A stretch of 64,000 nt of DNA from a virus. A program made the position numbers and the translations under genes. Of this stretch, positions 1 through 64,000 are shown one piece after another (the stretch's first letter is position 1; each line of letters begins with the position of its first letter). The stretch lies in IMG/VR virus record IMGVR_UViG_3300035670_000024. One strand, 5' to 3'. The notes beneath the pieces are model-generated. The model was not told where the DNA came from. It saw only the letters and a program-made list of their open reading frames with translations, and ran no database searches.

Positions 1-621
1 CCAGGCAAAACCAATTCCCCAATCTTCAGGGCAGTTGACCTCAATATTCCACTTTGTTTTATCTAAAGAATTTATAAAATTATAAGGCCCAGGATGGCAT
101 GAAACATCATGAAATCCTACTATGCCATCATCAGAAAGAAGGTTTGTATATTCCCAATCTCTTAGTACTTGGTTGATACTATGCCATCCATCAATAAAAA
201 TAAAATCAAATTTTTCTACACCCAATTCTTTAAACTTTAAAACATTTTCTTGATAGTTTGAACTATCATTTACTATGGTGTAAATATTTTTTTCCGAATC
301 ATTTAAAAATGATCTATCTTCAACATCTAGACCAATGTAAAAAGTTTCTTGTTTTTTACTGTTGAAGAATACATATGCAAACGATTCCTCAGCATTTCTT
401 CCTATACCAATTTCAAGAATAGATTTTGCATTTTCTCTAACTTTCATAAACTGTTGCAAAAGAGCAAATCTATTGCAATAGGTAACTTCTTTTGGATAGA
501 TTGCTTCACCATATTCATTAAAAGTATGACCATATCCAAGAGGATGTGGAACACCACCATCAGCATCATCAAAATCAGTTCCAGTTCTAATATCTCTAAT
601 TAAATCAGTTTCCCACTTCAT
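1..621 (-). CDS. Class I SAM-dependent methyltransferase (Methyltransf_24-like), truncated at window edge
   Basis: Not in ORF track; manual translation from ATG at 621: MKWETDLIRD...SILEIGIG...FDFIFIDGWH...GIVGFHD; open to position 1. Confidence 0.8.
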   Translation of the reverse strand, partial: MKWETDLIRDIRTGTDFDDADGGVPHPLGYGHTFNEYGEAIYPKEVTYCNRFALLQQFMKVRENAKSILEIGIGRNAEESFAYVFFNSKKQETFYIGLDVEDRSFLNDSEKNIYTIVNDSSNYQENVLKFKELGVEKFDFIFIDGWHSINQVLRDWEYTNLLSDDGIVGFHDVSCHPGPYNFINSLDKTKWNIEVNCPEDWGIGFAW

Positions 622-624
622 TGT

Positions 625-1095
625 TCAACTCCAATTGTTCTTATAAAATAATGGTTTGTCTGTGCAGATGCCATAACTTCTTTCTATATATTCTGGATTT
701 GAAAGGTATAAATCAGTATTTTCTGGTAAAACAATAACTGATTTAGAAAAGGGAATTTCCCCCACCAAAACCCATCCAATTCCTTTACTAGTCAAAGTAT
801 ATTTGTCTACATCATGCCAAAAATAATGAAAATTTATTGGAGCACTTGATAATTTTTCAAGTGCTTCTCTATTTTTACAATGAATCCAAAGTACATCTTT
901 ATACTTTCTTAACCATTCCATAGTGATAAAATATTGGGGACGATCATGCCCAAGATAGCATTGATCATCCCCAATAACCCATAAATCAATTTCAACATCA
1001 AATCCTTCAGAGATTGCTTCTTCAATATACTCAGTACTATTTTCTCTGAGTGGATTTGGTTCAGTTAAATTTCCCCGATGTGCAATAATTTTCAT
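625..1095 (-). CDS. Glycerophosphodiester phosphodiesterase (GDPD)-like short protein
   Basis: N-terminal IIAHRG, ENS, GFDVEIDLW, LGHD and C-terminal GICTD motifs of the GDPD/PLC-like fold. Confidence 0.75.
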   Translation of the reverse strand: MKIIAHRGNLTEPNPLRENSTEYIEEAISEGFDVEIDLWVIGDDQCYLGHDRPQYFITMEWLRKYKDVLWIHCKNREALEKLSSAPINFHYFWHDVDKYTLTSKGIGWVLVGEIPFSKSVIVLPENTDLYLSNPEYIERSYGICTDKPLFYKNNWS

Positions 1096-1103
1096 TTAAA
1101 TAA

Positions 1104-1871
1104 TCATCCAAATAAAACTCTTCTAAAATCTATGTTATTATTAATTCTAACAACAAAATTAAATCTTTTTAAAGGGACATTTGTAACCTTAAGATATTCA
1201 CTAAGCATGATTTCTGGTTGAAATGGGCAATCATGCAATTTTAGTAAATTATTATACAGGTTTGAATATATGTCCATTGAAAAAGAAGATCCTAATGCGA
1301 ATTGATCATTTATTCCTCCACACCAATCCTCACCATCTGGAATGTAAAGAGCATCTGTCATTTCACTGACATCTAATGTTTTACCCTCAAAATCACTATC
1401 AAATCTCATTCTTATTACACAATCAAAAAGCATATTGTTTTCAGTTTCATATTGTCTTTTTAATTCATTCGCTTTAAATATAGAATAATGCATACTTAAT
1501 GGCCCAATATCTTTTCTTGGGTATATTAATTCATGTGTATCTACATTTTTATTGTACCATTTCCTAGTTATTAAAGATTTTGGAGGTAATCTATTGTAGA
1601 TTAGTTCAAAATCACTCTTTTTTGTATCATAATTTTCTATCAATATTTTTTCATAATCAAATAAATCTATAATATTTGGAGATGTTTCTATGATTTTATC
1701 TAATTCTTTATGTTGGTATCCAAAAACAGTATTTAAGAATCCATCAAAATTTTTTATTTTCCAAGTATGAATAAAAATTTTGATATCATCATTTGGTATA
1801 ATATTTTCAATACTTTTAACTGCTATATGGGGATATCGCACACCACCAGAAATACATAATGCTATTTTCAT
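1104..1871 (-). CDS. Putative glycosyltransferase-like protein (paralog of 5477..6190)
   Basis: MKIALCISG, IFIHTW, SMHYSI, FDCVIRMRFD, GINDQFA motifs; type common in phage and polysaccharide loci. Confidence 0.55.
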   Translation of the reverse strand: MKIALCISGGVRYPHIAVKSIENIIPNDDIKIFIHTWKIKNFDGFLNTVFGYQHKELDKIIETSPNIIDLFDYEKILIENYDTKKSDFELIYNRLPPKSLITRKWYNKNVDTHELIYPRKDIGPLSMHYSIFKANELKRQYETENNMLFDCVIRMRFDSDFEGKTLDVSEMTDALYIPDGEDWCGGINDQFALGSSFSMDIYSNLYNNLLKLHDCPFQPEIMLSEYLKVTNVPLKRFNFVVRINNNIDFRRVLFG

Positions 1872-1941
1872 ATAATGCTTCTATAAAAAGGTTTTCTCAT
1901 AACATTTAGTTCAGTTAAATTTCTCCAGATGTATAAGAATT

Positions 1942-3147
1942 TTAATATTCATTTCTAGTTAATATTAATATCCAACTATTTGGATAAATTCCATTTCCCA
2001 TGATATGATGAGTATTAATTTTTTTTATTGAATCATAAAACTTATTATGCCCATATAGATTGATTTCTTCCATATAAGATTCAAAAGAATCCTCAGAAAG
2101 TAAACCTTCAATTATCAATATTCCACCGGGATTTAGATACTTATAAGCATTTCTAATAATTTTAATTCTAGACCAAAATGTATGATCAGAATCATCTATT
2201 AAGATATCAAATTTGGAATTGGATTTTTCAAATGCTTCACAAATTGATACTTCACTAGTTGCATCCATATAATCATATGAAGTATCTGGAAGATTATCTT
2301 CTTTTGCGCTTTGAAGTAAACTACTATCATTATCCCATCCATAAAGATGAGCATTAGAGAAGTATTCTCTCCAAATTTTCATTGATGAGTTTTTGTATAT
2401 TCCAATTTCTCCAAAATTAATCTGTTTGTATTTGAATGGAGAAAATAGAAGATTATAAAATGATGTGCAATAATTGGAATCTTTTTTAAATGAAAGTGTA
2501 GCGATGTATAGATTTACATTTTCCTGATAAAAACCTTGATGATGAGGTTGCTCGTATTCTTTTCTATACCTACTTGTTAACTTTAGTCCTGAAGATTCTA
2601 CGATTTTAATTATATTTTCAGGTGAAATAAATTCACCAGGATCTGGAGATAAGGTGACATCAGTGGAAATAAGTAATCTTCCGTTTGGTTTTAAGACTCT
2701 ATGAACTTCATCTGCAACATTTTTCCATCCCCAATTTTCAATACCATCTCCCCATGTAGGATTGAAACAGTGTACTGAGCAAGAATCAATTATAACATCT
2801 ACACTCTCCGGTTCCATTTGCTTTAGTTCATATAAAGCATCACCAAGAACCATTTTTGCTAATCCTTTTGGACACCAATGATCAACACTCATAAGATCTA
2901 TTCCAGTCACATCATTGCCCCAACTTGCAATGATGTGAGGAATTACTCCATTTGCAGATCCTAAGTCAATTACGGTTAAATTATTTTTTCCGATTGACTT
3001 GAATTCTTGTAATAATGACACCCATTTGACAATGGCTGCATCCTTGTCCCAAAATTCTCCCCGAAAACCTTTTTCAGGCCATTTTTCTTTTTTTAGTATA
3101 TCCTTACAGATAGAAACATCCTTAGATGTAATTAACTTATTGTACAT
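1942..3147 (-). CDS. Double-domain SAM methyltransferase (class I domain plus sugar O-methyltransferase-like domain)
   Basis: Domain 1: VIDLGSANG...VHRVLKPNG; domain 2: GEIGIYKNSSMKIWREYF...FDILIDDSDH...YLNPGGILIIE. Confidence 0.75.
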   Translation of the reverse strand: MYNKLITSKDVSICKDILKKEKWPEKGFRGEFWDKDAAIVKWVSLLQEFKSIGKNNLTVIDLGSANGVIPHIIASWGNDVTGIDLMSVDHWCPKGLAKMVLGDALYELKQMEPESVDVIIDSCSVHCFNPTWGDGIENWGWKNVADEVHRVLKPNGRLLISTDVTLSPDPGEFISPENIIKIVESSGLKLTSRYRKEYEQPHHQGFYQENVNLYIATLSFKKDSNYCTSFYNLLFSPFKYKQINFGEIGIYKNSSMKIWREYFSNAHLYGWDNDSSLLQSAKEDNLPDTSYDYMDATSEVSICEAFEKSNSKFDILIDDSDHTFWSRIKIIRNAYKYLNPGGILIIEGLLSEDSFESYMEEINLYGHNKFYDSIKKINTHHIMGNGIYPNSWILILTRNEY

Positions 3148-3158
3148 TTTTTAATAGA

Positions 3159-4397
3159 TCAAAAATCAAGAACCCATTCAGGAAGAGAACCGCCGCCAGT
3201 TTCATATCCCCACTTATCTATGGCATCACGAAACTCTTTACCTGGAGTCTTATCAATTGCCTGACGCATTGCTAAAGCACCCGATAAAGTGCCTCCTGGA
3301 TGACCATGAACCGCTCCACCACAATTAGCAAGAAAGTCAGTGCCAAACTTTTCTGCTGTAGTATTTACAATACCAGGATGCATACCACAACTTAGTGCGG
3401 GAAGCACATTTCTCTTATGTAGTGTTGCCATTGTCTGACGAAGTTCATCTTCATCATCACTTAAGTATCCACCCCACATTCCTGCATGAATTGTATCTAC
3501 ACCGCAAAGTCCTGCAAGATCACAGAGAACATCCCAATCAATACCAAATGCATGTCTCTTATCGGTAAGAATCTTATCACCACTCTTTTGATAATGAACA
3601 AATAAAGGTAGATCCATTTTTCTTACAGAATTATAAACTCCTAGACCACTCCAGAAGTTAATATGAATACCATTACCACCATTTTCTGCAACAAACTTAG
3701 CACGATCAAGAATTGTATGATGATCTCCATTAATACAGAAGCAATAGATCACTCCCCTTCCACAATTATTGACAATGTTGGAAATCAATTCTACACGATC
3801 CTCAAGACGGCAAAATGAAGGATTGGCAAGAATCTCATCTTCTTTAATGAAATCAACTCCACCATCCAGAAGTTCTTTGACCATTTCTGATAGAGTTTGT
3901 GGAGAAATGCCTGTTTTTGGTTTTACGATTGCCCCAGAAAGTGGTTTGTCATAGCGATTAACAAACTTACGAATTCCATCAATACCATTCTTAGGCCCTA
4001 GGAATTGTGCTTCCACATCGGCAGGAAATTCAAGTTTACGAAGACGGCAAACTTTAAATACATCAATATCTAATTGACCTCCCATCAATTGACAAAGAAG
4101 ATGTGAGATACCATCACCTTCCCAATCAGTATTTACTTTAGGAAATCCAATTTTAACTTCCCCTTCAGTCAACTGAGAAAGTTCATTTTCATCAGCATAG
4201 ATGACACAAGATGAAAGTTCAAAAAGTTCATCATTTTCCCAGCGATTACGAACTTTTGGATTCCCTACACTTTGTCCAATTGCGAGATTCCAAGCCGCAT
4301 CTTTTAATGTGCCAATATTTGAATATGATTCAATATAATAAGTTGCAATTACACAACGATTTTTTTCATATTCAGTTAGTTCTCTAAAGAATTTCAT
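3159..4397 (-). CDS. RuBisCO large-subunit-like protein (RLP, form IV-type; probably non-carboxylating)
   Basis: GPKNGIDGIR, IVKPKTG, GGVDFIKEDE, DTIHAG, PALSCGMHPG, GGAVHGHPGG follow the RbcL motif order over 412 aa. Confidence 0.93.
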   Translation of the reverse strand: MKFFRELTEYEKNRCVIATYYIESYSNIGTLKDAAWNLAIGQSVGNPKVRNRWENDELFELSSCVIYADENELSQLTEGEVKIGFPKVNTDWEGDGISHLLCQLMGGQLDIDVFKVCRLRKLEFPADVEAQFLGPKNGIDGIRKFVNRYDKPLSGAIVKPKTGISPQTLSEMVKELLDGGVDFIKEDEILANPSFCRLEDRVELISNIVNNCGRGVIYCFCINGDHHTILDRAKFVAENGGNGIHINFWSGLGVYNSVRKMDLPLFVHYQKSGDKILTDKRHAFGIDWDVLCDLAGLCGVDTIHAGMWGGYLSDDEDELRQTMATLHKRNVLPALSCGMHPGIVNTTAEKFGTDFLANCGGAVHGHPGGTLSGALAMRQAIDKTPGKEFRDAIDKWGYETGGGSLPEWVLDF

Positions 4398-4720
4398 GAT
4401 TCAACCTCAAATTTATCAGATGGAATAGACGGAATTTTAACTACCACTAAGGTACAATCTTCAAGAAAAATTGGATCAGCAACTTCTCCTTTTTCAAATA
4501 CAAATACATCCCCACTATTTAACTCATTTCCCTGAATGATCATTTTACCGGAAATAAGAACATTATATTCTATACTTTCCTTATGATAGTGAGGAGACCA
4601 ATATTCATCCTTTTTATGTTGTAGAATACCAACCTCAAAATCTTTGGTTTTAAACAGAGATGGTTCAAAATCTCCAATGAACCATCCACGAACATAATCA
4701 GTAATTTTTGTTATATTCAT
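4394..4720 (-). CDS. Cupin (RmlC-like) domain protein, possible sugar epimerase/isomerase
   Basis: GWFIGDFEP, HYHKESIEYNVLISG cupin metal motif, GDVFVFEKGE; ATGA overlap with RLP start. Confidence 0.75.
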   Translation of the reverse strand: MNITKITDYVRGWFIGDFEPSLFKTKDFEVGILQHKKDEYWSPHYHKESIEYNVLISGKMIIQGNELNSGDVFVFEKGEVADPIFLEDCTLVVVKIPSIPSDKFEVES

Positions 4721-5432
4721 ATTTTTTTAAATAATAATTTAAATCTTCTGGGACACCGACAGGATTATGTTGCCAAGTTGGGATTTGATGTATTCCAACT
4801 TTTCGGCCAAAATGTTTAATCATATAATTGTATGTTGGTCCAACATAGTATTCGCCATTAGGTGCTGTATCTTCAAACTGAATCATTTCTTGAGCACTTT
4901 CAACAAAGTAAAATCCTTTTCTCCAATAATGAATTCCGTTAAGAGATATGTTGCTAATGACCTCCTTCTCTTTCACCTCCAATACTAACCCATCTCTATC
5001 AATTTTGCAATAGCTGTTTTTGGGCGTGTCCGTTTCATAGGTGACTATGACTCCATCATACTTATAGTATCTTGCCGTTTGCAGAAATAATCCAGAATCC
5101 CACCACATTATTTGATCACAATTCGCAATAACCAATTCAGTATTATTATTAATTTCAGTTTCAAATAATAATGCACTACATGCTGGTCCTTTTGTAGTCT
5201 CATCAACTGTGATTATCTTACAATCTGGAACTATTTTTTTAAGCAATTCGTATATTTGAAAATAAAATGAATCTTGCCGAATTACAAAATGATATTTACC
5301 ATCAAGATTCATAGATTCAATTGCACATTGAATCATTGGTTTACCTTCAATTTCAATCAGTGGTTTAGGTAGATGGTATTTGTCTCTTGGAAATCTAGTT
5401 CCTTCTCCAGCCATCGGTATGACAATGTTCAT
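4698..5432 (-). CDS. Sugar-phosphate nucleotidyltransferase (NTP_transferase, GT-A fold)
   Basis: IVIPMAGEGTRF, PKPLI, IANCDQ, NGEYYV, GVPEDL. Confidence 0.85.
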   Translation of the reverse strand: MNIVIPMAGEGTRFPRDKYHLPKPLIEIEGKPMIQCAIESMNLDGKYHFVIRQDSFYFQIYELLKKIVPDCKIITVDETTKGPACSALLFETEINNNTELVIANCDQIMWWDSGLFLQTARYYKYDGVIVTYETDTPKNSYCKIDRDGLVLEVKEKEVISNISLNGIHYWRKGFYFVESAQEMIQFEDTAPNGEYYVGPTYNYMIKHFGRKVGIHQIPTWQHNPVGVPEDLNYYLKKYEYNKNY

Positions 5433-5476
5433 AAAACCTCATTTATTTTGTGTAAAATTTAATATCTAATAAAGTC

Positions 5477-6190
5477 TCATCTATTATTAATAACAACTCT
5501 AAAATCAAATCTATTTACTGCTATGTTGTACATTTCAAAGTATTTGCGAAGCATAGTTTCTGGATGATATTGAACATCTCTAATTTTATCAATATGATTA
5601 TATAAATTAGAATACAAATTCATTGCATCTGAAGATCCTACAGCAAACTGATCATTAATGCCACCACACCAATCTTCTCCTCTTGGAATATTGATTCCAT
5701 TTGGAATGTTGTTTAGATGTAATTCATTTCCTCCAAAGTTACTATCAAATCTCATTCTAATCACTTTATCAAATATCATATTATTTTCTTTTTCATAATC
5801 ACATTTTAATTGATTGCTTTTATAAATTGAATAGTGCATACTAATTGGTCCAACATCATGCCTTGGAACTATACATGCCCCTTGCTGAAATGGGAGAAGA
5901 TTTATAGAATTATGAATTGCTTCAAATTCAGAATGCTTAGATTCATCATAATCTTCTATTAAAAGTTTTTCGTAATTGTAATGTTCTAAAAAATTAAATT
6001 GAGTTTCAAAAATGTTATCTGGTTCTTTACTTTGTAATCCAAAAATAGTTTTTAAAAAACTTTCTGTATCTACAATTTTCCAAGTATGAATAAAGATTTT
6101 GATACAATCATTAGGAACTATTTTTTTAATACTTTCTAGACCTATATGAGGATATCTTATATTTCCTGAAATGCAAATTGCTACTTTCAT
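5477..6190 (-). CDS. Putative glycosyltransferase-like protein (paralog of 1104..1871)
   Basis: MKVAICISG, IFIHTW, SMHYSI, FDKVIRMRFD, GEDWCGGINDQFA. Confidence 0.55.
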   Translation of the reverse strand: MKVAICISGNIRYPHIGLESIKKIVPNDCIKIFIHTWKIVDTESFLKTIFGLQSKEPDNIFETQFNFLEHYNYEKLLIEDYDESKHSEFEAIHNSINLLPFQQGACIVPRHDVGPISMHYSIYKSNQLKCDYEKENNMIFDKVIRMRFDSNFGGNELHLNNIPNGINIPRGEDWCGGINDQFAVGSSDAMNLYSNLYNHIDKIRDVQYHPETMLRKYFEMYNIAVNRFDFRVVINNR

Positions 6191-7179
6191 TTAAAAATAA
6201 AATCTCTTATAAAATTTTTAGATGCTTTAACCAAATATGCGGCATTATCTTGATATCCAAAGGTTATTAGATAATCATTTTTATATTCTGCCATTCCTAC
6301 AGCAAATTCAATTTCTGCATTTATAAAAGAAAATTGTTTAGACACTTTTACGATATTCCAATCTTTGTCCCATACAACAAAACGATGACGATAAACTCCA
6401 TCTTTTCTACCTGCAGGACTTTTTGTAAGATATGTTTCATGAGTTAAGCAAAATCTATAATCATCTCCAAGAGGAATAATCTGAGAACCACCTCTTAAAT
6501 CAATAGTTCCAAAATCTTTCCAATCTTTTTTTATAATACTGGTAGTAGTGTTACTTTCAATGTCATATTTTACGATTTCAGTTCCATTTGTCCATTTTAC
6601 ATAATGATATGGCATGTCAAGAATAGGCATCCAATTCTTATTGCAATATTCTTCGTCTGGAGGTGGAGCAGGAATGCGATGTTGATTAATTTCTTTTACA
6701 CCATTCTCCGTAATTTCTAGTTCGGAAAGTTCCATTCTTCCCGTTCCAATTGTATCTAAATCTCTTCTCACTCCAGTTATGTAAAGTTTGTCGTTCCAAC
6801 GGACAATACGACAGTCTTCTAATCCAACAAAATCCCACAACTCTTTATCTGGGAACTTTGAAGTATCAATATAATGATATTTTTTAATTCTCATATCATC
6901 ATCCATTTCGCACATAATATTCCATGTGCGGAGATGCATATCATTTTCTGGATGAATATAAACTAAAGGTCCCCAAGGGTGTTCAAATTTTTTCTTTTCT
7001 GAATGATATAGTGTATAATTGATATTTCTGAGATTTACTAAAATCTTATCTCCATCAATGTAAACCGAAGGATTTGTAAGTGCCGGCCCTTTTAGTTCAT
7101 TTGATGGAATAATTAAAGGATAAATGCTTCCTCCATTTTGGAGAGCAATTTTGACGAAGTTCATTTCATCTGCTGTCAT
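6187..7179 (-). CDS. Five-bladed beta-propeller glycoside hydrolase/phosphorylase/transferase-like (GH130/GH43 superfamily)
   Basis: NPS, GLEDCR, KNWMP, LRGGS, EFAVG, FGYQD motifs. Confidence 0.65.
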   Translation of the reverse strand: MTADEMNFVKIALQNGGSIYPLIIPSNELKGPALTNPSVYIDGDKILVNLRNINYTLYHSEKKKFEHPWGPLVYIHPENDMHLRTWNIMCEMDDDMRIKKYHYIDTSKFPDKELWDFVGLEDCRIVRWNDKLYITGVRRDLDTIGTGRMELSELEITENGVKEINQHRIPAPPPDEEYCNKNWMPILDMPYHYVKWTNGTEIVKYDIESNTTTSIIKKDWKDFGTIDLRGGSQIIPLGDDYRFCLTHETYLTKSPAGRKDGVYRHRFVVWDKDWNIVKVSKQFSFINAEIEFAVGMAEYKNDYLITFGYQDNAAYLVKASKNFIRDFIFK

Positions 7180-7201
7180 AAAAAATATGAATAATTTTAG
7201 A

Positions 7202-7224
7202 TATTTATTTTCCTATTATAGCAC
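7202..7224 (-). promoter_or_regulatory. T4-type late promoter ATAAATA (7202-7208) plus extended -10 GTGCTATAAT (7215-7224) upstream of the sugar cluster
   Basis: Both motifs read directly on the minus strand 23-45 nt upstream of the ATG at 7179. Confidence 0.55.
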
Positions 7225-7228
7225 GGTT

Positions 7229-7963
7229 TTAAAATAATGTAGAAAATGAGTATCCAGCAGCAGGAGGCCTCGGGCCGCCAAAAGATGCAACAATCAAAGA
7301 ATGACGAGCATTAATCGCAGAAGTCGTAGCGTCAAAACCACCAGTAGGATCTCCTAACACATTAGTTCTAGCAACGGCAATAGAACCGTCAGCACCTGAA
7401 GTAGATGTTTGCTCACCAATTTCAGTCATCGCAGTTGGACCAGTTGTATAATCCTGAGAACTCCAAGTAACTTCCTGACCACCAATACATAACATAATTT
7501 CCAAATAATCATCAGGAGTATCAGTTAAAAAACTCCTAGTATATCCACCAGTAGTCACATTTCCCGATGCACCAGTCGCAAGAGTGTTCACAGAACTTCC
7601 TGCTACAGGATTTATAAGGTCTTGTCCCGTGATTCTCACTACATAACCAAAAGCAAGGTCGGGAAATTGTTCTCCAGTTACTGCGCCAAATATAAAACTT
7701 GGGTTTGTTGCACCCCTTTTAATCCACGCCATTAAACCAGAACCAATTGCCTGGTTGTTTGTATTCTCATTTCCAGTTACAAGGGTCCTTTCTATAATCT
7801 GCCAATCAGCAGGAAGTGAAGGTGTTGTTGCTCCACGAAATGATATACAAGCAACTAAAAGGTCATCAGTTGTTAATCCAGCAGGAGCATTAAGTGTTAG
7901 AGAACCATTAGTTGTGGTTGTCTTTGTTGCTACTGTAGATATTGCTTGATATGCGATTGCCAT
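7229..7963 (-). CDS. Putative virion/tail-associated beta-rich protein
   Basis: 244 aa, Thr/Ala/Gly-rich; follows fibre genes. Confidence 0.5.
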   Translation of the reverse strand: MAIAYQAISTVATKTTTTNGSLTLNAPAGLTTDDLLVACISFRGATTPSLPADWQIIERTLVTGNENTNNQAIGSGLMAWIKRGATNPSFIFGAVTGEQFPDLAFGYVVRITGQDLINPVAGSSVNTLATGASGNVTTGGYTRSFLTDTPDDYLEIMLCIGGQEVTWSSQDYTTGPTAMTEIGEQTSTSGADGSIAVARTNVLGDPTGGFDATTSAINARHSLIVASFGGPRPPAAGYSFSTLF

Positions 7964-7967
7964 AATA

Positions 7968-9377
7968 TTATCTTGGTACTAAACGAAGTGCTACCGTAAC
8001 TCTTGTAACTGTGGTTGCACTATCAACTTGAAATTCTAACACGTCTCTAGCAGAAAGTGTAGTCGTCCAAGAAGATAAAGTAAGGTCTTCTGCTTTTTGT
8101 GCTGAAGATAGTGTTGGAAGTTCTGTTCCTGCGATAGAAGCAGTTGTTGGGAAGTTTGTATAAGTTGCTCTGTTTACATCAACCACAATACTTCCTGATT
8201 GGTCGGCAATAATAGTCCAACCCGTAACTGTATAATCACCATCTAATACAATATGTCCCTTAATACCTGTAGTAATTGCAGAACCACCACCATCAATTAC
8301 AAAATTCAGAGTTCTTGTATTAGAAACAAATGAGGCATTTTGCGAAGCATCAAATTGTAAAACTTCATCAGCGGCACCATTTGCAGCAGGAAGAGTGATA
8401 GTGTAGTTTGATGTGATTGATGCCGGAGCAGTAATGGCAGCAAAGTTAGAATTATCTGCATCCATAAAATGTAATGGGGCATCATCAAGAATTCTTACAA
8501 ATCCAGTTCCGTTTGGATTTAAATCAATATTTCCATTTGTGTTTGTAGATGAAACCTCGTTACCATTGATGTTAATGTTATCAACCTGTAAAGAACCTAA
8601 AGTTCCTACAGAAGTCAAGGAAGAATTGACAACTCCACTTCCTAAAGTTGTTGCAGTTAAAACTGGAGTACCATTAATTTCATAATCCCCTCCAGTTGCT
8701 ACATTAACTCCACCCGTAACGGAAAGAATATCAGTAGTCTTATTATAAGTTAATCCAGCATCACCACCAAATACTCCAGCATCATTAAACTGAACTTGAG
8801 TATCAGAACCACCAGGATTTCCACTAGTTCCTGAATTATCATCTGCCCAAGTTAAAGAAGCAGTATTTGCCGTTGGTGTTGGGGAAGAAGCAATTTTAAG
8901 AACCTGTCCTGCTGTTCCAACTGTATCGGGAAGAATATAAGAACGATTGCCAGCAACGGTAGAAGATGCCGCAAACCCAACATAGTTAGAATTATCACTA
9001 TCTCCAAATCTTAATGCTGCGGCAGAAGAAACATAAAGATTAGTTCCGTCAGTTGTTACGGCAGCACCAGCAAAAGCACCACCGTTATTATACTGAATTT
9101 GATTTGTAGAACCACCAGGAGAAGCAGAAACTGCTGCCCAACTTGTGGTTCCTGAACCATCAGTTTTTAAATAATAATCAGGTGTTCCATCATCTGCTGG
9201 TAGTGTGAATGTATAAGCAGTTCCTACAGTATCAGGAACCTTAATATCAATATGTGAATTCTCATCAGCATCTAATAATCTTATTTTTGCTCCTGTGTTT
9301 CCTACACCAAGAACTTCTGGATTTTTAAGTATTTGACCTCTTGATAATTCCGCCATTATGCTTGTGCCTCCGTCCAT
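7968..9377 (-). CDS. Tail fibre-like protein
   Basis: Repeated YTFTLPADDG..YYLKTDGSG..SW and PGGS..Q(I/V)Q(Y/F)N.GGAF fibre motifs; true start may be the second Met (MAELSR). Confidence 0.7.
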   Translation of the reverse strand: MDGGTSIMAELSRGQILKNPEVLGVGNTGAKIRLLDADENSHIDIKVPDTVGTAYTFTLPADDGTPDYYLKTDGSGTTSWAAVSASPGGSTNQIQYNNGGAFAGAAVTTDGTNLYVSSAAALRFGDSDNSNYVGFAASSTVAGNRSYILPDTVGTAGQVLKIASSPTPTANTASLTWADDNSGTSGNPGGSDTQVQFNDAGVFGGDAGLTYNKTTDILSVTGGVNVATGGDYEINGTPVLTATTLGSGVVNSSLTSVGTLGSLQVDNININGNEVSSTNTNGNIDLNPNGTGFVRILDDAPLHFMDADNSNFAAITAPASITSNYTITLPAANGAADEVLQFDASQNASFVSNTRTLNFVIDGGGSAITTGIKGHIVLDGDYTVTGWTIIADQSGSIVVDVNRATYTNFPTTASIAGTELPTLSSAQKAEDLTLSSWTTTLSARDVLEFQVDSATTVTRVTVALRLVPR

Positions 9378-12238
9378 CTAAGAACTAAATCAACTGATGC
9401 AGACTGTGAGTTATTGTTAGTTACATAAAAAACAATAACTTCAGGTCCATCTGGATAAGTATTATTTCCTCCAATAACTGAGTTTTGTACTTCTTTAATT
9501 GCACTTAAATCATATACTGTAGTTCCAGAAGAAGACAAATACCTAAACAGAACTTCCCCATCAACTGGTGCAGTTCCTCCAAGAATTGTTCCTCCTGAAG
9601 TTGCATATTGTGCAAAAGATGGTTGGAATACATTTGAAACACCTACAGTTGTGGTGTTTGCATTCAACCAAGTTGCAGCACCTACATTACTTGGATTGAG
9701 AATAGCAGAAATTTCAAGGTTTCTAGCAGAGTTATTATTTAATCCAAGTTCTCTAAGAGTAATTTGAGAACGATTGATAACTTCTCTTTCTCCAAGAAGT
9801 CCTGGAATTGTATTTGAAACTGATGGTGCTGGACGGAAAAGGAGAATTGCGGTAGAAGAGTTGCCAGCAACAGAGACATTCGTTCTTGATAGGTTAAATA
9901 GATATCCACTATCTTGGTCAAAACCACCATCCATAATGACCGCAGAACCCCAGTGTGAGATAGTAGGAGCACAAGTATTATTGAGTAGAATAACACTTGA
10001 ACCTGCTGGATGATTATAGGAATTTGTTGAACCACTAAAAGTTCTGTTTGCCCCAGAAAGATATTGAATATAAGATGTTGCTGTTGTAACTCCAGTAAGA
10101 GTGTTACCCGATTTACCAGTATAAGACATCAGTTCATGATAAATTGTTCCTGATTGATTACTTGTTACCATTACAATATTAGAAGAAATTCCAACTGGAG
10201 GAACTGGGAATCTTGAAGCATCTGATAAAGTTAAAGATGTGGTTGTTATTCCTGTTGCCACTGCTAACTTATCAATTGCAGAAGTATTTGAAACCTCATA
10301 ACGACAAGGGAGGTTTCCACTTCTCATGTATGCTTCATCATTAATATTGTTGTTCTTCATACGATGAGCAGTAATAAATTCACCAGCAGGCCCACGAAGC
10401 ATAAAGTCAATAAATCCAGCACCATACCAAGAATATTGAATTCCAAGCATCTGCATTTTTGCTAAGTCAACATGATAACCTGATGGTGTATCAGTCCCAT
10501 CAATACGATCTATATTGAATTGACTTTGTGGAACTCTGAGTTCTCTTACAATCGTTGGTTTAACTCCTGATGCAGTTGCTCCACGATTTTCTGGTGAAAT
10601 TGAAAGTGAAGTATTACTTGTAATCGTTGAGACTAAGTATGTTTGCCCGCGAATTGTAATCAGGTCTCCTACCTTAAGTTGCTCTGTAAATCTTGTGTTT
10701 GTTCCTGTGACTGTTTGAGAACCATTAGTGACTGCAACAGTTCCCGCAAGTTGGAAAGTAGAAGACCTCCTTACAACGGCAAGTTCTTGTCCATCATACT
10801 CCCAGAACATTCCGTTTGAGTCATCAAAAAGCCCACAACGAATTGATGCACCTACCCATTTAATTACAGCAATTCTTGGTTGCGCTTCTAATACTGCAGT
10901 GGCATCCGTTGGCGCTGGACTTCCCGCTGCTACAGTAAATGTAAATTCATTTGTAATTGATTTTACCTCATACTCTCCATTATAATTTACCGAAGTAATA
11001 CCATAAAGTCTTACAGTTGCACCTCTTTGAAGACCATGAGGAACCTGTGTTGTTACACTAATATCTGGAGCAGAATAAGTAACTGTTTGAATATCAAAAA
11101 CTGGATTAAAAAGTGTTCCTGTAGAGAATAAGACTCCTTTACCAGACTGATAACGGAAATATCTTTTTGACTGCCTCTTTGCTTCTAGTCCATGAATTGG
11201 TAGTGATGGTCCCATCAAAACTCCACCATCAAATGGACGATGAATAAAGAAACTATCATTAATCGCATAAACAGAAACATTAGTTGTTGTAATAGAACCA
11301 TTTGTTACTGTTTGCCCAGCATCATAAGAAATCTGTGTTCCATTTATAACTGTATTGACGAAAAATCTACCTTCATGTGCTTGCGTTCCTGCAGTTGTAT
11401 CGACGATATAAATTGGAGAACCAGGAACAAGACCATGAGGACTTCCAAAGGTAACAGTAACAATTCCTCCTGCACCATTACCACTCATGGTGGATAAATC
11501 CATCGGTGTTCCTGCATAAACACCACCTTCCTTAACAACTGTGTAAGGATTACTTAGACTTCCAGTAGCAATACTACCTTTTGCTAGATAATCAAAAGTT
11601 GTGGTTCCGTTGGTTGCAATTACAACAAACAAACCATCAGCAAGAGTATTCGTAGTTCCAGTTACGGCAAATGGAGTTCCAACAGGAAGTGCTTGTCCAC
11701 TTTCCACAGTAACACGAACTGTTGAATAAGTTGCAGCACCTAGAGAAGAAACATCAGTAACTGTAAGTGCAGGACCAGGAAGTTCAAAGAATGATGGAAT
11801 ATTACGATTGAGACCTAATGACTGCCATTTAGTATTCTGTAATCCATATTCAAAGTCAGCATCAATCAGTGATTGGGGTTGTGCAATTCTTATTCTTTCA
11901 ATCGCATCAATGGCAAACTCGTAAGGACGAACTTTTAATCCGTGCTGTTCATCATCAATAAAAATTGAAAGTTCATCACTATCAGACATTCCAGTTGTAT
12001 CATATTCTAATATGATATCAGTATATCCATCAGTAGAATTTTCAAAATCAGTATCAGTTGTTGGTAGAGGATAATAAGTCGCAGTAAATCCTTTACCTGG
12101 GTCTAGTTGACTTGCAATTACAATTCCATCAGTTGCATTCACAATCAGTAAGATATCATTAACAGTATGTCTATCTGAAATTCTTATCTTCTTTTCAGAA
12201 GCATAAAAACGATATCTTTCTTCTCTTCTTCTTGCCAT
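9356..12238 (-). CDS. Large virion structural protein (cyanophage-type)
   Basis: 960 aa, beta-rich with HGL..G repeats and VTGTNTRF motif; fibre-region context. Confidence 0.65.
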   Translation of the reverse strand: MARRREERYRFYASEKKIRISDRHTVNDILLIVNATDGIVIASQLDPGKGFTATYYPLPTTDTDFENSTDGYTDIILEYDTTGMSDSDELSIFIDDEQHGLKVRPYEFAIDAIERIRIAQPQSLIDADFEYGLQNTKWQSLGLNRNIPSFFELPGPALTVTDVSSLGAATYSTVRVTVESGQALPVGTPFAVTGTTNTLADGLFVVIATNGTTTFDYLAKGSIATGSLSNPYTVVKEGGVYAGTPMDLSTMSGNGAGGIVTVTFGSPHGLVPGSPIYIVDTTAGTQAHEGRFFVNTVINGTQISYDAGQTVTNGSITTTNVSVYAINDSFFIHRPFDGGVLMGPSLPIHGLEAKRQSKRYFRYQSGKGVLFSTGTLFNPVFDIQTVTYSAPDISVTTQVPHGLQRGATVRLYGITSVNYNGEYEVKSITNEFTFTVAAGSPAPTDATAVLEAQPRIAVIKWVGASIRCGLFDDSNGMFWEYDGQELAVVRRSSTFQLAGTVAVTNGSQTVTGTNTRFTEQLKVGDLITIRGQTYLVSTITSNTSLSISPENRGATASGVKPTIVRELRVPQSQFNIDRIDGTDTPSGYHVDLAKMQMLGIQYSWYGAGFIDFMLRGPAGEFITAHRMKNNNINDEAYMRSGNLPCRYEVSNTSAIDKLAVATGITTTSLTLSDASRFPVPPVGISSNIVMVTSNQSGTIYHELMSYTGKSGNTLTGVTTATSYIQYLSGANRTFSGSTNSYNHPAGSSVILLNNTCAPTISHWGSAVIMDGGFDQDSGYLFNLSRTNVSVAGNSSTAILLFRPAPSVSNTIPGLLGEREVINRSQITLRELGLNNNSARNLEISAILNPSNVGAATWLNANTTTVGVSNVFQPSFAQYATSGGTILGGTAPVDGEVLFRYLSSSGTTVYDLSAIKEVQNSVIGGNNTYPDGPEVIVFYVTNNNSQSASVDLVLRWTEAQA

Positions 12239-12244
12239 CTTTAG

Positions 12245-14263
12245 TTAAACTCCGAATACGATGCTGTATGAAATGGATTGTTCCGCTGTTACAAATGAAG
12301 TTGTTGGAGAACTGGTAGATTTAATTGCAACTCCAAAGAATACTTGTCCTGCTTTAGGTGCCTCAACAAAATTAATTTTGATTGGGTCAGTTGTTCTATT
12401 TGTACCACCACTAATATAAAAACCTGCAGTTTGTGATGGGTCTGGTTGTTGAACTATTCCTCCTACAGAAATAAGTAGTCGTGCTGCACTATCTATCTCA
12501 CTATTTATGAAATTACCTGAATTATCGGAAATGATAAATTGAGTTGTTGAACCATTAAAGAGTGAAGAAATATCATTCAAAATTACGGATTGATCAGGAA
12601 CAGATGCTGTTGACCCAACAGCACCTTGTAGACCTTGTAGACCCTGCGATCCTTGAAGACCTTGAACACTGCCAGCAAGACCTTGAACACCTTGATTTGC
12701 TAACCCTTGAAGACCTTGGAGACCTTGAGATCCTGATATACCTTGATTGCTAAGACCTTGAACACCTTGAGAACCTTGTGATCCTGAAGTTCCCTGAGAA
12801 CCTGAAGTACCTTGAGAACCAACACCTTGAGTTCCTTGTAATCCTTGAGATCCTTGAGATCCTTGAGATCCTGAAGTACCTTGAGAACCAACACCTTGAG
12901 TTCCTTGTAGTCCTTGAGAACCTTGAGAACCAGAAATACCTTGATTACTTAAACCCTGAGTACCCTGTAATCCTTGAGAACCTTGAGATCCTGATGTTCC
13001 TTGAGAACCAGAAATACCTTGATTACTTAAACCTTGAGTTCCTTGTAGTCCCTGTGAACCCTGAGAACCTGAAGTACCTTGTGATCCAGAAGTTCCTTGA
13101 TTACTTAAACCTTGCGTTCCTTGTCTACCCTGAAGTCCTTGAGCACCTTGAGATCCAGATGTTCCTTGAGATCCAGAAGTTCCCTGAGAACCTGAAGTAC
13201 CTTGAGAACCAACACCTTGAGTTCCTTGTAGTCCTTGAGAACCTTGAGAACCAGAAATACCTTGATTACTTAAACCTTGAGTTCCTTGCAGTCCTTGAGA
13301 TCCTGATGTACCTTGAGAACCAGAAATGCCTTGATTACTTAGACCTTGTGTACCTTGTAGTCCCTGAGAACCTTGCGATCCAGAAGTACCTTGGGAACCA
13401 GATGTTCCTTGAGATCCTGCTATACCTTGATTACTTAAACCTTGAGTTCCTTGTCTACCCTGAAGACCTTGAGAACCTTGAGATCCTGATGTACCTTGAG
13501 AACCAGAAATACCTTGATTACTTAAACCCTGAGTTCCTTGTAGTCCCTGTGAACCCTGAGATCCTGATACACCTTGATTACTTAATCCTTGATTACCTTG
13601 AACACCTTGTCTACCCTGAAGACCTTGAGAACCTTGTGATCCTGATGTTCCCTGAGATCCAGAAATACCTTGATTACTTAAACCTTGAATACCCTGTAAT
13701 CCTTGAAAACCTTGAGATCCAGAAATACCTTGATTACTTAAACCTTGAGTACCTTGATTTCCTTGTAATCCCTGTGATCCCTGAGATCCTGATGTACCTT
13801 GGGAACCAGAAATACCTTGATTACTTAAACCTTGAGTTCCTTGTCTTCCCTGTAATCCTTGAAACCCTTGAGAACCTAAAGTACCTTGATTACCTTGTAC
13901 TCCTTGACTTCCTGAAGAACCTTGAAGTCCTTGATCTCCACGAATTTGTCCTACATTATCCCAGTCAGTTCCCGTATAAACCCACAAATCACCAGTATTT
14001 TCCTCAATAACACCATCACCTGCAAAGGGAGGATACCAAGAAAATTGAGTATCGTCGTTAGTTAATGTAGTATGGGGTTCCGATGTAGTAACACTAGTAA
14101 CAACACCAACAATAGTTACAGAAGTTCCATCAGTACCAGATTTTCCCTGAACACCTTGATTTGAAAAACCTTGGATTCCCTGTTCACCGATTATTCCTTG
14201 AACACCTTGAGCGCCTTGATCGCCTTTAAATGTTCCTCCAATAATAGTACTTAGAAATGCCAC
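12245..14263 (-). CDS. Collagen-like (Gly-X-Gln) fibre protein
   Basis: Long GXQ tract with GLSNQ interruptions; C-terminal DISSLFNG..LLISVGGIVQQP domain; GTG start. Confidence 0.8.
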   Translation of the reverse strand: MAFLSTIIGGTFKGDQGAQGVQGIIGEQGIQGFSNQGVQGKSGTDGTSVTIVGVVTSVTTSEPHTTLTNDDTQFSWYPPFAGDGVIEENTGDLWVYTGTDWDNVGQIRGDQGLQGSSGSQGVQGNQGTLGSQGFQGLQGRQGTQGLSNQGISGSQGTSGSQGSQGLQGNQGTQGLSNQGISGSQGFQGLQGIQGLSNQGISGSQGTSGSQGSQGLQGRQGVQGNQGLSNQGVSGSQGSQGLQGTQGLSNQGISGSQGTSGSQGSQGLQGRQGTQGLSNQGIAGSQGTSGSQGTSGSQGSQGLQGTQGLSNQGISGSQGTSGSQGLQGTQGLSNQGISGSQGSQGLQGTQGVGSQGTSGSQGTSGSQGTSGSQGAQGLQGRQGTQGLSNQGTSGSQGTSGSQGSQGLQGTQGLSNQGISGSQGTSGSQGSQGLQGTQGLSNQGISGSQGSQGLQGTQGVGSQGTSGSQGSQGSQGLQGTQGVGSQGTSGSQGTSGSQGSQGVQGLSNQGISGSQGLQGLQGLANQGVQGLAGSVQGLQGSQGLQGLQGAVGSTASVPDQSVILNDISSLFNGSTTQFIISDNSGNFINSEIDSAARLLISVGGIVQQPDPSQTAGFYISGGTNRTTDPIKINFVEAPKAGQVFFGVAIKSTSSPTTSFVTAEQSISYSIVFGV

Positions 14264-14334
14264 GGTTTATCTTTTTATTTTTTATTATTTATTTAATAAT
14301 TATAATAATGAATTATAATAATGTTGTTGTTCAG

Positions 14335-16491
14335 TCATCCTTTCAATTCATTCAGTTGATTTTCAAGATTATTTATCTGCTTTTGTTGTTCTTTAATTGC
14401 TTCAATTAGAAGTGAAGTTAAGTTTCCGTAAGCAACTGACTTAATACCTGTGCTATCTTCCATAACAATTTCAGGAAGTACTTTTTCAACTTCTTGTGCA
14501 ATTACACCAACATATCTTCTTTCTTTATCTTCTTGGTCATTTCTATTAAATGTAACACCACGAATTTGAGAAACTTTATCTAATGCATTTGTAATGGTTT
14601 CAATATTTTCTTTGAGTTTGATATCAGAGTTTGCAGTGACTGTTCCAGATGCAGTTATATTTCCATTAGAACCTAAAGTAATAACTGCTGATCCACTTCT
14701 ATTTCCACCATAAATTTGTGTTCCACTTGAAAATCTCATTGCACAATAACCTGTATTCAGGTCTACAATATCACCATCATCTGCAAGAATAATTCCTCCA
14801 CCAGTTGCATTACCAGTTGATACTGTTAAATTTCCCGATAAACTTATATTAGAGGCATTGAAGTTTCCACCAATAGTAAGATCACTTGTACTTGGATTAA
14901 AACTAAATGCAGTTGTCGCCGTTCTTACTGATGGAGTTTGGTTAGTACCTGCAGCAGCGACAAATACTGGGAAAAACGATGCATTTGTGGTTACTGCTGT
15001 TGCATTTATTGCAGTAGAAGGGCCTGCAGTACCTACAGTTCCTTGAGCACCTGAAGTTCCTTGAGAACCAGATGTTCCTTGAGAACCTGATGTACCTTGA
15101 TTACTTAAACCTTGAGTACCTTGTCTACCCTGAAGACCTTGAGCACCTTGAGAACCTGCTGCACCTTGAGTACCTGATGTACCTTGAGCACCTGATGTAC
15201 CTTGAGCACCTGATGTACCTTGGAAACCTGCTGTACCTTGAGCACCTGAAGTTCCTTGAGAACCTGCTACACCTTGATTACTTAAACCCTGAGTACCTTG
15301 TCTACCCTGAAGTCCTTGAGCACCTTGAGATCCTGCTATACCTTGATTACTTAAACCCTGAGTACCTTGTCTACCCTGAAGTCCTTGAGCACCTTGAGAT
15401 CCTGCTATACCTTGATTGCTTAAACCTTGAACCCCTTGATTGCCTTGTAATCCTTGAGAACCTTGGGATCCTGATGTACCTTGAGAACCAGAAATACCTT
15501 GATTACTTAAACCTTGAGTTCCTTGTCTTCCCTGAAGTCCCTGAGCACCTTGAGAACCAGAAATACCTTGATTACTTAAACCTTGAGCACCTTGAGATCC
15601 TTGAGTACCTGATGCGCCTTGAGTACCTGATGTACCTTGAGAACCTGCTACACCTTGATTACTTAAACCTTGAGTACCTTGTCTACCCTGAAGACCTTGA
15701 GCACCTTGAGAACCTGCTGCACCTTGAGTACCTGATGTACCTTGAGCACCTGATGTACCTTGAGCACCTGATGTACCTTGGAAACCTGCTACACCTTGAT
15801 TACTTAAACCTTGAGCACCTTGATTTCCCTGCAATCCTTGAGATCCTTGAGAACCTGCTATACCTTGATTACTTAAACCTTGAGTTCCTTGTCTTCCCTG
15901 GAGACCTTGAGCGCCTTGGGATCCAGAAATACCTTGATTGCTTAAACCTTGAACCCCTTGATTGCCTTGTAATCCTTGAGAACCTTGGGATCCTGATGTA
16001 CCTTGATTACTTAAACCTTGAACCCCTTGATTGCCTTGTAATCCTTGATTTCCCTGAGAACCTATTGTTCCCTGATTTCCCTGTAATCCTTGAGATCCTT
16101 GAGAACCTGCTATACCTTGATTACTTAAACCTTGAGTTCCTTGTCTACCCTGAAGACCTTGATTACCTTGAACACCTTGATTGCTTAAACCTTGAACACC
16201 TTGATTACCCTGAAGACCTTGAACACCCTGATTTGATAATCCCTGTAGACCTTGATTTCCTTGTAATCCCTGAGAACCTTGAGATCCAGAAATGCCTTGA
16301 GATCCTTGATTACTTAAACCTTGTGTTCCTTGAGTACCTTGAGTACCTTGAAGACCTTGAGAACCAGAAGTGCCTTGAACACCTTCAGAAGGCATTAAAT
16401 CCCATGCTTCTCCATTAAACTTCCAGGTTCTACCCCCAAGAGAATATGTGGTTACATTTGCAATAGGGTTAATTGGAAAATCTAAAGGCAT
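14335..16491 (-). CDS. Collagen-like tail fibre with C-terminal Peptidase_S74 intramolecular chaperone
   Basis: GXQ tract then SDIKLKENI...IRGVTF...GVIAQEVEKVLPE...LLIEAIKE. Confidence 0.85.
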   Translation of the reverse strand: MPLDFPINPIANVTTYSLGGRTWKFNGEAWDLMPSEGVQGTSGSQGLQGTQGTQGTQGLSNQGSQGISGSQGSQGLQGNQGLQGLSNQGVQGLQGNQGVQGLSNQGVQGNQGLQGRQGTQGLSNQGIAGSQGSQGLQGNQGTIGSQGNQGLQGNQGVQGLSNQGTSGSQGSQGLQGNQGVQGLSNQGISGSQGAQGLQGRQGTQGLSNQGIAGSQGSQGLQGNQGAQGLSNQGVAGFQGTSGAQGTSGAQGTSGTQGAAGSQGAQGLQGRQGTQGLSNQGVAGSQGTSGTQGASGTQGSQGAQGLSNQGISGSQGAQGLQGRQGTQGLSNQGISGSQGTSGSQGSQGLQGNQGVQGLSNQGIAGSQGAQGLQGRQGTQGLSNQGIAGSQGAQGLQGRQGTQGLSNQGVAGSQGTSGAQGTAGFQGTSGAQGTSGAQGTSGTQGAAGSQGAQGLQGRQGTQGLSNQGTSGSQGTSGSQGTSGAQGTVGTAGPSTAINATAVTTNASFFPVFVAAAGTNQTPSVRTATTAFSFNPSTSDLTIGGNFNASNISLSGNLTVSTGNATGGGIILADDGDIVDLNTGYCAMRFSSGTQIYGGNRSGSAVITLGSNGNITASGTVTANSDIKLKENIETITNALDKVSQIRGVTFNRNDQEDKERRYVGVIAQEVEKVLPEIVMEDSTGIKSVAYGNLTSLLIEAIKEQQKQINNLENQLNELKG

Positions 16492-16543
16492 TTATTTATA
16501 TTGAATTACTAAATTCTTATTAAAAATATTTATTATCATAATC

Positions 16544-17380
16544 TTATACATCTCCAGTATTTGTGCTTGGAAAAGACCTTCCTGGACCCCAAATAATTCT
16601 AAGTGCTCCAACATCACCATTACCACCGTTACCATTATCCATACCACCTCCACCTCCACCATAATCTCCACCATCTCTTACTACACCAGAAGTTCCTCCA
16701 GAACCACCCCCACCTGGGTTAGCAGCACCACCAGTACCTCCAGTTCCACTAGAACCTTCGCCAAGTATTCCGGTTCCACCGCCACCGCCACCACCAGCGG
16801 CAGAAGAACCGCCACCACCGCCACCACCGCCATCACCATTTCCACCAGCACCATTCGCAGTTCCTCCTACTCCACCATTTCCAGAATATCCACCAGCACC
16901 GCCACCACCACCATTTTGAGATGCAGTTTCTTCACCACCATTGCCACCATCACCACCACCAATATCTCCACCAGTTGCCGTTCCTGTTCCACCAATACCT
17001 GCTGTGGTTGTAGTTCCTTCACCTCCCCCATCGGCTTGAAGTAAAATAGTTCCTCCTCTAGAAATTGATGTATTTCCTCCAGGTTGTCCAGAAGTATTGT
17101 TAGAAGTTGCTCCAGTTCCACCAGCACCCACTGTGACTGTAAGTTCCTCAAAGGGAGTTACTGGAATATTATTATAATATCTCAATCCTCCTCCACCACC
17201 ACCAGCAACTTCTGTGTTGTTTTGTCCACGAGCGCCGCCACCTCCACCACCTATAGCGACAACTGAAATTTGAGTAATTCCAGCCGGAACTGTAAATGTA
17301 AAAGTTCCTGGAGTTGTATATGCTTCTTGACCTGGAGCAGATGGATTGATAAATCCAAGTAAAATAGATGCTATTGTCAT
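16544..17380 (-). CDS. Glycine-rich virion protein (possible adhesin/fibre tip)
   Basis: YTTPGTFTFTVPAG..VVAIGGGGGG, poly-Gly tracts, C-terminal GALRIIWG. Confidence 0.7.
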   Translation of the reverse strand: MTIASILLGFINPSAPGQEAYTTPGTFTFTVPAGITQISVVAIGGGGGGARGQNNTEVAGGGGGGLRYYNNIPVTPFEELTVTVGAGGTGATSNNTSGQPGGNTSISRGGTILLQADGGGEGTTTTAGIGGTGTATGGDIGGGDGGNGGEETASQNGGGGGAGGYSGNGGVGGTANGAGGNGDGGGGGGGGSSAAGGGGGGGTGILGEGSSGTGGTGGAANPGGGGSGGTSGVVRDGGDYGGGGGGMDNGNGGNGDVGALRIIWGPGRSFPSTNTGDV

Positions 17381-17381
17381 A

Positions 17382-20300
17382 TTAAGTTAATCCTGCTCCC
17401 GAAATGATGAACACATCAGCATTATTTACATCAGCAACACAAAGAACGGTACAAACACCATAAGCACCAAGAGTTCTATTTCCTGTTTGAGTTGTACCAG
17501 CATATCTTAAAGTCACATTAGAACCTTGAGTAATTGTTTGTGCAACTGCAGAGTCATTATAAATCACCACATTTTCTCCTACTTGGAATACATTGACGGG
17601 AACTGTTACACCACCAGTAGTAATATCAATATGTTTTCCATTATCTGATGCTTGAAGAACATATGATGTTGTTTGAACATTTTGCGGAATTGTTGCAGGA
17701 CCAAATGTTCCTTGGTTTCCTTGAAGTCCTTGTGTACTTTGAATACCTTGAAGACCTTGAACACCCTGAACACCCTGATCTCCTTGTAATCCTTGAACCC
17801 CTTGATTGCCTTGTAATCCTTGATTTCCCTGAGAACCTATTGTTCCTTGATTTCCCTGTAGTCCTTGAGAACCTTGAGAACCAGAAATACCTTGATTACT
17901 TAAACCTTGAGTTCCTTGTCTACCCTGAAGACCTTGAGATCCTTGATTACTTAAACCTTGAACCCCTTGATTTCCTTGTAATCCTTGAGAACCTTGAGAT
18001 CCTATTGTTCCTTGATTTCCCTGTAGTCCTTGGGAACCTTGAGAACCAGAAATACCTTGATTACTTAAACCTTGAGTTCCTTGTCTTCCCTGCAATCCTT
18101 GAGAACCTTGATTACTTAAACCTTGAACACCTTGATTGCCCTGAAGACCTGTTGGGCCTGTTGGTTCTGGTCCAAACTCAACCCATTGTTGACTATTTCC
18201 ATCATTATAATAACGATATGTAACCCCGGTATTTTCATTAATCCAAATATCCCCAACAACTGAAGATATTCCTGCAGATGATGGTTGGATATAAGTTCTC
18301 GGTGCCCATCTAGTTGCTCCAGATGCTGTAGATACTATTATTGAACCTGCAATTCCTACATTATTGAAACTATCATAAACAGAACCTCTAATTCTAATAT
18401 TTCCATTTACATCCAAACTTTGTGTTGGAATAGAAGTTCCGATTCCTACAGAACCTAATCCACTTACTACAAGAGAAGGTGAAGCAAAAAGTGCTGTAGT
18501 CAGTCCAGAATTTACTGTTGAGAGACCTATGTAATAAGGTTTAGTTTCTACTGAAGAAATATTATAAAAAGTAGAAATACCTGATCCACCTTCACTAGCA
18601 TTTCCTGCGGGGCCTTGAACACCTTGAACACCTTGATTTGATAATCCTTGAGTACCTTGTCTACCTTGAAGACCTTGAGAACCTTGATTACTTAAACCTT
18701 GAACCCCTTGATTGCCTTGAAGACCTTGAGCACCTGAAGTTCCTTGAGAACCTGAAGTTCCTTGAGAACCTGAAGTTCCTTGAGAACCTGAAGTTCCTTG
18801 AGAACCTGAAGTTCCTTGATTACTTAAACCTTGAGTTCCTTGTCTGCCTTGGAGACCTTGAGCACCTTGAGAACCTGAAGTTCCTTGAGAACCTGAAGTT
18901 CCTTGAGAACCTGAAGTTCCTTGAGAACCTGAAGTTCCTTGATTACTTAAACCTTGAGCACCTTGATTTCCCTGCAATCCCTGTGAACCTTGAGCACCTG
19001 AAGTTCCTTGAGATCCAGATGTTCCTTGAGCACCTGAAGTTCCTTGAGATCCAGATGTTCCTTGAGCGCCTGAAGTTCCCTGAGAACCAAATGTTCCTTG
19101 AGAACCTGCTATACCTTGATTACTTAAACCTTGAGTTCCTTGTCTTCCCTGGAGACCTTGAGCACCTTGAGATCCAGAAATACCTTGATTGCTTAAACCT
19201 TGATTACCTTGTAATCCCTGCGAACCTTGAGAACCAGAGATACCTTGATTACTTAATCCTTGAACTCCTTGATTTCCCTGAAGACCCTGAGCACCTTGAT
19301 TTCCTTGTAACCCTTGAGAACCTTGAGATCCTAATGTACCTTGAGCACCTGAAGTTCCTTGAGATCCTATTGTTCCCTGCAAACCTTGAGTTCCTTGATT
19401 ACCTTGTAATCCTTGAAGACCTTGAGTTCCTTGATTACCTTGTAATCCTTGAAGACCTTGAGATCCTGAAGTACCTTGATTACCCTGAACACCTTGATTA
19501 CTTAAACCTTGAGTTCCTTGTCTGCCTTGGAGACCTTGGGAACCTTGATTACTTAAACCCTGAACACCCTGCAATCCTTGAGAACCTTGAGATCCAGAAG
19601 TACCTTGTGAACCTGATATACCTTGAGAACCAGTATCTCCTTTATCTCCTGTTCTAGCGAAAGTGATGATAATATCTTCGTTAGAACTAAATGAAGTTGC
19701 ACTACCGGAAACATATGAACAATCAACTTCAAAATATCCAGTTTGTTCTATAATTCCGGAAATAGTGAAAAGTGCAAAATCAGAAGAATCAAACTTATTT
19801 GAAATTCTAAAATGACCTTTAATAGTTGATGTAGAATCATCAATTGTTCTTAGGAATGATTGGATATCAGTTGTTCCATCGTTTTGATCATCAATATAAA
19901 GTTTATTTGCAAGAGTTATATTAGAATTATTAAACTTAAGATTTCCAGTTCCTGGATCAATATTTGTAGTATCAGTATTAAAAGTATAATCAAAAGTAGC
20001 ACCACCAAAGTTTCCATCTTTACCAGAAAGTCCTTGCAAACCTTGAGAACCAGAAGTACCCTGTGTTCCTTGATTACCTTGGACACCTTGATTGCTTAAA
20101 CCTTGAACACCTTGATTTCCTTGTAGTCCCTGTGATCCCTGAGATCCTGAAGTTCCTTGAGTTCCTTGTAGTCCCTGTGATCCTTGTGTTCCTTGATTAC
20201 CTTGAACACCTTGATTGCTTAGACCTTGGACACCTTGAGAACCTTGAGATCCTGATGTACCCTGTAATCCTTGAGTTCCCTGATTACCTTGTAAACCTTG

Positions 20301-21770
20301 CAATCCTTGAATTCCTTGATTGCCTTGTAATCCTTGAAGACCTTGAGAACCTTGAGCGCCTGAAGTTCCCTGAGAACCAAATGTTCCTTGAGAACCTGCT
20401 ACACCTTGATTACTTAAACCTTGAGTACCTTGATTTCCCTGAAGACCTTGAGCACCTTGGGAACCTGAAGTGCCTTGAGAACCTGAAGTGCCTTGAAATC
20501 CAGATGAACCTTGAGTACCTTGATTTCCCTGAGCACCTTGATTACTTAAACCTTGAACACCTTGATTTCCTTGAAATCCTGATGAACCTTGAGCGCCAGA
20601 AACACCTTGATTACTTAAACCCTGAATACCTTGACCCCCTTGAGCACCTTCTGGGCCTACAGAAGCATAAACTTCCCAAGTAGTTCCATCATAAATTAAA
20701 TCAACTTTTACTCCAGGAATATCAAGAATTAAATCCTCATCAAATCCTTCAATTGTTGAACCGTTTCTTGCAACTGTTAAGTTATTTGTTTCCCAGTTAT
20801 TACCATCTGCAATAGTTATAAAATTTCCATTTAAAGGAGTTGCTGGAAGTGTAATAGTAAAAGAACCACCAGAAGTATCGGCAATAATTTGTTCGCCATT
20901 TATTGCTGTATAATTTTCAGTTTTTCTAGTCCATAATCCACCAAAAGCACCTGATAAACCTTGAACACCTTGAATAGATTCTCCTTGCAATCCCTGCAAA
21001 CCTTGAAGTCCTTGAGAACCTGTTCCTTGTGATCCTTGAGTTCCTTGAGTTCCTTGAGCACCTTGGCCTCCTTGTGATTCTAATAATTCCCAAGATGCAC
21101 CATTCCAACCATAAAAACTACCAGACTCATACTTAATTTTATCTTCCGTTAGGGTTCCGGTAATATAACCAGAACCATTATTTTCATCAACACGAAATAC
21201 AATTCCTAAAAATTGAATAAAAGTTCCACTAGCAGTGGGTGGAACATTGGTATATCCACCAGCAATACCAAGATATACTTTATCTCCTACATTAAACTGA
21301 GAAGTATCTACACCCTTAATCTCACCCAAGACCAACATTCGGCCTTCTGCTTCGTCTGCTATGGTTTCATCCATAACACCGATAGCAATCTTATTTGTAT
21401 CATCTGCACGAGCAGGTGCTACAGTTATAGTATTTCCAGAAATTCCAACCTGATAAACAGGAGTTCCTTTAGGGATAGTTGAACCTGAAACATTCTTTGC
21501 AGTTTCATAGATGGTTTTTGCATTAACTCTATCAGTCCAATCTACTCCAGTACCAGTAGATATAAGAATTTCATCAGGACTTCCTGGGTTATTATTACTA
21601 TCATATAAAATACCACGAACTCTTATATCTCCAGCAATATCTAAATCTGCAGTTGCATTTGTAGTTCCTATGCCAACTTTACCAGTAACCTCAAGTACTG
21701 TTTTATTTTCGGTATAAGAACTAATACCGACTTTAAGATTTTTTTGACGATTACTGAGATACTTTGCCAT
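17382..21770 (-). CDS. Multi-domain collagen-like tail fibre
   Basis: Three GXQ tracts, VGIGT motifs, T4 gp34-like ADTSGGSFTITLPATP domain. Confidence 0.8.
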   Translation of the reverse strand: MAKYLSNRQKNLKVGISSYTENKTVLEVTGKVGIGTTNATADLDIAGDIRVRGILYDSNNNPGSPDEILISTGTGVDWTDRVNAKTIYETAKNVSGSTIPKGTPVYQVGISGNTITVAPARADDTNKIAIGVMDETIADEAEGRMLVLGEIKGVDTSQFNVGDKVYLGIAGGYTNVPPTASGTFIQFLGIVFRVDENNGSGYITGTLTEDKIKYESGSFYGWNGASWELLESQGGQGAQGTQGTQGSQGTGSQGLQGLQGLQGESIQGVQGLSGAFGGLWTRKTENYTAINGEQIIADTSGGSFTITLPATPLNGNFITIADGNNWETNNLTVARNGSTIEGFDEDLILDIPGVKVDLIYDGTTWEVYASVGPEGAQGGQGIQGLSNQGVSGAQGSSGFQGNQGVQGLSNQGAQGNQGTQGSSGFQGTSGSQGTSGSQGAQGLQGNQGTQGLSNQGVAGSQGTFGSQGTSGAQGSQGLQGLQGNQGIQGLQGLQGNQGTQGLQGTSGSQGSQGVQGLSNQGVQGNQGTQGSQGLQGTQGTSGSQGSQGLQGNQGVQGLSNQGVQGNQGTQGTSGSQGLQGLSGKDGNFGGATFDYTFNTDTTNIDPGTGNLKFNNSNITLANKLYIDDQNDGTTDIQSFLRTIDDSTSTIKGHFRISNKFDSSDFALFTISGIIEQTGYFEVDCSYVSGSATSFSSNEDIIITFARTGDKGDTGSQGISGSQGTSGSQGSQGLQGVQGLSNQGSQGLQGRQGTQGLSNQGVQGNQGTSGSQGLQGLQGNQGTQGLQGLQGNQGTQGLQGTIGSQGTSGAQGTLGSQGSQGLQGNQGAQGLQGNQGVQGLSNQGISGSQGSQGLQGNQGLSNQGISGSQGAQGLQGRQGTQGLSNQGIAGSQGTFGSQGTSGAQGTSGSQGTSGAQGTSGSQGTSGAQGSQGLQGNQGAQGLSNQGTSGSQGTSGSQGTSGSQGTSGSQGAQGLQGRQGTQGLSNQGTSGSQGTSGSQGTSGSQGTSGSQGTSGAQGLQGNQGVQGLSNQGSQGLQGRQGTQGLSNQGVQGVQGPAGNASEGGSGISTFYNISSVETKPYYIGLSTVNSGLTTALFASPSLVVSGLGSVGIGTSIPTQSLDVNGNIRIRGSVYDSFNNVGIAGSIIVSTASGATRWAPRTYIQPSSAGISSVVGDIWINENTGVTYRYYNDGNSQQWVEFGPEPTGPTGLQGNQGVQGLSNQGSQGLQGRQGTQGLSNQGISGSQGSQGLQGNQGTIGSQGSQGLQGNQGVQGLSNQGSQGLQGRQGTQGLSNQGISGSQGSQGLQGNQGTIGSQGNQGLQGNQGVQGLQGDQGVQGVQGLQGIQSTQGLQGNQGTFGPATIPQNVQTTSYVLQASDNGKHIDITTGGVTVPVNVFQVGENVVIYNDSAVAQTITQGSNVTLRYAGTTQTGNRTLGAYGVCTVLCVADVNNADVFIISGAGLT
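18733..18819. repeat. Perfect 18-bp tandem repeat (cctgaagttccttgagaa x ~4.8) encoding SQGTSG
   Basis: Read directly; a similar array lies at ~18870-18942. Confidence 0.85.
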
Positions 21771-21779
21771 TTGAAGATA

Positions 21780-22109
21780 TTAATTGAGGGTTTCTAAGAT
21801 GCTTGCGACAAATTTTAAATTGCTGGCATTACTACCTGATAATACTAATTTATCTCCACTTTCAAGAACCAATTTTCCAGAAAGAAGATTCGCAGTATCA
21901 TTTGCTGAAATTGGAAATTCTTTTAACATTTCAGTATCAGTTGATGATCTGCGATGAGTTAGAGAAACATCTTCATTTGTTGATCCGATGTTTGCAACTT
22001 GCGCTAAAAGAACAACACCTGTATATCCAACAGGAGCAGTATAAATTGAAGTTGCACTTGTGCCTACAACTGAAGTAACTGTTTTAAAAACATTAAGTGC
22101 TAATGCCAT
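21780..22109 (-). CDS. Small virion protein (paralog of 31189..31548)
   Basis: ALNVFKT..IYTAPVG..VLLAQVAN..LVLESGD..SILET. Confidence 0.7.
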   Translation of the reverse strand: MALALNVFKTVTSVVGTSATSIYTAPVGYTGVVLLAQVANIGSTNEDVSLTHRRSSTDTEMLKEFPISANDTANLLSGKLVLESGDKLVLSGSNASNLKFVASILETLN

Positions 22110-22113
22110 TGTA

Positions 22114-25002
22114 TTAATCTCCTCCTAATGCGAGTATGAATGGTGTCACTGTTGAGAATAAACTCTTAGAATAAAATGTTCCTGAAATAGTTCCAGTTTG
22201 CTGATTAATAACTACTCCATCGCCAATTCTGAAATTTCCAGATTGATCAGTAGAAGTGAAAACGACCAGTCCTCCATTAAGAGCACTAGTTTCATTTTCT
22301 TGAATAGGAACACCTCCTACAGAAGGAAGGGCCGTATTAATGTTTGTTCCAGAACCAATATATTCAAGAGAATGTCCTGATGCTAATATTCTACTTTGCT
22401 TAAAGAATGGAACAGCAGTTCCTACTCCAACAGCATAAGGAACATTATCACTTAAAGTTATTGTGCAAATTCCTGCAGATACTGGAGTTGATTTTTCAAT
22501 TATATAATAAGTAGGAAATATATTTGCAGTACCAGTTGCAGTATTAATACCCACATTCGGAGAATCAAAAGTTACTTTTGGAGTGGTAGTATATCCTCTT
22601 CCATTAGAGATCATTTCAACTGAAACTATAGACCCATCTCTTACTTCTGCTACAGCAGTTGCAGGAATACCCCAAGAAGTTTCTGGATCTTCAATAGTAA
22701 GTTCTACAGTTCCAGTGTAACCACTTCCACCTGAAGTAATACTAATACCATTTATACTATAAAAAAGTCTATCAAAATAAACCACTTGACCATCAAAAGG
22801 ACGAACTACATTAATTTTTACAGTTCCTCCAGAATTATAAGTATGCGGTAAAGTAGATGTTCCAACATAAACACTAAATGTAGTACTAGCAGCAGAAACA
22901 GCAGGAAGAGCATTTGCACCGCTAATGTTACCAGCATTCAATCTTGAAGTAACAATTCCTACAAGATTATCAATAAATGATTGAACATCTGCACAAGAAG
23001 ATGGATCTGTATTAGAATTAGTTAATGGATCTGCGGCAATTGTTAAATCTTTATTATTCAAATTATTTGTAATGGCAAGTTTCATCAATTCTCTTGCCGT
23101 AGTAAATCCAACAATTGTTTGAGGAATTTCACTTGAAATTCCAACAATTAATGACGATCCATCATAACTGAAATAAGATCTAGTAGTTTCAATGATATTC
23201 TTAGAAGTAAAATCTCTTACATCTGTAGAAACAGCATCAACAATATAACCAATATCTCTTAAACATTTTGATCCTCCTTCAGTCAAAGTTCCATAATTAT
23301 CCTCACTTGAAATAGAACTTAACGAACCTTGAGAAATAACTGATGTTACAATTCCAACTAAGTTATCAATATTACTTTGAACATCTGCACAAGAATTTGG
23401 ATCAGTATTACTACCAGTCAATGGATCTGCAGTAATTGTTAAATCAGTGTATACTGCACCAGAAAGAGTATTTGTAATCGCATCTTTCATCAATTCTTTT
23501 GCTTCCGAGAAAGCATAAATTGATTCTGTTTCTTCACCAACTAATCCATTCGTAATTGGTACTCCAGCACCATCAAAATATTGCCTTACGAATTGTCTTG
23601 AATATCTATTGCCTCCAGTAAATACATCTGTGGCGATTGCATCTACAAAATATCCAAGGTCTCTTTTACACTTGTTTATTGTAGTGGATATGCCAGGATA
23701 AGCATTACTAGTATTAGTCCATGCAGTATCAACAATAACACTCTTGTTTTTTATAATCAAACGATATGCATCATAATATCTTGATCTGGTATTTGTTTGA
23801 CTATCACCTCTAAAATAAAAATCTGGATATTCTACTGCAATGGCTGCCAATGATTTATCTTGTATTTCTCTTCTATTTGCCTGAATTAAATTATAAGAAT
23901 CTACATACCTACCTGGAGCAACCGTAACAGTTTGAAAAACATATCCTTTATTTCCTGAAGGATAAGTTACAATTCCTGGGCCAGAAGGACAAGTAAATGC
24001 CAATCCTACAATTGACACACCCATTCCAACTGAGAAATTATGAGCAGAGTCTGTAGTTGCAGTTAAAATACCAGTAGCATTATCATAAGTTGCTGATGTT
24101 ATGTTTAAAGTTGGAGTGTTTAAATCTATGGCAAACTCAAATGCATTTGCATCTTCTGCTTGTGCAACAGAACCTGTATATTTTAAAGGGCCTACTCCGT
24201 CAGAAACTAAAGCAAAATTGCCAAAAGAAGAGTTAGAATTAGTTAGATCACAAGCAGCTCCAGTTCCACAAAAAACTGCAATATCATTACAAATTGTAAA
24301 CATGGATACCAATTGAGCATAACCTTCATTGGTAATTGAACAACCAATCCCACCTTGATTATATTGAGTATATGAATCAAGAACCATAGATTTAAGAGGC
24401 CCTATTGCTTTAGAACCATCAATTTTTAATCCAATTGAATTTGGAATAAAGTTAGTGCAGTTCTGTATATAAGGTGATTGATTAAAATATCCAATTTGAT
24501 TTGGATTAAAAGCAAAAATTGCCTTACCTGGATTTAAAGTTCCAGTATAAGACATTTCTGCCACATAATTTCCATTTGAAACATAAAATAAATCTTCATT
24601 TGCATTTTGTGGAGAAACTGATACTTCTCTTAAACTTTCTCCAACAATAGATACCTGTTCGGGAATAACAAGAGGGTTATTTTCTACATAAGATCCAGCA
24701 CTAACTTTAATAATTGTTCCTGTTCTTGCTTCTGTAAGTGCTGCTCCGATTGTTCTTTTTGCGTCTCCGAGTTTTTTTCCTGTGTTTGTGTCAGTTCCAT
24801 CTTGAGTTACATAGAGAATATTAGTAACAGTTATACCTGCACCAATGGAAACAATATCAGTTCCTATTCCCGCTCTTTCTCTTGCAATAAAAAGCTCGCC
24901 ATCATTTGTATTTAAAGCTAACTCCCCCAAAGGCAACTGATCTACCGTGGGTTTTTTTCCAGGAACTGATGACCGCTTTATGCGGATAATAGGTGCCGCC
25001 AT
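22114..25002 (-). CDS. Large tail fibre/tailspike-like protein with pectin-lyase-like beta-helix segments (paralog of 31550..35539)
   Basis: Mtd_N-like N-terminus; YVTQDGTD..GSYVENNP; SPYIQNCTNF, YTQYNQGGIG, GHSLEYIGSG, TSTDQSGNF. Confidence 0.7.
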   Translation of the reverse strand: MAAPIIRIKRSSVPGKKPTVDQLPLGELALNTNDGELFIARERAGIGTDIVSIGAGITVTNILYVTQDGTDTNTGKKLGDAKRTIGAALTEARTGTIIKVSAGSYVENNPLVIPEQVSIVGESLREVSVSPQNANEDLFYVSNGNYVAEMSYTGTLNPGKAIFAFNPNQIGYFNQSPYIQNCTNFIPNSIGLKIDGSKAIGPLKSMVLDSYTQYNQGGIGCSITNEGYAQLVSMFTICNDIAVFCGTGAACDLTNSNSSFGNFALVSDGVGPLKYTGSVAQAEDANAFEFAIDLNTPTLNITSATYDNATGILTATTDSAHNFSVGMGVSIVGLAFTCPSGPGIVTYPSGNKGYVFQTVTVAPGRYVDSYNLIQANRREIQDKSLAAIAVEYPDFYFRGDSQTNTRSRYYDAYRLIIKNKSVIVDTAWTNTSNAYPGISTTINKCKRDLGYFVDAIATDVFTGGNRYSRQFVRQYFDGAGVPITNGLVGEETESIYAFSEAKELMKDAITNTLSGAVYTDLTITADPLTGSNTDPNSCADVQSNIDNLVGIVTSVISQGSLSSISSEDNYGTLTEGGSKCLRDIGYIVDAVSTDVRDFTSKNIIETTRSYFSYDGSSLIVGISSEIPQTIVGFTTARELMKLAITNNLNNKDLTIAADPLTNSNTDPSSCADVQSFIDNLVGIVTSRLNAGNISGANALPAVSAASTTFSVYVGTSTLPHTYNSGGTVKINVVRPFDGQVVYFDRLFYSINGISITSGGSGYTGTVELTIEDPETSWGIPATAVAEVRDGSIVSVEMISNGRGYTTTPKVTFDSPNVGINTATGTANIFPTYYIIEKSTPVSAGICTITLSDNVPYAVGVGTAVPFFKQSRILASGHSLEYIGSGTNINTALPSVGGVPIQENETSALNGGLVVFTSTDQSGNFRIGDGVVINQQTGTISGTFYSKSLFSTVTPFILALGGD

Positions 25003-25027
25003 ATTATCTTATTGGTATTTACCTTCA

Positions 25028-25051
25028 AAAAACTCTTATGTAAGAGTTTTT
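25028..25051. promoter_or_regulatory. Inverted repeat AAAAACTCTTA-TG-TAAGAGTTTTT (hairpin/terminator-like) just downstream of late promoter ATAAATA (25054-25060, minus strand)
   Basis: Perfect 11-bp arms read directly. Confidence 0.5.
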
Positions 25052-25056
25052 ATTAT

Positions 25057-25266
25057 TTATGAAAAATCTTCTTCTATCTTTGATACCTTTTTAGACTTCT
25101 TCATTTTTTCAATTTCTTCATTTAAATCATTAATTTTTCTATTTAATGCTTCAATTAGTTGATTTGAATTCATTAATCTTGCTTCAAGTGCAATTGTTTG
25201 TGCGGTTAAATCACTTACCTTTTGTTGGTATACTGAGAGAAGATTTTTAATTTCTTGTTCGTTCAT
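25057..25266 (-). CDS. Small coiled-coil protein
   Basis: Heptad pattern; start re-assigned to MNEQEIK because a CTAAATA late promoter lies at 25287-25293. Confidence 0.6.
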   Translation of the reverse strand: MNEQEIKNLLSVYQQKVSDLTAQTIALEARLMNSNQLIEALNRKINDLNEEIEKMKKSKKVSKIEEDFS

Positions 25267-25299
25267 TTCAATTAAAATTTCTATCCTATTTAGAGACAT

Positions 25300-25325
25300 A
25301 AAAAAGAGGAGGATTTCTCCTCCTC
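25300..25325 (-). terminator. Rho-independent terminator
   Basis: Stem GAGGAGGA / TCCTCCTC with 4-nt loop, followed by T6 on the minus strand, right after the stop of the 643-aa gene. Confidence 0.85.
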
Positions 25326-25349
25326 GTATAAAGACTTAAATATTAATTA

Positions 25350-27281
25350 TTAAAAAGTACCACCATCAATTATAGCATTAGTAATAGTAACTTCACTATT
25401 TACACAACCAATGACTTCTACTGGATTTGCACCACAACCAGCAACATAAAGTCCACCAATTTCAAGAGAACCATTAGTAACAGCAGTAAGAATACTACTT
25501 GCTTCAGTTACTTCACTAGCAACCTTGATTCTTCCAACACTATCATCCCAATATACTGCTGCTTTTTTAGCAGAAGTATCAAAGTAGTGGAATATTAAAC
25601 CAGCATCAATGTTAGCATCGCTTGATGGAGGAACAAGATTACCACTGTTATCTACAAGACCTACTTCAATTAGAGAATCCTTGACAAGAAGGGTCTCTGT
25701 ATTTACAGTAGTTGTAGCACCATTTACAAAAAGATCACCTTGAACAGTAAGATTATTGGAAACAGTAAGATTGGTTGAAACACCTACATTGCTACTTGAA
25801 TCAATAGTTATTGCATTAGATCCAGGAGATATTCCATCATAGTGAGCAATGGCGTCAACATATAAAGTACCAGTAACATATGAAGATCCATCTACATATG
25901 AATCATTGATAACAGTAAGATCATTTGCAAGAGTAACATCTCCAGTTGTATCAGTAAGAGTTATTGCAGAAGCTCCATCAGAAGCATAAATCTCATTTCC
26001 ACCAACTGTTAATGTTCCAGCAACTGTCACATCAGTTGCAAGTCCAACAGTAACTGTTTGTCCTGATACTGAAGTTCTTATTTCATTTGCAGTACCTGCA
26101 ATAGTAAGACTTTGGGTATCAAGATCAATTGTTCCTGTTCCACTATCACCAGCAATACCTAGATCATCATCTTGATCTATAGCATTGATTTGTGTTGCAA
26201 CATAATCAATAACTGCAGATGAAGTTGGAACTGAAGAAGTTGAAGTTCCTGTAGAAACTGATGCAGAAAATTGAGTAATACCTACTCCAGTTCCCACTGT
26301 AAGAGAAGTGCCATCAAAAGTTAGATTTGCACTATCTTCAAGTTCTCCACCAGTACCAGCAAGAACTACTCTGCCAGAAGTTAAATCACTAACAGTAGCA
26401 CTTGCGAAAGTTGCAGCAACAGAAACATTAACAGTATCTAATTCTGCAAGTCCAGTAACATCTAAACCACCATCAGCATTAAGAAGACCGCCAATGGTGC
26501 CGATACCTGTTACATTAAGGGTATCAAAATCGTTAGGATCTAATGAAAGAAGATCTTCAAGAGTTGCTATTGTAGTAGCATCAACGGTTTGAATACCTGC
26601 AAGAGTAATTAAACCGCCATTGTCATAAAGAACTTGAGTTGTTCCAATATAAAGTTCGCCTACGGTAGAAATACCAGAGGTTGTTGAATTATCGTAAGCA
26701 AGTTCTGTGAAAGTACCTGCAGCAGCTGAAGAAGCACCAATTACAGTGCCATCAATATTACCACCGTTAATGTCGGCAGTAGCAATAGTGCCTACACCAG
26801 AAACATTGATATCATCAAATTCTGCATTTCCAGTAACATCAATACCTCCATCGGCCTCAATAAGACCACTGAAGGTTGAAATGCCTGTAAAAGTGGAGTT
26901 ACTGATTGTAACACTATCAAAAGATGCTCCACTGGTAACTGATGCCCACTCAAGAACACCAGCTGAACCTAATTTGAGGAAGTGTCCTGTAGTACCTCCA
27001 CCCTGAGGAAGAGTATAAGTTACAGGAGTGGATACTGTTGCTGGAGCGCGAAGTGAAACTCCGCTAGTACCATCCTTATCTACAAGCTTAAATTGTGCTG
27101 CATCAGTTCCATTTTCACGAGTCCAATAACGAGCAGAACCGAAGAATTGGTTTGTTTCTGTGGATGATGAAAGACCTACATAAAGGTCGTACTTGTCTGT
27201 TGTAAAACCTGGCTCTCCAGCACGAAGACCAGGAAGATTTACAAACAGACCTCTCTTAAACTGAAGTGTTGGAGATGCCAT
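25350..27281 (-). CDS. Tail fibre protein
   Basis: Mtd_N-like LQFKRG..GEPGFTTD start; beta-repeats; GDLFVNGATTTVNT..KDSLIEVG motif. Confidence 0.7.
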   Translation of the reverse strand: MASPTLQFKRGLFVNLPGLRAGEPGFTTDKYDLYVGLSSSTETNQFFGSARYWTRENGTDAAQFKLVDKDGTSGVSLRAPATVSTPVTYTLPQGGGTTGHFLKLGSAGVLEWASVTSGASFDSVTISNSTFTGISTFSGLIEADGGIDVTGNAEFDDINVSGVGTIATADINGGNIDGTVIGASSAAAGTFTELAYDNSTTSGISTVGELYIGTTQVLYDNGGLITLAGIQTVDATTIATLEDLLSLDPNDFDTLNVTGIGTIGGLLNADGGLDVTGLAELDTVNVSVAATFASATVSDLTSGRVVLAGTGGELEDSANLTFDGTSLTVGTGVGITQFSASVSTGTSTSSVPTSSAVIDYVATQINAIDQDDDLGIAGDSGTGTIDLDTQSLTIAGTANEIRTSVSGQTVTVGLATDVTVAGTLTVGGNEIYASDGASAITLTDTTGDVTLANDLTVINDSYVDGSSYVTGTLYVDAIAHYDGISPGSNAITIDSSSNVGVSTNLTVSNNLTVQGDLFVNGATTTVNTETLLVKDSLIEVGLVDNSGNLVPPSSDANIDAGLIFHYFDTSAKKAAVYWDDSVGRIKVASEVTEASSILTAVTNGSLEIGGLYVAGCGANPVEVIGCVNSEVTITNAIIDGGTF

Positions 27282-27379
27282 ATTTTCCTTTGATTGATAA
27301 TTTGACTAGCTAGTACAAAAATTCACATCAAATTATTAATATGAGCAAATTAAAAAACATCATTACTAATATTTATTTC

Positions 27380-27685
27380 TTAAAATTCTCCAGCATCAAC
27401 ATCAATTTTATTATCTAAATCAATATCTAGTTGATTAGTAAAATTAGCAGGCAATCCTGGTTGAATCGGTTCACTTGTAGCTGCAGAAAGAACTTCATCT
27501 GGATTTACTAATTTATATAATCCAGTTGAGGAATCATACATAACAACATACTTATCCTTCTTATCAGTTTCTGTAATGCCAACATCAATAAGATCTTGCA
27601 GTTTTGCAGGCACTTGAAGACCTCCTATAGTTGATACTACTTTAAAGGAATTTTGAGAACTTAATCTTACATTAAAATCGGTCAT
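27380..27685 (-). CDS. Hypothetical virion-associated protein
   Basis: 101 aa, ends DAGEF; ATGA overlap with upstream gene. Confidence 0.6.
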   Translation of the reverse strand: MTDFNVRLSSQNSFKVVSTIGGLQVPAKLQDLIDVGITETDKKDKYVVMYDSSTGLYKLVNPDEVLSAATSEPIQPGLPANFTNQLDIDLDNKIDVDAGEF

Positions 27686-28044
27686 AATGATGCGGTGTCA
27701 GAAACAATAATTGATCCTTCAACGACCTTTCTAGTTAAAAATGTAACTCCAATTCCATTTGGATTTTGAGTTGGCCCAGTAACTAAAATATCAAAATAAT
27801 TTCTTCCAGATTCTAATAGTTCTGTCGTAGTTTTTGCCATAGAAATTACAACTTCTCCAGTGGCACCAATAATCTCAACTGTAAACTCTTGAAATTTTGG
27901 AGAAGATGGATATTTTCTTATCTTTGCTTTCCCAGAATAATACTGAGAAAAAACATAATTTGATGAATCCGACTGAAGAACTTTAAATTTTGCATCAAAG
28001 TCAGTTCCTTTTTCAAGTACTAAATTGACTACAGCAACTGCCAT
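27682..28044 (-). CDS. Small Ig-like virion/baseplate adaptor protein
   Basis: NLVLEKGTDF..AKIRK..GRNYFDIL..VEG pattern; late promoter CTAAATA at 28064-28070. Confidence 0.6.
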   Translation of the reverse strand: MAVAVVNLVLEKGTDFDAKFKVLQSDSSNYVFSQYYSGKAKIRKYPSSPKFQEFTVEIIGATGEVVISMAKTTTELLESGRNYFDILVTGPTQNPNGIGVTFLTRKVVEGSIIVSDTASL

Positions 28045-28072
28045 AAGAACCGGGATTTTTAATTATTTAGTA

Positions 28073-31000
28073 TTAGATCTTATTTTCTAAATTTTCAATT
28101 CTTACTTGCTGTTCTTTAATTGCTTCAATTAAAACTCCTACTAAGTTTCCATAAGAAACTGATCTTAATCCATTTGAATTCACTTGTACAACTTCTGGAA
28201 TAACCTTTTCCAATTCTTGAGCAACAACACCAATTGAAGGTAAATTATTATCTATCCAATTGTATCTAACTCCTCTTAATTGTTTTACAATGTCAATGGA
28301 ATTTTCAATGGTTTTTATGTTTGTTTTCTGAGTTTCATCTGACAATGAATTAAAGATAGTTGCGGATAGAGTGCCAGTTGAAGGATTGAAAAATAGTTTT
28401 GAAGATGATACATTTGCTTGAGTTATAACTCCAGAAGTAGCATCATCAAAAATTAAATACCTTGATGCAGCAGTAGTAGTATCATCTGAAATTGTAAGAC
28501 CTCCATTATTGGATCCTTGAACACCCTGATTTGCTATTCCTTGAACACCTTGATTTCCTTGAGTACCTATTATTCCTTGAGAACCTTGAGTACCTTGAGA
28601 ACCTTGAAATCCAAAAGATCCGACTACACCTTGATTTCCTTGAGTACCAAAAGTTCCTTGAATACCTTGAGTGCCTTGAGAACCTTGAGAACCATTAGAA
28701 CCTGATGTTCCGATTGTTCCTTGTGCTCCTGAGGTTCCTTGTGCTCCTGAGGTTCCTTGTCTTCCTTGAGTACCTTGAATACCTTGAGAACCTACTGCAC
28801 CTTGAAGGCCTGTAGATCCTACAGATCCAGATAGTCCTTGATTTCCTTGAGTTCCTTGTGTTTGACCAGCTAATCCTTGAGATCCTTGATTACTCAAACC
28901 TTGAGTACCTTGTCTACCTTGAATTCCTATTGTTCCTTGAGAACCTTGAGTACCTTGACCACCAACTGCACCAAATAGACCTTGGATTCCTTGAGAACCT
29001 ATTGTTCCTTGAGAACCTTGAGTACCTTGACCACCAACAGCACCAACAGCACCAAATAAACCTTGTGTTCCCTGAGTACCTATTGTTCCTTGAACACCTT
29101 GAGTACCTTGACCGCCAACGGCACCAAATAAACCTTGAGTGCCTTGTCTACCTTGAATACCTATTGTTCCTTGAGAACCTTGAGTACCTTGACCACCAAC
29201 AGCACCAAATAAACCTTGATTTCCTTGAGAACCAATTGTTCCCTGAACACCTTGAGCACCTTGACCACCAACGGCACCAAATAAACCTTGAGTGCCTTGT
29301 CTACCTTGAATACCTATTGTTCCTTGAGAACCTTGAGTACCTTGACCGCCAACGGCACCAAATAGACCTTGATTTCCTTGAGTACCTTGATTACCCTGCA
29401 ATCCTTGAGCACCTTGACCACCAACAGCACCAAATAAACCTTGAGTGCCTTGTCTACCTTGAGAACCAATTGTTCCTTGAACACCTTGATCTCCTTGACC
29501 ACCAACTGCGCCAAATAGACCTTGATTTCCTTGAGTACCAATTGTTCCTTGAACACCTTGATTACTTAGTCCTTGAGAACCTTGATTTCCTAATAGGCCT
29601 TGAAGACCTTGATTGCCCTGATTACCTTGAATACCTTGAGCACCTTGCCCACCAACGGCACCAAATAAACCTTGCGTTCCCTGAGTACCTTGAGCACCTT
29701 GATTACTTAAACCTTGCGTTCCCTGAGTACCTTGAGCACCTTGATTACTTAAACCTTGTGTTCCCTGAGTACCTTGAGATCCTTGAGTACCTTGTCCACC
29801 TACACCACCAAATAATCCTTGAGTACCTTGTAAACCTTGAGATCCTGATGTACCTTGATTACCTTGAACACCTTGATTACTTAAACCTTGAACACCTTGT
29901 CTACCTTGAGTTCCTTGTGTCCCTTGTCCTCCTTGCAATCCTTGTGTTCCCTGATCTCCCCGACTCCCTTGTAAACCTTGATTACCTTGAACACCTTGAT
30001 TACCTTGTAATCCTTGAGTTCCTTGTAATCCTTGAGTTCCTTGTAAACCTTGATTTCCTTGAATACCTTGATTTGATAATCCCTGAACACCTTGAAAACC
30101 TTGAGAACCTATTGTCCCTTGAGATCCTGTTGTTCCTTGATTTGATAATCCTTGAGTACCTTGAGTACCTTGTGATCCTTGAGTACCTTGAGTACCTTGA
30201 ACACCTTGATTTGATAATCCTTGAGTACCTTGTCTCCCTTGCAATCCTTGAGACCCTTGGGATCCTTGCAGACCTTGAGTACCTTGTAATCCTTGTGTAC
30301 CCTGAGTTCCTTGTAATCCCTGAACACCTTGATTTGCTAAACCTTGTGTACCTTGAGTTCCTTGGGGGCCACTAATGTTTCCGACATTAATCCAAGTTCC
30401 ACCACCACTATAAACCCAAAGTTCATTTAAAGCATCATCTAAAACAGCATTTCCAATTTCTGCACTAGGAAATTCTGTATTTAATAATATTTGAGGGTCG
30501 TTTGGAGGATCAACATTCGCATCTTCAACATATCCTATAATTACTGTTGCTTGTCCTGCTGATCCTTGAATTCCTTGTCCAATAATCCCTTGAGTACCTT
30601 GAAGCCCTTGAGTACCTTGAACACCTTGATTACTTAAACCTTGTGTTCCCTGAGTGCCTTGTGTTCCCTGAGTACCTTGAGTACCTTGAGTACCTTGATT
30701 TGATAATCCTTGAGTACCTTGATTTCCCTGAAGACCTTGTGTTCCCTGAACACCTTGATTTGCTAAACCTTGTGTACCTTGAGTTCCTTGAGATCCCTGA
30801 ACACCTTGATTTGCTAAACCTTGTGTACCTTGTAAACCTTGTGTTCCTTGTAATCCTTGTGTTCCTTGTAATCCTTGTGTTCCTTGAACACCTTGGAATC
30901 CTTGAAGACCTTGAGTTCCTTGAGTTCCTTGAATTCCCTGAGTCGTAATGTCTAATGAAGGAACCCAAAATCTTTCACCAGTATATCCTTCAGCTGCAAT

Positions 31001-31186
31001 TAAAACATAATGTTCTACAGGAACAGGTTGTCCTGGGGTAAATGGATTATTTCCTATAGAGGAAACTCCAACAAGAGGATCGCCTAAGTCTGGTTCTGCT
31101 TGTTCTAACCCAAGATATTCGTATCTATCAGTTGTTATTCCTGATTGATCAAATCTTTTAACTCTTCCTGAAATGTACTTTGTCAT
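28073..31186 (-). CDS. Collagen-like tail fibre with C-terminal Peptidase_S74 chaperone
   Basis: GXQ tracts including GLFGAVGGQ repeats; SDETQKTNI..LRGVRY..GVVAQELE..LIEAIKEQQ. Confidence 0.85.
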   Translation of the reverse strand: MTKYISGRVKRFDQSGITTDRYEYLGLEQAEPDLGDPLVGVSSIGNNPFTPGQPVPVEHYVLIAAEGYTGERFWVPSLDITTQGIQGTQGTQGLQGFQGVQGTQGLQGTQGLQGTQGLQGTQGLANQGVQGSQGTQGTQGLANQGVQGTQGLQGNQGTQGLSNQGTQGTQGTQGTQGTQGTQGLSNQGVQGTQGLQGTQGIIGQGIQGSAGQATVIIGYVEDANVDPPNDPQILLNTEFPSAEIGNAVLDDALNELWVYSGGGTWINVGNISGPQGTQGTQGLANQGVQGLQGTQGTQGLQGTQGLQGSQGSQGLQGRQGTQGLSNQGVQGTQGTQGSQGTQGTQGLSNQGTTGSQGTIGSQGFQGVQGLSNQGIQGNQGLQGTQGLQGTQGLQGNQGVQGNQGLQGSRGDQGTQGLQGGQGTQGTQGRQGVQGLSNQGVQGNQGTSGSQGLQGTQGLFGGVGGQGTQGSQGTQGTQGLSNQGAQGTQGTQGLSNQGAQGTQGTQGLFGAVGGQGAQGIQGNQGNQGLQGLLGNQGSQGLSNQGVQGTIGTQGNQGLFGAVGGQGDQGVQGTIGSQGRQGTQGLFGAVGGQGAQGLQGNQGTQGNQGLFGAVGGQGTQGSQGTIGIQGRQGTQGLFGAVGGQGAQGVQGTIGSQGNQGLFGAVGGQGTQGSQGTIGIQGRQGTQGLFGAVGGQGTQGVQGTIGTQGTQGLFGAVGAVGGQGTQGSQGTIGSQGIQGLFGAVGGQGTQGSQGTIGIQGRQGTQGLSNQGSQGLAGQTQGTQGNQGLSGSVGSTGLQGAVGSQGIQGTQGRQGTSGAQGTSGAQGTIGTSGSNGSQGSQGTQGIQGTFGTQGNQGVVGSFGFQGSQGTQGSQGIIGTQGNQGVQGIANQGVQGSNNGGLTISDDTTTAASRYLIFDDATSGVITQANVSSSKLFFNPSTGTLSATIFNSLSDETQKTNIKTIENSIDIVKQLRGVRYNWIDNNLPSIGVVAQELEKVIPEVVQVNSNGLRSVSYGNLVGVLIEAIKEQQVRIENLENKI

Positions 31187-31188
31187 TT

Positions 31189-31548
31189 TTACTGCTTAGC
31201 TGTTTCTAAAACACTCAAAACTAGTTCTAATGTATTATTCTGATTTGCTTTTATTTTAATTACATCATTTGTTTCCAATGCTAATCTACCATCAGGAATG
31301 AGATTTATTCCATCATTTGGAGGAATTGAAATTTCATTTGCAAATTTATAATCAGCAGGACTTTCAACTGATCTAGAATGAACTGCAGTTACTTTATAAG
31401 AACCTAGTGAAGCACCGGAAGAAACATTTGTAACTTGCGAGAGTATCACAATAGATGCTACTCCAATAGGACAGGTATAGATTCCTACCATTTCGGTAGT
31501 TATTCCTACTCTTATTGTCCTAAATTTATTTAATGCAATTTTTGCCAT
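31189..31548 (-). CDS. Small virion protein (paralog of 21780..22109)
   Basis: ALNKFRT..IYTCPIG..ILSQVTN..LALETND..SVLET. Confidence 0.7.
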   Translation of the reverse strand: MAKIALNKFRTIRVGITTEMVGIYTCPIGVASIVILSQVTNVSSGASLGSYKVTAVHSRSVESPADYKFANEISIPPNDGINLIPDGRLALETNDVIKIKANQNNTLELVLSVLETAKQ

Positions 31549-31549
31549 T

Positions 31550-34500
31550 TTACTTACTTATTCCTAGGATTAATGGTGTTACTGTATTTAACAAACTTTG
31601 ACTAAATGCTCTACCACTAATAGTTCCAGTAATCTGGTTAATAACAATATCATCACCAATTTTAAAGTTACCTGCCTGATCAGTACTGGTATAAACAACT
31701 TCACCACCATTGAGTTTTACAACCTCATTTTCTGGAATTAATACACCACCTAAAGCAGGTTTTGCGGTGTTGATATTATTTCCAGTTCCAACCCATTCAA
31801 ATGAGTGAGAAGATGTGATTTGTAAACTTAAACGACTAAAGTAAACTGTTGTTCCTGCACTTACTGTATTATTTAGATTTTGTTGAAGAACTACTGTAGA
31901 GACTCCCGCAGAAGGTAATGTGGCACTTTCAATTGTATAATATGTTGGATATACTGTAGCCTGAGCAGTTGCTTGAACTGCATTTGGTCCTGGTGGAGGT
32001 GGAGCAATTGTAATAGAAGGAGCAGTTCTATACTGACTTCCAGTAGCAATTACATCAATAGAAACTACCTTTCCATTTACAACATTAGGAGATGCTTCTG
32101 CACGAATTCCAAATGCATCAGGAGGAGGTGCATCTATTGTTACCAATGGTGGATTTAAATCAGAATATCCTCCTCCTGGATTATCTACTTCAATTGTTTG
32201 AACAATATAGAATAATTCTCCAAAATAAAGTGCCTGACCATCATAAGGACGATAAGAACCTATTCCAGATATAATTACAGTATCTTGTTCAACAGCAGCA
32301 TTTTGTTCTACTACACCAGTATATCTGTAAATTGATTTTGAAGTATTATCACCAACACCATCAGCAACTAATCCAAGTCTTCCGAAAGATGAGTTGGAGT
32401 TTGTAATATCACACTGACCACCAGAACCAGTAAAGATTGCAATATCATTACAGATGGTAAAAATTGAAACTAACTGGGAGTAAGCACCATTTGTAATAGA
32501 AACTCCAATACCACCTTGATTATACTGAGTATAAGAGTCAACACTCATAGAACCAGTAACACCAATATCAATTTGATCTCCAGGTTCTGCTTCAAATCCA
32601 TTAACCTTCATTCCAATACTACCTGGAACAAAGTTAGTGCAGTTTCTTACATAAGGGCCTTGAGTAATTGGTCCAACTCCAGGTGAATAAGGTGGTTTTA
32701 CATATCCTCCATCAACATAAGTATGAGGAATAGTAGAAGGCCCAACTTTTACCACAAAAGTTGTTCCTGCACCTATAACATCAGTGACTCTGAATTTATA
32801 ACCTTCATTTCCAGTTGGATATATTGTAGTTGTTCCAGCACCACTTGTGCAACTAAATTCCAGATCTCTCAAAGTAACTACATCACCAACTCTTACATAT
32901 GCACCTGGAGCAGTAATTGTAGTAATTCCTGATGTGTGATCATAAATTGCATTATCAACAGAAACTGAACGATTTACTACATACCCTGTTCCAGATACAT
33001 ATTGGCGAGCAATTGTTGATATTCCAATATTGATAACGATAGAATTATCCTCGTTCATTCTATCAACATAATAATCATAACCAAGTTGATCAGTAGTATA
33101 GGATTTAATAACCGGAGTATCAAGTAAATAAGTATAAAGCAAATCTCTTACTTCAATTATATCACCTTTTTTAACATTTAATGGTGATGCTGGTATAATA
33201 GTTATTTCTCCAGTTTGTTCATCATAAGGAGCATCAGTAATTTGAATCTTTCCAGTAAAACCGATTCCACTGTTTCCAGGATAAGAAGTTGTAATTCCAG
33301 ATTCAGATCCAAGTCCAACAATCGTGGTAACAACTCCTACACAAGAACGAATTGCAGAAACTACATTTGAACATCCATTGATTGCATTGTTAAATCCTGT
33401 TTCAAAATCAGGTTGCATTCCCAAATCTTTTACTTGATAGAATTCATTTTGGAAACTTGTGTACTTTTGTACAGTTCCTCCAGAAACATAAGTGTGAGGT
33501 AATGTTGATTGACCTACAACAACTTCAAAACTGTCAGAGTCTATTACATCTAAAACATTAAATACATATCCATAAGCACCAGTTGGATAAGTTAAAGTAA
33601 GAACTCCTCCATCGGAAGGGCAAGTAAAACCTAATCCAACAATTTTTACTGCATCATTTTGATTAAGATTATGATTTTCTGCTGTAATTGTTGCAACTCC
33701 AGTAACATTATCATAATCAGCAAATATTACATCAGTAGCAACTCCTACAGGATAACCTCCCCAAGTGCAGTTATTAACTACTGAACGAGCAACATTGAAG
33801 GAATAGTCTAAAGTTGCAATAGTTTGCTCAACTTCTCCAGGATTCTTTAAAATTTGAGGTATTAAATTCCAATCCTCATCATAGTAAATTTCTCCTGCTC
33901 TCACACAACGAAAATTACCTCCTCTTGTAATGTCAAAACAGATTGCTCTCCAAATATCTTTTACATCATCTGCACAGTCTTGACTTTCAAGAGTAACACC
34001 AAATTCAATTGAAGGTGCCTGTTCAGTTCCTAATCCAACAATACTAGTAACAATTCCTGCAAGAGTTTCAATTCTTACAATTGTATCTCCACAACCACCA
34101 GGAACTAGAATTGGAGAATAACTACTAATATCTTGAGTTAAAGAAGTATATTGATCTGGATAAGACTCATTATTAATTACGAAGGTTACAATACCAACTG
34201 CATGTTCAATAGCATCTATAGTTGCCTGACGAACACTATAACCATTTACATCAGTCCCTGTAATATGCTGAAGTGCTCCGGCATTATCATAGTAAGATAA
34301 TCCAGCACCAACAGATTTCTTATTACTTCCTGCCTTTAAATCATAAGAAATTGAACGAAGAATATCTTTAATATCATCCTCACAATCTCCAGGAACAGTA
34401 GGTACTACAAATGCTGGAGACTTATAATCTGTAGAAGTGAGAAATCCAATAGTTTCTGATGCAATATAATCTAGATTTAAGTCTATAAGTCTTGCAGCAT

Positions 34501-35539
34501 CTTGTTCTCTATGATTTCCTGCAAATCCACTAAATCCACTTGTTAAAAATCCAACTGATTCTTTTGCAATATAATCAAGATTCAAACGAATCATTCTTGC
34601 ACCATCAAAAAATCTATCTACTTGAACACCTTCAAGAGGTTCAAATGAAACGATAGCAGATCCATTGGTCATTTCAGGCCCAATGAAACTCATGTCAGTA
34701 ATATGACATCCATTATTTACATAGAATAAATCTAGATCTGGAAATCTTGGAGTTACTACACAATTTCTTAATTCTGTTCCTTCAACAGAAACTGTCTTTT
34801 TCAAAACTATGGGGTTTTCTTCTACATAGACACCAGGATATACTTTAATAGTATCACCAAAGTTTGCTATTTGAGCTGCGGCTTTAATCGTTCTTTTTGA
34901 ATGATTTTCAGACAATCCTGTATTAGTATCATCACCATTTTGAGTAACAAATATAGTTTTTCCAGTAGGTTTATATGCATCTACAGTAACTATTCCCTTT
35001 CCAGGATCTTGTGATGCATCAATTTGAACACCTATTCCAGGAACAATCTGAGTTACAATTCCTGCTAAATTTATACCATCTCCAAAATATTCAAGAGCAG
35101 ATACACTTCCGCCAAATAAACCTGTAGTAGAAACTTCAAGAGATCCTTCAACTACAGCATTATTTTGTACAAAAATATCACTTCCAACAGTAACACTATT
35201 TCCTACGGAAATATTACTTGCAACTGTAGCATCATTTGCTACAGTAAGATCATTTCCAATACTAGCAGATCCAGATGCATTTAAATTTCCATCTAGTCCT
35301 ATACCACCACCAACTACTAAAGATCCAGTAGTTGTTGAAGTTGATTGTTGAGTGTTAGAGAAATTTACTAATCCTTCAACATCTAAATCACCTTCAAATA
35401 TACCATCACCCGCAACATCTAAAGTACTTTGGGGATTAGTGGTTCCTATACCAACTCTATCCGCAACCCCATCGGCATAAATTAGATTTTCGTCAACTTC
35501 AAGACCATTTTTTACGACAAAATTCTTGTTTATACCCAT
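31550..35539 (-). CDS. Large tail fibre/tailspike-like protein (paralog of 22114..25002)
   Basis: KNFVVKNGL start; FVTQNGDD..GVYVEENP; GPYVRNCTNF, YTQYNQGGIG, SHSFEWVG, TSTDQAGNF; late promoter at 35571-35577. Confidence 0.7.
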   Translation of the reverse strand: MGINKNFVVKNGLEVDENLIYADGVADRVGIGTTNPQSTLDVAGDGIFEGDLDVEGLVNFSNTQQSTSTTTGSLVVGGGIGLDGNLNASGSASIGNDLTVANDATVASNISVGNSVTVGSDIFVQNNAVVEGSLEVSTTGLFGGSVSALEYFGDGINLAGIVTQIVPGIGVQIDASQDPGKGIVTVDAYKPTGKTIFVTQNGDDTNTGLSENHSKRTIKAAAQIANFGDTIKVYPGVYVEENPIVLKKTVSVEGTELRNCVVTPRFPDLDLFYVNNGCHITDMSFIGPEMTNGSAIVSFEPLEGVQVDRFFDGARMIRLNLDYIAKESVGFLTSGFSGFAGNHREQDAARLIDLNLDYIASETIGFLTSTDYKSPAFVVPTVPGDCEDDIKDILRSISYDLKAGSNKKSVGAGLSYYDNAGALQHITGTDVNGYSVRQATIDAIEHAVGIVTFVINNESYPDQYTSLTQDISSYSPILVPGGCGDTIVRIETLAGIVTSIVGLGTEQAPSIEFGVTLESQDCADDVKDIWRAICFDITRGGNFRCVRAGEIYYDEDWNLIPQILKNPGEVEQTIATLDYSFNVARSVVNNCTWGGYPVGVATDVIFADYDNVTGVATITAENHNLNQNDAVKIVGLGFTCPSDGGVLTLTYPTGAYGYVFNVLDVIDSDSFEVVVGQSTLPHTYVSGGTVQKYTSFQNEFYQVKDLGMQPDFETGFNNAINGCSNVVSAIRSCVGVVTTIVGLGSESGITTSYPGNSGIGFTGKIQITDAPYDEQTGEITIIPASPLNVKKGDIIEVRDLLYTYLLDTPVIKSYTTDQLGYDYYVDRMNEDNSIVINIGISTIARQYVSGTGYVVNRSVSVDNAIYDHTSGITTITAPGAYVRVGDVVTLRDLEFSCTSGAGTTTIYPTGNEGYKFRVTDVIGAGTTFVVKVGPSTIPHTYVDGGYVKPPYSPGVGPITQGPYVRNCTNFVPGSIGMKVNGFEAEPGDQIDIGVTGSMSVDSYTQYNQGGIGVSITNGAYSQLVSIFTICNDIAIFTGSGGQCDITNSNSSFGRLGLVADGVGDNTSKSIYRYTGVVEQNAAVEQDTVIISGIGSYRPYDGQALYFGELFYIVQTIEVDNPGGGYSDLNPPLVTIDAPPPDAFGIRAEASPNVVNGKVVSIDVIATGSQYRTAPSITIAPPPPGPNAVQATAQATVYPTYYTIESATLPSAGVSTVVLQQNLNNTVSAGTTVYFSRLSLQITSSHSFEWVGTGNNINTAKPALGGVLIPENEVVKLNGGEVVYTSTDQAGNFKIGDDIVINQITGTISGRAFSQSLLNTVTPLILGISK

Positions 35540-35598
35540 TTTACTTAAGGTTCACTATCCCCTTTTTTATTATTTAGATGATTTTTATTTTTATATGA

Positions 35599-38500
35599 TT
35601 AACCACAATATAAAACTGCAGTGACTAAGAATGATCCATCATCATATACTCTTTGCGGAATAGTGCTAGTAACTTTACCAACTGTTTTTGATCTAATAAT
35701 ATCATCATCTTGAACTCTTCCACAACCATTACCATCAGATTCAATAAGATCGCCAATTTCTAAAGTTTGTCCAGATGCAATACGAATAAAATAGTTACCA
35801 ATAGCAGCACAATTCATATCATTCCAAGTATTAACCATTTTTTCAGGAATGTCATTATCATCCCATCCCAGAAATACACCAAAGACCTTCTTAGATGCTG
35901 GAGTGTCACTAATTTTTACACAAACATGTTTATTTAAATCATAAGGAATTTCTTCTTCATTTTTAATAATTGCATCATAAATATTTCCTTCATATCCAAT
36001 TTGTATAGTATCTCCTGCTTTTAATGACCCCTCATATGCCGAGATTTTTTCTTCTCCATTTACATTAAATACTGCAACTTTCCATTCAATCAACTTATTT
36101 ACCGTTTCTAAAATAGTTCCCGGCAAAACATCAGGTTTACTTCCATCTTCAAAACGACCCCAGTGAGTACCTAAGAAAGTTCCATAAGATATAGTTCCTC
36201 CTGCATTACTAATAGTACCCTCATTATTCCCATTTCTAAACCACCAAATTAAAGCTCCATTATTACTTCTACCAATACGAACTGGAACCTCATCAATTCG
36301 GTTAATAGAAAATACCCCATCTCCTAATCTTGATGCGTTGGTATTACCTGCATTTGCAGCTGGATCACCAACATCTGTCCCTACAAATAAATCATTGACA
36401 GTTAGAATTCCATTGATACTCTGATCTCCTACTGTATAAACTCCATTAGTAACAGAACCAGCATTACCAGTAATACTACCAGAAATTGTGCTAGTGAAAG
36501 TTTTAACTCCACCAATAGTTTGGGGTCCAGAATCTCTTACAACAGTTGAATCTACTTGAATAGAATCAGCATTAACAGTAATACCACTACCCTGACCAAT
36601 ATTCAAAGTTACATCTTGACCATTTAAAATTCCCCCACCAGTTAATCCATTACCAGCAATTACTGATCTATTAAGATTAGTGGAAGTAGTTGATGTAGAT
36701 GCATTTATTGCATTAGTTATTGTACCTTGAATTGTATTAGTAAAAGTTTTAATTCCACTAATACTTTGATTATCAGATCTTGTGACAACTACATCAGTAT
36801 TAATACCAACAGTAGTACCACTCACAGTAATACCACTACCTTGACCAACACTTAAAGTTACATTTTGATTATTTAAAATTCCTCCACCAGTTAATCCAAC
36901 ACCAGCGATTACTGATCTAGTAAGATTAATTGCAGTAGTTGCAGTAGTTGCATTTCCATTAACATCACCATTTAGTACACCTATAATTCCATTAGAAACT
37001 GTAAGTTGTCCAGATCCGCTCAAGGACATTAATTCAACTTGTCCTCCATACCATTTAAAGGAGAATCCACTTTCATTTTTTGGAATAGAATTCCATAGAA
37101 TATTACTACCAATACCAACAGCATAATCAACATTATTAGTATCTAAAGAATCATAATATACTATTCTGGTTCCGTTACTTCTAGTAGTAAATGTTGGAGC
37201 ATTTGTTCCTAAAGTGCTGGTTCCAAAATTAATAATATCAATTGGATTTCGGAGAACAATAGTTCCAAATCCAACTGTTGGATCTATTTCAATATCAACA
37301 TCAATACCAAATCCGTTAGGATCTCCAACAAATTTTAGTTTGTCTACAACTCCTTCAAGAATGTTTGATCCATTTTCTACACCTGAATAAATTGATATTT
37401 GAGTTCCTAAATCTCCAACATATCCCCAAGTTTTCCAACGATCATTTGTCGTATAAACCCAACCAATATTTTCGCCTTCATTTGGAGAAGCACGATAAAT
37501 TATATCACCATAATTTCCTGAAATAGATGGTTCTTCATTAGAAATAGAATATCTTCTAGAAATTTCTTGATCACCCTGTAAGAATATAGAAGGTACTTCA
37601 ATTCCTTCAGGAGAATAAGAAGTTAATTTTTCATTCAGAACAATTGGGCCATTAAATTCTGATACCACATTGTTATTTTTTCCACCACCAACTCTAATAG
37701 ATCTATCAATTACAACATCATTTGTTTTTACAATTTCATTTGTAGAACTTTCATCCCCGGCAAAAGTTTGAATTGGAGTATCAAAAACTTCTTCTTTTCC
37801 AGTTGCAGAAGTAGTTTTCTTATTTCCAGCATAAAAATCTCCAGAATCATCTGTTCCAGAATAGTAAACAACACCACCATTATATTTTAAAGATTGTGAT
37901 AATATTTTTTCAGTATCAGATAATTTTCTATCTTGTCTTTCGGGGAATGCAGTTGAATAATTACCAGGGCCAAATCCGACATATTCAAAGGTGTGCCCAG
38001 AAGCACGAATAATTGTATTTCTTCTAAATTCAATTGGAATAGGTTTAATTCTTTGAATTACAGATCCAGATGAGTGACTTGATCTAACAGTTCCAAATTG
38101 TGCTCTATAAACAGAAACATTACTATTGACAACTGGAGATTTTACTCTTAATACTTCTTGATTAATCTTGAGGTAATCCCCTATTTTTAGTCCAGTATTT
38201 TGAGCATTTGTAATTGAAATTATATCAGAACTAGATGATACTAAACTATTGTTTGTTAAAATAAGTTTATCATAGATATATCTACCTCTATCATTACCTC
38301 TTTGAGAAGTATTATAACCATATGGATGTACAATTCTAGTTCCAGTTGTTGCTGGAGTTGTAGTTGAAGTTCCAATTCCTACAATTTCAAATGATGTTGA
38401 TGAGAGAATTTTACTGACTGATACATCTTTATTATAAAAAGATTGTGTAAATCCATCAAGTCTAATTTTTTGATTTAGATTTAAATCATGAGAAGATAAA

Positions 38501-41500
38501 GTCGTAACAGTTGCAATTCCAACTATTCTATCATAAGTAAAATTAGAAACTGTAAGTGCTATTCCAGTTACAACTGCTGTAGAATCACTTGATACTAAAG
38601 ATGTACTAAAATTAGTAACTATTCCAGCAGATGAAACTACTATTCTATTATTTGCAGGAATAGATGTAATTCTATAAAGATTATTATATCCAGTATTAAT
38701 TCCAGTGTATCCAGAAAGACTTACTACTTCATTAATATTATTACTAATAGAAGTTACAGATATCGTTGCTGGTACAAATCCTGTAGTTGTTCCAATACCA
38801 GATCTAGGAAGAATTGATAATGTATTACCAACTGCATAGCAACTTCCACCATCCATAATTTGAACGGAAGAAATATTTCCAGTTGAATTTACATCAATTG
38901 CTACTTTAGCACCAATTCCAGTAGCAGATCCCTGTAAATCCACACCATAATAAGTTCCAGGAACATAACTTGATCCAGCACTTACTATGCTAAAGGAATT
39001 AATCTGTGAAAGACCATGATCTATAGTTGTGTAAATTGTATGAGAAGTTCCTACTGAATCTGAAACTATTGCAGTTACTCCAAATCCAACATTAAAGTCG
39101 CTAATGAATTTGGTTAAAGTTTCTTTTGTAATGCTATTTTCTGAACTATCAAGAGTTACTTCACCAATAATATCCAACTTAGCAAATGAAACTGCTTCTT
39201 TTGGATCTGATGATGGATTATCTCTATCAGTTTGAGGATAAAGATTTTTAATTGGTTGAGATAATTTAATATTATTGAAAGGTGATGCAATAGGAGAGAC
39301 TGAATTATTTAAAATGATCAATTCATAAATTCCGTCTTGCTTTTCTGGAATATATTCTTGAATAGTTTCAATTGTATAGAGTTTGTAAGTATTTACAGTT
39401 TCTTTTGGTTGGAAATATGGAAGATTTAAATCTCTTGTTGTAGTATTGTTAGAAAATAAACCAGGATTAATTATAATATCAACTACAAATTGCTTAGAAT
39501 TAGTAATTCTCTTTACAGTGTAAGTTCCATTATATCCATCGGGAACTACATTTTCTATTTTTACTTTTGATCCAACAAGCAGTTCATGATCTAATTCACT
39601 AGTTATTATCGCTTCACCCGCATTCCAAGTTGCATTTGAAATATATTTTGGACTTCTTAAATCGTTTACATTCTGTAAAGATTCATCTCCAAAGTAAATA
39701 TCAATTTCATTTTCTCCAAGTAGATTCTTATTACTTTTTTGTAAAACATATCCATCAACAGGAGGTCTTGCTACAACAGAGGAATCTTTTGGAATAACAT
39801 ATTCAAATTTATAAATGGTATCTTCTATATTTCTTCTATCTGGAATTCTTTCAATATAAGTTTTGTTGGTAGTTTCTACTCCAGTTTTAGATAAGAGATG
39901 AGTATATAAAGTACTATTTGGTGCAACTGTTATATACCAATTAGACTTAATAGAATCCCACTGAACAGGATGACCTATTTCTCCAACATTTTTATCAGAA
40001 ACTCTACTAACAACTCTTAGGTTTCCACCTTTTGTATTGAGATTTACAAATACATTATTCAAAGCAGAATCAAATGTTTCTGCTAACCTAATTTGATTAT
40101 TTCCTCCAGTAGTTACATCAATAGCATAATAAATTTTATCCTCAATTCCATCAGGAAGATACCCATTATCAGAAACTACTCTTACTTTTTCCCCGGTTTG
40201 GAAAGTGTCAGTTTGAGTAAAGTTTATTATTCCTGAAGAGATACTATTTTCAGTATTATTGTTGATTCTTGCAACATTAAATGATTTTTCATAAGAAGTA
40301 GTTGTATCTGGAATTACAACAGATGCTGTTGAATTTTCCAAATAAAGAGTTTCATTTTTGGCAGCGCCTACTCTATATCCATCTAATAATGTTCTTGGAG
40401 GATTGTTAAAGTCCTTCTCATCGTATAAGTATAATCTTGTAGTTGTAGCAGCTCCAGCCGCACTAGTTGTAGTTAATCCAACATCAATAGAATTAAACTC
40501 AACAGTTATTTTTTGGGACTCTATATCTCTAGGAGGAATTATTTTAGTGATAAATCCTACATCATCTCTAGGAAAAGCATCTCTACTAAATCCATCAGAT
40601 ACGAGTGCTTTAGATCCAAAGTTTGAGTTAGAGTTTGTGATTGAATAGTCTCCACCACTTTCCGCAAGGAATTGGTTAGCAAATCCAATAGCAAAGATAC
40701 TTACAAGTTGACAGAAACCACCTTCAGATACCTTGATGTGATAGTTTTCATATTCAGGTTTAAATCTTGCTCTTGAGTTTTTGTAGAGATTTGGAACTGC
40801 AACAGAATCTCTATATACCCCAGTATTTTTATCATATAAAACAAAAGCATTATCATCCTTTTGAATACCAATTCCAGTGAATTGGGCAACAACCATACTC
40901 TTAAATCCATCTGCCTTACTTCCATCAGCATGAAGTCCGCACATTCCATAAACGGATCTCAATGATACATTGAAGACATATGGAGAAGCAGAAGATACTG
41001 TATCGGTTACAATACTAATGTTTGCTCCAAATATTTCAGGGGAAGCAACTTGAGGTACAATACTTGACTTATACTGGAATTGATTTGTTCCTAATACTCT
41101 AAAAACAGTAAATTGTCCAGAATATCCAGACTCATTAATTCCAGAAACCTGGATTGAAGTATCAACACTGATTCCTTCAAGAGGTTCTGTAGTTGTTACT
41201 GTGATTATATTGGTTGGAGTGAATCCATTTCCTGCTCTTATCTCGGAGATTTGGAAATCTTTTCCTCTTGATCCTACAATTCTAAATTCATCTACAACTG
41301 GTTGAATATCTACTGCAGCGCCAGTTGAATATATTACATCATCAATTGGTCTACCAGAAGAATCTCCATATACTAGAGATATTTTTTCATAGTACATTTC
41401 AAGATCAGTTCTTGATGTTGATATGGACTGATTAAAAATATCAGTGATAGCAACATCATTAACCCCATCAGCATATTCAAAACAAGTTAACTTGTGATGT

Positions 41501-42114
41501 GAAAATGTTGGTGTATGCTTTAATGTTGTATAATCTTTATATGCAAGTCCATTTGGATCTGCATCAAGAACTGAAAATCCATATAAAAATGATGCTCCAG
41601 TAAGTCTAAAAATAGCAGATCTTTCTATAGCATTATTAGTTGGATCTGGAACATATAAGGGTCTGATTACAGTTTTTCTAAGATCCTTTGCTACAATACT
41701 TACACCACGAGGAAGAATCAAACCACCATGAACAGAATTTAATTTATAAAGATCATTAGTTGCAGATGTTATATCATAAACAGTATCTAAAGACCATGGT
41801 GTTATTGTAGTATTTGCTCCACTTCTGAGTTTTATACTTCCAGTATCATCTATGAATGCTCCAGGGCGATTATCAACAAGATGTTGTCCTGGATATATTA
41901 ATATTGTTGTTCTACCAAATCTATCATTATCTAAACCTGCCTGATATGAGAATCTCGCTGCTTCTGCTAGTGCCCTGTTTAAAGTTTTAAACGGAACCAT
42001 TTGACTGCTTCCGTCATTCTCAATGCTATCTGTAGAATCTAAAGCATTTGGATCAACATGAAGTAGGTTGCCACGAACAGACTTCAAAAATGCTTCTAAT
42101 CTGGAAAGACCCAT
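35599..42114 (-). CDS. Very large cyanophage tail fibre/structural protein (2171 aa)
   Basis: MGLSRLEAFLK start, PFKTLNRAL, SPYVFNVSLRS, RASGHTFEYVGFGPGNYS; late promoter at 42144-42150. Confidence 0.75.
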   Translation of the reverse strand: MGLSRLEAFLKSVRGNLLHVDPNALDSTDSIENDGSSQMVPFKTLNRALAEAARFSYQAGLDNDRFGRTTILIYPGQHLVDNRPGAFIDDTGSIKLRSGANTTITPWSLDTVYDITSATNDLYKLNSVHGGLILPRGVSIVAKDLRKTVIRPLYVPDPTNNAIERSAIFRLTGASFLYGFSVLDADPNGLAYKDYTTLKHTPTFSHHKLTCFEYADGVNDVAITDIFNQSISTSRTDLEMYYEKISLVYGDSSGRPIDDVIYSTGAAVDIQPVVDEFRIVGSRGKDFQISEIRAGNGFTPTNIITVTTTEPLEGISVDTSIQVSGINESGYSGQFTVFRVLGTNQFQYKSSIVPQVASPEIFGANISIVTDTVSSASPYVFNVSLRSVYGMCGLHADGSKADGFKSMVVAQFTGIGIQKDDNAFVLYDKNTGVYRDSVAVPNLYKNSRARFKPEYENYHIKVSEGGFCQLVSIFAIGFANQFLAESGGDYSITNSNSNFGSKALVSDGFSRDAFPRDDVGFITKIIPPRDIESQKITVEFNSIDVGLTTTSAAGAATTTRLYLYDEKDFNNPPRTLLDGYRVGAAKNETLYLENSTASVVIPDTTTSYEKSFNVARINNNTENSISSGIINFTQTDTFQTGEKVRVVSDNGYLPDGIEDKIYYAIDVTTGGNNQIRLAETFDSALNNVFVNLNTKGGNLRVVSRVSDKNVGEIGHPVQWDSIKSNWYITVAPNSTLYTHLLSKTGVETTNKTYIERIPDRRNIEDTIYKFEYVIPKDSSVVARPPVDGYVLQKSNKNLLGENEIDIYFGDESLQNVNDLRSPKYISNATWNAGEAIITSELDHELLVGSKVKIENVVPDGYNGTYTVKRITNSKQFVVDIIINPGLFSNNTTTRDLNLPYFQPKETVNTYKLYTIETIQEYIPEKQDGIYELIILNNSVSPIASPFNNIKLSQPIKNLYPQTDRDNPSSDPKEAVSFAKLDIIGEVTLDSSENSITKETLTKFISDFNVGFGVTAIVSDSVGTSHTIYTTIDHGLSQINSFSIVSAGSSYVPGTYYGVDLQGSATGIGAKVAIDVNSTGNISSVQIMDGGSCYAVGNTLSILPRSGIGTTTGFVPATISVTSISNNINEVVSLSGYTGINTGYNNLYRITSIPANNRIVVSSAGIVTNFSTSLVSSDSTAVVTGIALTVSNFTYDRIVGIATVTTLSSHDLNLNQKIRLDGFTQSFYNKDVSVSKILSSTSFEIVGIGTSTTTPATTGTRIVHPYGYNTSQRGNDRGRYIYDKLILTNNSLVSSSSDIISITNAQNTGLKIGDYLKINQEVLRVKSPVVNSNVSVYRAQFGTVRSSHSSGSVIQRIKPIPIEFRRNTIIRASGHTFEYVGFGPGNYSTAFPERQDRKLSDTEKILSQSLKYNGGVVYYSGTDDSGDFYAGNKKTTSATGKEEVFDTPIQTFAGDESSTNEIVKTNDVVIDRSIRVGGGKNNNVVSEFNGPIVLNEKLTSYSPEGIEVPSIFLQGDQEISRRYSISNEEPSISGNYGDIIYRASPNEGENIGWVYTTNDRWKTWGYVGDLGTQISIYSGVENGSNILEGVVDKLKFVGDPNGFGIDVDIEIDPTVGFGTIVLRNPIDIINFGTSTLGTNAPTFTTRSNGTRIVYYDSLDTNNVDYAVGIGSNILWNSIPKNESGFSFKWYGGQVELMSLSGSGQLTVSNGIIGVLNGDVNGNATTATTAINLTRSVIAGVGLTGGGILNNQNVTLSVGQGSGITVSGTTVGINTDVVVTRSDNQSISGIKTFTNTIQGTITNAINASTSTTSTNLNRSVIAGNGLTGGGILNGQDVTLNIGQGSGITVNADSIQVDSTVVRDSGPQTIGGVKTFTSTISGSITGNAGSVTNGVYTVGDQSINGILTVNDLFVGTDVGDPAANAGNTNASRLGDGVFSINRIDEVPVRIGRSNNGALIWWFRNGNNEGTISNAGGTISYGTFLGTHWGRFEDGSKPDVLPGTILETVNKLIEWKVAVFNVNGEEKISAYEGSLKAGDTIQIGYEGNIYDAIIKNEEEIPYDLNKHVCVKISDTPASKKVFGVFLGWDDNDIPEKMVNTWNDMNCAAIGNYFIRIASGQTLEIGDLIESDGNGCGRVQDDDIIRSKTVGKVTSTIPQRVYDDGSFLVTAVLYCG

Positions 42115-42173
42115 CTTTATTACACTATAAGTTCCTTATCATTTATTTATTCATAAGAAACTTCCCCTTCAAT

Positions 42174-42341
42174 TTATATTTTGTTCTGAATAAGATACTC
42201 TACAGTATTTGCAATATCATTCATAGCATCCCTCAGTTCAGGTCTTTGTCCAGATTCCTGTCGTATAATTGGTCTATGATCATCAGTCAATGTCCATCTC
42301 CACTGCTTCATAGACTCGCACCACCAGAGATTGATTTTCAT
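42174..42341 (-). CDS. Small hypothetical protein (55 aa), below ORF-track cutoff
   Basis: Manual translation MKINLWWCESMKQWRWTLTDDHRPIIRQESGQRPELRDAMNDIANTVEYLIQNKI; fills the gap on the coding strand. Confidence 0.7.
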   Translation of the reverse strand: MKINLWWCESMKQWRWTLTDDHRPIIRQESGQRPELRDAMNDIANTVEYLIQNKI

Positions 42342-42359
42342 AATCTTTTTATGAACTTA

Positions 42360-42431
42360 AGCCACTTGTCAGATTTGAACTGACGACCGCTCGCTTACAA
42401 GGCGAGTGCTCTACCACTGAGCTAAAGGGGC
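42360..42431 (-). tRNA. trnT: tRNA-Thr(UGU)
   Basis: GCCCCTTTAGCTCAGTGGTAGAGC-A-CTCGC CT TGT AA GCGAG...GTTCAAAT...AAGTGGC; no encoded CCA. Confidence 0.92.
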
Positions 42432-42441
42432 GAATAAAATC

Positions 42442-42470
42442 ATTATAAGGTATTTAGAGAATTTCGTCAA
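42442..42470 (-). promoter_or_regulatory. Sigma70-type promoter for tRNA-Thr (TTGACG-17-TATAAT) with nested CTAAATA
   Basis: Read directly; 17-nt spacer. Confidence 0.8.
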
Positions 42471-42732
42471 GCACTTCTGGATTCTCAAGTTCAACAGGAA
42501 ATAAACATGGATGCACTTCTTCGTCTATAAGATAGAAAGATTTTTGATAAAAGATTTCAGGAGTCATTGTAAGTTGTTGATTTGCTTTTTCAATTATTTC
42601 AGGATCATTCTGAGCAATTTCAGGAATATCATCAAATGTAAAAGGAATGTTATTAATGTAGTATGTCTTTATAATATATTTTCCATCTTGAGTATTATAC
42701 CAATTATAAGAAAAGGTGATTAGATACTTCAT
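42454..42732 (-). CDS. Hypothetical protein
   Basis: 92-aa ORF with ATAAATA late motif at 42753-42759. Confidence 0.65.
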   Translation of the reverse strand: MKYLITFSYNWYNTQDGKYIIKTYYINNIPFTFDDIPEIAQNDPEIIEKANQQLTMTPEIFYQKSFYLIDEEVHPCLFPVELENPEVLDEIL

Positions 42733-42794
42733 TAGAATTCATCAGTATCTTATATTTATTTTTTATTTTTACCTCTAGAATTTTACCTTAAAAG

Positions 42795-42880
42795 TAGGCG
42801 AGGCGAGACTTGAACTCGCATGGGCACAATGCCCGTCAGATTTTAAGTCTGAGATGTCTAACCAATTCCATCACTCGCCC
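42795..42880 (-). tRNA. trnL: tRNA-Leu(UAA)
   Basis: GGGCGAG acceptor, TCAGA CT TAA AA TCTGA anticodon arm, long variable arm, GTTCAAGT. Confidence 0.92.
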
Positions 42881-42902
42881 AATAAGATCCTTAAGGATCT
42901 AG

Positions 42903-42976
42903 TGGAAATGCTGGGGATTGAACCCAGAACCTCACGCTTATAAGGCGTGTGCTCTAACCAGTTGAGCTACATTTCC
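42903..42976 (-). tRNA. trnI: tRNA-Ile(UAU)
   Basis: GGAAATG/CATTTCC acceptor, CACGC CT TAT AA GCGTG anticodon arm, GGTTCAAT, discriminator A. Confidence 0.88.
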
Positions 42977-42987
42977 GAAGTGAGACA

Positions 42988-43016
42988 ATCATAAGGTATA
43001 AACCCCAGATTGTCAA
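42988..43016 (-). promoter_or_regulatory. Sigma70-type promoter for tRNA-Ile/tRNA-Leu (TTGACA-17-TATGAT)
   Basis: Read directly; near-copy at 43108-43136. Confidence 0.8.
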
Positions 43017-43017
43017 G

Positions 43018-43099
43018 TGCCCCTAGTCAGATTTGAACTGACAAGCCTCGTAGGCGGTTGATTTTGAGTCAACTGTGTTTACCGTTTCACCACAGGGGC
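43018..43099 (-). tRNA. trnL: tRNA-Leu(CAA)
   Basis: GCCCCTG acceptor, GTTGA CT CAA AA TCAAC anticodon arm, long variable arm, GTTCAAAT. Confidence 0.9.
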
Positions 43100-43107
43100 A
43101 TGAGACA

Positions 43108-43136
43108 ATCATAAGACCTAAATCTCAGATTGTCAA
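43108..43136 (-). promoter_or_regulatory. Sigma70-type promoter for tRNA-Leu(CAA) (TTGACA-17-TATGAT)
   Basis: Read directly; 17-nt spacer. Confidence 0.8.
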
Positions 43137-43144
43137 GTGAGTCT

Positions 43145-43351
43145 TCAAGATTCGTATGTAGGAGGATTATACTTCAGATATTCAAAGAATGTCAACCTCA
43201 TTTCCTTATGTGACATTCCGCAATGTTCGGCAGCTTGAGGTAAATTCATCTTTGAATGAAACAAACCTTCATTCGCTTCTCTTACATTTTCTGGTGTTGT
43301 TTTTACTCGTTCTAGTTTCAAATCGTTGTATGTTATTTTGTATGGATTCAT
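43145..43351 (-). CDS. Small hypothetical protein, possible helix-turn-helix
   Basis: MNLPQAAEHCGMSHKEM resembles an HTH. Confidence 0.6.
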   Translation of the reverse strand: MNPYKITYNDLKLERVKTTPENVREANEGLFHSKMNLPQAAEHCGMSHKEMRLTFFEYLKYNPPTYES

Positions 43352-43379
43352 TGTATCTTAGCAAATTTTGTCTAAGGTG

Positions 43380-43676
43380 TCAAGACTGTAAACTTGTTTG
43401 AATTGCTCCGATTTCGGTTTGTAGTGCCCCAATAGCAGCATTTAAATCTTCAATTGCTTGTAAGATATCCACCCCTTGAACAGTTAATATACCATCAATT
43501 GTAACATCATCATCAAACTTTGCTCTTTTTTTTACATCTAGTTTACCACTTAAATCTAAATCAACAGTTCCATCCTCATTAAAAACGAATGGATCATTGC
43601 TTTCTGGCATTTCAGGTGGTTCCTGGGGAGTAAACTCAGGACCAATAATTTCAGTTGTAGCTGCACCAACGGCCAT
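43380..43676 (-). CDS. Hypothetical baseplate-region protein with C-terminal coiled coil
   Basis: 98-aa ORF with GGAG SD. Confidence 0.6.
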   Translation of the reverse strand: MAVGAATTEIIGPEFTPQEPPEMPESNDPFVFNEDGTVDLDLSGKLDVKKRAKFDDDVTIDGILTVQGVDILQAIEDLNAAIGALQTEIGAIQTSLQS

Positions 43677-43686
43677 TTTTAATCTC

Positions 43687-44355
43687 CTATAATGATAACC
43701 AAAGACTTGGATGAGGCATAGATTGATGATGTAGATTATATTCTGGTTTTAAACATAATTTAACATCACCAGCAATTACATATCTATCACTTAAATTTTC
43801 TTTTTTCAAAGTAGAGTGTGATAGATTACTTGGGAATATAACAACTGTTCCTTCATGAGGTGTTATTGTATAATTCCCGCAATTATACTTATTAAACTTT
43901 TTAATCAAATTATATTTATTACTTGGTTCAAAAATATTTCCTGATACTTCATTTAGATTATTTGAACTATGAACGCAAAACTTATCTGAAGTATCATCAG
44001 AAGACAAATAATAGCAAAAAGAAATATCTGATCCATTATGTATGTGAGGTTGTAATTGGGGAATATCTTTATTATGATATCCAACCCACGATTTTATAAA
44101 GTTAATATTTAATTTATTATGGTCTATTTCTAATAAATCCAAGTAATTACATATACTTTCTTTTAAAGATTTGAAAAGAATGTGATAATTAGAATTTAAA
44201 TGTAAAGAACATCTTCCAGAATTTTCTGGAGTTTCATTCTCATAACCATTAAACCATAAAGTTTTTAATTCGTCAAAGTATTGATCTTTAAATTCTTGAT
44301 GTACTTTTACTGTATCTTGAGCAACTAATATTGGAAAGACCTCATGAATTCTCAT
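43687..44355 (-). CDS. 2OG-Fe(II) oxygenase (TIGR02466-like)
   Basis: SW..PHIH..S..YY..EGTVVIFPSNLSH..R.VIAG pattern. Confidence 0.8.
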   Translation of the reverse strand: MRIHEVFPILVAQDTVKVHQEFKDQYFDELKTLWFNGYENETPENSGRCSLHLNSNYHILFKSLKESICNYLDLLEIDHNKLNINFIKSWVGYHNKDIPQLQPHIHNGSDISFCYYLSSDDTSDKFCVHSSNNLNEVSGNIFEPSNKYNLIKKFNKYNCGNYTITPHEGTVVIFPSNLSHSTLKKENLSDRYVIAGDVKLCLKPEYNLHHQSMPHPSLWLSL

Positions 44356-44356
44356 A

Positions 44357-45148
44357 TTATGTGTTTATGTTATACTCACTATTATCGCCTGGATAGTCGT
44401 CTGGTGTCAAGCCTTGATATTCTGGAATCAGATCTTCACCATCAGTTCTTGTTCCATAAACATGATAAAAACAATCAATGGGCATTCCACCTTTTGCTTG
44501 AAGGTGAATTTGAGTTTTATCAATTCTTTTTACAATTACATCCTGATGAGCACCAACAGGAGTTAACGACACTGTAATTGATTGAGTATCTACAAATGTT
44601 TTCCAATATTCTGGAAGTTGAATGACAGTTTTATTTGTAACTCTTCCGCGAACATATACATCATTGGATGGAGATTCTGGACAGGTATGCCTCAATCTCC
44701 ATCCTTCTTTTGTTGGGTGAGGAATATCAAAGTTCTTCTTTGCGGATAATCTGTGAGCACCACAAAAAGCCCAAACATCTCCTTGAGATGCAACTAACAC
44801 CCCTGCTCTTACGGAAAGACCAGCATTGACACTTAGATTAACATCTAAGTTATCAAAAATAGCTGCATCTCCTATTACCGCAAGAGAATATGGAGAATTA
44901 TTTATAGGAATACATGTTTGAAGAATTCCAGGAATAAATGGAAGAGGAGACTCGCTATTTGTTAGAGGAGCAATCATACATGTTGCCCAAACATTTGGAA
45001 AAGTTACATGATTTCCAATAAGTGCTGGACCTTGTGTATATGAAGAACCTCGTATTCTTAATGGGCCTCTTCCCAAAATTTCAGGACCTACAGGATCTTT
45101 TACATTAAAAAATTGACCTTTTACATAAATGTTATCAAAACTTGCCAT
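44357..45148 (-). CDS. Baseplate-hub-associated protein with chaperone-like C-terminal domain
   Basis: KNFDIPHP..LRHTCPESP..VYVRG..LPEYW..VSLTP motif; downstream of gp5. Confidence 0.55.
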   Translation of the reverse strand: MASFDNIYVKGQFFNVKDPVGPEILGRGPLRIRGSSYTQGPALIGNHVTFPNVWATCMIAPLTNSESPLPFIPGILQTCIPINNSPYSLAVIGDAAIFDNLDVNLSVNAGLSVRAGVLVASQGDVWAFCGAHRLSAKKNFDIPHPTKEGWRLRHTCPESPSNDVYVRGRVTNKTVIQLPEYWKTFVDTQSITVSLTPVGAHQDVIVKRIDKTQIHLQAKGGMPIDCFYHVYGTRTDGEDLIPEYQGLTPDDYPGDNSEYNINT

Positions 45149-45159
45149 AAATATTCTCT

Positions 45160-45753
45160 CTATGCGATTAAATTAAAGAAACCTAATAATGCTCTTTGCC
45201 AAAACTGCCCATTTCCAATATCAAAATCAATTGGAGGTTTAATTGCACTCATAGAAGTTACATTTTGCATCTCTCCAGCATACATTCTCATTATATTTGT
45301 AGCAGTCATTTGCATTGAACCATTTGTATACAAACTTGTGGATTGTTTTCCATTAAGTTCTATTTGTTTAGCCTCCATATTTAGTTCTTGGGAAGCAACT
45401 AAATTTATGTTACCATTATTATTATCAGGGCCATATGCAATTATATCAATATTTTCTGCCTCCATTCGGATTCTACCACGAGTGGTAATTACTATATCAC
45501 CACTTGCAGAATCTAACCAAAATGCAGGTTGACCTTTTTGAACATTATCACCACATTTAATTTGATATCTTCCCCTACATCTATTTGTAATCCATCCAGG
45601 CCTTGGATCAGTTTGATCTATAGTAATATATTCAAGACCACCTTGCCCTTGAAGAAGAATTGATGATTTAACTTGATCTAAATGAATGTGACCAAATCTT
45701 AAGGCACCATCTTTAGTTCTTATATCTTTAGTTTCATAATTTTTTGATGTCAT
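45160..45753 (-). CDS. gp5 C-terminal beta-helix-like protein
   Basis: Repeating GDIVI..GRIRMEAENIDI..GNINLVA beta-strands; directly after gp5. Confidence 0.5.
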   Translation of the reverse strand: MTSKNYETKDIRTKDGALRFGHIHLDQVKSSILLQGQGGLEYITIDQTDPRPGWITNRCRGRYQIKCGDNVQKGQPAFWLDSASGDIVITTRGRIRMEAENIDIIAYGPDNNNGNINLVASQELNMEAKQIELNGKQSTSLYTNGSMQMTATNIMRMYAGEMQNVTSMSAIKPPIDFDIGNGQFWQRALLGFFNLIA

Positions 45754-45762
45754 TTTTTATAA

Positions 45763-48690
45763 TTACCTCCTACATTTTATACAACCAGTACAATCAACTA
45801 CATTAATAACCTTTGAATCCTTTGGAACATCAAATTCTCCATTTTCACATATTCTCTTAACTGTGATTATTGGTACAAGTAAAGCATTGAATCCAGTAGG
45901 AGAATTTGTTTTAATTTCCGGAATGTCGTCAAAACCGCAACCACCACTTAAGACTTTAACTTCTGTAATTTGACCAAATTCATTAATTATTGGTTTTACT
46001 ACCATACCATTACTAGGAGTAATAACAATCTCATCTTCAGGTCTATATGCAAATCCTGTTTGAATAACTTGTATTTCTTCTACGCATAACACTGCTTTGT
46101 AACATAATCTTTCTTGATCTTGAATAGTTTGATCATTTTGTGCATTTTGGTTTACTATAGCAAAATCATCAACAACAGGTATATTTATTGGATTTACTGG
46201 GAGAAGCGGAAGTTCTATAATTCGGGTATCCTCAGATTCTGGATCAGATAGATTTTCATTTGGAATAGTAGTACCAGAACCAGTAGTAGTTCCAATACCA
46301 GGGCCACCTGGAGTAGTAGTTCCGATACCAGCAGTAGTAGTGGTTCCAATACCAGCGGCAGCAGTGGTTCCAATTCCTGTTTGATTTATATCAAGAACTA
46401 TAATTGTACCTTCAGCAATGTTTAAACCCTCAACTGAAGATCCACCTTTTACAATATTATTTGGAATAGTATTTAAAGATAAAGTATCGTTATTAATAAA
46501 TCCATAATATTTTCTAGATCTTCCTTGTGTGTTAGTTATAGTTATTTTAGCAGGACAATTTTTTGATGATACATTTTGAGGTATATTTACTTTATATTTT
46601 GTGTATTTTACGGAAAGAGTTTCTGGTTTACCATTTGGGGGATAATAAGTTTCTCCAGGATTTAGTTCTACTGGTTTATTGATTCTGACAACTTTAAATT
46701 CCCCATTGCAACTCCTAATATAACCCTCATCTGGTTCCTTCCAAACAAATCCATCTCCTCCCATACTACCATTGGGTTTTTGTAAATAACCCGTACCAGG
46801 AGATTTTACCAAAATATTTTTTATTTTGAGTTTTCCAGGATTATTTTCATCAGGTTCCATTATAGCTTCAAATGCTCCACCAGATCCATTTCCACAAGGA
46901 TCCTCAAGAGTAACGATTGGCGCAGATGTATACGATCCTGGATTTACAATATCAAAACCAATAATTGATGAACTATTACTAACTATTGGATTTGCTTGTC
47001 CTCCAGAACCATTTCCCCCAAAGAAATTAACTTTAGGAGGACCACAAAAAACAGGTTCAACATTACAATTAATTCTAGAACCACTTCCTGTTGTTCCTCC
47101 TCTATTTGCTTGATTAAGACTATTAAGAATTCCTGAAGAAAAATTTCCTATTGCTATTGCTGGTTTAGCTGGTCCTGCTAAATCTATCTGATCGTAACCT
47201 GGACATTGTTGCTGCTCATCACATTTGAAAAAATTCAAAATTCCACTTAATAAAGAAAATGCACTTGCAACTAAACCTGCAATATTTCCAATAGTACCCA
47301 AAACTGATGATAGTGCAGAACTTATTTGTCCGAGAATAGGGTTTAAAAAGTCAGAGATAAGTTGCTGAACCGCACAAATTGGACCACTAACTAAATTTGC
47401 TAACAAGTCAGTAAGAAGTTTTACAAATGTTGGTACGAGAGCTTGCATTATATTTCTAAACAAGCAAGAAAGAATTTCAAGCGCCTCAGAAACTATATTA
47501 TTATAAGTTGGAATTTCGCTAGGAAAAAGATTTGGTATTACCCTCTTTTGCAATTCTTCTGTTATTAAAATTTGCAATTCTTCTAATACACGAGTTAATA
47601 TATTAATCATGTATGAAGATGCAAATTGAGCAGCTGTTTGAATTAAACTTGAAGTTTGAGATTGAATTGAACTTGCCGCTACAGATACTTCTCCTGCTAT
47701 TTTTGCTATATTATTAGAATCTTTAATTAAATTATTAAGAACTTTTGCAATTCCTTGAACATCAGAATCAACTTTCTTACATGCATTTCTTAGAGGTCTT
47801 TGTACTCTTTTATCTTGATCCTGAATATCCCATGCTAATGTCTTTAAATGAAGTCCTTCTGTAATTTGAAGAGGAATATTATAAACATTTAAGTTATCTG
47901 GAACATATGCTGGCGCTTTATTTGAGTCACTAAAAGTGTCATTAAATTGTTGATAACCTTGATTGCAGAGAAATGGAACTGGTGAAGATGCTCCAGGAAG
48001 TCTTGATGCTTTTACTGTAGCAATTAATACTTGTCTTTCAATTTCTGGTAAGGGAAGACCTTTTAATTTTGCTTCAGATCTTGCCTTTGAAGCTGCAGAA
48101 AATTCTTCTCTACTTGGAGTTCTTGCTGGATTGAGAAGTTTTTTTAATTGATCTGAACTTAATTGATCTACATTTGGTGGCAATGGTAAATTAGCCAGAC
48201 TGCCTGGGCCAATAGATGGAGCAGGAGGATTTGAAAGTATAGGTCCAGATAAAGAAGGTGCTACTGCAGTTTGGTTTGGTGCAGCTGCTCCTCTTACCTT
48301 TGGTACATTATTATTTGAATTGCCAAGAACTCCTACAATATATCCTTCTTGACCCGCCATTCCATCCATGAAGAATCCAAATACTACGGATCCAGATTCT
48401 ATAGATGGAGTTACTGATGCACCACCATGACCAGATCCTGCAGTAACGGGCATAATGACTTGACAAAAAGCCATTTGATCTGGAGGAAGTGTAGCTAAAT
48501 CTCCAGTATGCCAATTAAAAACTCTTACTTTATAGCGATACCCCCACCCTTCAATTCCGGCAATATTAGTAAATGTTTGTGCTTCTATATTATCTTGCCA
48601 AGTCTCTTTAGATTCTACTCTCCCTAACCACCAGGGAGGACTCATAAAAGTACCGGATTCAAACAATCCACCAGTTAATTGATCAGACAT
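45763..48690 (-). CDS. gp5: Baseplate hub subunit gp5-like (OB-fold N-terminus)
   Basis: WWLGRV..RYKVRVFNWH..LPPD..VMPVTAG..VFGFFMDG..Q..IVGVLG. Confidence 0.8.
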   Translation of the reverse strand: MSDQLTGGLFESGTFMSPPWWLGRVESKETWQDNIEAQTFTNIAGIEGWGYRYKVRVFNWHTGDLATLPPDQMAFCQVIMPVTAGSGHGGASVTPSIESGSVVFGFFMDGMAGQEGYIVGVLGNSNNNVPKVRGAAAPNQTAVAPSLSGPILSNPPAPSIGPGSLANLPLPPNVDQLSSDQLKKLLNPARTPSREEFSAASKARSEAKLKGLPLPEIERQVLIATVKASRLPGASSPVPFLCNQGYQQFNDTFSDSNKAPAYVPDNLNVYNIPLQITEGLHLKTLAWDIQDQDKRVQRPLRNACKKVDSDVQGIAKVLNNLIKDSNNIAKIAGEVSVAASSIQSQTSSLIQTAAQFASSYMINILTRVLEELQILITEELQKRVIPNLFPSEIPTYNNIVSEALEILSCLFRNIMQALVPTFVKLLTDLLANLVSGPICAVQQLISDFLNPILGQISSALSSVLGTIGNIAGLVASAFSLLSGILNFFKCDEQQQCPGYDQIDLAGPAKPAIAIGNFSSGILNSLNQANRGGTTGSGSRINCNVEPVFCGPPKVNFFGGNGSGGQANPIVSNSSSIIGFDIVNPGSYTSAPIVTLEDPCGNGSGGAFEAIMEPDENNPGKLKIKNILVKSPGTGYLQKPNGSMGGDGFVWKEPDEGYIRSCNGEFKVVRINKPVELNPGETYYPPNGKPETLSVKYTKYKVNIPQNVSSKNCPAKITITNTQGRSRKYYGFINNDTLSLNTIPNNIVKGGSSVEGLNIAEGTIIVLDINQTGIGTTAAAGIGTTTTAGIGTTTPGGPGIGTTTGSGTTIPNENLSDPESEDTRIIELPLLPVNPINIPVVDDFAIVNQNAQNDQTIQDQERLCYKAVLCVEEIQVIQTGFAYRPEDEIVITPSNGMVVKPIINEFGQITEVKVLSGGCGFDDIPEIKTNSPTGFNALLVPIITVKRICENGEFDVPKDSKVINVVDCTGCIKCRR

Positions 48691-48692
48691 AA

Positions 48693-48908
48693 TTAATCAT
48701 CATACATTCTACACTCTAGGGCATCTGGATGTGAATCACAGTAAAGTTCCAAAGCAGTTGGATCATGATTATCATTTGGATGATTTTCCTGATATCTTTC
48801 AAGATCATGCAATTCACCTTCCAAGTGACGACGACGCTGACCACTGATAGTAGGACTATCTAATTCATTATAATCATCATTAATATGTTGTTGAAGTGTC
48901 CTGTCCAT
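48693..48908 (-). CDS. cp12: CP12 Calvin-cycle inhibitor (auxiliary metabolic gene)
   Basis: RRRHLEGELHDLERY..DPTALELYCDSHPDALECRMYDD, picocyanobacterial/cyanophage CP12 C-terminal signature. Confidence 0.93.
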   Translation of the reverse strand: MDRTLQQHINDDYNELDSPTISGQRRRHLEGELHDLERYQENHPNDNHDPTALELYCDSHPDALECRMYDD

Positions 48909-48930
48909 ATACGAACAAAAATATTGTTAA

Positions 48931-50232
48931 TTATTTAGGTTTTCTTCCGTAAGAATCTCTTACAAGTTCTAAAGAAGTAATAGTTTCTTTAGGATCTCTA
49001 TTTATATGATGACATAAAGCTGAAATCATATATAATCCACTTAATCTAGTATTTGGTATTGGTGTTTTCTTTGAAGATATTTCTTGAAAATCGCAATAAA
49101 TTAAGTCTCCAGCCTGTAATGAAAAATCTCCAGCGATTTTAATTTTTAATGTGACTTTAAAAACTTGATTGTATCTTGAATTTGATTGCGCTGTTATTTT
49201 TTCTTTTTCTATTACAGGTTCTTTTGATTGACCAATAGGAAACATACTTCCAATATTCATGTTAGTCTGAAAAATTCTAGTATATGGAACATTGGTAAAC
49301 ATTTGATTAATGTCACTTCCATAATCTACACCTAAAGACTTAACTACACCAGCTTGATCAAACCAACTTAAATTATTACAAATATAAGAACTTTCAAATG
49401 GATTAAAAAGATCTGTAGTTGAACTATATGCACCTATCTTAAGTTGCTCCTTTAAATCTCCATTATCAGTATCATCATATTCTAAAATTTTTCCATCATA
49501 TCCAACAGGAATTTCTATAGACGCTGTATTATTATAAATTAATCTTTTATATAATTTGCTATCAAATAAGGTATCTATAGACTTATACTTAAATCCTGTT
49601 CTGGTTTCAAAAAAGAAATATCCTGCAGTTTTTCCATAAGCACCTCCAATATTAGGAACAGATTGTTTTGCCAACCAAGTAATTACCCAAAATGGTTTTT
49701 TGTTTGTTCCTATGAATGAAAAAAGATTTTGTGTAGGTTCAACATCTATTGCTTTTTTAGTTTTTAATACAGTTTGAAATATCGCTGATACTGAGTCTGA
49801 TATTGGGCCATCATATCTTTGAAGCACTCTTGATGATTCATTTGTCAAATATTCTTCAGAAACTAAGTCCATAATATATGGAGCAGCCTTTGCAGTTTCT
49901 GGTAATTTATAGTTATGATTCAATCTCAAACATCTATCATCTGATGCAAAAGATATTTTTTGTTCTAATCCATCTTCAAATTCAAAAAAAACTTTTTCTC
50001 CTGCTCCAGATTTTATCTTATCTGCAAAATTGATTTTTGCTCCAGCACCATCATCAGCATCAAATCCAGTTGTTACGACTGCAATTTGAACATTAATTGT
50101 TGGAGACAAAACATTTTCATAATAATAGATTTCAGTTATACCTCTGAGCAATGAAATGGATTCGCCTCCATCATTTGGAAATATATCAAGTTTTGTAATA
50201 TTATTATTACTTCTTTTAATTCTTTCTAACAT
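48931..50232 (-). CDS. Baseplate hub protein (gp27-like)
   Basis: YYENVLSP, KPFWVITWLA, GYFFFET..GFKYKSID, GDFSLQAGD, SGLYMISALCH, LVRDS. Confidence 0.65.
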   Translation of the reverse strand: MLERIKRSNNNITKLDIFPNDGGESISLLRGITEIYYYENVLSPTINVQIAVVTTGFDADDGAGAKINFADKIKSGAGEKVFFEFEDGLEQKISFASDDRCLRLNHNYKLPETAKAAPYIMDLVSEEYLTNESSRVLQRYDGPISDSVSAIFQTVLKTKKAIDVEPTQNLFSFIGTNKKPFWVITWLAKQSVPNIGGAYGKTAGYFFFETRTGFKYKSIDTLFDSKLYKRLIYNNTASIEIPVGYDGKILEYDDTDNGDLKEQLKIGAYSSTTDLFNPFESSYICNNLSWFDQAGVVKSLGVDYGSDINQMFTNVPYTRIFQTNMNIGSMFPIGQSKEPVIEKEKITAQSNSRYNQVFKVTLKIKIAGDFSLQAGDLIYCDFQEISSKKTPIPNTRLSGLYMISALCHHINRDPKETITSLELVRDSYGRKPK

Positions 50233-50235
50233 TTT

Positions 50236-53200
50236 TTAAACATAGTCCCAAATGTAAGATAATCCATCTTCTTTGGAAGAAGACATTAAAATAGTTTCTT
50301 TATTTACTATGTATGTATTATTTGTAGATGGTTCATCAACAAATACATTCACAAAAGTTGTACGAGGTCTTTGATCTTCATAATCAAGCATACTCATAAT
50401 TGTATCTATATTACTTTTTAGTTGACTTTTACTTTCTATTTGATTGATCAATTTTATAAATTCAAACCCAAAAGCATCAACTGAATCTTTATCAATTACA
50501 TATTCTCCATCGTGAGTTTTAATGAGTTGTGATTCATTTTCGGTAATATATCTTCCATGGAATGCATAAAAATCAGGAGCACCTGAATTCAATACTAATT
50601 TTTGTTGTGGAGCAAGAGTTCCATCCGGTTTATATCTACCATGCCCGACAAAAGCATTTGTTCCAACAATATCAGCAGATACACCATATCCATCTGTTGC
50701 GCTATATTTCATATTTTTAAGAGCCAAAGGAAAAGCAACTTTATTTCCAGCACCAGTTCCGCCAATTTGAAGATCTAGTTCTGTTTGTCTATGTGCTGCT
50801 TGACCTCTTGCAATATATCCTTTTATTTGTTGATCATTTGCTCCTGTAGGGATAGTTTCTCCAGATCTACCAACATAAATTGACTTTTTTCCTAAGAAAT
50901 GTTTAACTACATTTAATCCTGCAGTTGCAACACCAGAACCATCTCCAGGATTGTTTGTACCAATATGAAAATGAACACCTCCAGATCTTCCAGAATTACC
51001 TTGAATAAATTTACCATCTCCAGGTGAAATTGCTCCTTCAGAAACTTTAGTTGATTCTAATCTTTCTTTAAGTTCTCCATATCCAGCAGGAGAACCTTGA
51101 AGACCTAATTCTTTATCTCCACTTGCATCATGTCCTCCATAAAAATAAGCACCATATTGACCTGCAAGTTGTTGAAGTTTTGAATTAACTTGACCTCCAC
51201 CTTTACTAAAATCCCACTGCTTTCCTACACCAAGTAATCTAACTCTTGCCCCCATTGATTGAAGATACTTTAATTGCTCTTCAACTGTTGACCAATCATC
51301 TTTTGAATGTGCAATACCAGTTGATAAATCAACCAGTTTTCCTTTAAGAGCATCACCTTTTGATTTAAGAATTGCTAAGACTTCTGCGGGTTTTCTTCCT
51401 TTCTTAGTGTCACCAGTATCAGAACCATCTCCAGTTCTTCCTGCAAATCCATGAGCGATATTATCACCAATTACAAAATCTGCTTGACCTTGGAACTGTG
51501 CATTTGGATCAGTTTGTTGTGTTGCACCTCCTCCCCCAGGAGGAGCTGGACTTGGGCCACCACTACCAGAAACTGGTTTTAATAATAATTGTTTCATTAA
51601 ATCATTAATAATTTGATTAATTCTTGGATTAACTGTATTTTGAATATTAATTGCTAACCAATTTCTTAAATCTTGATTTGTAGATTCATCTGTTACTAAA
51701 CCACCATTTGCATATCCAAAGGTCAATTTATCCAAAATATAATTAATCCAGGAATTTAATCCAGCAGAAACATTCATGTAATCAATTGGAGATGGTTTAT
51801 CCCCAAAAATAGTTTTAGTAACTAAACCAAACAAAGAACCAAGATAAGAAATTTTACTTAAAGTTTGATGTGACGATTTTAAATAACTGTATGGTTTAAC
51901 TTCATTCTTACCAGTATTATTTGGATAATAAGTTTCAATTAATGTTTTTGATGGATCAGATTCAGATTTAATGTTTCCAGATACACTTCTTCCAGGTTGT
52001 AATGAAGTTGGTTGTGGGGTTATAGTTCTTGTTACCTTTTTTACCTTTAGTTTTCTTTCGGGTTCAGATGAAATATATTTTCCACCTCTAGTTGTTGCTC
52101 CACCTCCTGCATATTTTTCAATTTTTTCAGATGATTGAGTTGGTGTTTTACTAGATTTATTTTCAAAAAACAAATCATATAATGCTCCACCAGCCCAATC
52201 TCCAAGTGCAGCTCCTGCTATTCCTCCAATGATATTTCCAGCAACTGGTATTACAGAACCAACAGCAGTTCCAATTGCACCAAGAAGACCAGCACCAATT
52301 GCCTTAAATGCGGCCCTACCAATAGATTCTCCAAGAGCAATTGACAATCCAAAGTCAAGTAATGCTCCAATAATTGGAAGTCGTTTTGTAAAAGGACGAA
52401 CAAATTTAAGAACTTGCTTTGCTCCACCTTTTCCTAGAACTCCAGTAAATGCACTACGAGCACCTCTTTGAAGTGCTCCTCTTTGCATTCCTCCTGGTAA
52501 TCTCTTTAAACCTTCTTGACCAAATCTTTGAACAAATGCATCTCTTCCATATCTTTGGAAGTATCGTTTTAATACATCATTTTGTGGTTTTTTTATTCCC
52601 TTATCTAATCCTCCTTTTCTTAAATCAATATCTGGTTTACCTTTACCAAAACCACCTATAATACTATCACCAGTGTCAGCAATTAACATTGCTGCGATTA
52701 ATGAATAGTTGATTATATCATTAAACTTATTTGAAAAATCATCAAATGCCTTTGCACCACTTTCACCAAAAACATTAGATACAAATGTTCTACTTGCATC
52801 TACTGCTTTATATCCCCAATCAATAAAAGTAACTAATCCATCTAAAAGTTTTCCTCCCCAATCAATAATAAAATCCATTACTCCATTGATTATTGGAATC
52901 AACTTAGCAAGTTGAGGAAGTTGATCTATCAATCTAACAGCAATAAACCCTAATATTACATTTGATATAAAATTTTTAATCCAATCAAACAATCCTAATT
53001 TAGGTGTGGGTAATTTTGGCAGTTTAACTCCAGATGGTTTTTTGACTTTTTTCTCTAACTCATTTTCTTTATCTTCACGAGTCTTTTTTTCTTGATTCCT
53101 TGATCTTATTTTAAATTTATTTCTTTCAATTAAAAGAAAGTCTTTTAATAATTTGTCAATTGTAATAACTTTTTTTTCAATAGTAATTAAACGATTGTCA

Positions 53201-53319
53201 ATTTTAACTTTATTTGGATTGTTTAGTTTTTCTTTTGGGGATTCAAATATTTTACTGACAGTAAGAGAAGATGATCTAGATGGAGGTAATGCTAGAAGTT
53301 TGCTGCTATTAATTGCCAT
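50236..53319 (-). CDS. Large tail/baseplate protein (tape-measure-like) with SGNH-like and M23-peptidase-like segments
   Basis: Basic coiled N-terminus and hydrophobic Gly-rich helices shared with paralogs; FVIGDNIA; GNSGRSGGVHFHIG. Confidence 0.6.
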   Translation of the reverse strand: MAINSSKLLALPPSRSSSLTVSKIFESPKEKLNNPNKVKIDNRLITIEKKVITIDKLLKDFLLIERNKFKIRSRNQEKKTREDKENELEKKVKKPSGVKLPKLPTPKLGLFDWIKNFISNVILGFIAVRLIDQLPQLAKLIPIINGVMDFIIDWGGKLLDGLVTFIDWGYKAVDASRTFVSNVFGESGAKAFDDFSNKFNDIINYSLIAAMLIADTGDSIIGGFGKGKPDIDLRKGGLDKGIKKPQNDVLKRYFQRYGRDAFVQRFGQEGLKRLPGGMQRGALQRGARSAFTGVLGKGGAKQVLKFVRPFTKRLPIIGALLDFGLSIALGESIGRAAFKAIGAGLLGAIGTAVGSVIPVAGNIIGGIAGAALGDWAGGALYDLFFENKSSKTPTQSSEKIEKYAGGGATTRGGKYISSEPERKLKVKKVTRTITPQPTSLQPGRSVSGNIKSESDPSKTLIETYYPNNTGKNEVKPYSYLKSSHQTLSKISYLGSLFGLVTKTIFGDKPSPIDYMNVSAGLNSWINYILDKLTFGYANGGLVTDESTNQDLRNWLAINIQNTVNPRINQIINDLMKQLLLKPVSGSGGPSPAPPGGGGATQQTDPNAQFQGQADFVIGDNIAHGFAGRTGDGSDTGDTKKGRKPAEVLAILKSKGDALKGKLVDLSTGIAHSKDDWSTVEEQLKYLQSMGARVRLLGVGKQWDFSKGGGQVNSKLQQLAGQYGAYFYGGHDASGDKELGLQGSPAGYGELKERLESTKVSEGAISPGDGKFIQGNSGRSGGVHFHIGTNNPGDGSGVATAGLNVVKHFLGKKSIYVGRSGETIPTGANDQQIKGYIARGQAAHRQTELDLQIGGTGAGNKVAFPLALKNMKYSATDGYGVSADIVGTNAFVGHGRYKPDGTLAPQQKLVLNSGAPDFYAFHGRYITENESQLIKTHDGEYVIDKDSVDAFGFEFIKLINQIESKSQLKSNIDTIMSMLDYEDQRPRTTFVNVFVDEPSTNNTYIVNKETILMSSSKEDGLSYIWDYV

Positions 53320-53325
53320 TTTCTT

Positions 53326-56300
53326 TTACCCCACAGACAATAAATCTATAACCGGATTACCGTAAGATTTTTTAGAAGGCATATTAATTATACTCGTAGA
53401 TTTTTGAACAACATTCATTCCACCTGAAGAAGGTCTAGGAATATAATTGTAAACTACTTTATCAGGAGCATTTTCAGAATATTCAGGTACAATTTCTTCC
53501 AGTATTTTAATTAATGATTGTTTTGCATTTGACAACTGAGACTTGTTTTCCACTTCATTGATAATATCCATAAAATTTATTCCAAAAGTGTCTACAGAGT
53601 CTTTATCAATTATAAATTCTCCTGGATGTACTTTTGTTAGTCCTTCATTAACTGGACCTCCACCAAACTTACCAGCAGATCCCATTTTTTGTTTAATCAT
53701 ATTACGCATTTTATCACCACCACTTCCAGGTGAATCACCTTGTCTTAACTTAAATAAATCCCATCTAGATCCATCGCCACCCCAAGCAACAGGTCCGTGA
53801 TTATCAGGATCTGACTTAGCACCTTGAGACCATAATGCTGGACTATTTTTTATTCCATCTTTCATTGAACCCACTTCAGCATGAGTTGCAACATTTCTAA
53901 CATTAACCATTGATGGCGACCATCCCCAGGCTTTTGCAAGATTAGCAGCTTCTTGTGCCATTGCTTCATATTGCCTTTGAGTTGGAGTCTGTGATCCATA
54001 ATTATTGAGATCAACACCCGCGCCTCCCATTCCTGCTACAGCCAATCCAACTCCTAAACTATTCCTATATGCAGTGTGTCCTTCTGGTGTATTAAATTGA
54101 CTATATGGTGTTCTTTGATATTTTTTTCCATCCTCAGTAAAAATAGCATGATATTTTCTTTCATATCCATATGGATTATTTCTAGCCGCAGCATTCCAGT
54201 GTAAATAGATTTTACCTTTTTTACCAACGGGACCTAATGCTTCTGGATTTGTTGGAGTGTTTATTCCATTAGGATCCGGAATATTATCATCATCACAAGA
54301 ACAATCAGATACACTTCCTGCGGGAGAGGATGATGCTAAAGTTGTTGGAGATGCATTAGAAGGACTTGACGATGCTCCAAAATTAGGAACTGGAGCAACC
54401 TTAGTTCCTTTATAATTATAATGCCATCCAAAAACATTTGATCTAGAACTTCTGCTAATTCCAGAAACTCCTTGACCTTGCGCCTTAAAATCTGTTCTTC
54501 CTTGAATAAAACTTCTAGCACTAGCTTGTCTAGATGGATTTAACAATGTAGCAGCGACACTTTTCATAGTTTCTACCGATAACCCAGATGCAGCAGCTGC
54601 AGAAGCAGCATCTGTAATTGTAAACCACTGTCTATTTGGTCTACCTCTAGAACCCATACTCGGATATCGCCATGTTGGTTCATATTGCCATGCTGCAGTA
54701 ATTAAATCCTTTATAGTTCTTCCCGAGTATGCCCCAGAAGCAACACGATTATAAATTGACTGTGCAACATCAGCAGATCCTTGTGGATCTGCATCTTCCC
54801 TTGAAGCAACAGCAACAAGTGTCCAAAAATCTGCACTGCCTCCTTGAATATTTGCAGATCCTCCAGTGTCCTCGGGACAAATACAATCATCACCCTCAGT
54901 TTTTGTACTACCACCAGTAGATTTTATTTTTTCCAACATCAACTGTTGCATAAGATCTGATCTGATCTTAGACATTTCTTTTGTCGTAAGTTCTTCAACA
55001 GATTTTGAAACTATTTTTTCAATGTCAAATTTTTCTATCTTAAAGTCATCAGAAAATGCACCTTCATCATAAGCTTTATTTAAAAATGAATCAAATCCTT
55101 GACCAATACTTTTATAATAACCATAATCTACAGTATCACCCATCATTACTTTCAATGGCATTGCCAATAATGGACCAATGAAAGGAACACTCGCAAAACG
55201 ATAGTAACTATGAGACAAAAATCCAAAAGAATTCATTGTCTCTTCTTTTTTCTGTGGTCCAGTTCCTTCAGGAGATCTTATGTCTGATGGTTCTGGAAAA
55301 ACTTTTTTAATTTGTTTAGTACCTCCAGTAATACTTCCCTGCCTTAATTTTGCAGGTTTTGGTATTACTCTTCTTTTTGGTTTTTTAATTTTTAGTTCTC
55401 TTTTTGGTATCTCACTTTGATATTGACCCCCACGAGTTGTTCCACCACTTACATAACCTCTAATTACTCCTCCACTATTCCATCCAAATAAACCTTTAGA
55501 TTTATTTTGAGAAGAACTTTTTGTTCCTTTATTTTTAAATAGAGCATCATATAATGCGCCACCGGCTTGATCTCCTAACCAACCACCGGCAAATCCAGTT
55601 AATAGTGCAAAAGGTCCTCCCAATGCTGCACCAACTGCACCTAATAGTGTAGCACCTATTGCCTTAAATGCCGCTCTACCTGGATCTTCACCTAAAGCAA
55701 CAGAGAGTCCAAAGTCCAATAAACCACCAATAATTGGAAGTTTCTTAGTAAATGGTTTTAAAAACTTAAGAGTTGTTTTTGCTCCACCTTTTCCCGCAAG
55801 ACCAACAAATGCATTTCTTGCTAAATTAGTAGCACCAGATCTTGCATACTTACCACCTAAAGAACGAACTCCTTCTCTACCAAATCTTTTTATTGCAGCA
55901 TCTTTTCCAAATCTTTGAGCATATCTTCTTGCTGCTTGATTAGATGTACTAGGTACACCACTTGGTTTTCCTTTAATGCCTTGAGGAATATCAGTATCAT
56001 AACCTCCCACACCACCACTTAATGCAAGATCAGCGAACAACATACCCGCAATAAGGGTATATTGTATCATATCTTGGAATTTACCCATAAAATCTTCAAA
56101 CTTTTTGGCAGTATCTTTACCACCAATTTTTTCAAAGACTTTTACAGTATTATCGTATGCTGAATATCCCCAATCAATAAAAGTAACTAATCCATCTAAG
56201 AGTTTTCCACCCCAATCAATAATACCATCCATTACTCCATTGATTATTGGAATCAACTTAGCAAGTGTTGGTAAGTTATCAATTAGACGAACAAAAATAA

Positions 56301-56667
56301 ATCCAAGAACAACATTAGTAATGAAATTAGTCAACCATCCAAATATCCCCAATTTAGGTTTTATTGGAATGATGTTCTTATTTTTTTCTTTTTTTGGTTT
56401 TTTCTTTTCTAAATTTTCTTCTTTTTTTCTAAATCTATCAATTTCGCTAGATCTTATTTTCTTCTTATTTTCATTCTTTTTAAATGTTAAAAAACTTTTT
56501 AATAAATCATCAATCTTAATAACTCTTTTTTCAATTTTTAAAACTACATTTGATTCATTTGATTTAATCTTAGTAGTTTTCTTTCCAATATTATTTTTTG
56601 CAGAAAAAAATTTATCTGCTTTTATAATTTGATTATTTTTATTAATATTGGAATCTAAAAGTTTCAT
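53326..56667 (-). CDS. Large tail/baseplate protein with SleB-like hydrolase and Amidase_2-like domains
   Basis: FWTLVAVASRED..ADVAQSIYNR..QYEP; KIYLHWNA..YHAIF..HTAYRNS..VATHAE. Confidence 0.65.
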   Translation of the reverse strand: MKLLDSNINKNNQIIKADKFFSAKNNIGKKTTKIKSNESNVVLKIEKRVIKIDDLLKSFLTFKKNENKKKIRSSEIDRFRKKEENLEKKKPKKEKNKNIIPIKPKLGIFGWLTNFITNVVLGFIFVRLIDNLPTLAKLIPIINGVMDGIIDWGGKLLDGLVTFIDWGYSAYDNTVKVFEKIGGKDTAKKFEDFMGKFQDMIQYTLIAGMLFADLALSGGVGGYDTDIPQGIKGKPSGVPSTSNQAARRYAQRFGKDAAIKRFGREGVRSLGGKYARSGATNLARNAFVGLAGKGGAKTTLKFLKPFTKKLPIIGGLLDFGLSVALGEDPGRAAFKAIGATLLGAVGAALGGPFALLTGFAGGWLGDQAGGALYDALFKNKGTKSSSQNKSKGLFGWNSGGVIRGYVSGGTTRGGQYQSEIPKRELKIKKPKRRVIPKPAKLRQGSITGGTKQIKKVFPEPSDIRSPEGTGPQKKEETMNSFGFLSHSYYRFASVPFIGPLLAMPLKVMMGDTVDYGYYKSIGQGFDSFLNKAYDEGAFSDDFKIEKFDIEKIVSKSVEELTTKEMSKIRSDLMQQLMLEKIKSTGGSTKTEGDDCICPEDTGGSANIQGGSADFWTLVAVASREDADPQGSADVAQSIYNRVASGAYSGRTIKDLITAAWQYEPTWRYPSMGSRGRPNRQWFTITDAASAAAASGLSVETMKSVAATLLNPSRQASARSFIQGRTDFKAQGQGVSGISRSSRSNVFGWHYNYKGTKVAPVPNFGASSSPSNASPTTLASSSPAGSVSDCSCDDDNIPDPNGINTPTNPEALGPVGKKGKIYLHWNAAARNNPYGYERKYHAIFTEDGKKYQRTPYSQFNTPEGHTAYRNSLGVGLAVAGMGGAGVDLNNYGSQTPTQRQYEAMAQEAANLAKAWGWSPSMVNVRNVATHAEVGSMKDGIKNSPALWSQGAKSDPDNHGPVAWGGDGSRWDLFKLRQGDSPGSGGDKMRNMIKQKMGSAGKFGGGPVNEGLTKVHPGEFIIDKDSVDTFGINFMDIINEVENKSQLSNAKQSLIKILEEIVPEYSENAPDKVVYNYIPRPSSGGMNVVQKSTSIINMPSKKSYGNPVIDLLSVG

Positions 56668-59420
56668 GTTACATTAATACCCAATTGTCTTTTTGATTGT
56701 GCCAGTGCAGATGAACCGGGAATTGAAGCAGAAACTGGTGGAAGTTTACCCATAGATACATTTCCACTTCCTCCACCATTAGAACTTTTTGGTGGTTGAG
56801 TTACCATTGAAGATACTGTAATAGATGGTCTTGATGATGGAGGATTTACTGGGGAATTCCTAGTTTGATTTCTTGACAATTGAGGTAATTTATTTTCATA
56901 TCCTCCTTTTACAGGATTAAAACTTGAATTCAAATTCATTTGATCATTTTGATCTTTTGGAATTATTTGATCTTTTGGAATTATTTGAATCTTTTTTTCT
57001 CCTGGAATAATTTCTTCTCCTTCTTGAACACGAAATGGAGGATAAATTTCTCCTGGATTTTTGGAAGGAGAAGGAGGAATATACAGATTATCTGGTCCAG
57101 ATAATTGTTCACCATTTGGACCAATTTTAGATCCACTATTCTTTCCAATTATTCCATTAGGGATCATTCTTTGGCTTCTTAAGGCATTATCAACCAGTCT
57201 CGCTATTGCTTGTTCCTTTGCCTTTGCAATTTGATCTGGAGTTGGAGGACTTATTAATGTGGTTCCATCTCCTTGCTGTCTTTGCTGTTCCATATATTCC
57301 CTATAAGTCCTAGGAAATTCCCGTTCAACTAGGGCTCTTGCCCTTCTTCTCAATTCTTCTATGCTCATTGGACTAAGTTGCCCTCCATCCTGAAACTGGA
57401 ATAAATTAGGGCCCCACAAACTAGGTAAAGGTTTATTTTTACCTGAAGGTTTATTTTTACCTGAAGGTTTAGTTGTATTTGAAGTTTGTTTAGAAACTTG
57501 AGATACTACATTTGGTGTTGGAGCAGGAGAATTTAATTTTGCATTATAAAACCATCCATGAAAATTATAATTCTTTCCTCTTGTAATATCACCCTTATCA
57601 GGTTTCATGTAAGGTTTTTGACTTTCACCCATAAAATCAGTTCTACCACCAACAAAACCTTTTGCATTTTGCTGTAATGCTGGGTTTGTTATAGATTTGA
57701 CTGCCATATTCAGTTTATCTTTACCAACAGCAGCTTCTGCAGATTTTTGATCTTTTATTGCAGAAAAAGCACCAAAATTATCTCTTACTGGTTGATATTG
57801 CCATGCACCAGAGGCATCTCTACCCATTATAATTCCACTAATAGATTTCCCCCCAGGATAAGCACCAGTTGCTGCTCTATTATAAATTGACTGAGCAACA
57901 TCTGCTTGACCTTGAGGATTTTGAGCATCTTCTTTAGCAGATAGCGCAGCCAATTTCCAAAATTCTGGAGAATTACTTACTAATCCACCACCGGCACGAT
58001 GTTGAACATTTTGTACAATTTTAGGTACATTAGTTCCTCCACCAGCAGCATTCATGGATTCTAAAGTGTCCACACCATATTTTTGAACAGCACCTTTTGA
58101 CATTACAAACTCACCATCAGTAAGCATTGCTGGTACTTTGTCAGTTCCTTTTTTACCAGACACCAATCCTTGGAACATTTTAGGAACCTGTCCCATTCCC
58201 ATACTCATCAATAGTCCAAGTGGGCCTAATGCCCCCATTCCAACTTTACCTAAAAGTTTACCAAGATCTGCTAAACCACCCCCAGCGGCATTCAATGTTG
58301 AGAATTTTGGTTCATCAGGAACATCAATATTAACAGGATTTAGTGATTGAGTATCTTCTTTATCATCACCCATTAAGGAATCAATACCTTTATCAATAGC
58401 AAATCCTGTTAGTAAAGTTCCTCCAACTGCCAATCCAGTGTTTAATAAAGCACCTTTCCATCCACCACCTTTTCTTCCTCCAGAAAGTGCTCCTGCTGTC
58501 TTTAAACCTTTACCTTTTGCAATAGCAGCAATTAATTTGGCAATGATTTTTCCAAAACCAATTGCACCTTTAAGAGCAATTTTAACTACTGTTCTTGCTA
58601 GTTTACCAAAAGATGTTCCAAAAATAATATAAGCAGCCAACATTGTCGGCCACCAATCTTTGAAGAACCGAACAATACTACTAATTTTATCTTTGTTTTT
58701 TGGATCAGAAAACCAATCAAGAAGTTTTAAAACAACCTTTCCAAGAAAAACATTCCACAAAAAATTTAAAATATAATCCCAAATTGATTGGAATGGTGCC
58801 ATCATTTTTTTGACGGCAGACTTAATTCCATCAAATACTTTGGATTCTAAAGATTCTTCTCTCTTTTTTCTTCTCGCATTTTCTGCACCTTTCTTTTGCC
58901 TTTCACTTTCTTTTTTATTTTCTTTATTTAAATCAGTAAGAGTTTGAATAATAGAATCTAATCTTTCTATAATTCTATCTAATGGATCACTTTTCTTAGA
59001 AACTTTCTCTGTAATATCTTTTACATTTACAGATTGAACATAATTCTGATAGAAAAATTTATCTGCTGTTATTTTTCCTTTTTTAGATTTAACAATTGAT
59101 CCTGTTTTTGGAGGTGCTCCTCCTCCAGCACCAGTAGGCCCTCCAGATGGTGGTGGAGGAGAAGAAACTTTTGCTTTTTTCTGATTTATTTTAAATCTAC
59201 CTTTATCTATTAATTTTTTAATTCTTTTAAGTTCATCTCTTAAAAGTTTGCTTTCTTCTGCTGGAAGTTTTTTTCCTCCAATCCCATCAATTGCTAACCT
59301 ATTTAAAATATTTTTAAAATAAGTCTGGTAGTCCATTTCAGTACCAACCTTCAAATTGAGTAATCTAATAATTACTCCATCAATAGTTTCTTTGTTAATA
59401 CTTCCTGGATTACCAGCCAT
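56664..59420 (-). CDS. Large tail/baseplate protein with SleB-like cell wall hydrolase domain
   Basis: GTDKVPAMLTDGEFVM tape-measure-type motif; FWKLAALSAKED..ADVAQSIYNR..QYQP. Confidence 0.65.
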   Translation of the reverse strand: MAGNPGSINKETIDGVIIRLLNLKVGTEMDYQTYFKNILNRLAIDGIGGKKLPAEESKLLRDELKRIKKLIDKGRFKINQKKAKVSSPPPPSGGPTGAGGGAPPKTGSIVKSKKGKITADKFFYQNYVQSVNVKDITEKVSKKSDPLDRIIERLDSIIQTLTDLNKENKKESERQKKGAENARRKKREESLESKVFDGIKSAVKKMMAPFQSIWDYILNFLWNVFLGKVVLKLLDWFSDPKNKDKISSIVRFFKDWWPTMLAAYIIFGTSFGKLARTVVKIALKGAIGFGKIIAKLIAAIAKGKGLKTAGALSGGRKGGGWKGALLNTGLAVGGTLLTGFAIDKGIDSLMGDDKEDTQSLNPVNIDVPDEPKFSTLNAAGGGLADLGKLLGKVGMGALGPLGLLMSMGMGQVPKMFQGLVSGKKGTDKVPAMLTDGEFVMSKGAVQKYGVDTLESMNAAGGGTNVPKIVQNVQHRAGGGLVSNSPEFWKLAALSAKEDAQNPQGQADVAQSIYNRAATGAYPGGKSISGIIMGRDASGAWQYQPVRDNFGAFSAIKDQKSAEAAVGKDKLNMAVKSITNPALQQNAKGFVGGRTDFMGESQKPYMKPDKGDITRGKNYNFHGWFYNAKLNSPAPTPNVVSQVSKQTSNTTKPSGKNKPSGKNKPLPSLWGPNLFQFQDGGQLSPMSIEELRRRARALVEREFPRTYREYMEQQRQQGDGTTLISPPTPDQIAKAKEQAIARLVDNALRSQRMIPNGIIGKNSGSKIGPNGEQLSGPDNLYIPPSPSKNPGEIYPPFRVQEGEEIIPGEKKIQIIPKDQIIPKDQNDQMNLNSSFNPVKGGYENKLPQLSRNQTRNSPVNPPSSRPSITVSSMVTQPPKSSNGGGSGNVSMGKLPPVSASIPGSSALAQSKRQLGINVT

Positions 59421-59595
59421 TACTTTGTTGTTGTTTTTGTTTGGTTTCTTCTTCTTCTAAATGTTGTTTCAAAAGTAGGACATAAACATCCCTTTCCCAA
59501 GGCATCATGTTTTCAATCTCAGTTAATGAATATTTATGATATTGCATTAACGAAAAGTTTAGACGAAAATAATTTTCAAGATCCATATGGATCAT
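59410..59595 (-). CDS. gp51: Baseplate hub assembly catalyst gp51
   Basis: NYFRLNFSLMQYHKYSLTEIENMMPWERDVY. Confidence 0.88.
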   Translation of the reverse strand: MIHMDLENYFRLNFSLMQYHKYSLTEIENMMPWERDVYVLLLKQHLEEEETKQKQQQSNGW

Positions 59596-59597
59596 TG

Positions 59598-60317
59598 CTA
59601 GACGAAAAAACTGGATAACCCTTCTATAACTACTTCACTTTCAACATCAGTGTTTGGATTCTTCACTTTAATAGTGTGAGATAATTTAGGCATGGTTTCA
59701 AAGAATTTTTCAATTTGCTTAAATTGACTGGTATTCATTTGATCCAAAAATTCCATCAATTCCTTTTTAGTCACATCAGCAGTTGCCCATACTTCTTCCT
59801 CATTGTAAATTTTATCAACACAAGAAGCAATGAGATCAAATGATTGATCTAATGCATTGTTATTTGAAATATCAAAATTACTCTTGATAAATTGATCCAA
59901 TGAAGGATATTTCATTTCCATCATTAAACTATCATCAAGTTTAATCTTGTTATCATGATCATCATTTTTTCTAACTTTAATGTCATCAACATTAATTTTT
60001 ACAGATACATTAGTTTCATTGTCATCTGGACAAATTATGTTGACTTCAATTTCTTCTCCAACTGATTTGGCACGAATATTTAAAAATAGATACTCAATGT
60101 CAAAAGTAGGAAGTGTTTCTACTTTAATTCCTTTTGTTTCTATGCAATTTTTAATCACAGTTTTAATCGCATTAGTAATCTGTTTTGTATCTTCTGATTC
60201 TAATGCAATGACTAAAAGTTTTTCTTCTTTTACTAGGAATGGTCTATACTTTATAGTTTCTCCTGTTGATGGCAATTCCAACTCATATGTTGGGGTAGCA
60301 ATTTTAGGTAAAGGCAT
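59598..60317 (-). CDS. gp26: Baseplate hub subunit gp26
   Basis: MPLPKIATPTYELELPS..YRPFLVKEEK..FDIEYLFLNIRAKSVGE. Confidence 0.92.
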   Translation of the reverse strand: MPLPKIATPTYELELPSTGETIKYRPFLVKEEKLLVIALESEDTKQITNAIKTVIKNCIETKGIKVETLPTFDIEYLFLNIRAKSVGEEIEVNIICPDDNETNVSVKINVDDIKVRKNDDHDNKIKLDDSLMMEMKYPSLDQFIKSNFDISNNNALDQSFDLIASCVDKIYNEEEVWATADVTKKELMEFLDQMNTSQFKQIEKFFETMPKLSHTIKVKNPNTDVESEVVIEGLSSFFV

Positions 60318-60345
60318 AATCTCCTTATAATAAACTCAGATACTT

Positions 60346-60353
60346 TATTTATA
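60346..60353 (-). promoter_or_regulatory. T4 late promoter TATAAATA for gp26
   Basis: Exact consensus upstream of AAGGAG SD and ATG. Confidence 0.8.
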
Positions 60354-60356
60354 GGG

Positions 60357-61298
60357 TTAAAATAGAGGTGTTGGATTTCTTAGATTTGAACTATTCCAAG
60401 GGCGAGGTTGTCTAGTTCCACCATTTGTACCATCACCACCTAAATATGAACTATTCCAAAGGCGAGGTTCTCTAGTTGGATTTGGAGTATTAAGTTGAGT
60501 ATTTGCAGATTGATTAAGAGTATTTGGAGATTGGTTTCTAAGAAGTTGAGAATTAAAATTAGCTTGTTGTTGTGGATTTAATGGAGCATTTGGTGTTGGA
60601 ACTCCTGGTGGAGTAGATTGTCTTGGTTCTGTATTAGGAACAGAAGTTGTGGGGGGAGTAGAAGGAGTATTGGGTACTTGAGTACCACTAATCCAATAGC
60701 GGGTATATGCAAAAGAAACAGTACATTTTAACAATTGAGAACTATCATAAGAAACTTGCATTGAGTTTATACTAATTGGAAATGCATTCACAAAATTATA
60801 TGTGAGTTGTGGACTAGGGATACTTCTCTCAAACTTAGTAATTGAAATGCCCTCTCTTGTAATATAAGTATCAGGATAACTAACTCTATAAAAATAATTT
60901 TTATCTCTTATATTTTCATATTGTTCATTAGCAGCAAGTCCCATCCATGCCTCAAATAATCTTATTACATAATATTCTCTAGCATCCACATAAAAACTAA
61001 AATCTGCCCTATCATCATATAAACGACGATATACATGTTTTTCGGAAACTCCAGTAAAATCATTATTAATGTCATGAGTTGCCAATGTTGATCCTGGTAA
61101 AGAAGCTTCAAAACAAGCAAGTGATACAAAATCAGATGTTTTCAATGGATTTATCTGTAATCTTGAATTTATAAACCCACTATCTGATCCTCCAGGAATC
61201 TTAAAATTACAAAGATAATGAGAAGTAAGAGCAGGTCTTAATAATTTTTCTCTTATACCTCTAACATTTATGCCATTTGATGATGCTACACTAGACAT
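60357..61298 (-). CDS. gp54: Tail tube initiator gp54-like (gp19 fold)
   Basis: LACFEASLPG..FYVD..FEAW..YP..NAFPISI..TVSFAY; Pro/Asn/Thr-rich tail. Confidence 0.7.
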   Translation of the reverse strand: MSSVASSNGINVRGIREKLLRPALTSHYLCNFKIPGGSDSGFINSRLQINPLKTSDFVSLACFEASLPGSTLATHDINNDFTGVSEKHVYRRLYDDRADFSFYVDAREYYVIRLFEAWMGLAANEQYENIRDKNYFYRVSYPDTYITREGISITKFERSIPSPQLTYNFVNAFPISINSMQVSYDSSQLLKCTVSFAYTRYWISGTQVPNTPSTPPTTSVPNTEPRQSTPPGVPTPNAPLNPQQQANFNSQLLRNQSPNTLNQSANTQLNTPNPTREPRLWNSSYLGGDGTNGGTRQPRPWNSSNLRNPTPLF

Positions 61299-61302
61299 CT
61301 AA

Positions 61303-61332
61303 CTAAATATTCGTTGATTATAAAATATTTAT
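61303..61332. promoter_or_regulatory. Divergent late promoters (CTAAATA + strand 61303-61309; ATAAATA - strand 61326-61332)
   Basis: 32-bp gap at the strand switch between gp54 and gp4. Confidence 0.6.
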
Positions 61333-61780
61333 GGCGAAAGAAGGGAAATATCATCAAGGAAGATTTCGCCCAAGAAATCCAGAAAAATATAAAGGAGATG
61401 TAAACAATATTATTTACAGATCTTCTTGGGAATTAAAGTTTCTTCAATGGTGTGATCGTAATGAGAATATTTTAGAATATGGATCTGAAGAATTTTTTAT
61501 TCCATACTTTGATCATACTACTGGAAAAATTAGAAGGTATTTTCCAGATGCTTATGTAAAAGTTAAAGAATCTAGTGGAAATATTAAAAAATATATTATT
61601 GAAATTAAACCACTTCGTCAAACAAAACCACCAGTTCCAGGTAAAAAGAAAAAGCAAACTTTAATTACCGAAGCACTTACCTACGAAAAAAATTGTGCAA
61701 AATGGAAAGCGGCTGAAGAATGGTGTAAAGATAGAATGATGGAATTCAAAATTATCACAGAACGAGAATTACAGTTATAA
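61331..61780 (+). CDS. gp4: Head completion nuclease gp4
   Basis: PRNPEKYKGD..IIYRSSWE..RRYFPD..IIEIKP..KWKAA..FKIITE. Confidence 0.92.
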   Translation: MAKEGKYHQGRFRPRNPEKYKGDVNNIIYRSSWELKFLQWCDRNENILEYGSEEFFIPYFDHTTGKIRRYFPDAYVKVKESSGNIKKYIIEIKPLRQTKPPVPGKKKKQTLITEALTYEKNCAKWKAAEEWCKDRMMEFKIITERELQL

Positions 61781-61783
61781 ATA
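61776..61783 (+). promoter_or_regulatory. T4 late promoter TATAAATA for gp48
   Basis: Exact consensus overlapping the gp4 stop codon. Confidence 0.8.
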
Positions 61784-61865
61784 AAGAATAAAGAACTTCT
61801 ATTTTAATGTTGGATAAAAAGAAAACAACTTGGATTCTTACATTCTCGGTTAGGAGGGAGTTCTA

Positions 61866-63332
61866 ATGGCAGAAAGAAGAAATTCACCAATAATAACAGT
61901 AAAACAACCTTATAGAACTAGTGATGGTACACTTCTATATCTTGGAACCTCCACAGAAGTTCAAAGAGATGCAAATGGAAAGTATGTACCTGGAAGTGCT
62001 GTAACTAGTTTAAGATTATATGATACAACATTTTCTCCTCTTGGAACTGATTTTAAAACAGTAGCAACAAGAAAAGCAGGAGAACCTTGGACATTTACTC
62101 AAGGTGCAGATGGAAAACCTATTGCTGGATCAGACTTACAAAAAACTTTATCAAATCAAAATTCATTATTAAACAAAAATTTAAATAATAATATTACTAC
62201 TGCACTGGGAGCTCCTTTACAAGGTGTTCCTGCAGGAGAAGTAAATAAGAATACAAAACAAGATGCTAACAAAGCAACAGGTCTGAATCAAAATACTGCA
62301 AAAAATGAAGAAAACACCGGAAATGCATCCAATACTTCTACTGCAGGAGCTGGATCAACAGATCCAAAAGTAACACAACAACAATTAAATAATTTAGTAA
62401 TTGGTAGATCTGATATAAGAAAACCAACTGAATATCAAAATTTAGTATATCCAACAGATCTAGAATCAAGCAGACAAGATATCATTCAATTTACAATGAG
62501 TGAATATGTGCCAAAACAATTAAATACAAATGTAGTACAACAATTGGAAAGTGGAATATCTCAAGAATCTTTCCTTGGAGATAGATCTAAATCTATACGA
62601 GCAGGTCAAGCAAAAGTATCTGGAGGAAGAGTAACTTTACCAATTCAACCTACAATTTCAGATTCAAATGCAGTAGTTTGGAATGATCAAACAATTAATC
62701 CATTTCAAGCAGCTGTAGGTTCTTTTGCATCCAGTCTTATTGAAGGAAATACTAATCTTGAAGGTTCATCAGATTCTAAAACAAACCAAGATCAGCAATC
62801 TCGTAATGCTCTTAGAGAATTTATAGGAAAATATCTTGCTGGAGAAGCTGCAGGAGGAGAAGGTCAACAACTTTTTACAAGAACAACTGGAGCAGTTCTT
62901 AATCCAAACTTAGAACTTCTTTTCACTGGGCCATCTCTTCGTTCATTTAATTTCACATTTACTATGTCAGCAAGAGAACAAAGCGAAGCAGTAACAATAA
63001 AACAAATTATAAGATTTTTTAAACAAGGAATGTCTGTTAAAAGAGCAGAGTCTTCATTGTTTTTAAAAACTCCACATGTTTTTGATATTAAATATGTTTA
63101 CAGAGGAAATGGACAAAATGAAGTTCATCCTTGGTTGAATACTTTTAAAACATGTGCTTTAACAAATTGTAGTGTCAATTATACACCAGCAGGAAGTTAT
63201 GCAACATTTACTGATGGTGCAATGACGCAATATGATCTCAGTTTAACATTCACAGAACTTGAACCAATCTATGATGATGATTATACTCGTAATGTTCCAA
63301 ATGGAAATGCTGATACTCACATAGGTTACTAA
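61866..63332 (+). CDS. gp48: Baseplate tail tube cap gp48
   Basis: NPNLELLFTGPSLRSFNFTF..IIRFFKQGM..CALTNCSVNYTP..LSLTFTELEP. Confidence 0.88.
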   Translation: MAERRNSPIITVKQPYRTSDGTLLYLGTSTEVQRDANGKYVPGSAVTSLRLYDTTFSPLGTDFKTVATRKAGEPWTFTQGADGKPIAGSDLQKTLSNQNSLLNKNLNNNITTALGAPLQGVPAGEVNKNTKQDANKATGLNQNTAKNEENTGNASNTSTAGAGSTDPKVTQQQLNNLVIGRSDIRKPTEYQNLVYPTDLESSRQDIIQFTMSEYVPKQLNTNVVQQLESGISQESFLGDRSKSIRAGQAKVSGGRVTLPIQPTISDSNAVVWNDQTINPFQAAVGSFASSLIEGNTNLEGSSDSKTNQDQQSRNALREFIGKYLAGEAAGGEGQQLFTRTTGAVLNPNLELLFTGPSLRSFNFTFTMSAREQSEAVTIKQIIRFFKQGMSVKRAESSLFLKTPHVFDIKYVYRGNGQNEVHPWLNTFKTCALTNCSVNYTPAGSYATFTDGAMTQYDLSLTFTELEPIYDDDYTRNVPNGNADTHIGY

Positions 63333-63334
63333 AA

Positions 63335-64000
63335 ATGTCAAATTATTTCAGAAGAGTTCCAAATTTTGAATACATTTCCAGGAATCCAAATGAAAAAAAT
63401 ATTTCTGATTATGTTCCTGTAAAAAATCTTTTTAAAAGAGGAAAGTTAAGAGAAGATATTTTTGGTAATTTAGCATTCTTTGAAAAATACTCAATTATTG
63501 GTGATGAAAGACCAGATAATGTTGCATTCAAAGTTTATGGAGATGAAAGTTTAGATTGGGTTGTTCTCATTTCAAATAATATTCTCAATATCTACAGTGA
63601 ATGGCCTATGACTCAAAGAACCTTTGAAAAAGTCATGTTAGAAAAATATGGTTCTTATGAGAATTTTTATGCAGGTATTCACCATTATGAAACTGAAGAA
63701 ATTAAAAATTCATCTGGGGTCATTGTTTTAAAAGAAGGATTGGAAATTAATCCAACCTGGGAAACAAATGGAAATTTTATTAAATCAATAAACTCCAAAA
63801 TTACAAGTATAACTGTTACCGGAAAAACTGTAAGAGTTGGTATAAAAGATAATATTCCTGGAATGTTTGTCAATAGTCAAGTAGTTATTGATGGAATATC
63901 TGTAAGAGACTATAATGGAAAATTCTTAGTAACCTCAGTGTTTGATAAAGAATTTACTTATGAACTTACATCAGAACCAAGAAATTCAAATCCAACACTA
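63335..64000 (+). CDS. gp53: Baseplate wedge gp53, truncated at window edge
   Basis: Manual translation MSNYFRRVPNFEY..VKNLFKRGKLREDIF..GDERPDNVA..YG..LDWVVLISNNI..EWP..IHHYET. Confidence 0.9.
   Translation, partial: MSNYFRRVPNFEYISRNPNEKNISDYVPVKNLFKRGKLREDIFGNLAFFEKYSIIGDERPDNVAFKVYGDESLDWVVLISNNILNIYSEWPMTQRTFEKVMLEKYGSYENFYAGIHHYETEEIKNSSGVIVLKEGLEINPTWETNGNFIKSINSKITSITVTGKTVRVGIKDNIPGMFVNSQVVIDGISVRDYNGKFLVTSVFDKEFTYELTSEPRNSNPTL

What the first reader, a model, noticed from the sequence alone, without database searches (positions are those of the whole stretch)
625..7179. Phage-encoded RuBisCO-like protein embedded in a nucleotide-sugar/glycosylation operon
Seen: a 412-aa RbcL-fold gene is overlap-coupled (ATGA) to a cupin, which overlaps a sugar nucleotidyltransferase. 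These are flanked by two glycosyltransferase-like paralogs, a GH130-like propeller, methyltransferases and a GDPD-like protein, all co-oriented. Known: characterised RLPs act on sugar-phosphate or acid-sugar enolates (MtnW enolase, R. rubrum MTRu-1P isomerase, decarboxylases/transcarboxylase of apiose and hamamelose catabolism), and those roles are catabolic or salvage. Inference: here the RLP works anabolically, rearranging a host pentose phosphate (e.g. Ru5P or RuBP, abundant in cyanobacteria) into an unusual, possibly branched, sugar or polyol phosphate. That product would then be epimerised (cupin), activated (NTP transferase), transferred and methylated. This would be a viral RLP-dependent sugar biosynthesis pathway.
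Basis: partly seen in the sequence, partly recalled or inferred. Interest (0 to 1): 0.92.

Follow-up and report, generated by a model that had tools for sequence, protein, structure and literature searches.

The report
Phage RuBisCO-like enzyme in sugar-activation cassette
A large tailed phage carries a RuBisCO relative that cannot fix CO2 and that, in phages, SAR11, Legionella and tiny archaea, almost always sits beside (and once is fused to) a nucleotide-attaching enzyme in surface-sugar gene clusters, so it probably helps build an unusual activated sugar-like unit, a role never tested for this family.

Summary
On the minus strand, a 412-aa RuBisCO large-chain homologue (3159-4397) overlaps a 108-aa cupin by ATGA. 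The cupin overlaps a nucleotidyltransferase. Around them lie two GT-A-fold paralogues, methyltransferases, a miniature GDPD-type phosphodiesterase and a weakly GH130-like protein, in a phage tail-gene region.

The RLP belongs to one clade with a fixed active-site signature. The Mg/carbamate enolisation core is kept. E60, T65, N123, H294, R295, H298 and K334 are replaced.

The partner genes travel with the RLP:
- Nucleotidyltransferase: 60 of 63 distinct viral loci and 40 of 44 cellular loci (Pelagibacterales, Legionellaceae, DPANN, Saccharibacteria and others). One natural RLP-transferase fusion exists.
- Mini-GDPD and cupin: frequent but optional.

An anabolic role in glycan-precursor synthesis is therefore well supported. 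The substrate is not shown:
- RuBP and methylthioribulose-1-P are unlikely to be general substrates, because their source enzymes are missing from most of the RLP-bearing genomes checked.
- Ribulose-5-P is only suggested, by a RibB-transferase fusion in cyanophage S-SKS1.
- A cyanobacterial host is not established.

Phage RLPs were already reported by Jaffe et al. (2019). I found no paper describing the cassette. This scan has noted the same cassette before on other DNA, in at least 33 genomes.

The parts
3159..4397 (-). Form IV-type RuBisCO-like protein (412 aa) of the nucleotidyltransferase-linked clade
   Evidence: PF00016 at 1.8e-42. PDB 2cwx at 3e-39. All NCBIfam equivalogs score far below their cut-offs. 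Clade active-site signature. Clade monophyly.
4394..4720 (-). Small metal cupin (108 aa), coupled to the RLP by an ATGA overlap; an optional cassette member
   Evidence: phrog_24762 at 2.7e-34. HxH...E motif invariant. PDB profile hits are cupins. Present in 52 of 63 viral and 12 of 44 cellular loci. Overlap confirmed.
4698..5432 (-). Nucleotidyltransferase (244 aa), the constant partner of the RLP
   Evidence: NTP_transf_3 and IspD hits are weak. PDB 4evw at 1.6e-8. phrog_3980 at 7e-58. Adjacent to the RLP in 60 of 63 viral and 40 of 44 cellular loci. The fusion protein P0242 has a domain 38% identical to it.
625..1095 (-). Miniature GDPD/PLC-type phosphodiesterase barrel (156 aa)
   Evidence: Invariant H6 R7 G8, E18 N19, E35 x D37 and G49 H50. 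Profile hits to GDPDs. Model pLDDT 97. Foldseek top hits are all GDPDs. Present in 52 of 63 viral and 19 of 44 cellular loci.
1104..1871 (-). DUF7796-like putative transferase, paralogue a (255 aa); GT-A fold inferred from its paralogue
   Evidence: Weak DUF7796 hit. phrog_13607. 53% identical to 5477-6190. The family occurs in 31 of 63 viral loci.
5477..6190 (-). DUF7796-like GT-A-fold putative transferase, paralogue b (237 aa)
   Evidence: Model pLDDT 84. Foldseek top hits are GT6 retaining glycosyltransferases, probability 1.0, TM about 0.45. Atlas look-alikes are named 'capsular polysaccharide biosynthesis / glycosyltransferase'.
1942..3147 (-). Protein with two SAM-methyltransferase domains (401 aa); a variable island member
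   Evidence: Methyltransf_31, _11 and _25 hits in two regions of the protein. Present in 17 of 80 viral loci.
1..621 (-). Methyltransf_24 methyltransferase. The window's left edge cuts off its stop codon and last two residues (full gene 209 aa at L089:7647-8276)
   Evidence: Pfam hits. Present in 35 of 80 viral loci. Natural MT24-transferase fusions exist (P0139, P0144).
6187..7179 (-). 330-aa protein, possibly GH130-like; a variable island member
   Evidence: No Pfam hit of its own. A homologue hits GH130 at 1.4e-4. Atlas feature hits include clusters in which 32% of members carry GH130. Present in 14 of 80 viral loci.
7229..7963 (-). 244-aa protein of unknown family between the island and the virion genes; membership uncertain
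   Evidence: No Pfam, PHROG or NCBIfam hit. Not found in any of the 80 viral loci.

Best explanation
The RLP is a catalytically competent, non-carboxylating member of a distinct RuBisCO-superfamily clade. It works together with the adjacent nucleotidyltransferase as a two-enzyme core.

Inferred mechanism:
1. The RLP uses its retained carbamylated-lysine/Mg2+ site (K201, D203, E204, with K175 and K177) to enolise a common phosphorylated ketose and isomerise or rearrange it. A pentulose phosphate such as ribulose 5-phosphate is my best guess for the substrate.
2. The nucleotidyltransferase joins the product to an NMP, giving an NDP-activated unit.
3. GT-A-fold DUF7796/WavE-like transferases place that unit on a glycan. 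In Legionellaceae a LicD-family phosphotransferase would do this instead.
4. Methyltransferases decorate the result.

The cupin and the mini-GDPD phosphodiesterase are frequent accessory steps whose roles are unknown.

In this phage the cassette is one module of a low-GC, variable glycan island next to the tail-fibre genes. It would modify either host surface glycans or virion proteins during infection.

Shown: the gene anatomy, the conserved linkage, the fusion, the active-site signature and the fold assignments. Inferred: the enolisation chemistry, the substrate, the order of steps and the target glycan.
For: - Linkage: the transferase lies next to the RLP in 77 of 80 viral loci, 60 of 63 non-redundant viral loci and 40 of 44 cellular loci. 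It holds in both gene orders and down to 35% RLP identity.
- Fusion: P0242 is a single 667-aa chain with PF00016 plus PF00483. Its RLP part is 53% identical and its transferase part 38% identical to the window proteins. In the same superfamily, the IF-2B/form III fusions P0281 and P0287 join consecutive steps (PMC6389311).
- Context: the islands carry DegT, FdtA, SDR epimerases, GT2, GT4, GT11 and GT47. In Pelagibacter the operon sits in a locus with heptose-pathway genes, GT9 and a KdsB-like gene. In Legionellaceae a LicD gene is the neighbour in 4 of 4 loci.
- Active site: K175, K177, K201, D203, E204, S379, G381 and G403 are invariant in 60 sequences, G404 in 58 of 60 and H327 in 54 of 60. 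E60G, T65N, N123G, T173I, H294Q, K334Y and G380C are invariant; R295K (57 of 60) and H298D (55 of 60) are nearly so.
- The clade is monophyletic against form I and OiaX-type references.
- Pentulose-phosphate hint: in cyanophage S-SKS1 the same transferase subfamily (35% identical) is fused to a genuine RibB domain, which uses ribulose 5-P (E = 5e-65). DUF7796-like genes lie beside it.
- The island's GC is 29-35%, against 38-42% in the neighbouring virion genes.
Against: - No biochemical data exist for any member of the clade.
- The fusion was seen on a single 2.5-kb metagenomic contig.
- The transferase could act before the RLP. Gene order varies.
- The transferase scores better against sugar-1-phosphate enzymes than against IspD/TarI-type enzymes. 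That fits poorly with an acyclic ketose-5-phosphate product.
- GT-A-fold transferases suggest glycosyl transfer, whereas LicD and the mini-GDPD suggest phospho-alcohol chemistry. The two hints pull in different directions.
- The RibB argument is an analogy at 35% identity.
- The tree lacks MtnW, DeepYkr, form II and form III references.
Confidence: 0.55

Rival explanations
1. The order is reversed. The nucleotidyltransferase first makes an ordinary NDP-sugar or NDP-ketose, and the RLP (with the cupin) then acts on the nucleotide-linked sugar as a keto-isomerase or epimerase. The diphosphate would sit in the retained P1 phosphate site.
For: - The P1-site glycines and S379 are conserved, while the P2-site residues R295 and H298 are changed.
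- In this phage the gene order is transferase, cupin, RLP.
- The transferase resembles sugar-1-phosphate nucleotidyltransferases.
- The downstream transferases have a GT-A fold.
- Small cupins are known keto-isomerases and epimerases of NDP-sugars; FdtA occurs in related islands.
Against: - No RuBisCO-family enzyme is known to bind a nucleotide-linked substrate (my own knowledge of the family).
- In the fusion, and in DPANN and Legionella loci, the order is RLP then transferase.
- No nucleotide-binding element is evident in the RLP.
Confidence: 0.2
2. The RLP and cupin form a Rhodospirillum-type MTA shunt. The RLP isomerises 5-methylthioribulose-1-P (or 5-deoxyribulose-1-P), and the cupin releases the thiol. 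This would recycle SAM by-products of the island's methyltransferases and radical-SAM enzymes.
For: - An RLP plus a cupin methylsulfurylase is a known pair in R. rubrum (PMC6302742).
- The islands contain methyltransferases and, in one subgroup, radical-SAM enzymes.
Against: - MtnA and any IF-2B relative are absent from 3 of 5 RLP-bearing genomes, including complete Pelagibacter and Verrucomicrobiae chromosomes.
- The cupin is missing from 32 of 44 cellular loci, whereas the transferase is nearly universal.
- Methyltransferases produce SAH, not MTA (established biochemistry).
- This model does not explain the fusion to a nucleotidyltransferase.
Confidence: 0.06
3. The RLP is a catabolic decarboxylase or transcarboxylase of acid-sugar phosphates (OiaX type, apiose-like pathways), carried by the phage to redirect host carbon.
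For: The NCBIfam OiaX model hits at 3.8e-44. Plasmid OiaX genes are the best-annotated distant relatives.
Against: - The score is 151 bits against a cut-off of 700, and identity is at most 32%.
- OiaX-type genes sit next to four-carbon acid-sugar kinases, TIM and RpiB. None of these is near the clade's genes.
- The active sites differ: the OiaX type has K177A/S and keeps H294, R295 and K334.
- The two groups separate in the tree with support 100.
Confidence: 0.03
4. The RLP is a true carboxylase, or a non-catalytic sugar-phosphate-binding or scaffold protein.
For: It has a full-length RbcL fold with N- and C-terminal domains. Its best HMM scores are to form III models.
Against: - K334Y, H294Q, E60G and N123G are invariant, which argues against carboxylation on established RuBisCO mechanism.
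- Strict conservation of K201, D203, E204, K175 and K177 over 35-100% identity argues for catalysis, not mere binding.
Confidence: 0.04

Closest known systems
'Form IV-like' RuBisCO-related proteins of phages and Beckwithbacteria (Jaffe, Castelle, Dupont & Banfield 2019, Mol Biol Evol; PMC6389311)
   Same: Divergent RLPs on Myoviridae-type contigs from IMG/VR that lack carboxylation residues, with relatives in CPR bacteria. My survey found 228 IMG/VR contigs, plus CPR and DPANN relatives.
   Different: The paper left the function open. Its text never mentions glycosyl- or nucleotidyl-transferases or the genomic context of the phage RLPs. I had none of the paper's sequences, so I infer that the two clades are the same and have not shown it.
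R. rubrum DeepYkr RLP (5-methylthioribulose-1-P 1,3-isomerase) with its cupin methylsulfurylase
   Same: An RLP that acts as an enolising isomerase of a ketose phosphate and is encoded with a small cupin (PMC6302742).
   Different: That is a salvage pathway that needs MtnA, which is missing from most carriers checked here. The constant partner here is a nucleotidyltransferase, and the cupin is optional.
OiaX / OiaT-type RLPs of D-apiose catabolism
   Same: RuBisCO-fold enzymes that act on phosphorylated sugar derivatives without fixing CO2.
   Different: They are catabolic and lie next to four-carbon acid-sugar kinases. Identity is at most 32%. The active-site pattern differs. They form a separate clade.
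Polyol- and alcohol-phosphate activation systems (TarI/TarJ CDP-ribitol, LicC/LicD phosphocholine, IspD)
   Same: A small GT-A-like nucleotidyltransferase activates a phosphorylated unit derived from a pentulose phosphate or an alcohol, and a LicD-type or other transferase adds it to a glycan. LicD is the neighbour in Legionellaceae. The transferase gives weak IspD and NTP_transf_3 hits.
   Different: The feeder enzyme here is an RLP instead of a reductase or kinase. The phage uses GT-A-fold DUF7796-like transferases. Which nucleotide is used is unknown.
S-SKS1 nucleotidyltransferase-RibB fusion and S-CAM9 HAD-nucleotidyltransferase cassettes of cultured cyanophages
   Same: They share the transferase subfamily (35-41% identical) and DUF7796-like neighbours. 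S-CAM9 also has a mini-GDPD.
   Different: They have no RLP. A RibB or HAD domain takes the feeder position. Neither cassette has been studied experimentally, as far as my literature searches show.

Membership tests
RuBisCO large-subunit superfamily (PF00016) | Significant match to the catalytic TIM-barrel domain, plus an N-terminal domain | tested here: met
   PF00016 at 146 bits against a cut-off of 30.1. The alignment to 2cwx covers residues 10-383.
Bona fide RuBisCO (forms I-III) | Carboxylation residues E60, N123, H294, R295 and K334 present | tested here: not met
   E60G, N123G, H294Q, R295K and K334Y in the window protein; apart from R295K (57 of 60) these changes are invariant across 60 clade members. 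rubisco_III scores 194 bits against a cut-off of 497.
Form IV RuBisCO-like proteins (broad sense) | RbcL homologue that keeps K201, D203 and E204 but lacks the carboxylase residues | tested here: met
MtnW / YkrW DK-MTP-1-P enolase | Reaches the NCBIfam equivalog cut-off; methionine-salvage gene context | tested here: not met
   TIGR03332 scores 126 against a cut-off of 514, and NF007095 scores 168 against 409. No mtn genes lie nearby.
DeepYkr MTRu-1-P isomerase (R. rubrum type) | Co-occurs with MtnA, which supplies MTRu-1-P; paired with a cupin methylsulfurylase | tested here: not met
   MtnA is absent from 3 of 5 carrier genomes. The cupin is absent from 32 of 44 cellular loci. I could not make a direct sequence comparison with the R. 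rubrum proteins because no reference sequence was available.
OiaX 3-oxo-isoapionate-4-P decarboxylase | Reaches the NF042437 cut-off; neighbour is a four-carbon acid-sugar kinase | tested here: not met
   151 bits against a cut-off of 700. Different context and a separate clade.
Phage 'Form IV-like' clade of Jaffe et al. 2019 | Groups with that paper's phage and Beckwithbacteria sequences in a tree | not testable with these tools
   None of the paper's sequences were held here. Source (IMG/VR, Myoviridae-like), residue losses and CPR relatives are consistent.
Glycerophosphodiester phosphodiesterase (GDPD) superfamily, for 625-1095 | TIM-barrel fold with the HR(G), E..D and HD catalytic motifs | tested here: met
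   Motifs invariant. Profile hits at 4e-5. Foldseek top hits are all GDPDs, probability 1.0. The protein is only 156 aa against about 240, TMq is about 0.56, and no Pfam model is reached.
Sugar-phosphate nucleotidyltransferase (PF00483 / PF12804), for 4698-5432 | N-terminal G-x-G-t-R-f nucleotide-binding motif and a family HMM match | tested here: met
   PMAGEGTRF lies at the N-terminus. PF12804 scores 26.3 against a cut-off of 27 for the window protein, but the SAR11 orthologue scores 42.8 against 21.2 on PF00483. PDB 4evw matches at 1.6e-8.

The most novel reading that the evidence does not exclude
A whole clade of RuBisCO-like proteins, common in marine and freshwater phages, SAR11, Legionellaceae, CPR bacteria and DPANN archaea, is the first RuBisCO-fold enzyme with a biosynthetic role. 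It would convert a central pentulose (or other ketose) phosphate into a so far undescribed sugar-like or ketol phosphate. A dedicated nucleotidyltransferase would then activate that product, and it would be built into cell-surface or virion glycans.
Probability: 0.5. Interest if true: 0.85.

Novelty: new variant of a known kind. Interest (0 to 1): 0.68.

Why it matters
Every RLP function known so far is salvage or catabolism. A biosynthetic, glycan-directed RLP would add a new reaction class to one of the most studied enzyme folds.

It would also point to an unknown activated sugar-like building block in very abundant organisms: SAR11 and the large phages of aquatic systems. It would explain why phages carry a 'RuBisCO' gene that has nothing to do with carbon fixation.

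The clade also occurs in culturable Legionella species and in Azospirillum oleiclasticum, so the question can be tested directly by ordinary genetics and enzymology.

Tried and rejected
- Megablast and tblastn against 50,697 deposited phage genomes found no RLP homologue. No cultured phage there can serve as a model. Records close to this genome may have been withheld.
- The PHROG library has no family for the RLP.
- Literature searches that combined RLP with cupin, nucleotidyltransferase, cytidylyltransferase, polysaccharide or nucleotide sugar found nothing relevant. The term 'IV-GOS' gave one unrelated review.
- A search for long forms of the transferase gave tandem-transferase, methyltransferase-transferase and HAD-transferase fusions. 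None of the 120 listed proteins included an RLP.
- BLAST did not detect LicD outside Legionellaceae, so the phospho-alcohol-transfer idea cannot be generalised.
- The promoter and terminator scan of 1-9500 was no better than shuffled sequence.
- The careful maximum-likelihood tree did not finish in the time allowed. I used the quick tree instead.
- I could not obtain MtnW, DeepYkr, Photo, form II or form III reference sequences for the tree.
- I ran no protein-complex prediction, because the report does not claim physical binding.

Full report
**What is there**

The window is part of a 72-kb IMG/VR virus fragment with an estimated completeness of 34%, which implies a genome near 200 kb. Every gene from position 1 to 59420 lies on the minus strand. 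From 7968 onwards the genes are virion, tail-fibre and baseplate genes by PHROG. Four tRNA genes lie at 42360-43099. The nearest cultured phages are cyanomyoviruses at only about 35% protein identity, so the host is not established.

The reported stretch is a low-GC island: 29-35% GC, against 38-42% in the adjacent virion genes. It runs past the window's left edge into a 1031-aa protein with GT2/GT7C, GT25 and WavE domains, and then into a helicase.

**The genes**

In transcription order:
- 7229-7963: an orphan 244-aa protein.
- 6187-7179: a 330-aa protein with weak GH130 likeness.
- 5477-6190: a DUF7796-like protein.
- 4698-5432: a nucleotidyltransferase.
- 4394-4720: a cupin.
- 3159-4397: the RLP.
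- 1942-3147: a protein with two methyltransferase domains.
- 1104-1871: a second DUF7796-like protein, 53% identical to the first.
- 625-1095: a 156-aa protein.
- 1-621: a Methyltransf_24 enzyme.

The cupin stop and the RLP start overlap as ATGA.

The 156-aa protein keeps the GDPD catalytic motifs and gives profile hits to GDPDs. Its model has pLDDT 97, and the best structural matches are all GDPDs, followed by PI-PLC barrels. It is a miniature phosphodiesterase barrel.

The DUF7796-like protein at 5477-6190 models as a GT-A fold nearest GT6. Only 'GH130-like' remains weak.

**The RLP**

It is a full-length RbcL homologue that reaches no curated equivalog.

I aligned 60 clade members with a form I reference and mapped the canonical sites:
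- Invariant: K175, K177, K201, D203, E204, S379, G381 and G403.
- Nearly invariant: G404 (58 of 60) and H327 (54 of 60).
- Invariant changes: E60G, T65N, N123G, T173I, H294Q, K334Y and G380C.
- Nearly invariant changes: R295K (57 of 60) and H298D (55 of 60).

The metal/carbamate enolisation core is kept and the carboxylation apparatus is gone. The pattern stays fixed from 100% down to 35% identity, which argues for one conserved chemistry.

OiaX-type catabolic RLPs differ. They have K177A/S and keep H294, R295 and K334. They sit beside four-carbon acid-sugar kinases. They fall outside the clade in a quick maximum-likelihood tree, which supports the clade at 100. That tree lacks MtnW, DeepYkr, form II and form III references.

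**Linkage**

- IMG/VR holds 228 contigs that encode a relative.
- Across the 80 fetched loci, the transferase is next to the RLP in 77, the cupin in 67 and the mini-GDPD in 69.
- An assumption-free clustering of all ORFs around 63 non-redundant RLPs gave: transferase 60, mini-GDPD 52, cupin 52, DUF7796-like 31, WavE-like 30, SDR epimerases 19 and GT11 11.
- In species-representative cellular genomes, 44 loci were found. They include Pelagibacterales, Verrucomicrobiota, Woese-, Pace-, Nano- and Micrarchaeota, Saccharibacteria, Elusimicrobia, Turneriella, Balneola, Azospirillum oleiclasticum, three Legionella species, Tatlockia and Francisellaceae.
- The transferase is adjacent in 40 of those 44 loci, in both gene orders. 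The mini-GDPD is present in 19 and the cupin in 12.
- In a complete Pelagibacter chromosome, the operon reads 2-hydroxyacid dehydrogenase, unknown protein, mini-GDPD, transferase, RLP. It lies among heptose-pathway, GT9 and KdsB-like genes.
- In Legionellaceae the RLP-transferase pair is divergent from a LicD gene in 4 of 4 loci.
- An exhaustive representative search found a 667-aa natural fusion, P0242. It has an RLP part (53% identical) followed by a transferase of the same subfamily (38% identical; E = 2e-51). It was seen on one short contig.
- The same search recovered fusions of an IF-2B-family domain (the family of ribose-1,5-bisphosphate isomerase) with form III RuBisCO. These join consecutive steps of a known pathway (PMC6389311).

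**Substrate**

- MtnA and all IF-2B relatives are missing from 3 of 5 carrier genomes, including complete Pelagibacter and Verrucomicrobiae chromosomes.
- A genuine phosphoribulokinase with a form I RuBisCO occurs only in Azospirillum. In the other four genomes the clade RLP is the only RuBisCO-family gene.
- Methylthioribulose-1-P and RuBP are therefore unlikely to be general substrates.
- A positive hint is indirect. In cyanophage S-SKS1 the same transferase subfamily is fused to a true RibB domain, which uses ribulose 5-P (E = 5e-65). DUF7796-like, HAD and transaldolase-like genes lie beside it.
- In S-CAM9 the transferase is fused to a HAD domain and lies near three DUF7796-like genes and an unannotated mini-GDPD.
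- The constant toolkit thus seems to be the transferase plus GT-A-fold transferases, with or without the mini-GDPD. Interchangeable enzymes acting on sugar phosphates feed it, and the RLP is one of them.
- Whether the activated unit is a glycosyl donor or a phospho-alcohol donor is open. GT-A transferases point to a glycosyl donor. LicD, the mini-GDPD and the acyclic RibB product point to a phospho-alcohol donor.

**Comparison and novelty**

Jaffe et al. (2019) reported about 80 divergent 'Form IV-like' RLPs on Myoviridae-type contigs and in Beckwithbacteria. They left the function open and did not discuss gene context. I found no paper that links an RLP to a nucleotidyltransferase, a cupin or glycan synthesis.

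The phage RLP itself is therefore known. The conserved cassette and the biosynthetic reading are, as far as I could search, not described. This scan has already noted the same cassette on other DNA, in at least 33 genomes. I re-derived the linkage, the signature and the fusion independently here.

**Verdict**

I rate this a new variant of a known kind, with interest 0.68.

Noticed in passing
L090:6001-7428 (Synechococcus phage S-SKS1, AGH31555): A 475-aa fusion of this nucleotidyltransferase subfamily with a genuine DHBP synthase (RibB) domain (E = 5e-65). It is annotated only as DHBP synthase. DUF7796-like, HAD and transaldolase-like genes flank it. It suggests an activated product derived from ribulose 5-P in a cultured phage.
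   Followed up: partly
L091:8043-8501 (Synechococcus phage S-CAM9): An unannotated 152-aa mini-GDPD ORF, 41% identical to the window's. It overlaps the annotated HAD hydrolase and a hypothetical gene. S-CAM9 has the transferase, DUF7796-like and mini-GDPD toolkit but no RLP.
   Followed up: partly
P0300 (583 aa): A protein with an N-terminal TIR domain fused to a full RuBisCO-like protein, 30% identical to the window RLP. I know of no described role for this domain combination.
   Followed up: no
L029-L037 (for example L033:9241-13567): One RLP subgroup is 84% identical to the window RLP, yet its transferase and cupin are only 36-44% identical. Downstream it carries a kinase-like gene, a DHQS-like sugar-phosphate cyclase, an SDR and two radical-SAM enzymes. 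This points to mosaic exchange of cassette parts and a more elaborate pathway.
   Followed up: partly
L125:3891-11480 (Azospirillum oleiclasticum): In a cultured bacterium the cassette (mini-GDPD, RLP, cupin, transferase) is followed by CysD-like and CysN/CysC sulfate-activation genes and a TPR-GT41 protein. This hints at a sulfated or protein-linked glycan.
   Followed up: no
L081:8772-9202 versus L082:6732-7163 (Pelagibacter): In the complete genome CP159823.1 the mini-GDPD reading frame is interrupted: 11 stops when read from the usual start, and only a 106-aa gene is called. Metagenomic copies of the same locus encode the intact 143-aa protein.
   Followed up: partly
L092, L093 (MAG bins labelled Methanobacteriota and Crocinitomicaceae): Contigs of 3-5 kb carry the phage-type cassette. 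L093 carries an RLP identical to that of viral contig L043, and L092 one 84% identical to the window's. These are probably phage DNA binned into cellular MAGs, so such labels should not count as hosts.
   Followed up: partly
window 12245-16491 and 17382-35539: Several very large collagen-like tail-fibre genes, with strong PHROG tail-fibre hits, and long antisense ORFs inside them. A 2171-aa ORF lies at 35599-42114.
   Followed up: no
window 42360-43099 and 43687-44355: Four tRNA genes (Thr-TGT, Leu-TAA, Ile-TAT, Leu-CAA) lie next to a 2OG-Fe(II) oxygenase gene (phrog_81).
   Followed up: no
L089:4536-7631 (just left of the window): A 1031-aa protein that combines GT2/GT7C, GT25 and WavE-like domains closes the glycan island. 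It is followed by a ResIII/DEAD helicase.
   Followed up: partly

What the first reader, a model, noticed from the sequence alone, without database searches (positions are those of the whole stretch)
3159..4397. RLP active site keeps the metal/enolisation core but lacks the carboxylation residues
By-eye alignment to spinach RbcL numbering. Retained: K175/K177 (VKPK), K201-x-D203-E204 (KEDE), H327 (IHAG), S379 and G403/G404. Changed: E60->G (IGQSVGN), the N123 region (MGGQ), H294/R295->Q/K (VHYQK), loop-6 K334->Y (GMWGGYL) and G380->C. This predicts carbamate/Mg-dependent enolate chemistry with a remodelled second phosphate site and no CO2 fixation, possibly defining a new RLP subfamily.
Basis: partly seen in the sequence, partly recalled or inferred. 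Interest (0 to 1): 0.7.

Follow-up and report, generated by a model that had tools for sequence, protein, structure and literature searches.

The report
Non-carboxylating RuBisCO-like enzyme in phage
A marine T4-like phage carries an intact relative of the CO2-fixing enzyme RuBisCO that keeps the metal-binding core but has lost the residues needed to add CO2; it always travels with, and is sometimes fused to, a sugar-activating enzyme, so it probably helps build an unusual activated sugar, a job never tested for this enzyme family.

Summary
Window 3159-4397 (minus strand) encodes a 412-aa RuBisCO large-subunit homologue. K175, K177, K201, D203, E204, H327, S379, G381, G403 and G404 are kept. 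E60G, N123G, H294Q, R295K, K334Y and G380C are changed. I add T65N, W66P, H298D and D268N.

These changes are not drift. They are invariant or nearly so in 102 non-redundant relatives down to 35% identity, and they mark one well-supported clade separate from forms I-III, MtnW, DeepYkr-like and OiaX-like groups.

The clade is not new. It matches the phage 'Form IV-like' RLPs of Jaffe et al. 2019, whose function is unknown, and this scan has met the same cassette before on other DNA.

The gene sits in a T4-like myovirus, translationally coupled to a cupin and a nucleotidyltransferase (NTase). RLP and NTase are neighbours in 76/80 viral and 38/42 cellular loci. Natural RLP-NTase and RLP-NTase-cupin fusions exist.

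Best reading: a Mg/carbamate-dependent enolising enzyme in a nucleotide-activated sugar pathway for surface glycans, not a carboxylase. The substrate is unknown.

The parts
3159..4397 (-). RuBisCO-like protein (RLP), 412 aa, 'Form IV-like' clade
   Evidence: ORF. Pfam PF00016 146 bits. Below all NCBIfam cut-offs. AF2 pLDDT 95.6. VIA Z 44.3 to form III 2cwx and Z 39.5 to spinach 1aa1.
4257..4277 (-). GQSVGNP loop of the N-domain (E60->G41, T65->N46, W66->P47)
   Evidence: G41, Q42, S43, G45, N46 and P47 are at least 97% conserved in the family.
4077..4085 (-). MGG (N123->G107)
   Evidence: Invariant.
3915..3929 (-). IVKPK, end of barrel strand 1 (K175=K159, K177=K161)
3834..3854 (-). DFIKEDE, end of strand 2: carbamate lysine K185 and Mg ligands D187 and E188
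3657..3665 (-). HIN on strand 4: family-specific invariant H245, and N247 in place of D268
   Evidence: bona fide RuBisCOs have M (11/11) and D (10/11) here; the family has H (21/21) and N (21/21).
3576..3596 (-). HYQKSGD, end of strand 5 (H294->Q270, R295->K271, H298->D274; new S272-G273)
3465..3488 (-). HAGMWGGY, strand 6 and loop 6 (H327=H304, K334->Y311)
3384..3392 (-). SCG, end of strand 7 (S379=S336, G380->C337, G381=G338)
3315..3320 (-). GG, end of strand 8 (G403/G404, P1 phosphate site)
4394..4720 (-). Small cupin (108 aa). Its stop codon overlaps the RLP start codon (ATGA).
   Evidence: Overlap. Weak Cupin_7 hit. phrog_24762. Atlas neighbours are Cupin_2/MannoseP_isomer-like. Present in 65/80 viral loci. 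Fused to RLP-NTase in P0275 and P0276.
4698..5432 (-). Sugar-phosphate nucleotidyltransferase-like protein (244 aa). Overlaps the cupin gene by 23 nt.
   Evidence: NTP_transf_3 and weak NCBIfam RmlA/GlmU-type hits. PDB 4evw. Next to the RLP in 76/80 viral and 38/42 cellular loci. Fused to the RLP in P0123, P0275 and P0276.
625..1095 (-). Miniature GDPD-like phosphodiesterase (156 aa)
   Evidence: HRG, EN, ExD and HD motifs invariant or nearly so. AF2 pLDDT 97. All top Foldseek hits are GDPDs. 64 cluster members of 135-175 aa start with the HRG motif; the mixed single-linkage cluster holding them occurs in 68/80 viral and 15/42 cellular loci.
1942..3147 (-). Double methyltransferase directly downstream of the RLP (variable accessory gene)
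   Evidence: Present in only some related loci.

Best explanation
The gene encodes a functional, non-carboxylating member of the RuBisCO large-subunit superfamily, in the clade published as 'Form IV-like'.

Shown here: it has the full two-domain RuBisCO fold. It keeps the carbamate lysine, both Mg ligands, K175/K177 and the P1 phosphate glycines. The residues that serve CO2 addition and C-C cleavage are replaced by a different, invariant set: G41, N46-P47, G107, Q270 with N247, Y311 on loop 6, C337, and a new H245.

Inferred: the enzyme binds a phosphorylated keto-sugar through Mg2+ and a carbamylated K185. It forms an enediolate, as all RuBisCO-family enzymes do, and resolves it by proton transfer (isomerisation, epimerisation or tautomerisation) rather than by carboxylation. 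Y311, H245 and perhaps C337 would be the new acid/base residues.

Inferred from gene linkage and fusions: it acts in one short pathway with the co-translated nucleotidyltransferase and cupin, and often with a mini-GDPD phosphodiesterase. The pathway would deliver a nucleotide-activated unusual sugar or polyol-phosphate to surface-glycan transferases. The phage copy belongs to a clade shared with SAR11-type marine bacteria and sits in the phage's glycan island next to the tail-fibre genes.

Open: the substrate, and whether the RLP acts before or after nucleotidylation.
For: Fold: AF2 pLDDT 95.6, pTM 0.93. Foldseek TM 0.86-0.87 to form III. VIA Z 44.3, 43.4 and 39.5 to form III, MtnW and spinach.

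Residue map.

Invariance: 102 non-redundant sequences, 35-95% identical. All 80 viral loci carry open full-length frames unless cut by a contig end.

Discrete clade: the signature is present in every full-length representative down to 172 bits, and then the hits switch abruptly to canonical RuBisCO or other RLP patterns. The family is one side of a branch with SH-aLRT 99.

Roles of the lost residues: K334 and K177 hydrogen-bond the CO2-derived carboxylate of 2CABP, and H294 with D268 is proposed as a proton relay (bioRxiv 10.64898/2025.12.22.696010). That K334, E60 and N123 mutants lose carboxylation while keeping enolisation is my own recollection of the site-directed mutagenesis literature.

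Linkage: ATGA overlap with the cupin gene. RLP and NTase are neighbours in 76/80 viral and 38/42 cellular loci spanning SAR11, DPANN, Verrucomicrobia, Elusimicrobia, Spirochaetes, Bacteroidota and Legionella.

Fusions: RLP-NTase (P0123, a cluster of 128 members including Tara Oceans samples). RLP-NTase-cupin (P0275, P0276).

Glycan context: in a complete Pelagibacter chromosome the cassette lies beside the 23S rRNA gene among GT9, HAD-NTP_transferase and CTP_transf_3 genes. LicD is syntenic with it in three Legionella species.
Against: No biochemical data exist for any member. No substrate can be deduced from sequence.

The residue mapping rests on sequence alignment plus secondary-structure placement in a predicted model, not on superposed coordinates.

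Gene linkage shows a shared pathway, not the order of steps or the chemistry.

K177 and R295 (as K) are retained, and both can bind a carboxylate or phosphate. A carboxylated or bisphosphorylated substrate is therefore not excluded.

The cupin and GDPD partners are absent from many cellular loci, so the pathway is not uniform.
Confidence: 0.7

Rival explanations
1. It is a methionine-salvage RLP. Either it is an MtnW-type DK-MTP-1-P enolase, or it is a DeepYkr-type 5-methylthioribulose-1-P 1,3-isomerase working with the adjacent cupin as a methylsulfurylase (the MTA-isoprenoid shunt).
For: RLP and cupin are adjacent genes in R. palustris (RPA2169/RPA2170) and act consecutively there (PMC5893883). 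The window's RLP is also coupled to a small cupin. The structural match to MtnW is as high as to form III (Z 43.4).
Against: NCBIfam MtnW models score 167.6 and 125.6 bits against cut-offs of 409 and 513.6.

The MtnW clade pattern (lysine at the N123 position, H294 kept, R295->P, K334->S) differs at most sites. The family is separated from the MtnW and DeepYkr-like groups by a branch with support 99.

The complete Pelagibacter and Verrucomicrobiae chromosomes that carry the cassette have no IF-2B/MtnA gene to make methylthioribulose-1-P.

The invariant partner is a nucleotidyltransferase, which has no role in those pathways.
Confidence: 0.06
2. It is an enolate-forming decarboxylase or transcarboxylase/hydrolase acting on a phosphorylated 3-oxo-acid sugar, like the OiaX/OiaT RLPs of apiose catabolism. 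On this reading its role is catabolic rather than biosynthetic.
For: The NCBIfam OiaX model gives a partial hit (151 bits). K177 and a basic residue at position 295 are retained and could hold a carboxylate. Some other RLP groups also carry Tyr at the K334 position.
Against: The OiaX score is far below the cut-off of 700. OiaX-like representatives fall in another clade. The context is glycan biosynthesis (NTase, GTs, LicD, methyltransferases), with no kinases, dehydrogenases or transporters of a catabolic operon. Fusion to an NTase argues for an anabolic role.
Confidence: 0.1
3. It is a real, perhaps weak, RuBP carboxylase related to form III that gives the phage a CO2-fixing or nucleotide-salvage (AMP pathway) step.
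For: Its best curated-model and structural matches are to form III RuBisCO. K175, K177, K201, D203 and E204 are all kept.
Against: E60, N123, H294, K334, T65, W66 and H298 are all replaced, invariantly across the family. The form III model scores 194 bits against a cut-off of 497. No PRK or small subunit is on the contig, although it is a fragment. The complete carrier genomes have no IF-2B-type R15P isomerase.
Confidence: 0.03
4. It is a catalytically dead scaffold or structural protein that merely keeps the RuBisCO fold.
For: No activity has ever been shown. The gene lies near virion genes.
Against: The metal/carbamate triad and 56 columns, mostly at barrel strand ends, are at least 97% conserved from phages to Legionella. 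The protein is fused to enzymes, not to structural domains. It has no PHROG structural family.
Confidence: 0.03

Closest known systems
'Form IV-like' RuBisCO-related proteins of phages and Beckwithbacteria (Jaffe, Castelle, Dupont & Banfield 2019, Mol Biol Evol; PMC6389311)
   Same: Both are encoded on IMG/VR phage contigs, some of them Myoviridae. Both are highly divergent from other RLPs, branch outside all other RLP clades, and lack several key residues. Function is unknown in both (versus).
   Different: That paper reports no gene context, no NTase or cupin linkage or fusions, and no SAR11 or Legionella members. Identity of the two sets could not be checked sequence by sequence, because the figure logos and supplements are not held.
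Form III RuBisCO (P. horikoshii 2cwx, T. kodakarensis 3a12)
   Same: Best sequence and fold match: 138 bits, TM 0.86-0.87, Z 44.3. Shares K175, K177, the carbamate/Mg triad, I at the T173 position, and the P1 glycines.
   Different: Lacks E60, T65, W66, N123, H294, D268, H298, K334 and G380. Scores 194 bits against a cut-off of 497. Not a carboxylase by any sequence criterion.
DeepYkr RLP plus cupin methylsulfurylase of the MTA-isoprenoid shunt (R. rubrum, R. palustris; PMC5893883)
   Same: An RLP gene directly beside a small cupin gene whose product acts on the RLP's product. Both use enediolate proton-transfer chemistry on a ketose monophosphate.
   Different: Different clade and active-site pattern. 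Carrier genomes lack MtnA. There is an additional obligate NTase partner. Homology of the two cupins was not tested, as no reference sequence was available.
MtnW/YkrW DK-MTP-1-P enolase (B. subtilis 2zvi, G. kaustophilus 2oem)
   Same: A non-carboxylating RLP with an intact carbamate/Mg core and P1 site. The fold match is equal (Z 42-43).
   Different: The base lysine at the N123 position is replaced by G107. K177, H294, R295, H327 and K334 all differ. Below the family cut-offs.
Bifunctional PMI-GMP enzymes (AlgA/ManC type: NTP_transferase plus C-terminal cupin isomerase); own knowledge
   Same: The NTase-linker-cupin order seen in the fusions P0275 and P0276. The cupin's nearest named neighbours include MannoseP_isomer-type cupins.
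   Different: No RLP takes part in GDP-mannose synthesis. The NTase here matches no curated equivalog. This is an analogy only.

Membership tests
RuBisCO large-subunit superfamily (fold level) | Pfam PF00016 catalytic domain above the gathering score | tested here: met
   146.1 bits against a cut-off of 30.1.
RuBisCO large-subunit superfamily (fold level) | N-terminal alpha/beta domain plus C-terminal TIM barrel, superposable on solved structures | tested here: met
   AF2 pLDDT 95.6. VIA Z 44.3, rmsd 1.9 A over 376 residues to 2cwx. Z 39.5, rmsd 2.0 A over 377 residues to spinach 1aa1.
RuBisCO large-subunit superfamily (fold level) | K201-x-D203-E204 carbamate/Mg motif | tested here: met
   K185, D187 and E188 are invariant in 102 sequences.
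Bona fide RuBisCO (forms I-III) | All canonical catalytic and substrate-binding residues (E60, T65, W66, N123, K175, K177, K201, D203, E204, H294, R295, H298, H327, K334, S379, G380, G381, G403, G404) | tested here: not met
   The pattern is GNPGKKKDEQKDHYSCGGG against the canonical ETWNKKKDEHRHHKSGGGG in the same alignment columns.
Bona fide RuBisCO (forms I-III) | Score above the curated NCBIfam cut-off for form III, form II or the large-subunit subfamily | tested here: not met
   194.4 against 497; 106.3 against 489; 186.3 against 438.
Bona fide RuBisCO (forms I-III) | RuBP carboxylase activity | not testable with these tools
   Needs a 14CO2 fixation assay.
MtnW/YkrW DK-MTP-1-P enolase | Score above the NF007095 or TIGR03332 cut-off | tested here: not met
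   167.6 against 409; 125.6 against 513.6. A true member (P0220) scores 652.
MtnW/YkrW DK-MTP-1-P enolase | Lysine at the N123 position (the catalytic base, from my own knowledge of Imker et al. 2007) and the clade pattern GSWKK...HPSLSSAGGG | tested here: not met
   G107 is invariant. The pattern differs at 9 of 19 sites.
DeepYkr RLP (MTRu-1-P 1,3-isomerase) | Placement in the DeepYkr/YkrW part of the tree | tested here: not met
   The family is on the other side of a branch with SH-aLRT 99 from the MtnW and MtnW-nearest (P0215-type) groups. The labelling of the DeepYkr group is itself indirect.
DeepYkr RLP (MTRu-1-P 1,3-isomerase) | MtnA (IF-2B family) in the genome to supply the substrate | tested here: not met
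   No match in the complete Pelagibacter (G001) or Verrucomicrobiae (G002) chromosomes. Present but unlinked in Turneriella.
DeepYkr RLP (MTRu-1-P 1,3-isomerase) | Adjacent cupin gene | tested here: met
   ATGA-coupled cupin. Homology to the methylsulfurylase cupin was not tested.
OiaX 3-oxo-isoapionate-4-P decarboxylase | Score above the NF042437 cut-off | tested here: not met
   151.1 against 700.
'Form IV-like' phage RLP clade (Jaffe et al. 2019) | Encoded on phage contigs from IMG/VR, including myoviruses | tested here: met
   The window lies in an IMG/VR record. It has a T4-like baseplate and tail module. 228 IMG/VR contigs carry relatives.
'Form IV-like' phage RLP clade (Jaffe et al. 2019) | Branches outside all other RLP clades | tested here: met
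   One side of a branch with support 99 against form III, MtnW, OiaX-like and other groups. The tree is unrooted.
'Form IV-like' phage RLP clade (Jaffe et al. 2019) | Groups with the Beckwithbacteria sequences and shares the published residue logo | not testable with these tools
   Figures and supplements are not held. No CPR names appeared among cluster members.
IV-GOS RLP clade (Tabita et al. 2007; recalled from memory) | Identity with the GOS-derived RLP sequences and their residue pattern | not testable with these tools
   The papers are not held. The GOS paper only states that 65 GOS RuBisCO homologues cluster with no known form.

The most novel reading that the evidence does not exclude
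This clade catalyses a RuBisCO-superfamily reaction not yet described. It would be the committed enolisation, isomerisation or epimerisation step that, with the fused or linked nucleotidyltransferase and cupin, makes a previously unknown nucleotide-activated sugar or polyol-phosphate. That product would decorate the surface glycans of SAR11 and other bacteria and archaea. T4-like marine phages would carry the pathway to remodel the host surface or their own virions. If so, one of the most abundant RuBisCO relatives in the ocean would be a glycan-biosynthesis enzyme.
Probability: 0.5. Interest if true: 0.8.

Novelty: new member of a known kind. Interest (0 to 1): 0.55.

Why it matters
RuBisCO-like proteins are a textbook case of a fold re-used for new chemistry, and only a handful of their reactions are known, all in sulfur/methionine salvage or sugar-acid catabolism.

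This clade is abundant. It occurs on at least 228 viral contigs. One 90%-identity cluster has 478 members. It also sits in SAR11, next to the 23S rRNA gene among surface-glycan genes.

It has an invariant, unique active-site signature, and it is physically fused to a nucleotidyltransferase and a cupin in nature. That gives a concrete, cheap experimental route to a new RLP function: express the natural triple fusion and look for a new NDP-linked product. It could also reveal a surface-sugar pathway relevant to phage-host recognition in the ocean's most numerous bacteria.

For this particular finding, the active-site reading is correct, but the clade has been in the literature since 2019.

Tried and rejected
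Contexts were obtained instead from the search for related loci and from my own ORF clustering.
- No PHROG family matches the RLP. No tblastn match appears in 50,697 deposited phage genomes, and no nucleotide match for the first 20 kb of the window.
- Tabita et al. 2007/2008 could not be read, so the IV-GOS comparison rests on memory only. Jaffe et al.'s supplements are not held.
- Literature searches found nothing relevant for RLP with nucleotidyltransferase, pelagimyophage with RuBisCO, or RLP with Pelagibacter.
- Sequence searches of the cupin and the 156-aa protein against the PDB gave only insignificant hits. The 156-aa fold was resolved only after modelling.
- Source names of deep-branching representatives did not reveal CPR/Beckwithbacteria.
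- PRK and RbcS are absent from the contig, but it is about 34% complete, so this is weak evidence.
- Host assignment failed. A structural protein is only 32-36% identical to cyanomyovirus and pelagiphage proteins.
- I considered reading the large upstream ORFs as a PKS/NRPS cluster. I rejected this when they proved to be collagen-like tail fibres and baseplate proteins.
Full report
**What is at the coordinates.** Window 3159-4397 holds one ORF on the minus strand: 412 aa, ATG start, kept as P0001. Pfam places it in RuBisCO_large at 146 bits against a cut-off of 30. Every curated NCBIfam model is missed by a wide margin: form III 194/497, large-subunit subfamily 186/438, MtnW 168/409 and 126/514, OiaX 151/700, form II 106/489.

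**Genomic setting.** The surrounding DNA is not cellular. The window lies in a 72-kb IMG/VR virus record that CheckV rates about 34% complete. It encodes a T4-like baseplate hub, tail tube, tube cap, wedge and head-closure proteins. It also carries four collagen-like fibres with S74 chaperone domains. A conserved tail protein is only 32-36% identical to those of cyanomyoviruses and a Pelagibacter phage, so the host is not identified.

**Check of the observation.** HMMER aligns P0001 over residues 10-383 with the form III RuBisCO of P. horikoshii (2cwx, 138 bits). From that alignment and the motif positions the map is:
- Retained: K175=K159, K177=K161, K201=K185, D203=D187, E204=E188, H327=H304, S379=S336, G381=G338, G403/404=G360/361.
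- Changed: E60->G41, T65->N46, W66->P47, N123->G107, H294->Q270, R295->K271, H298->D274, K334->Y311, G380->C337.

An independent MAFFT alignment of 114 cluster representatives validates these columns. Eleven bona fide RuBisCOs read exactly ETWNKKKDEHRHHKSGGGG there, while P0001 reads GNPGKKKDEQKDHYSCGGG. T65N, W66P and H298D are additions. T173->I is not a departure, because form III enzymes also carry I there.

**Structure.** An AlphaFold2 model built on a 65-sequence alignment is very confident (pLDDT 95.6, pTM 0.93). It superposes on form III RuBisCO (Foldseek TM 0.86-0.87; VIA Z 44.3, rmsd 1.9 A over 376 residues). It matches MtnW (Z 43.4), the C. tepidum RLP (Z 41.3) and spinach RuBisCO (Z 39.5, rmsd 2.0 A over 377 residues, model 1-397 onto chain 22-463) almost as well. 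The N-domain is thus present even though Pfam's N-domain model does not score.

In the model the mapped residues lie where they should:
- K159/K161 just after strand 153-157.
- K185/D187/E188 at the end of strand 183-185.
- Q270 at the end of strand 266-270.
- H304 on strand 302-306, with Y311 in the 307-315 loop (loop 6).
- S336-C337-G338 after strand 332-335.
- G360-G361 after strand 356-359.

**The substitutions are a signature, not decay.** I collected the gene from 80 viral and 42 cellular loci. In 102 non-redundant sequences at 35-95% identity, G41, N46, P47, G107, K159, K161, K185, D187, E188, Q270, Y311, S336, C337 and G338 are invariant. K271 is K in all but eight sequences (S or R). 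H304 is H in 91 and Q in 11. In all, 56 columns are at least 97% conserved.

Family-specific invariants that bona fide enzymes lack include Q42, D110, C117, H245, N247, S272-G273 and M307. One pair is notable. A recent atomic-resolution study proposes an H294-D268 proton relay in spinach RuBisCO, and shows K334 and K177 hydrogen-bonding the CO2-derived carboxylate of 2CABP (bioRxiv 10.64898/2025.12.22.696010). In this family both relay partners are replaced by amides (Q270, N247). A new invariant histidine (H245) appears two residues earlier on strand 4, where RuBisCOs have Met. That pattern looks like a relocated acid/base residue, which is my inference.

**Clade status.** An exhaustive HMMER search of 1.84 billion cluster representatives gave 89 hits at or below 1e-30. 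Every full-length hit down to 172 bits carries the signature. The next hits are canonical RuBisCOs or other RLP patterns. In a maximum-likelihood tree of 137 sequences, the 46 signature-bearing rows form one side of a branch with SH-aLRT 99. NCBIfam scans label the other groups as MtnW (P0220, 652 bits), MtnW-nearest or DeepYkr-like (P0215), OiaX-like (P0185, 431 bits) and near-form III (P0155).

So this is a discrete RLP subfamily, but not an unreported one. Jaffe et al. (bioRxiv 10.1101/386292; Mol Biol Evol 2019, PMC6389311) described about 80-90 'Form IV-like' RLPs on IMG/VR phage contigs, some of them Myoviridae. Those sequences branch outside all other RLPs, have divergent key residues, and have no assigned function. 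I could not compare sequences directly, but the source, the placement and the description all match. The 2007 GOS paper had already noted 65 ocean RuBisCO homologues that cluster with no known form. Whether these are Tabita's IV-GOS clade could not be checked.

**Context and partners.** The RLP start codon overlaps the stop codon of a 108-aa cupin gene (ATGA). That gene in turn overlaps a 244-aa nucleotidyltransferase (NTase) gene by 23 nt. A tblastn survey and an all-against-all clustering of 1,809 neighbouring ORFs show the following:
- NTase beside the RLP in 76/80 viral and 38/42 cellular loci.
- Cupin in 65 viral and at least 8 cellular loci.
- The cluster that holds the 156-aa protein in 68 viral and 15 cellular loci.

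The cellular carriers include a complete Pelagibacter chromosome, SAR11 single-cell genomes, DPANN archaea, Verrucomicrobia, Elusimicrobia, Turneriella, Bacteroidota, Francisellaceae and three Legionella species.

Nature has also fused these genes. P0123 is RLP-NTase; its cluster has 128 members from independent samples including Tara Oceans. P0275 and P0276 are RLP(1-390)-NTase(398-637)-linker-cupin(711-815), and P0123, P0275 and P0276 all keep the family's signature motifs.

The 156-aa partner keeps the GDPD catalytic set (HRG, EN, ExD, HD) invariant or nearly so. It models confidently (pLDDT 97), and its top structural matches are all glycerophosphodiester phosphodiesterases. I read it as a miniature GDPD-type phosphodiesterase.

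In the Pelagibacter chromosome the cassette lies directly beside the 23S rRNA gene, among GT9, HAD-NTP_transferase, CTP_transf_3 and 2-hydroxyacid dehydrogenase genes. From my own knowledge, that position corresponds to SAR11 hypervariable region 2, a surface-glycan island. In Legionella a LicD-family phosphotransferase is syntenic with the pair. In the phage the cassette is flanked by methyltransferases and two DUF7796 paralogues.

**How it most likely works.**

Shown: an intact RuBisCO fold. A conserved carbamate/Mg triad, K175/K177 and the P1 phosphate site. Coordinated replacement of the carboxylation-side residues. Obligate linkage and fusion to an NTase and a cupin. A glycan-locus context.

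Inferred: the enzyme binds a phosphorylated 2-keto-3-hydroxy compound on Mg2+ and carbamylated K185. It forms the enediolate and resolves it by proton transfer, with Y311 on the mobile loop 6 and H245 as candidate acid/base groups. The product (or substrate) is then coupled to an NMP by the NTase, and the cupin isomerises or epimerises a neighbouring intermediate. The NTase-linker-cupin order recalls AlgA/ManC-type PMI-GMP enzymes (my own knowledge; the cupin's nearest named neighbours include MannoseP_isomer cupins). The LicD neighbour in Legionella would fit a CDP-alcohol-type donor.

I cannot tell whether the RLP acts on the free sugar phosphate or on the nucleotide-linked form. The replacement of E60, W66 and N123 by G, P and G would open space next to the P1 phosphate, which is compatible with either. 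The second-site residues vary within the family: K/R/S at position 295, D/E/I/A at 298, H/Q at 327. The H292 equivalent is H in cupin-associated loci and F in mostly cupin-less ones. This suggests substrate subtypes, although relatedness confounds the correlation.

**Rivals.**
- A carboxylase reading fails on residues, curated scores and the lack of a RuBP supply route.
- A methionine-salvage reading has a real precedent for RLP plus cupin (PMC5893883). It fails on clade, on signature, on the absence of MtnA from two complete carrier genomes, and on the unexplained NTase.
- An OiaX-like decarboxylase chemistry cannot be excluded on residues alone, but it does not fit the anabolic context.
- A dead scaffold is contradicted by the conservation pattern.

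**Earlier notes of this scan.** After reaching the reading above, I found that the scan has noted this cassette many times on other DNA: 82 notes in at least 52 genomes, with follow-ups reaching similar conclusions. A note on this same window had flagged the GDPD-like protein. I treat these notes as leads. The cassette, the fusions and the GDPD fold were all tested here independently.

**Verdict.** As a finding it is a further member of a published but functionally blank clade. Its value lies in the precise invariant signature and in the linkage evidence, which make the function directly testable.

Noticed in passing
P0181 and P0207 (protein representatives, not in the window): P0181 is a TIR-domain protein fused to a divergent RuBisCO-like domain (583 aa; pattern DTWAKRFDECRQHKSGGGS). 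P0207 shares its pattern type and is its sister in the tree. This could be a defence-type architecture using the RuBisCO fold.
   Followed up: no
P0162 and P0168 (protein representatives): Natural fusions of an IF-2B domain (R15P/MTR-1-P isomerase family) to a RuBisCO with all 19 canonical residues, about 730 aa. This would put the AMP-pathway isomerase and the carboxylase in one chain.
   Followed up: no
window 625-1095 (-): A 156-aa miniature GDPD-type phosphodiesterase that keeps the whole HRG/EN/ExD/HD catalytic set in about 60% of the usual domain length. It is conserved in phages and SAR11.
   Followed up: partly
RLP family alignment (loci L002-L123): The H292-equivalent residue is H in cupin-associated loci (58 of 84 have a cupin) and F in 20 cellular, mostly cupin-less loci (2 of 20 have one). 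This hints at two functional subtypes, but relatedness was not controlled for.
   Followed up: partly
window 12245-31186 (-): Four large collagen-repeat proteins (672-1462 aa), two of them ending in a Peptidase_S74 intramolecular chaperone domain. These are probably tail fibres.
   Followed up: no
window 25350-27281 (-): A 643-aa protein whose first 36 residues match the N-terminal domain of the Bordetella phage major tropism determinant (Mtd_N, 29 bits). I did not look for a diversity-generating retroelement.
   Followed up: no
window 1104-1871 (-) and 5477-6190 (-): Two paralogous DUF7796/phrog_13607 proteins flank the RLP cassette. Relatives occur in 42 of 80 viral loci and in none of the cellular loci. 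Their function is unknown; they may be transferases.
   Followed up: no
L082:12491-17131 (Pelagibacter sp. Uisw_094 chromosome): The cellular RLP cassette starts about 1.3 kb from the 23S rRNA gene of the 16S-tRNA-tRNA-23S operon. It lies among GT9, HAD-NTP_transferase and CTP_transf_3 genes.
   Followed up: partly
window 43687-44355 (-): A 2OG-Fe(II) oxygenase gene sits inside the structural module, between the baseplate and fibre genes.
   Followed up: no
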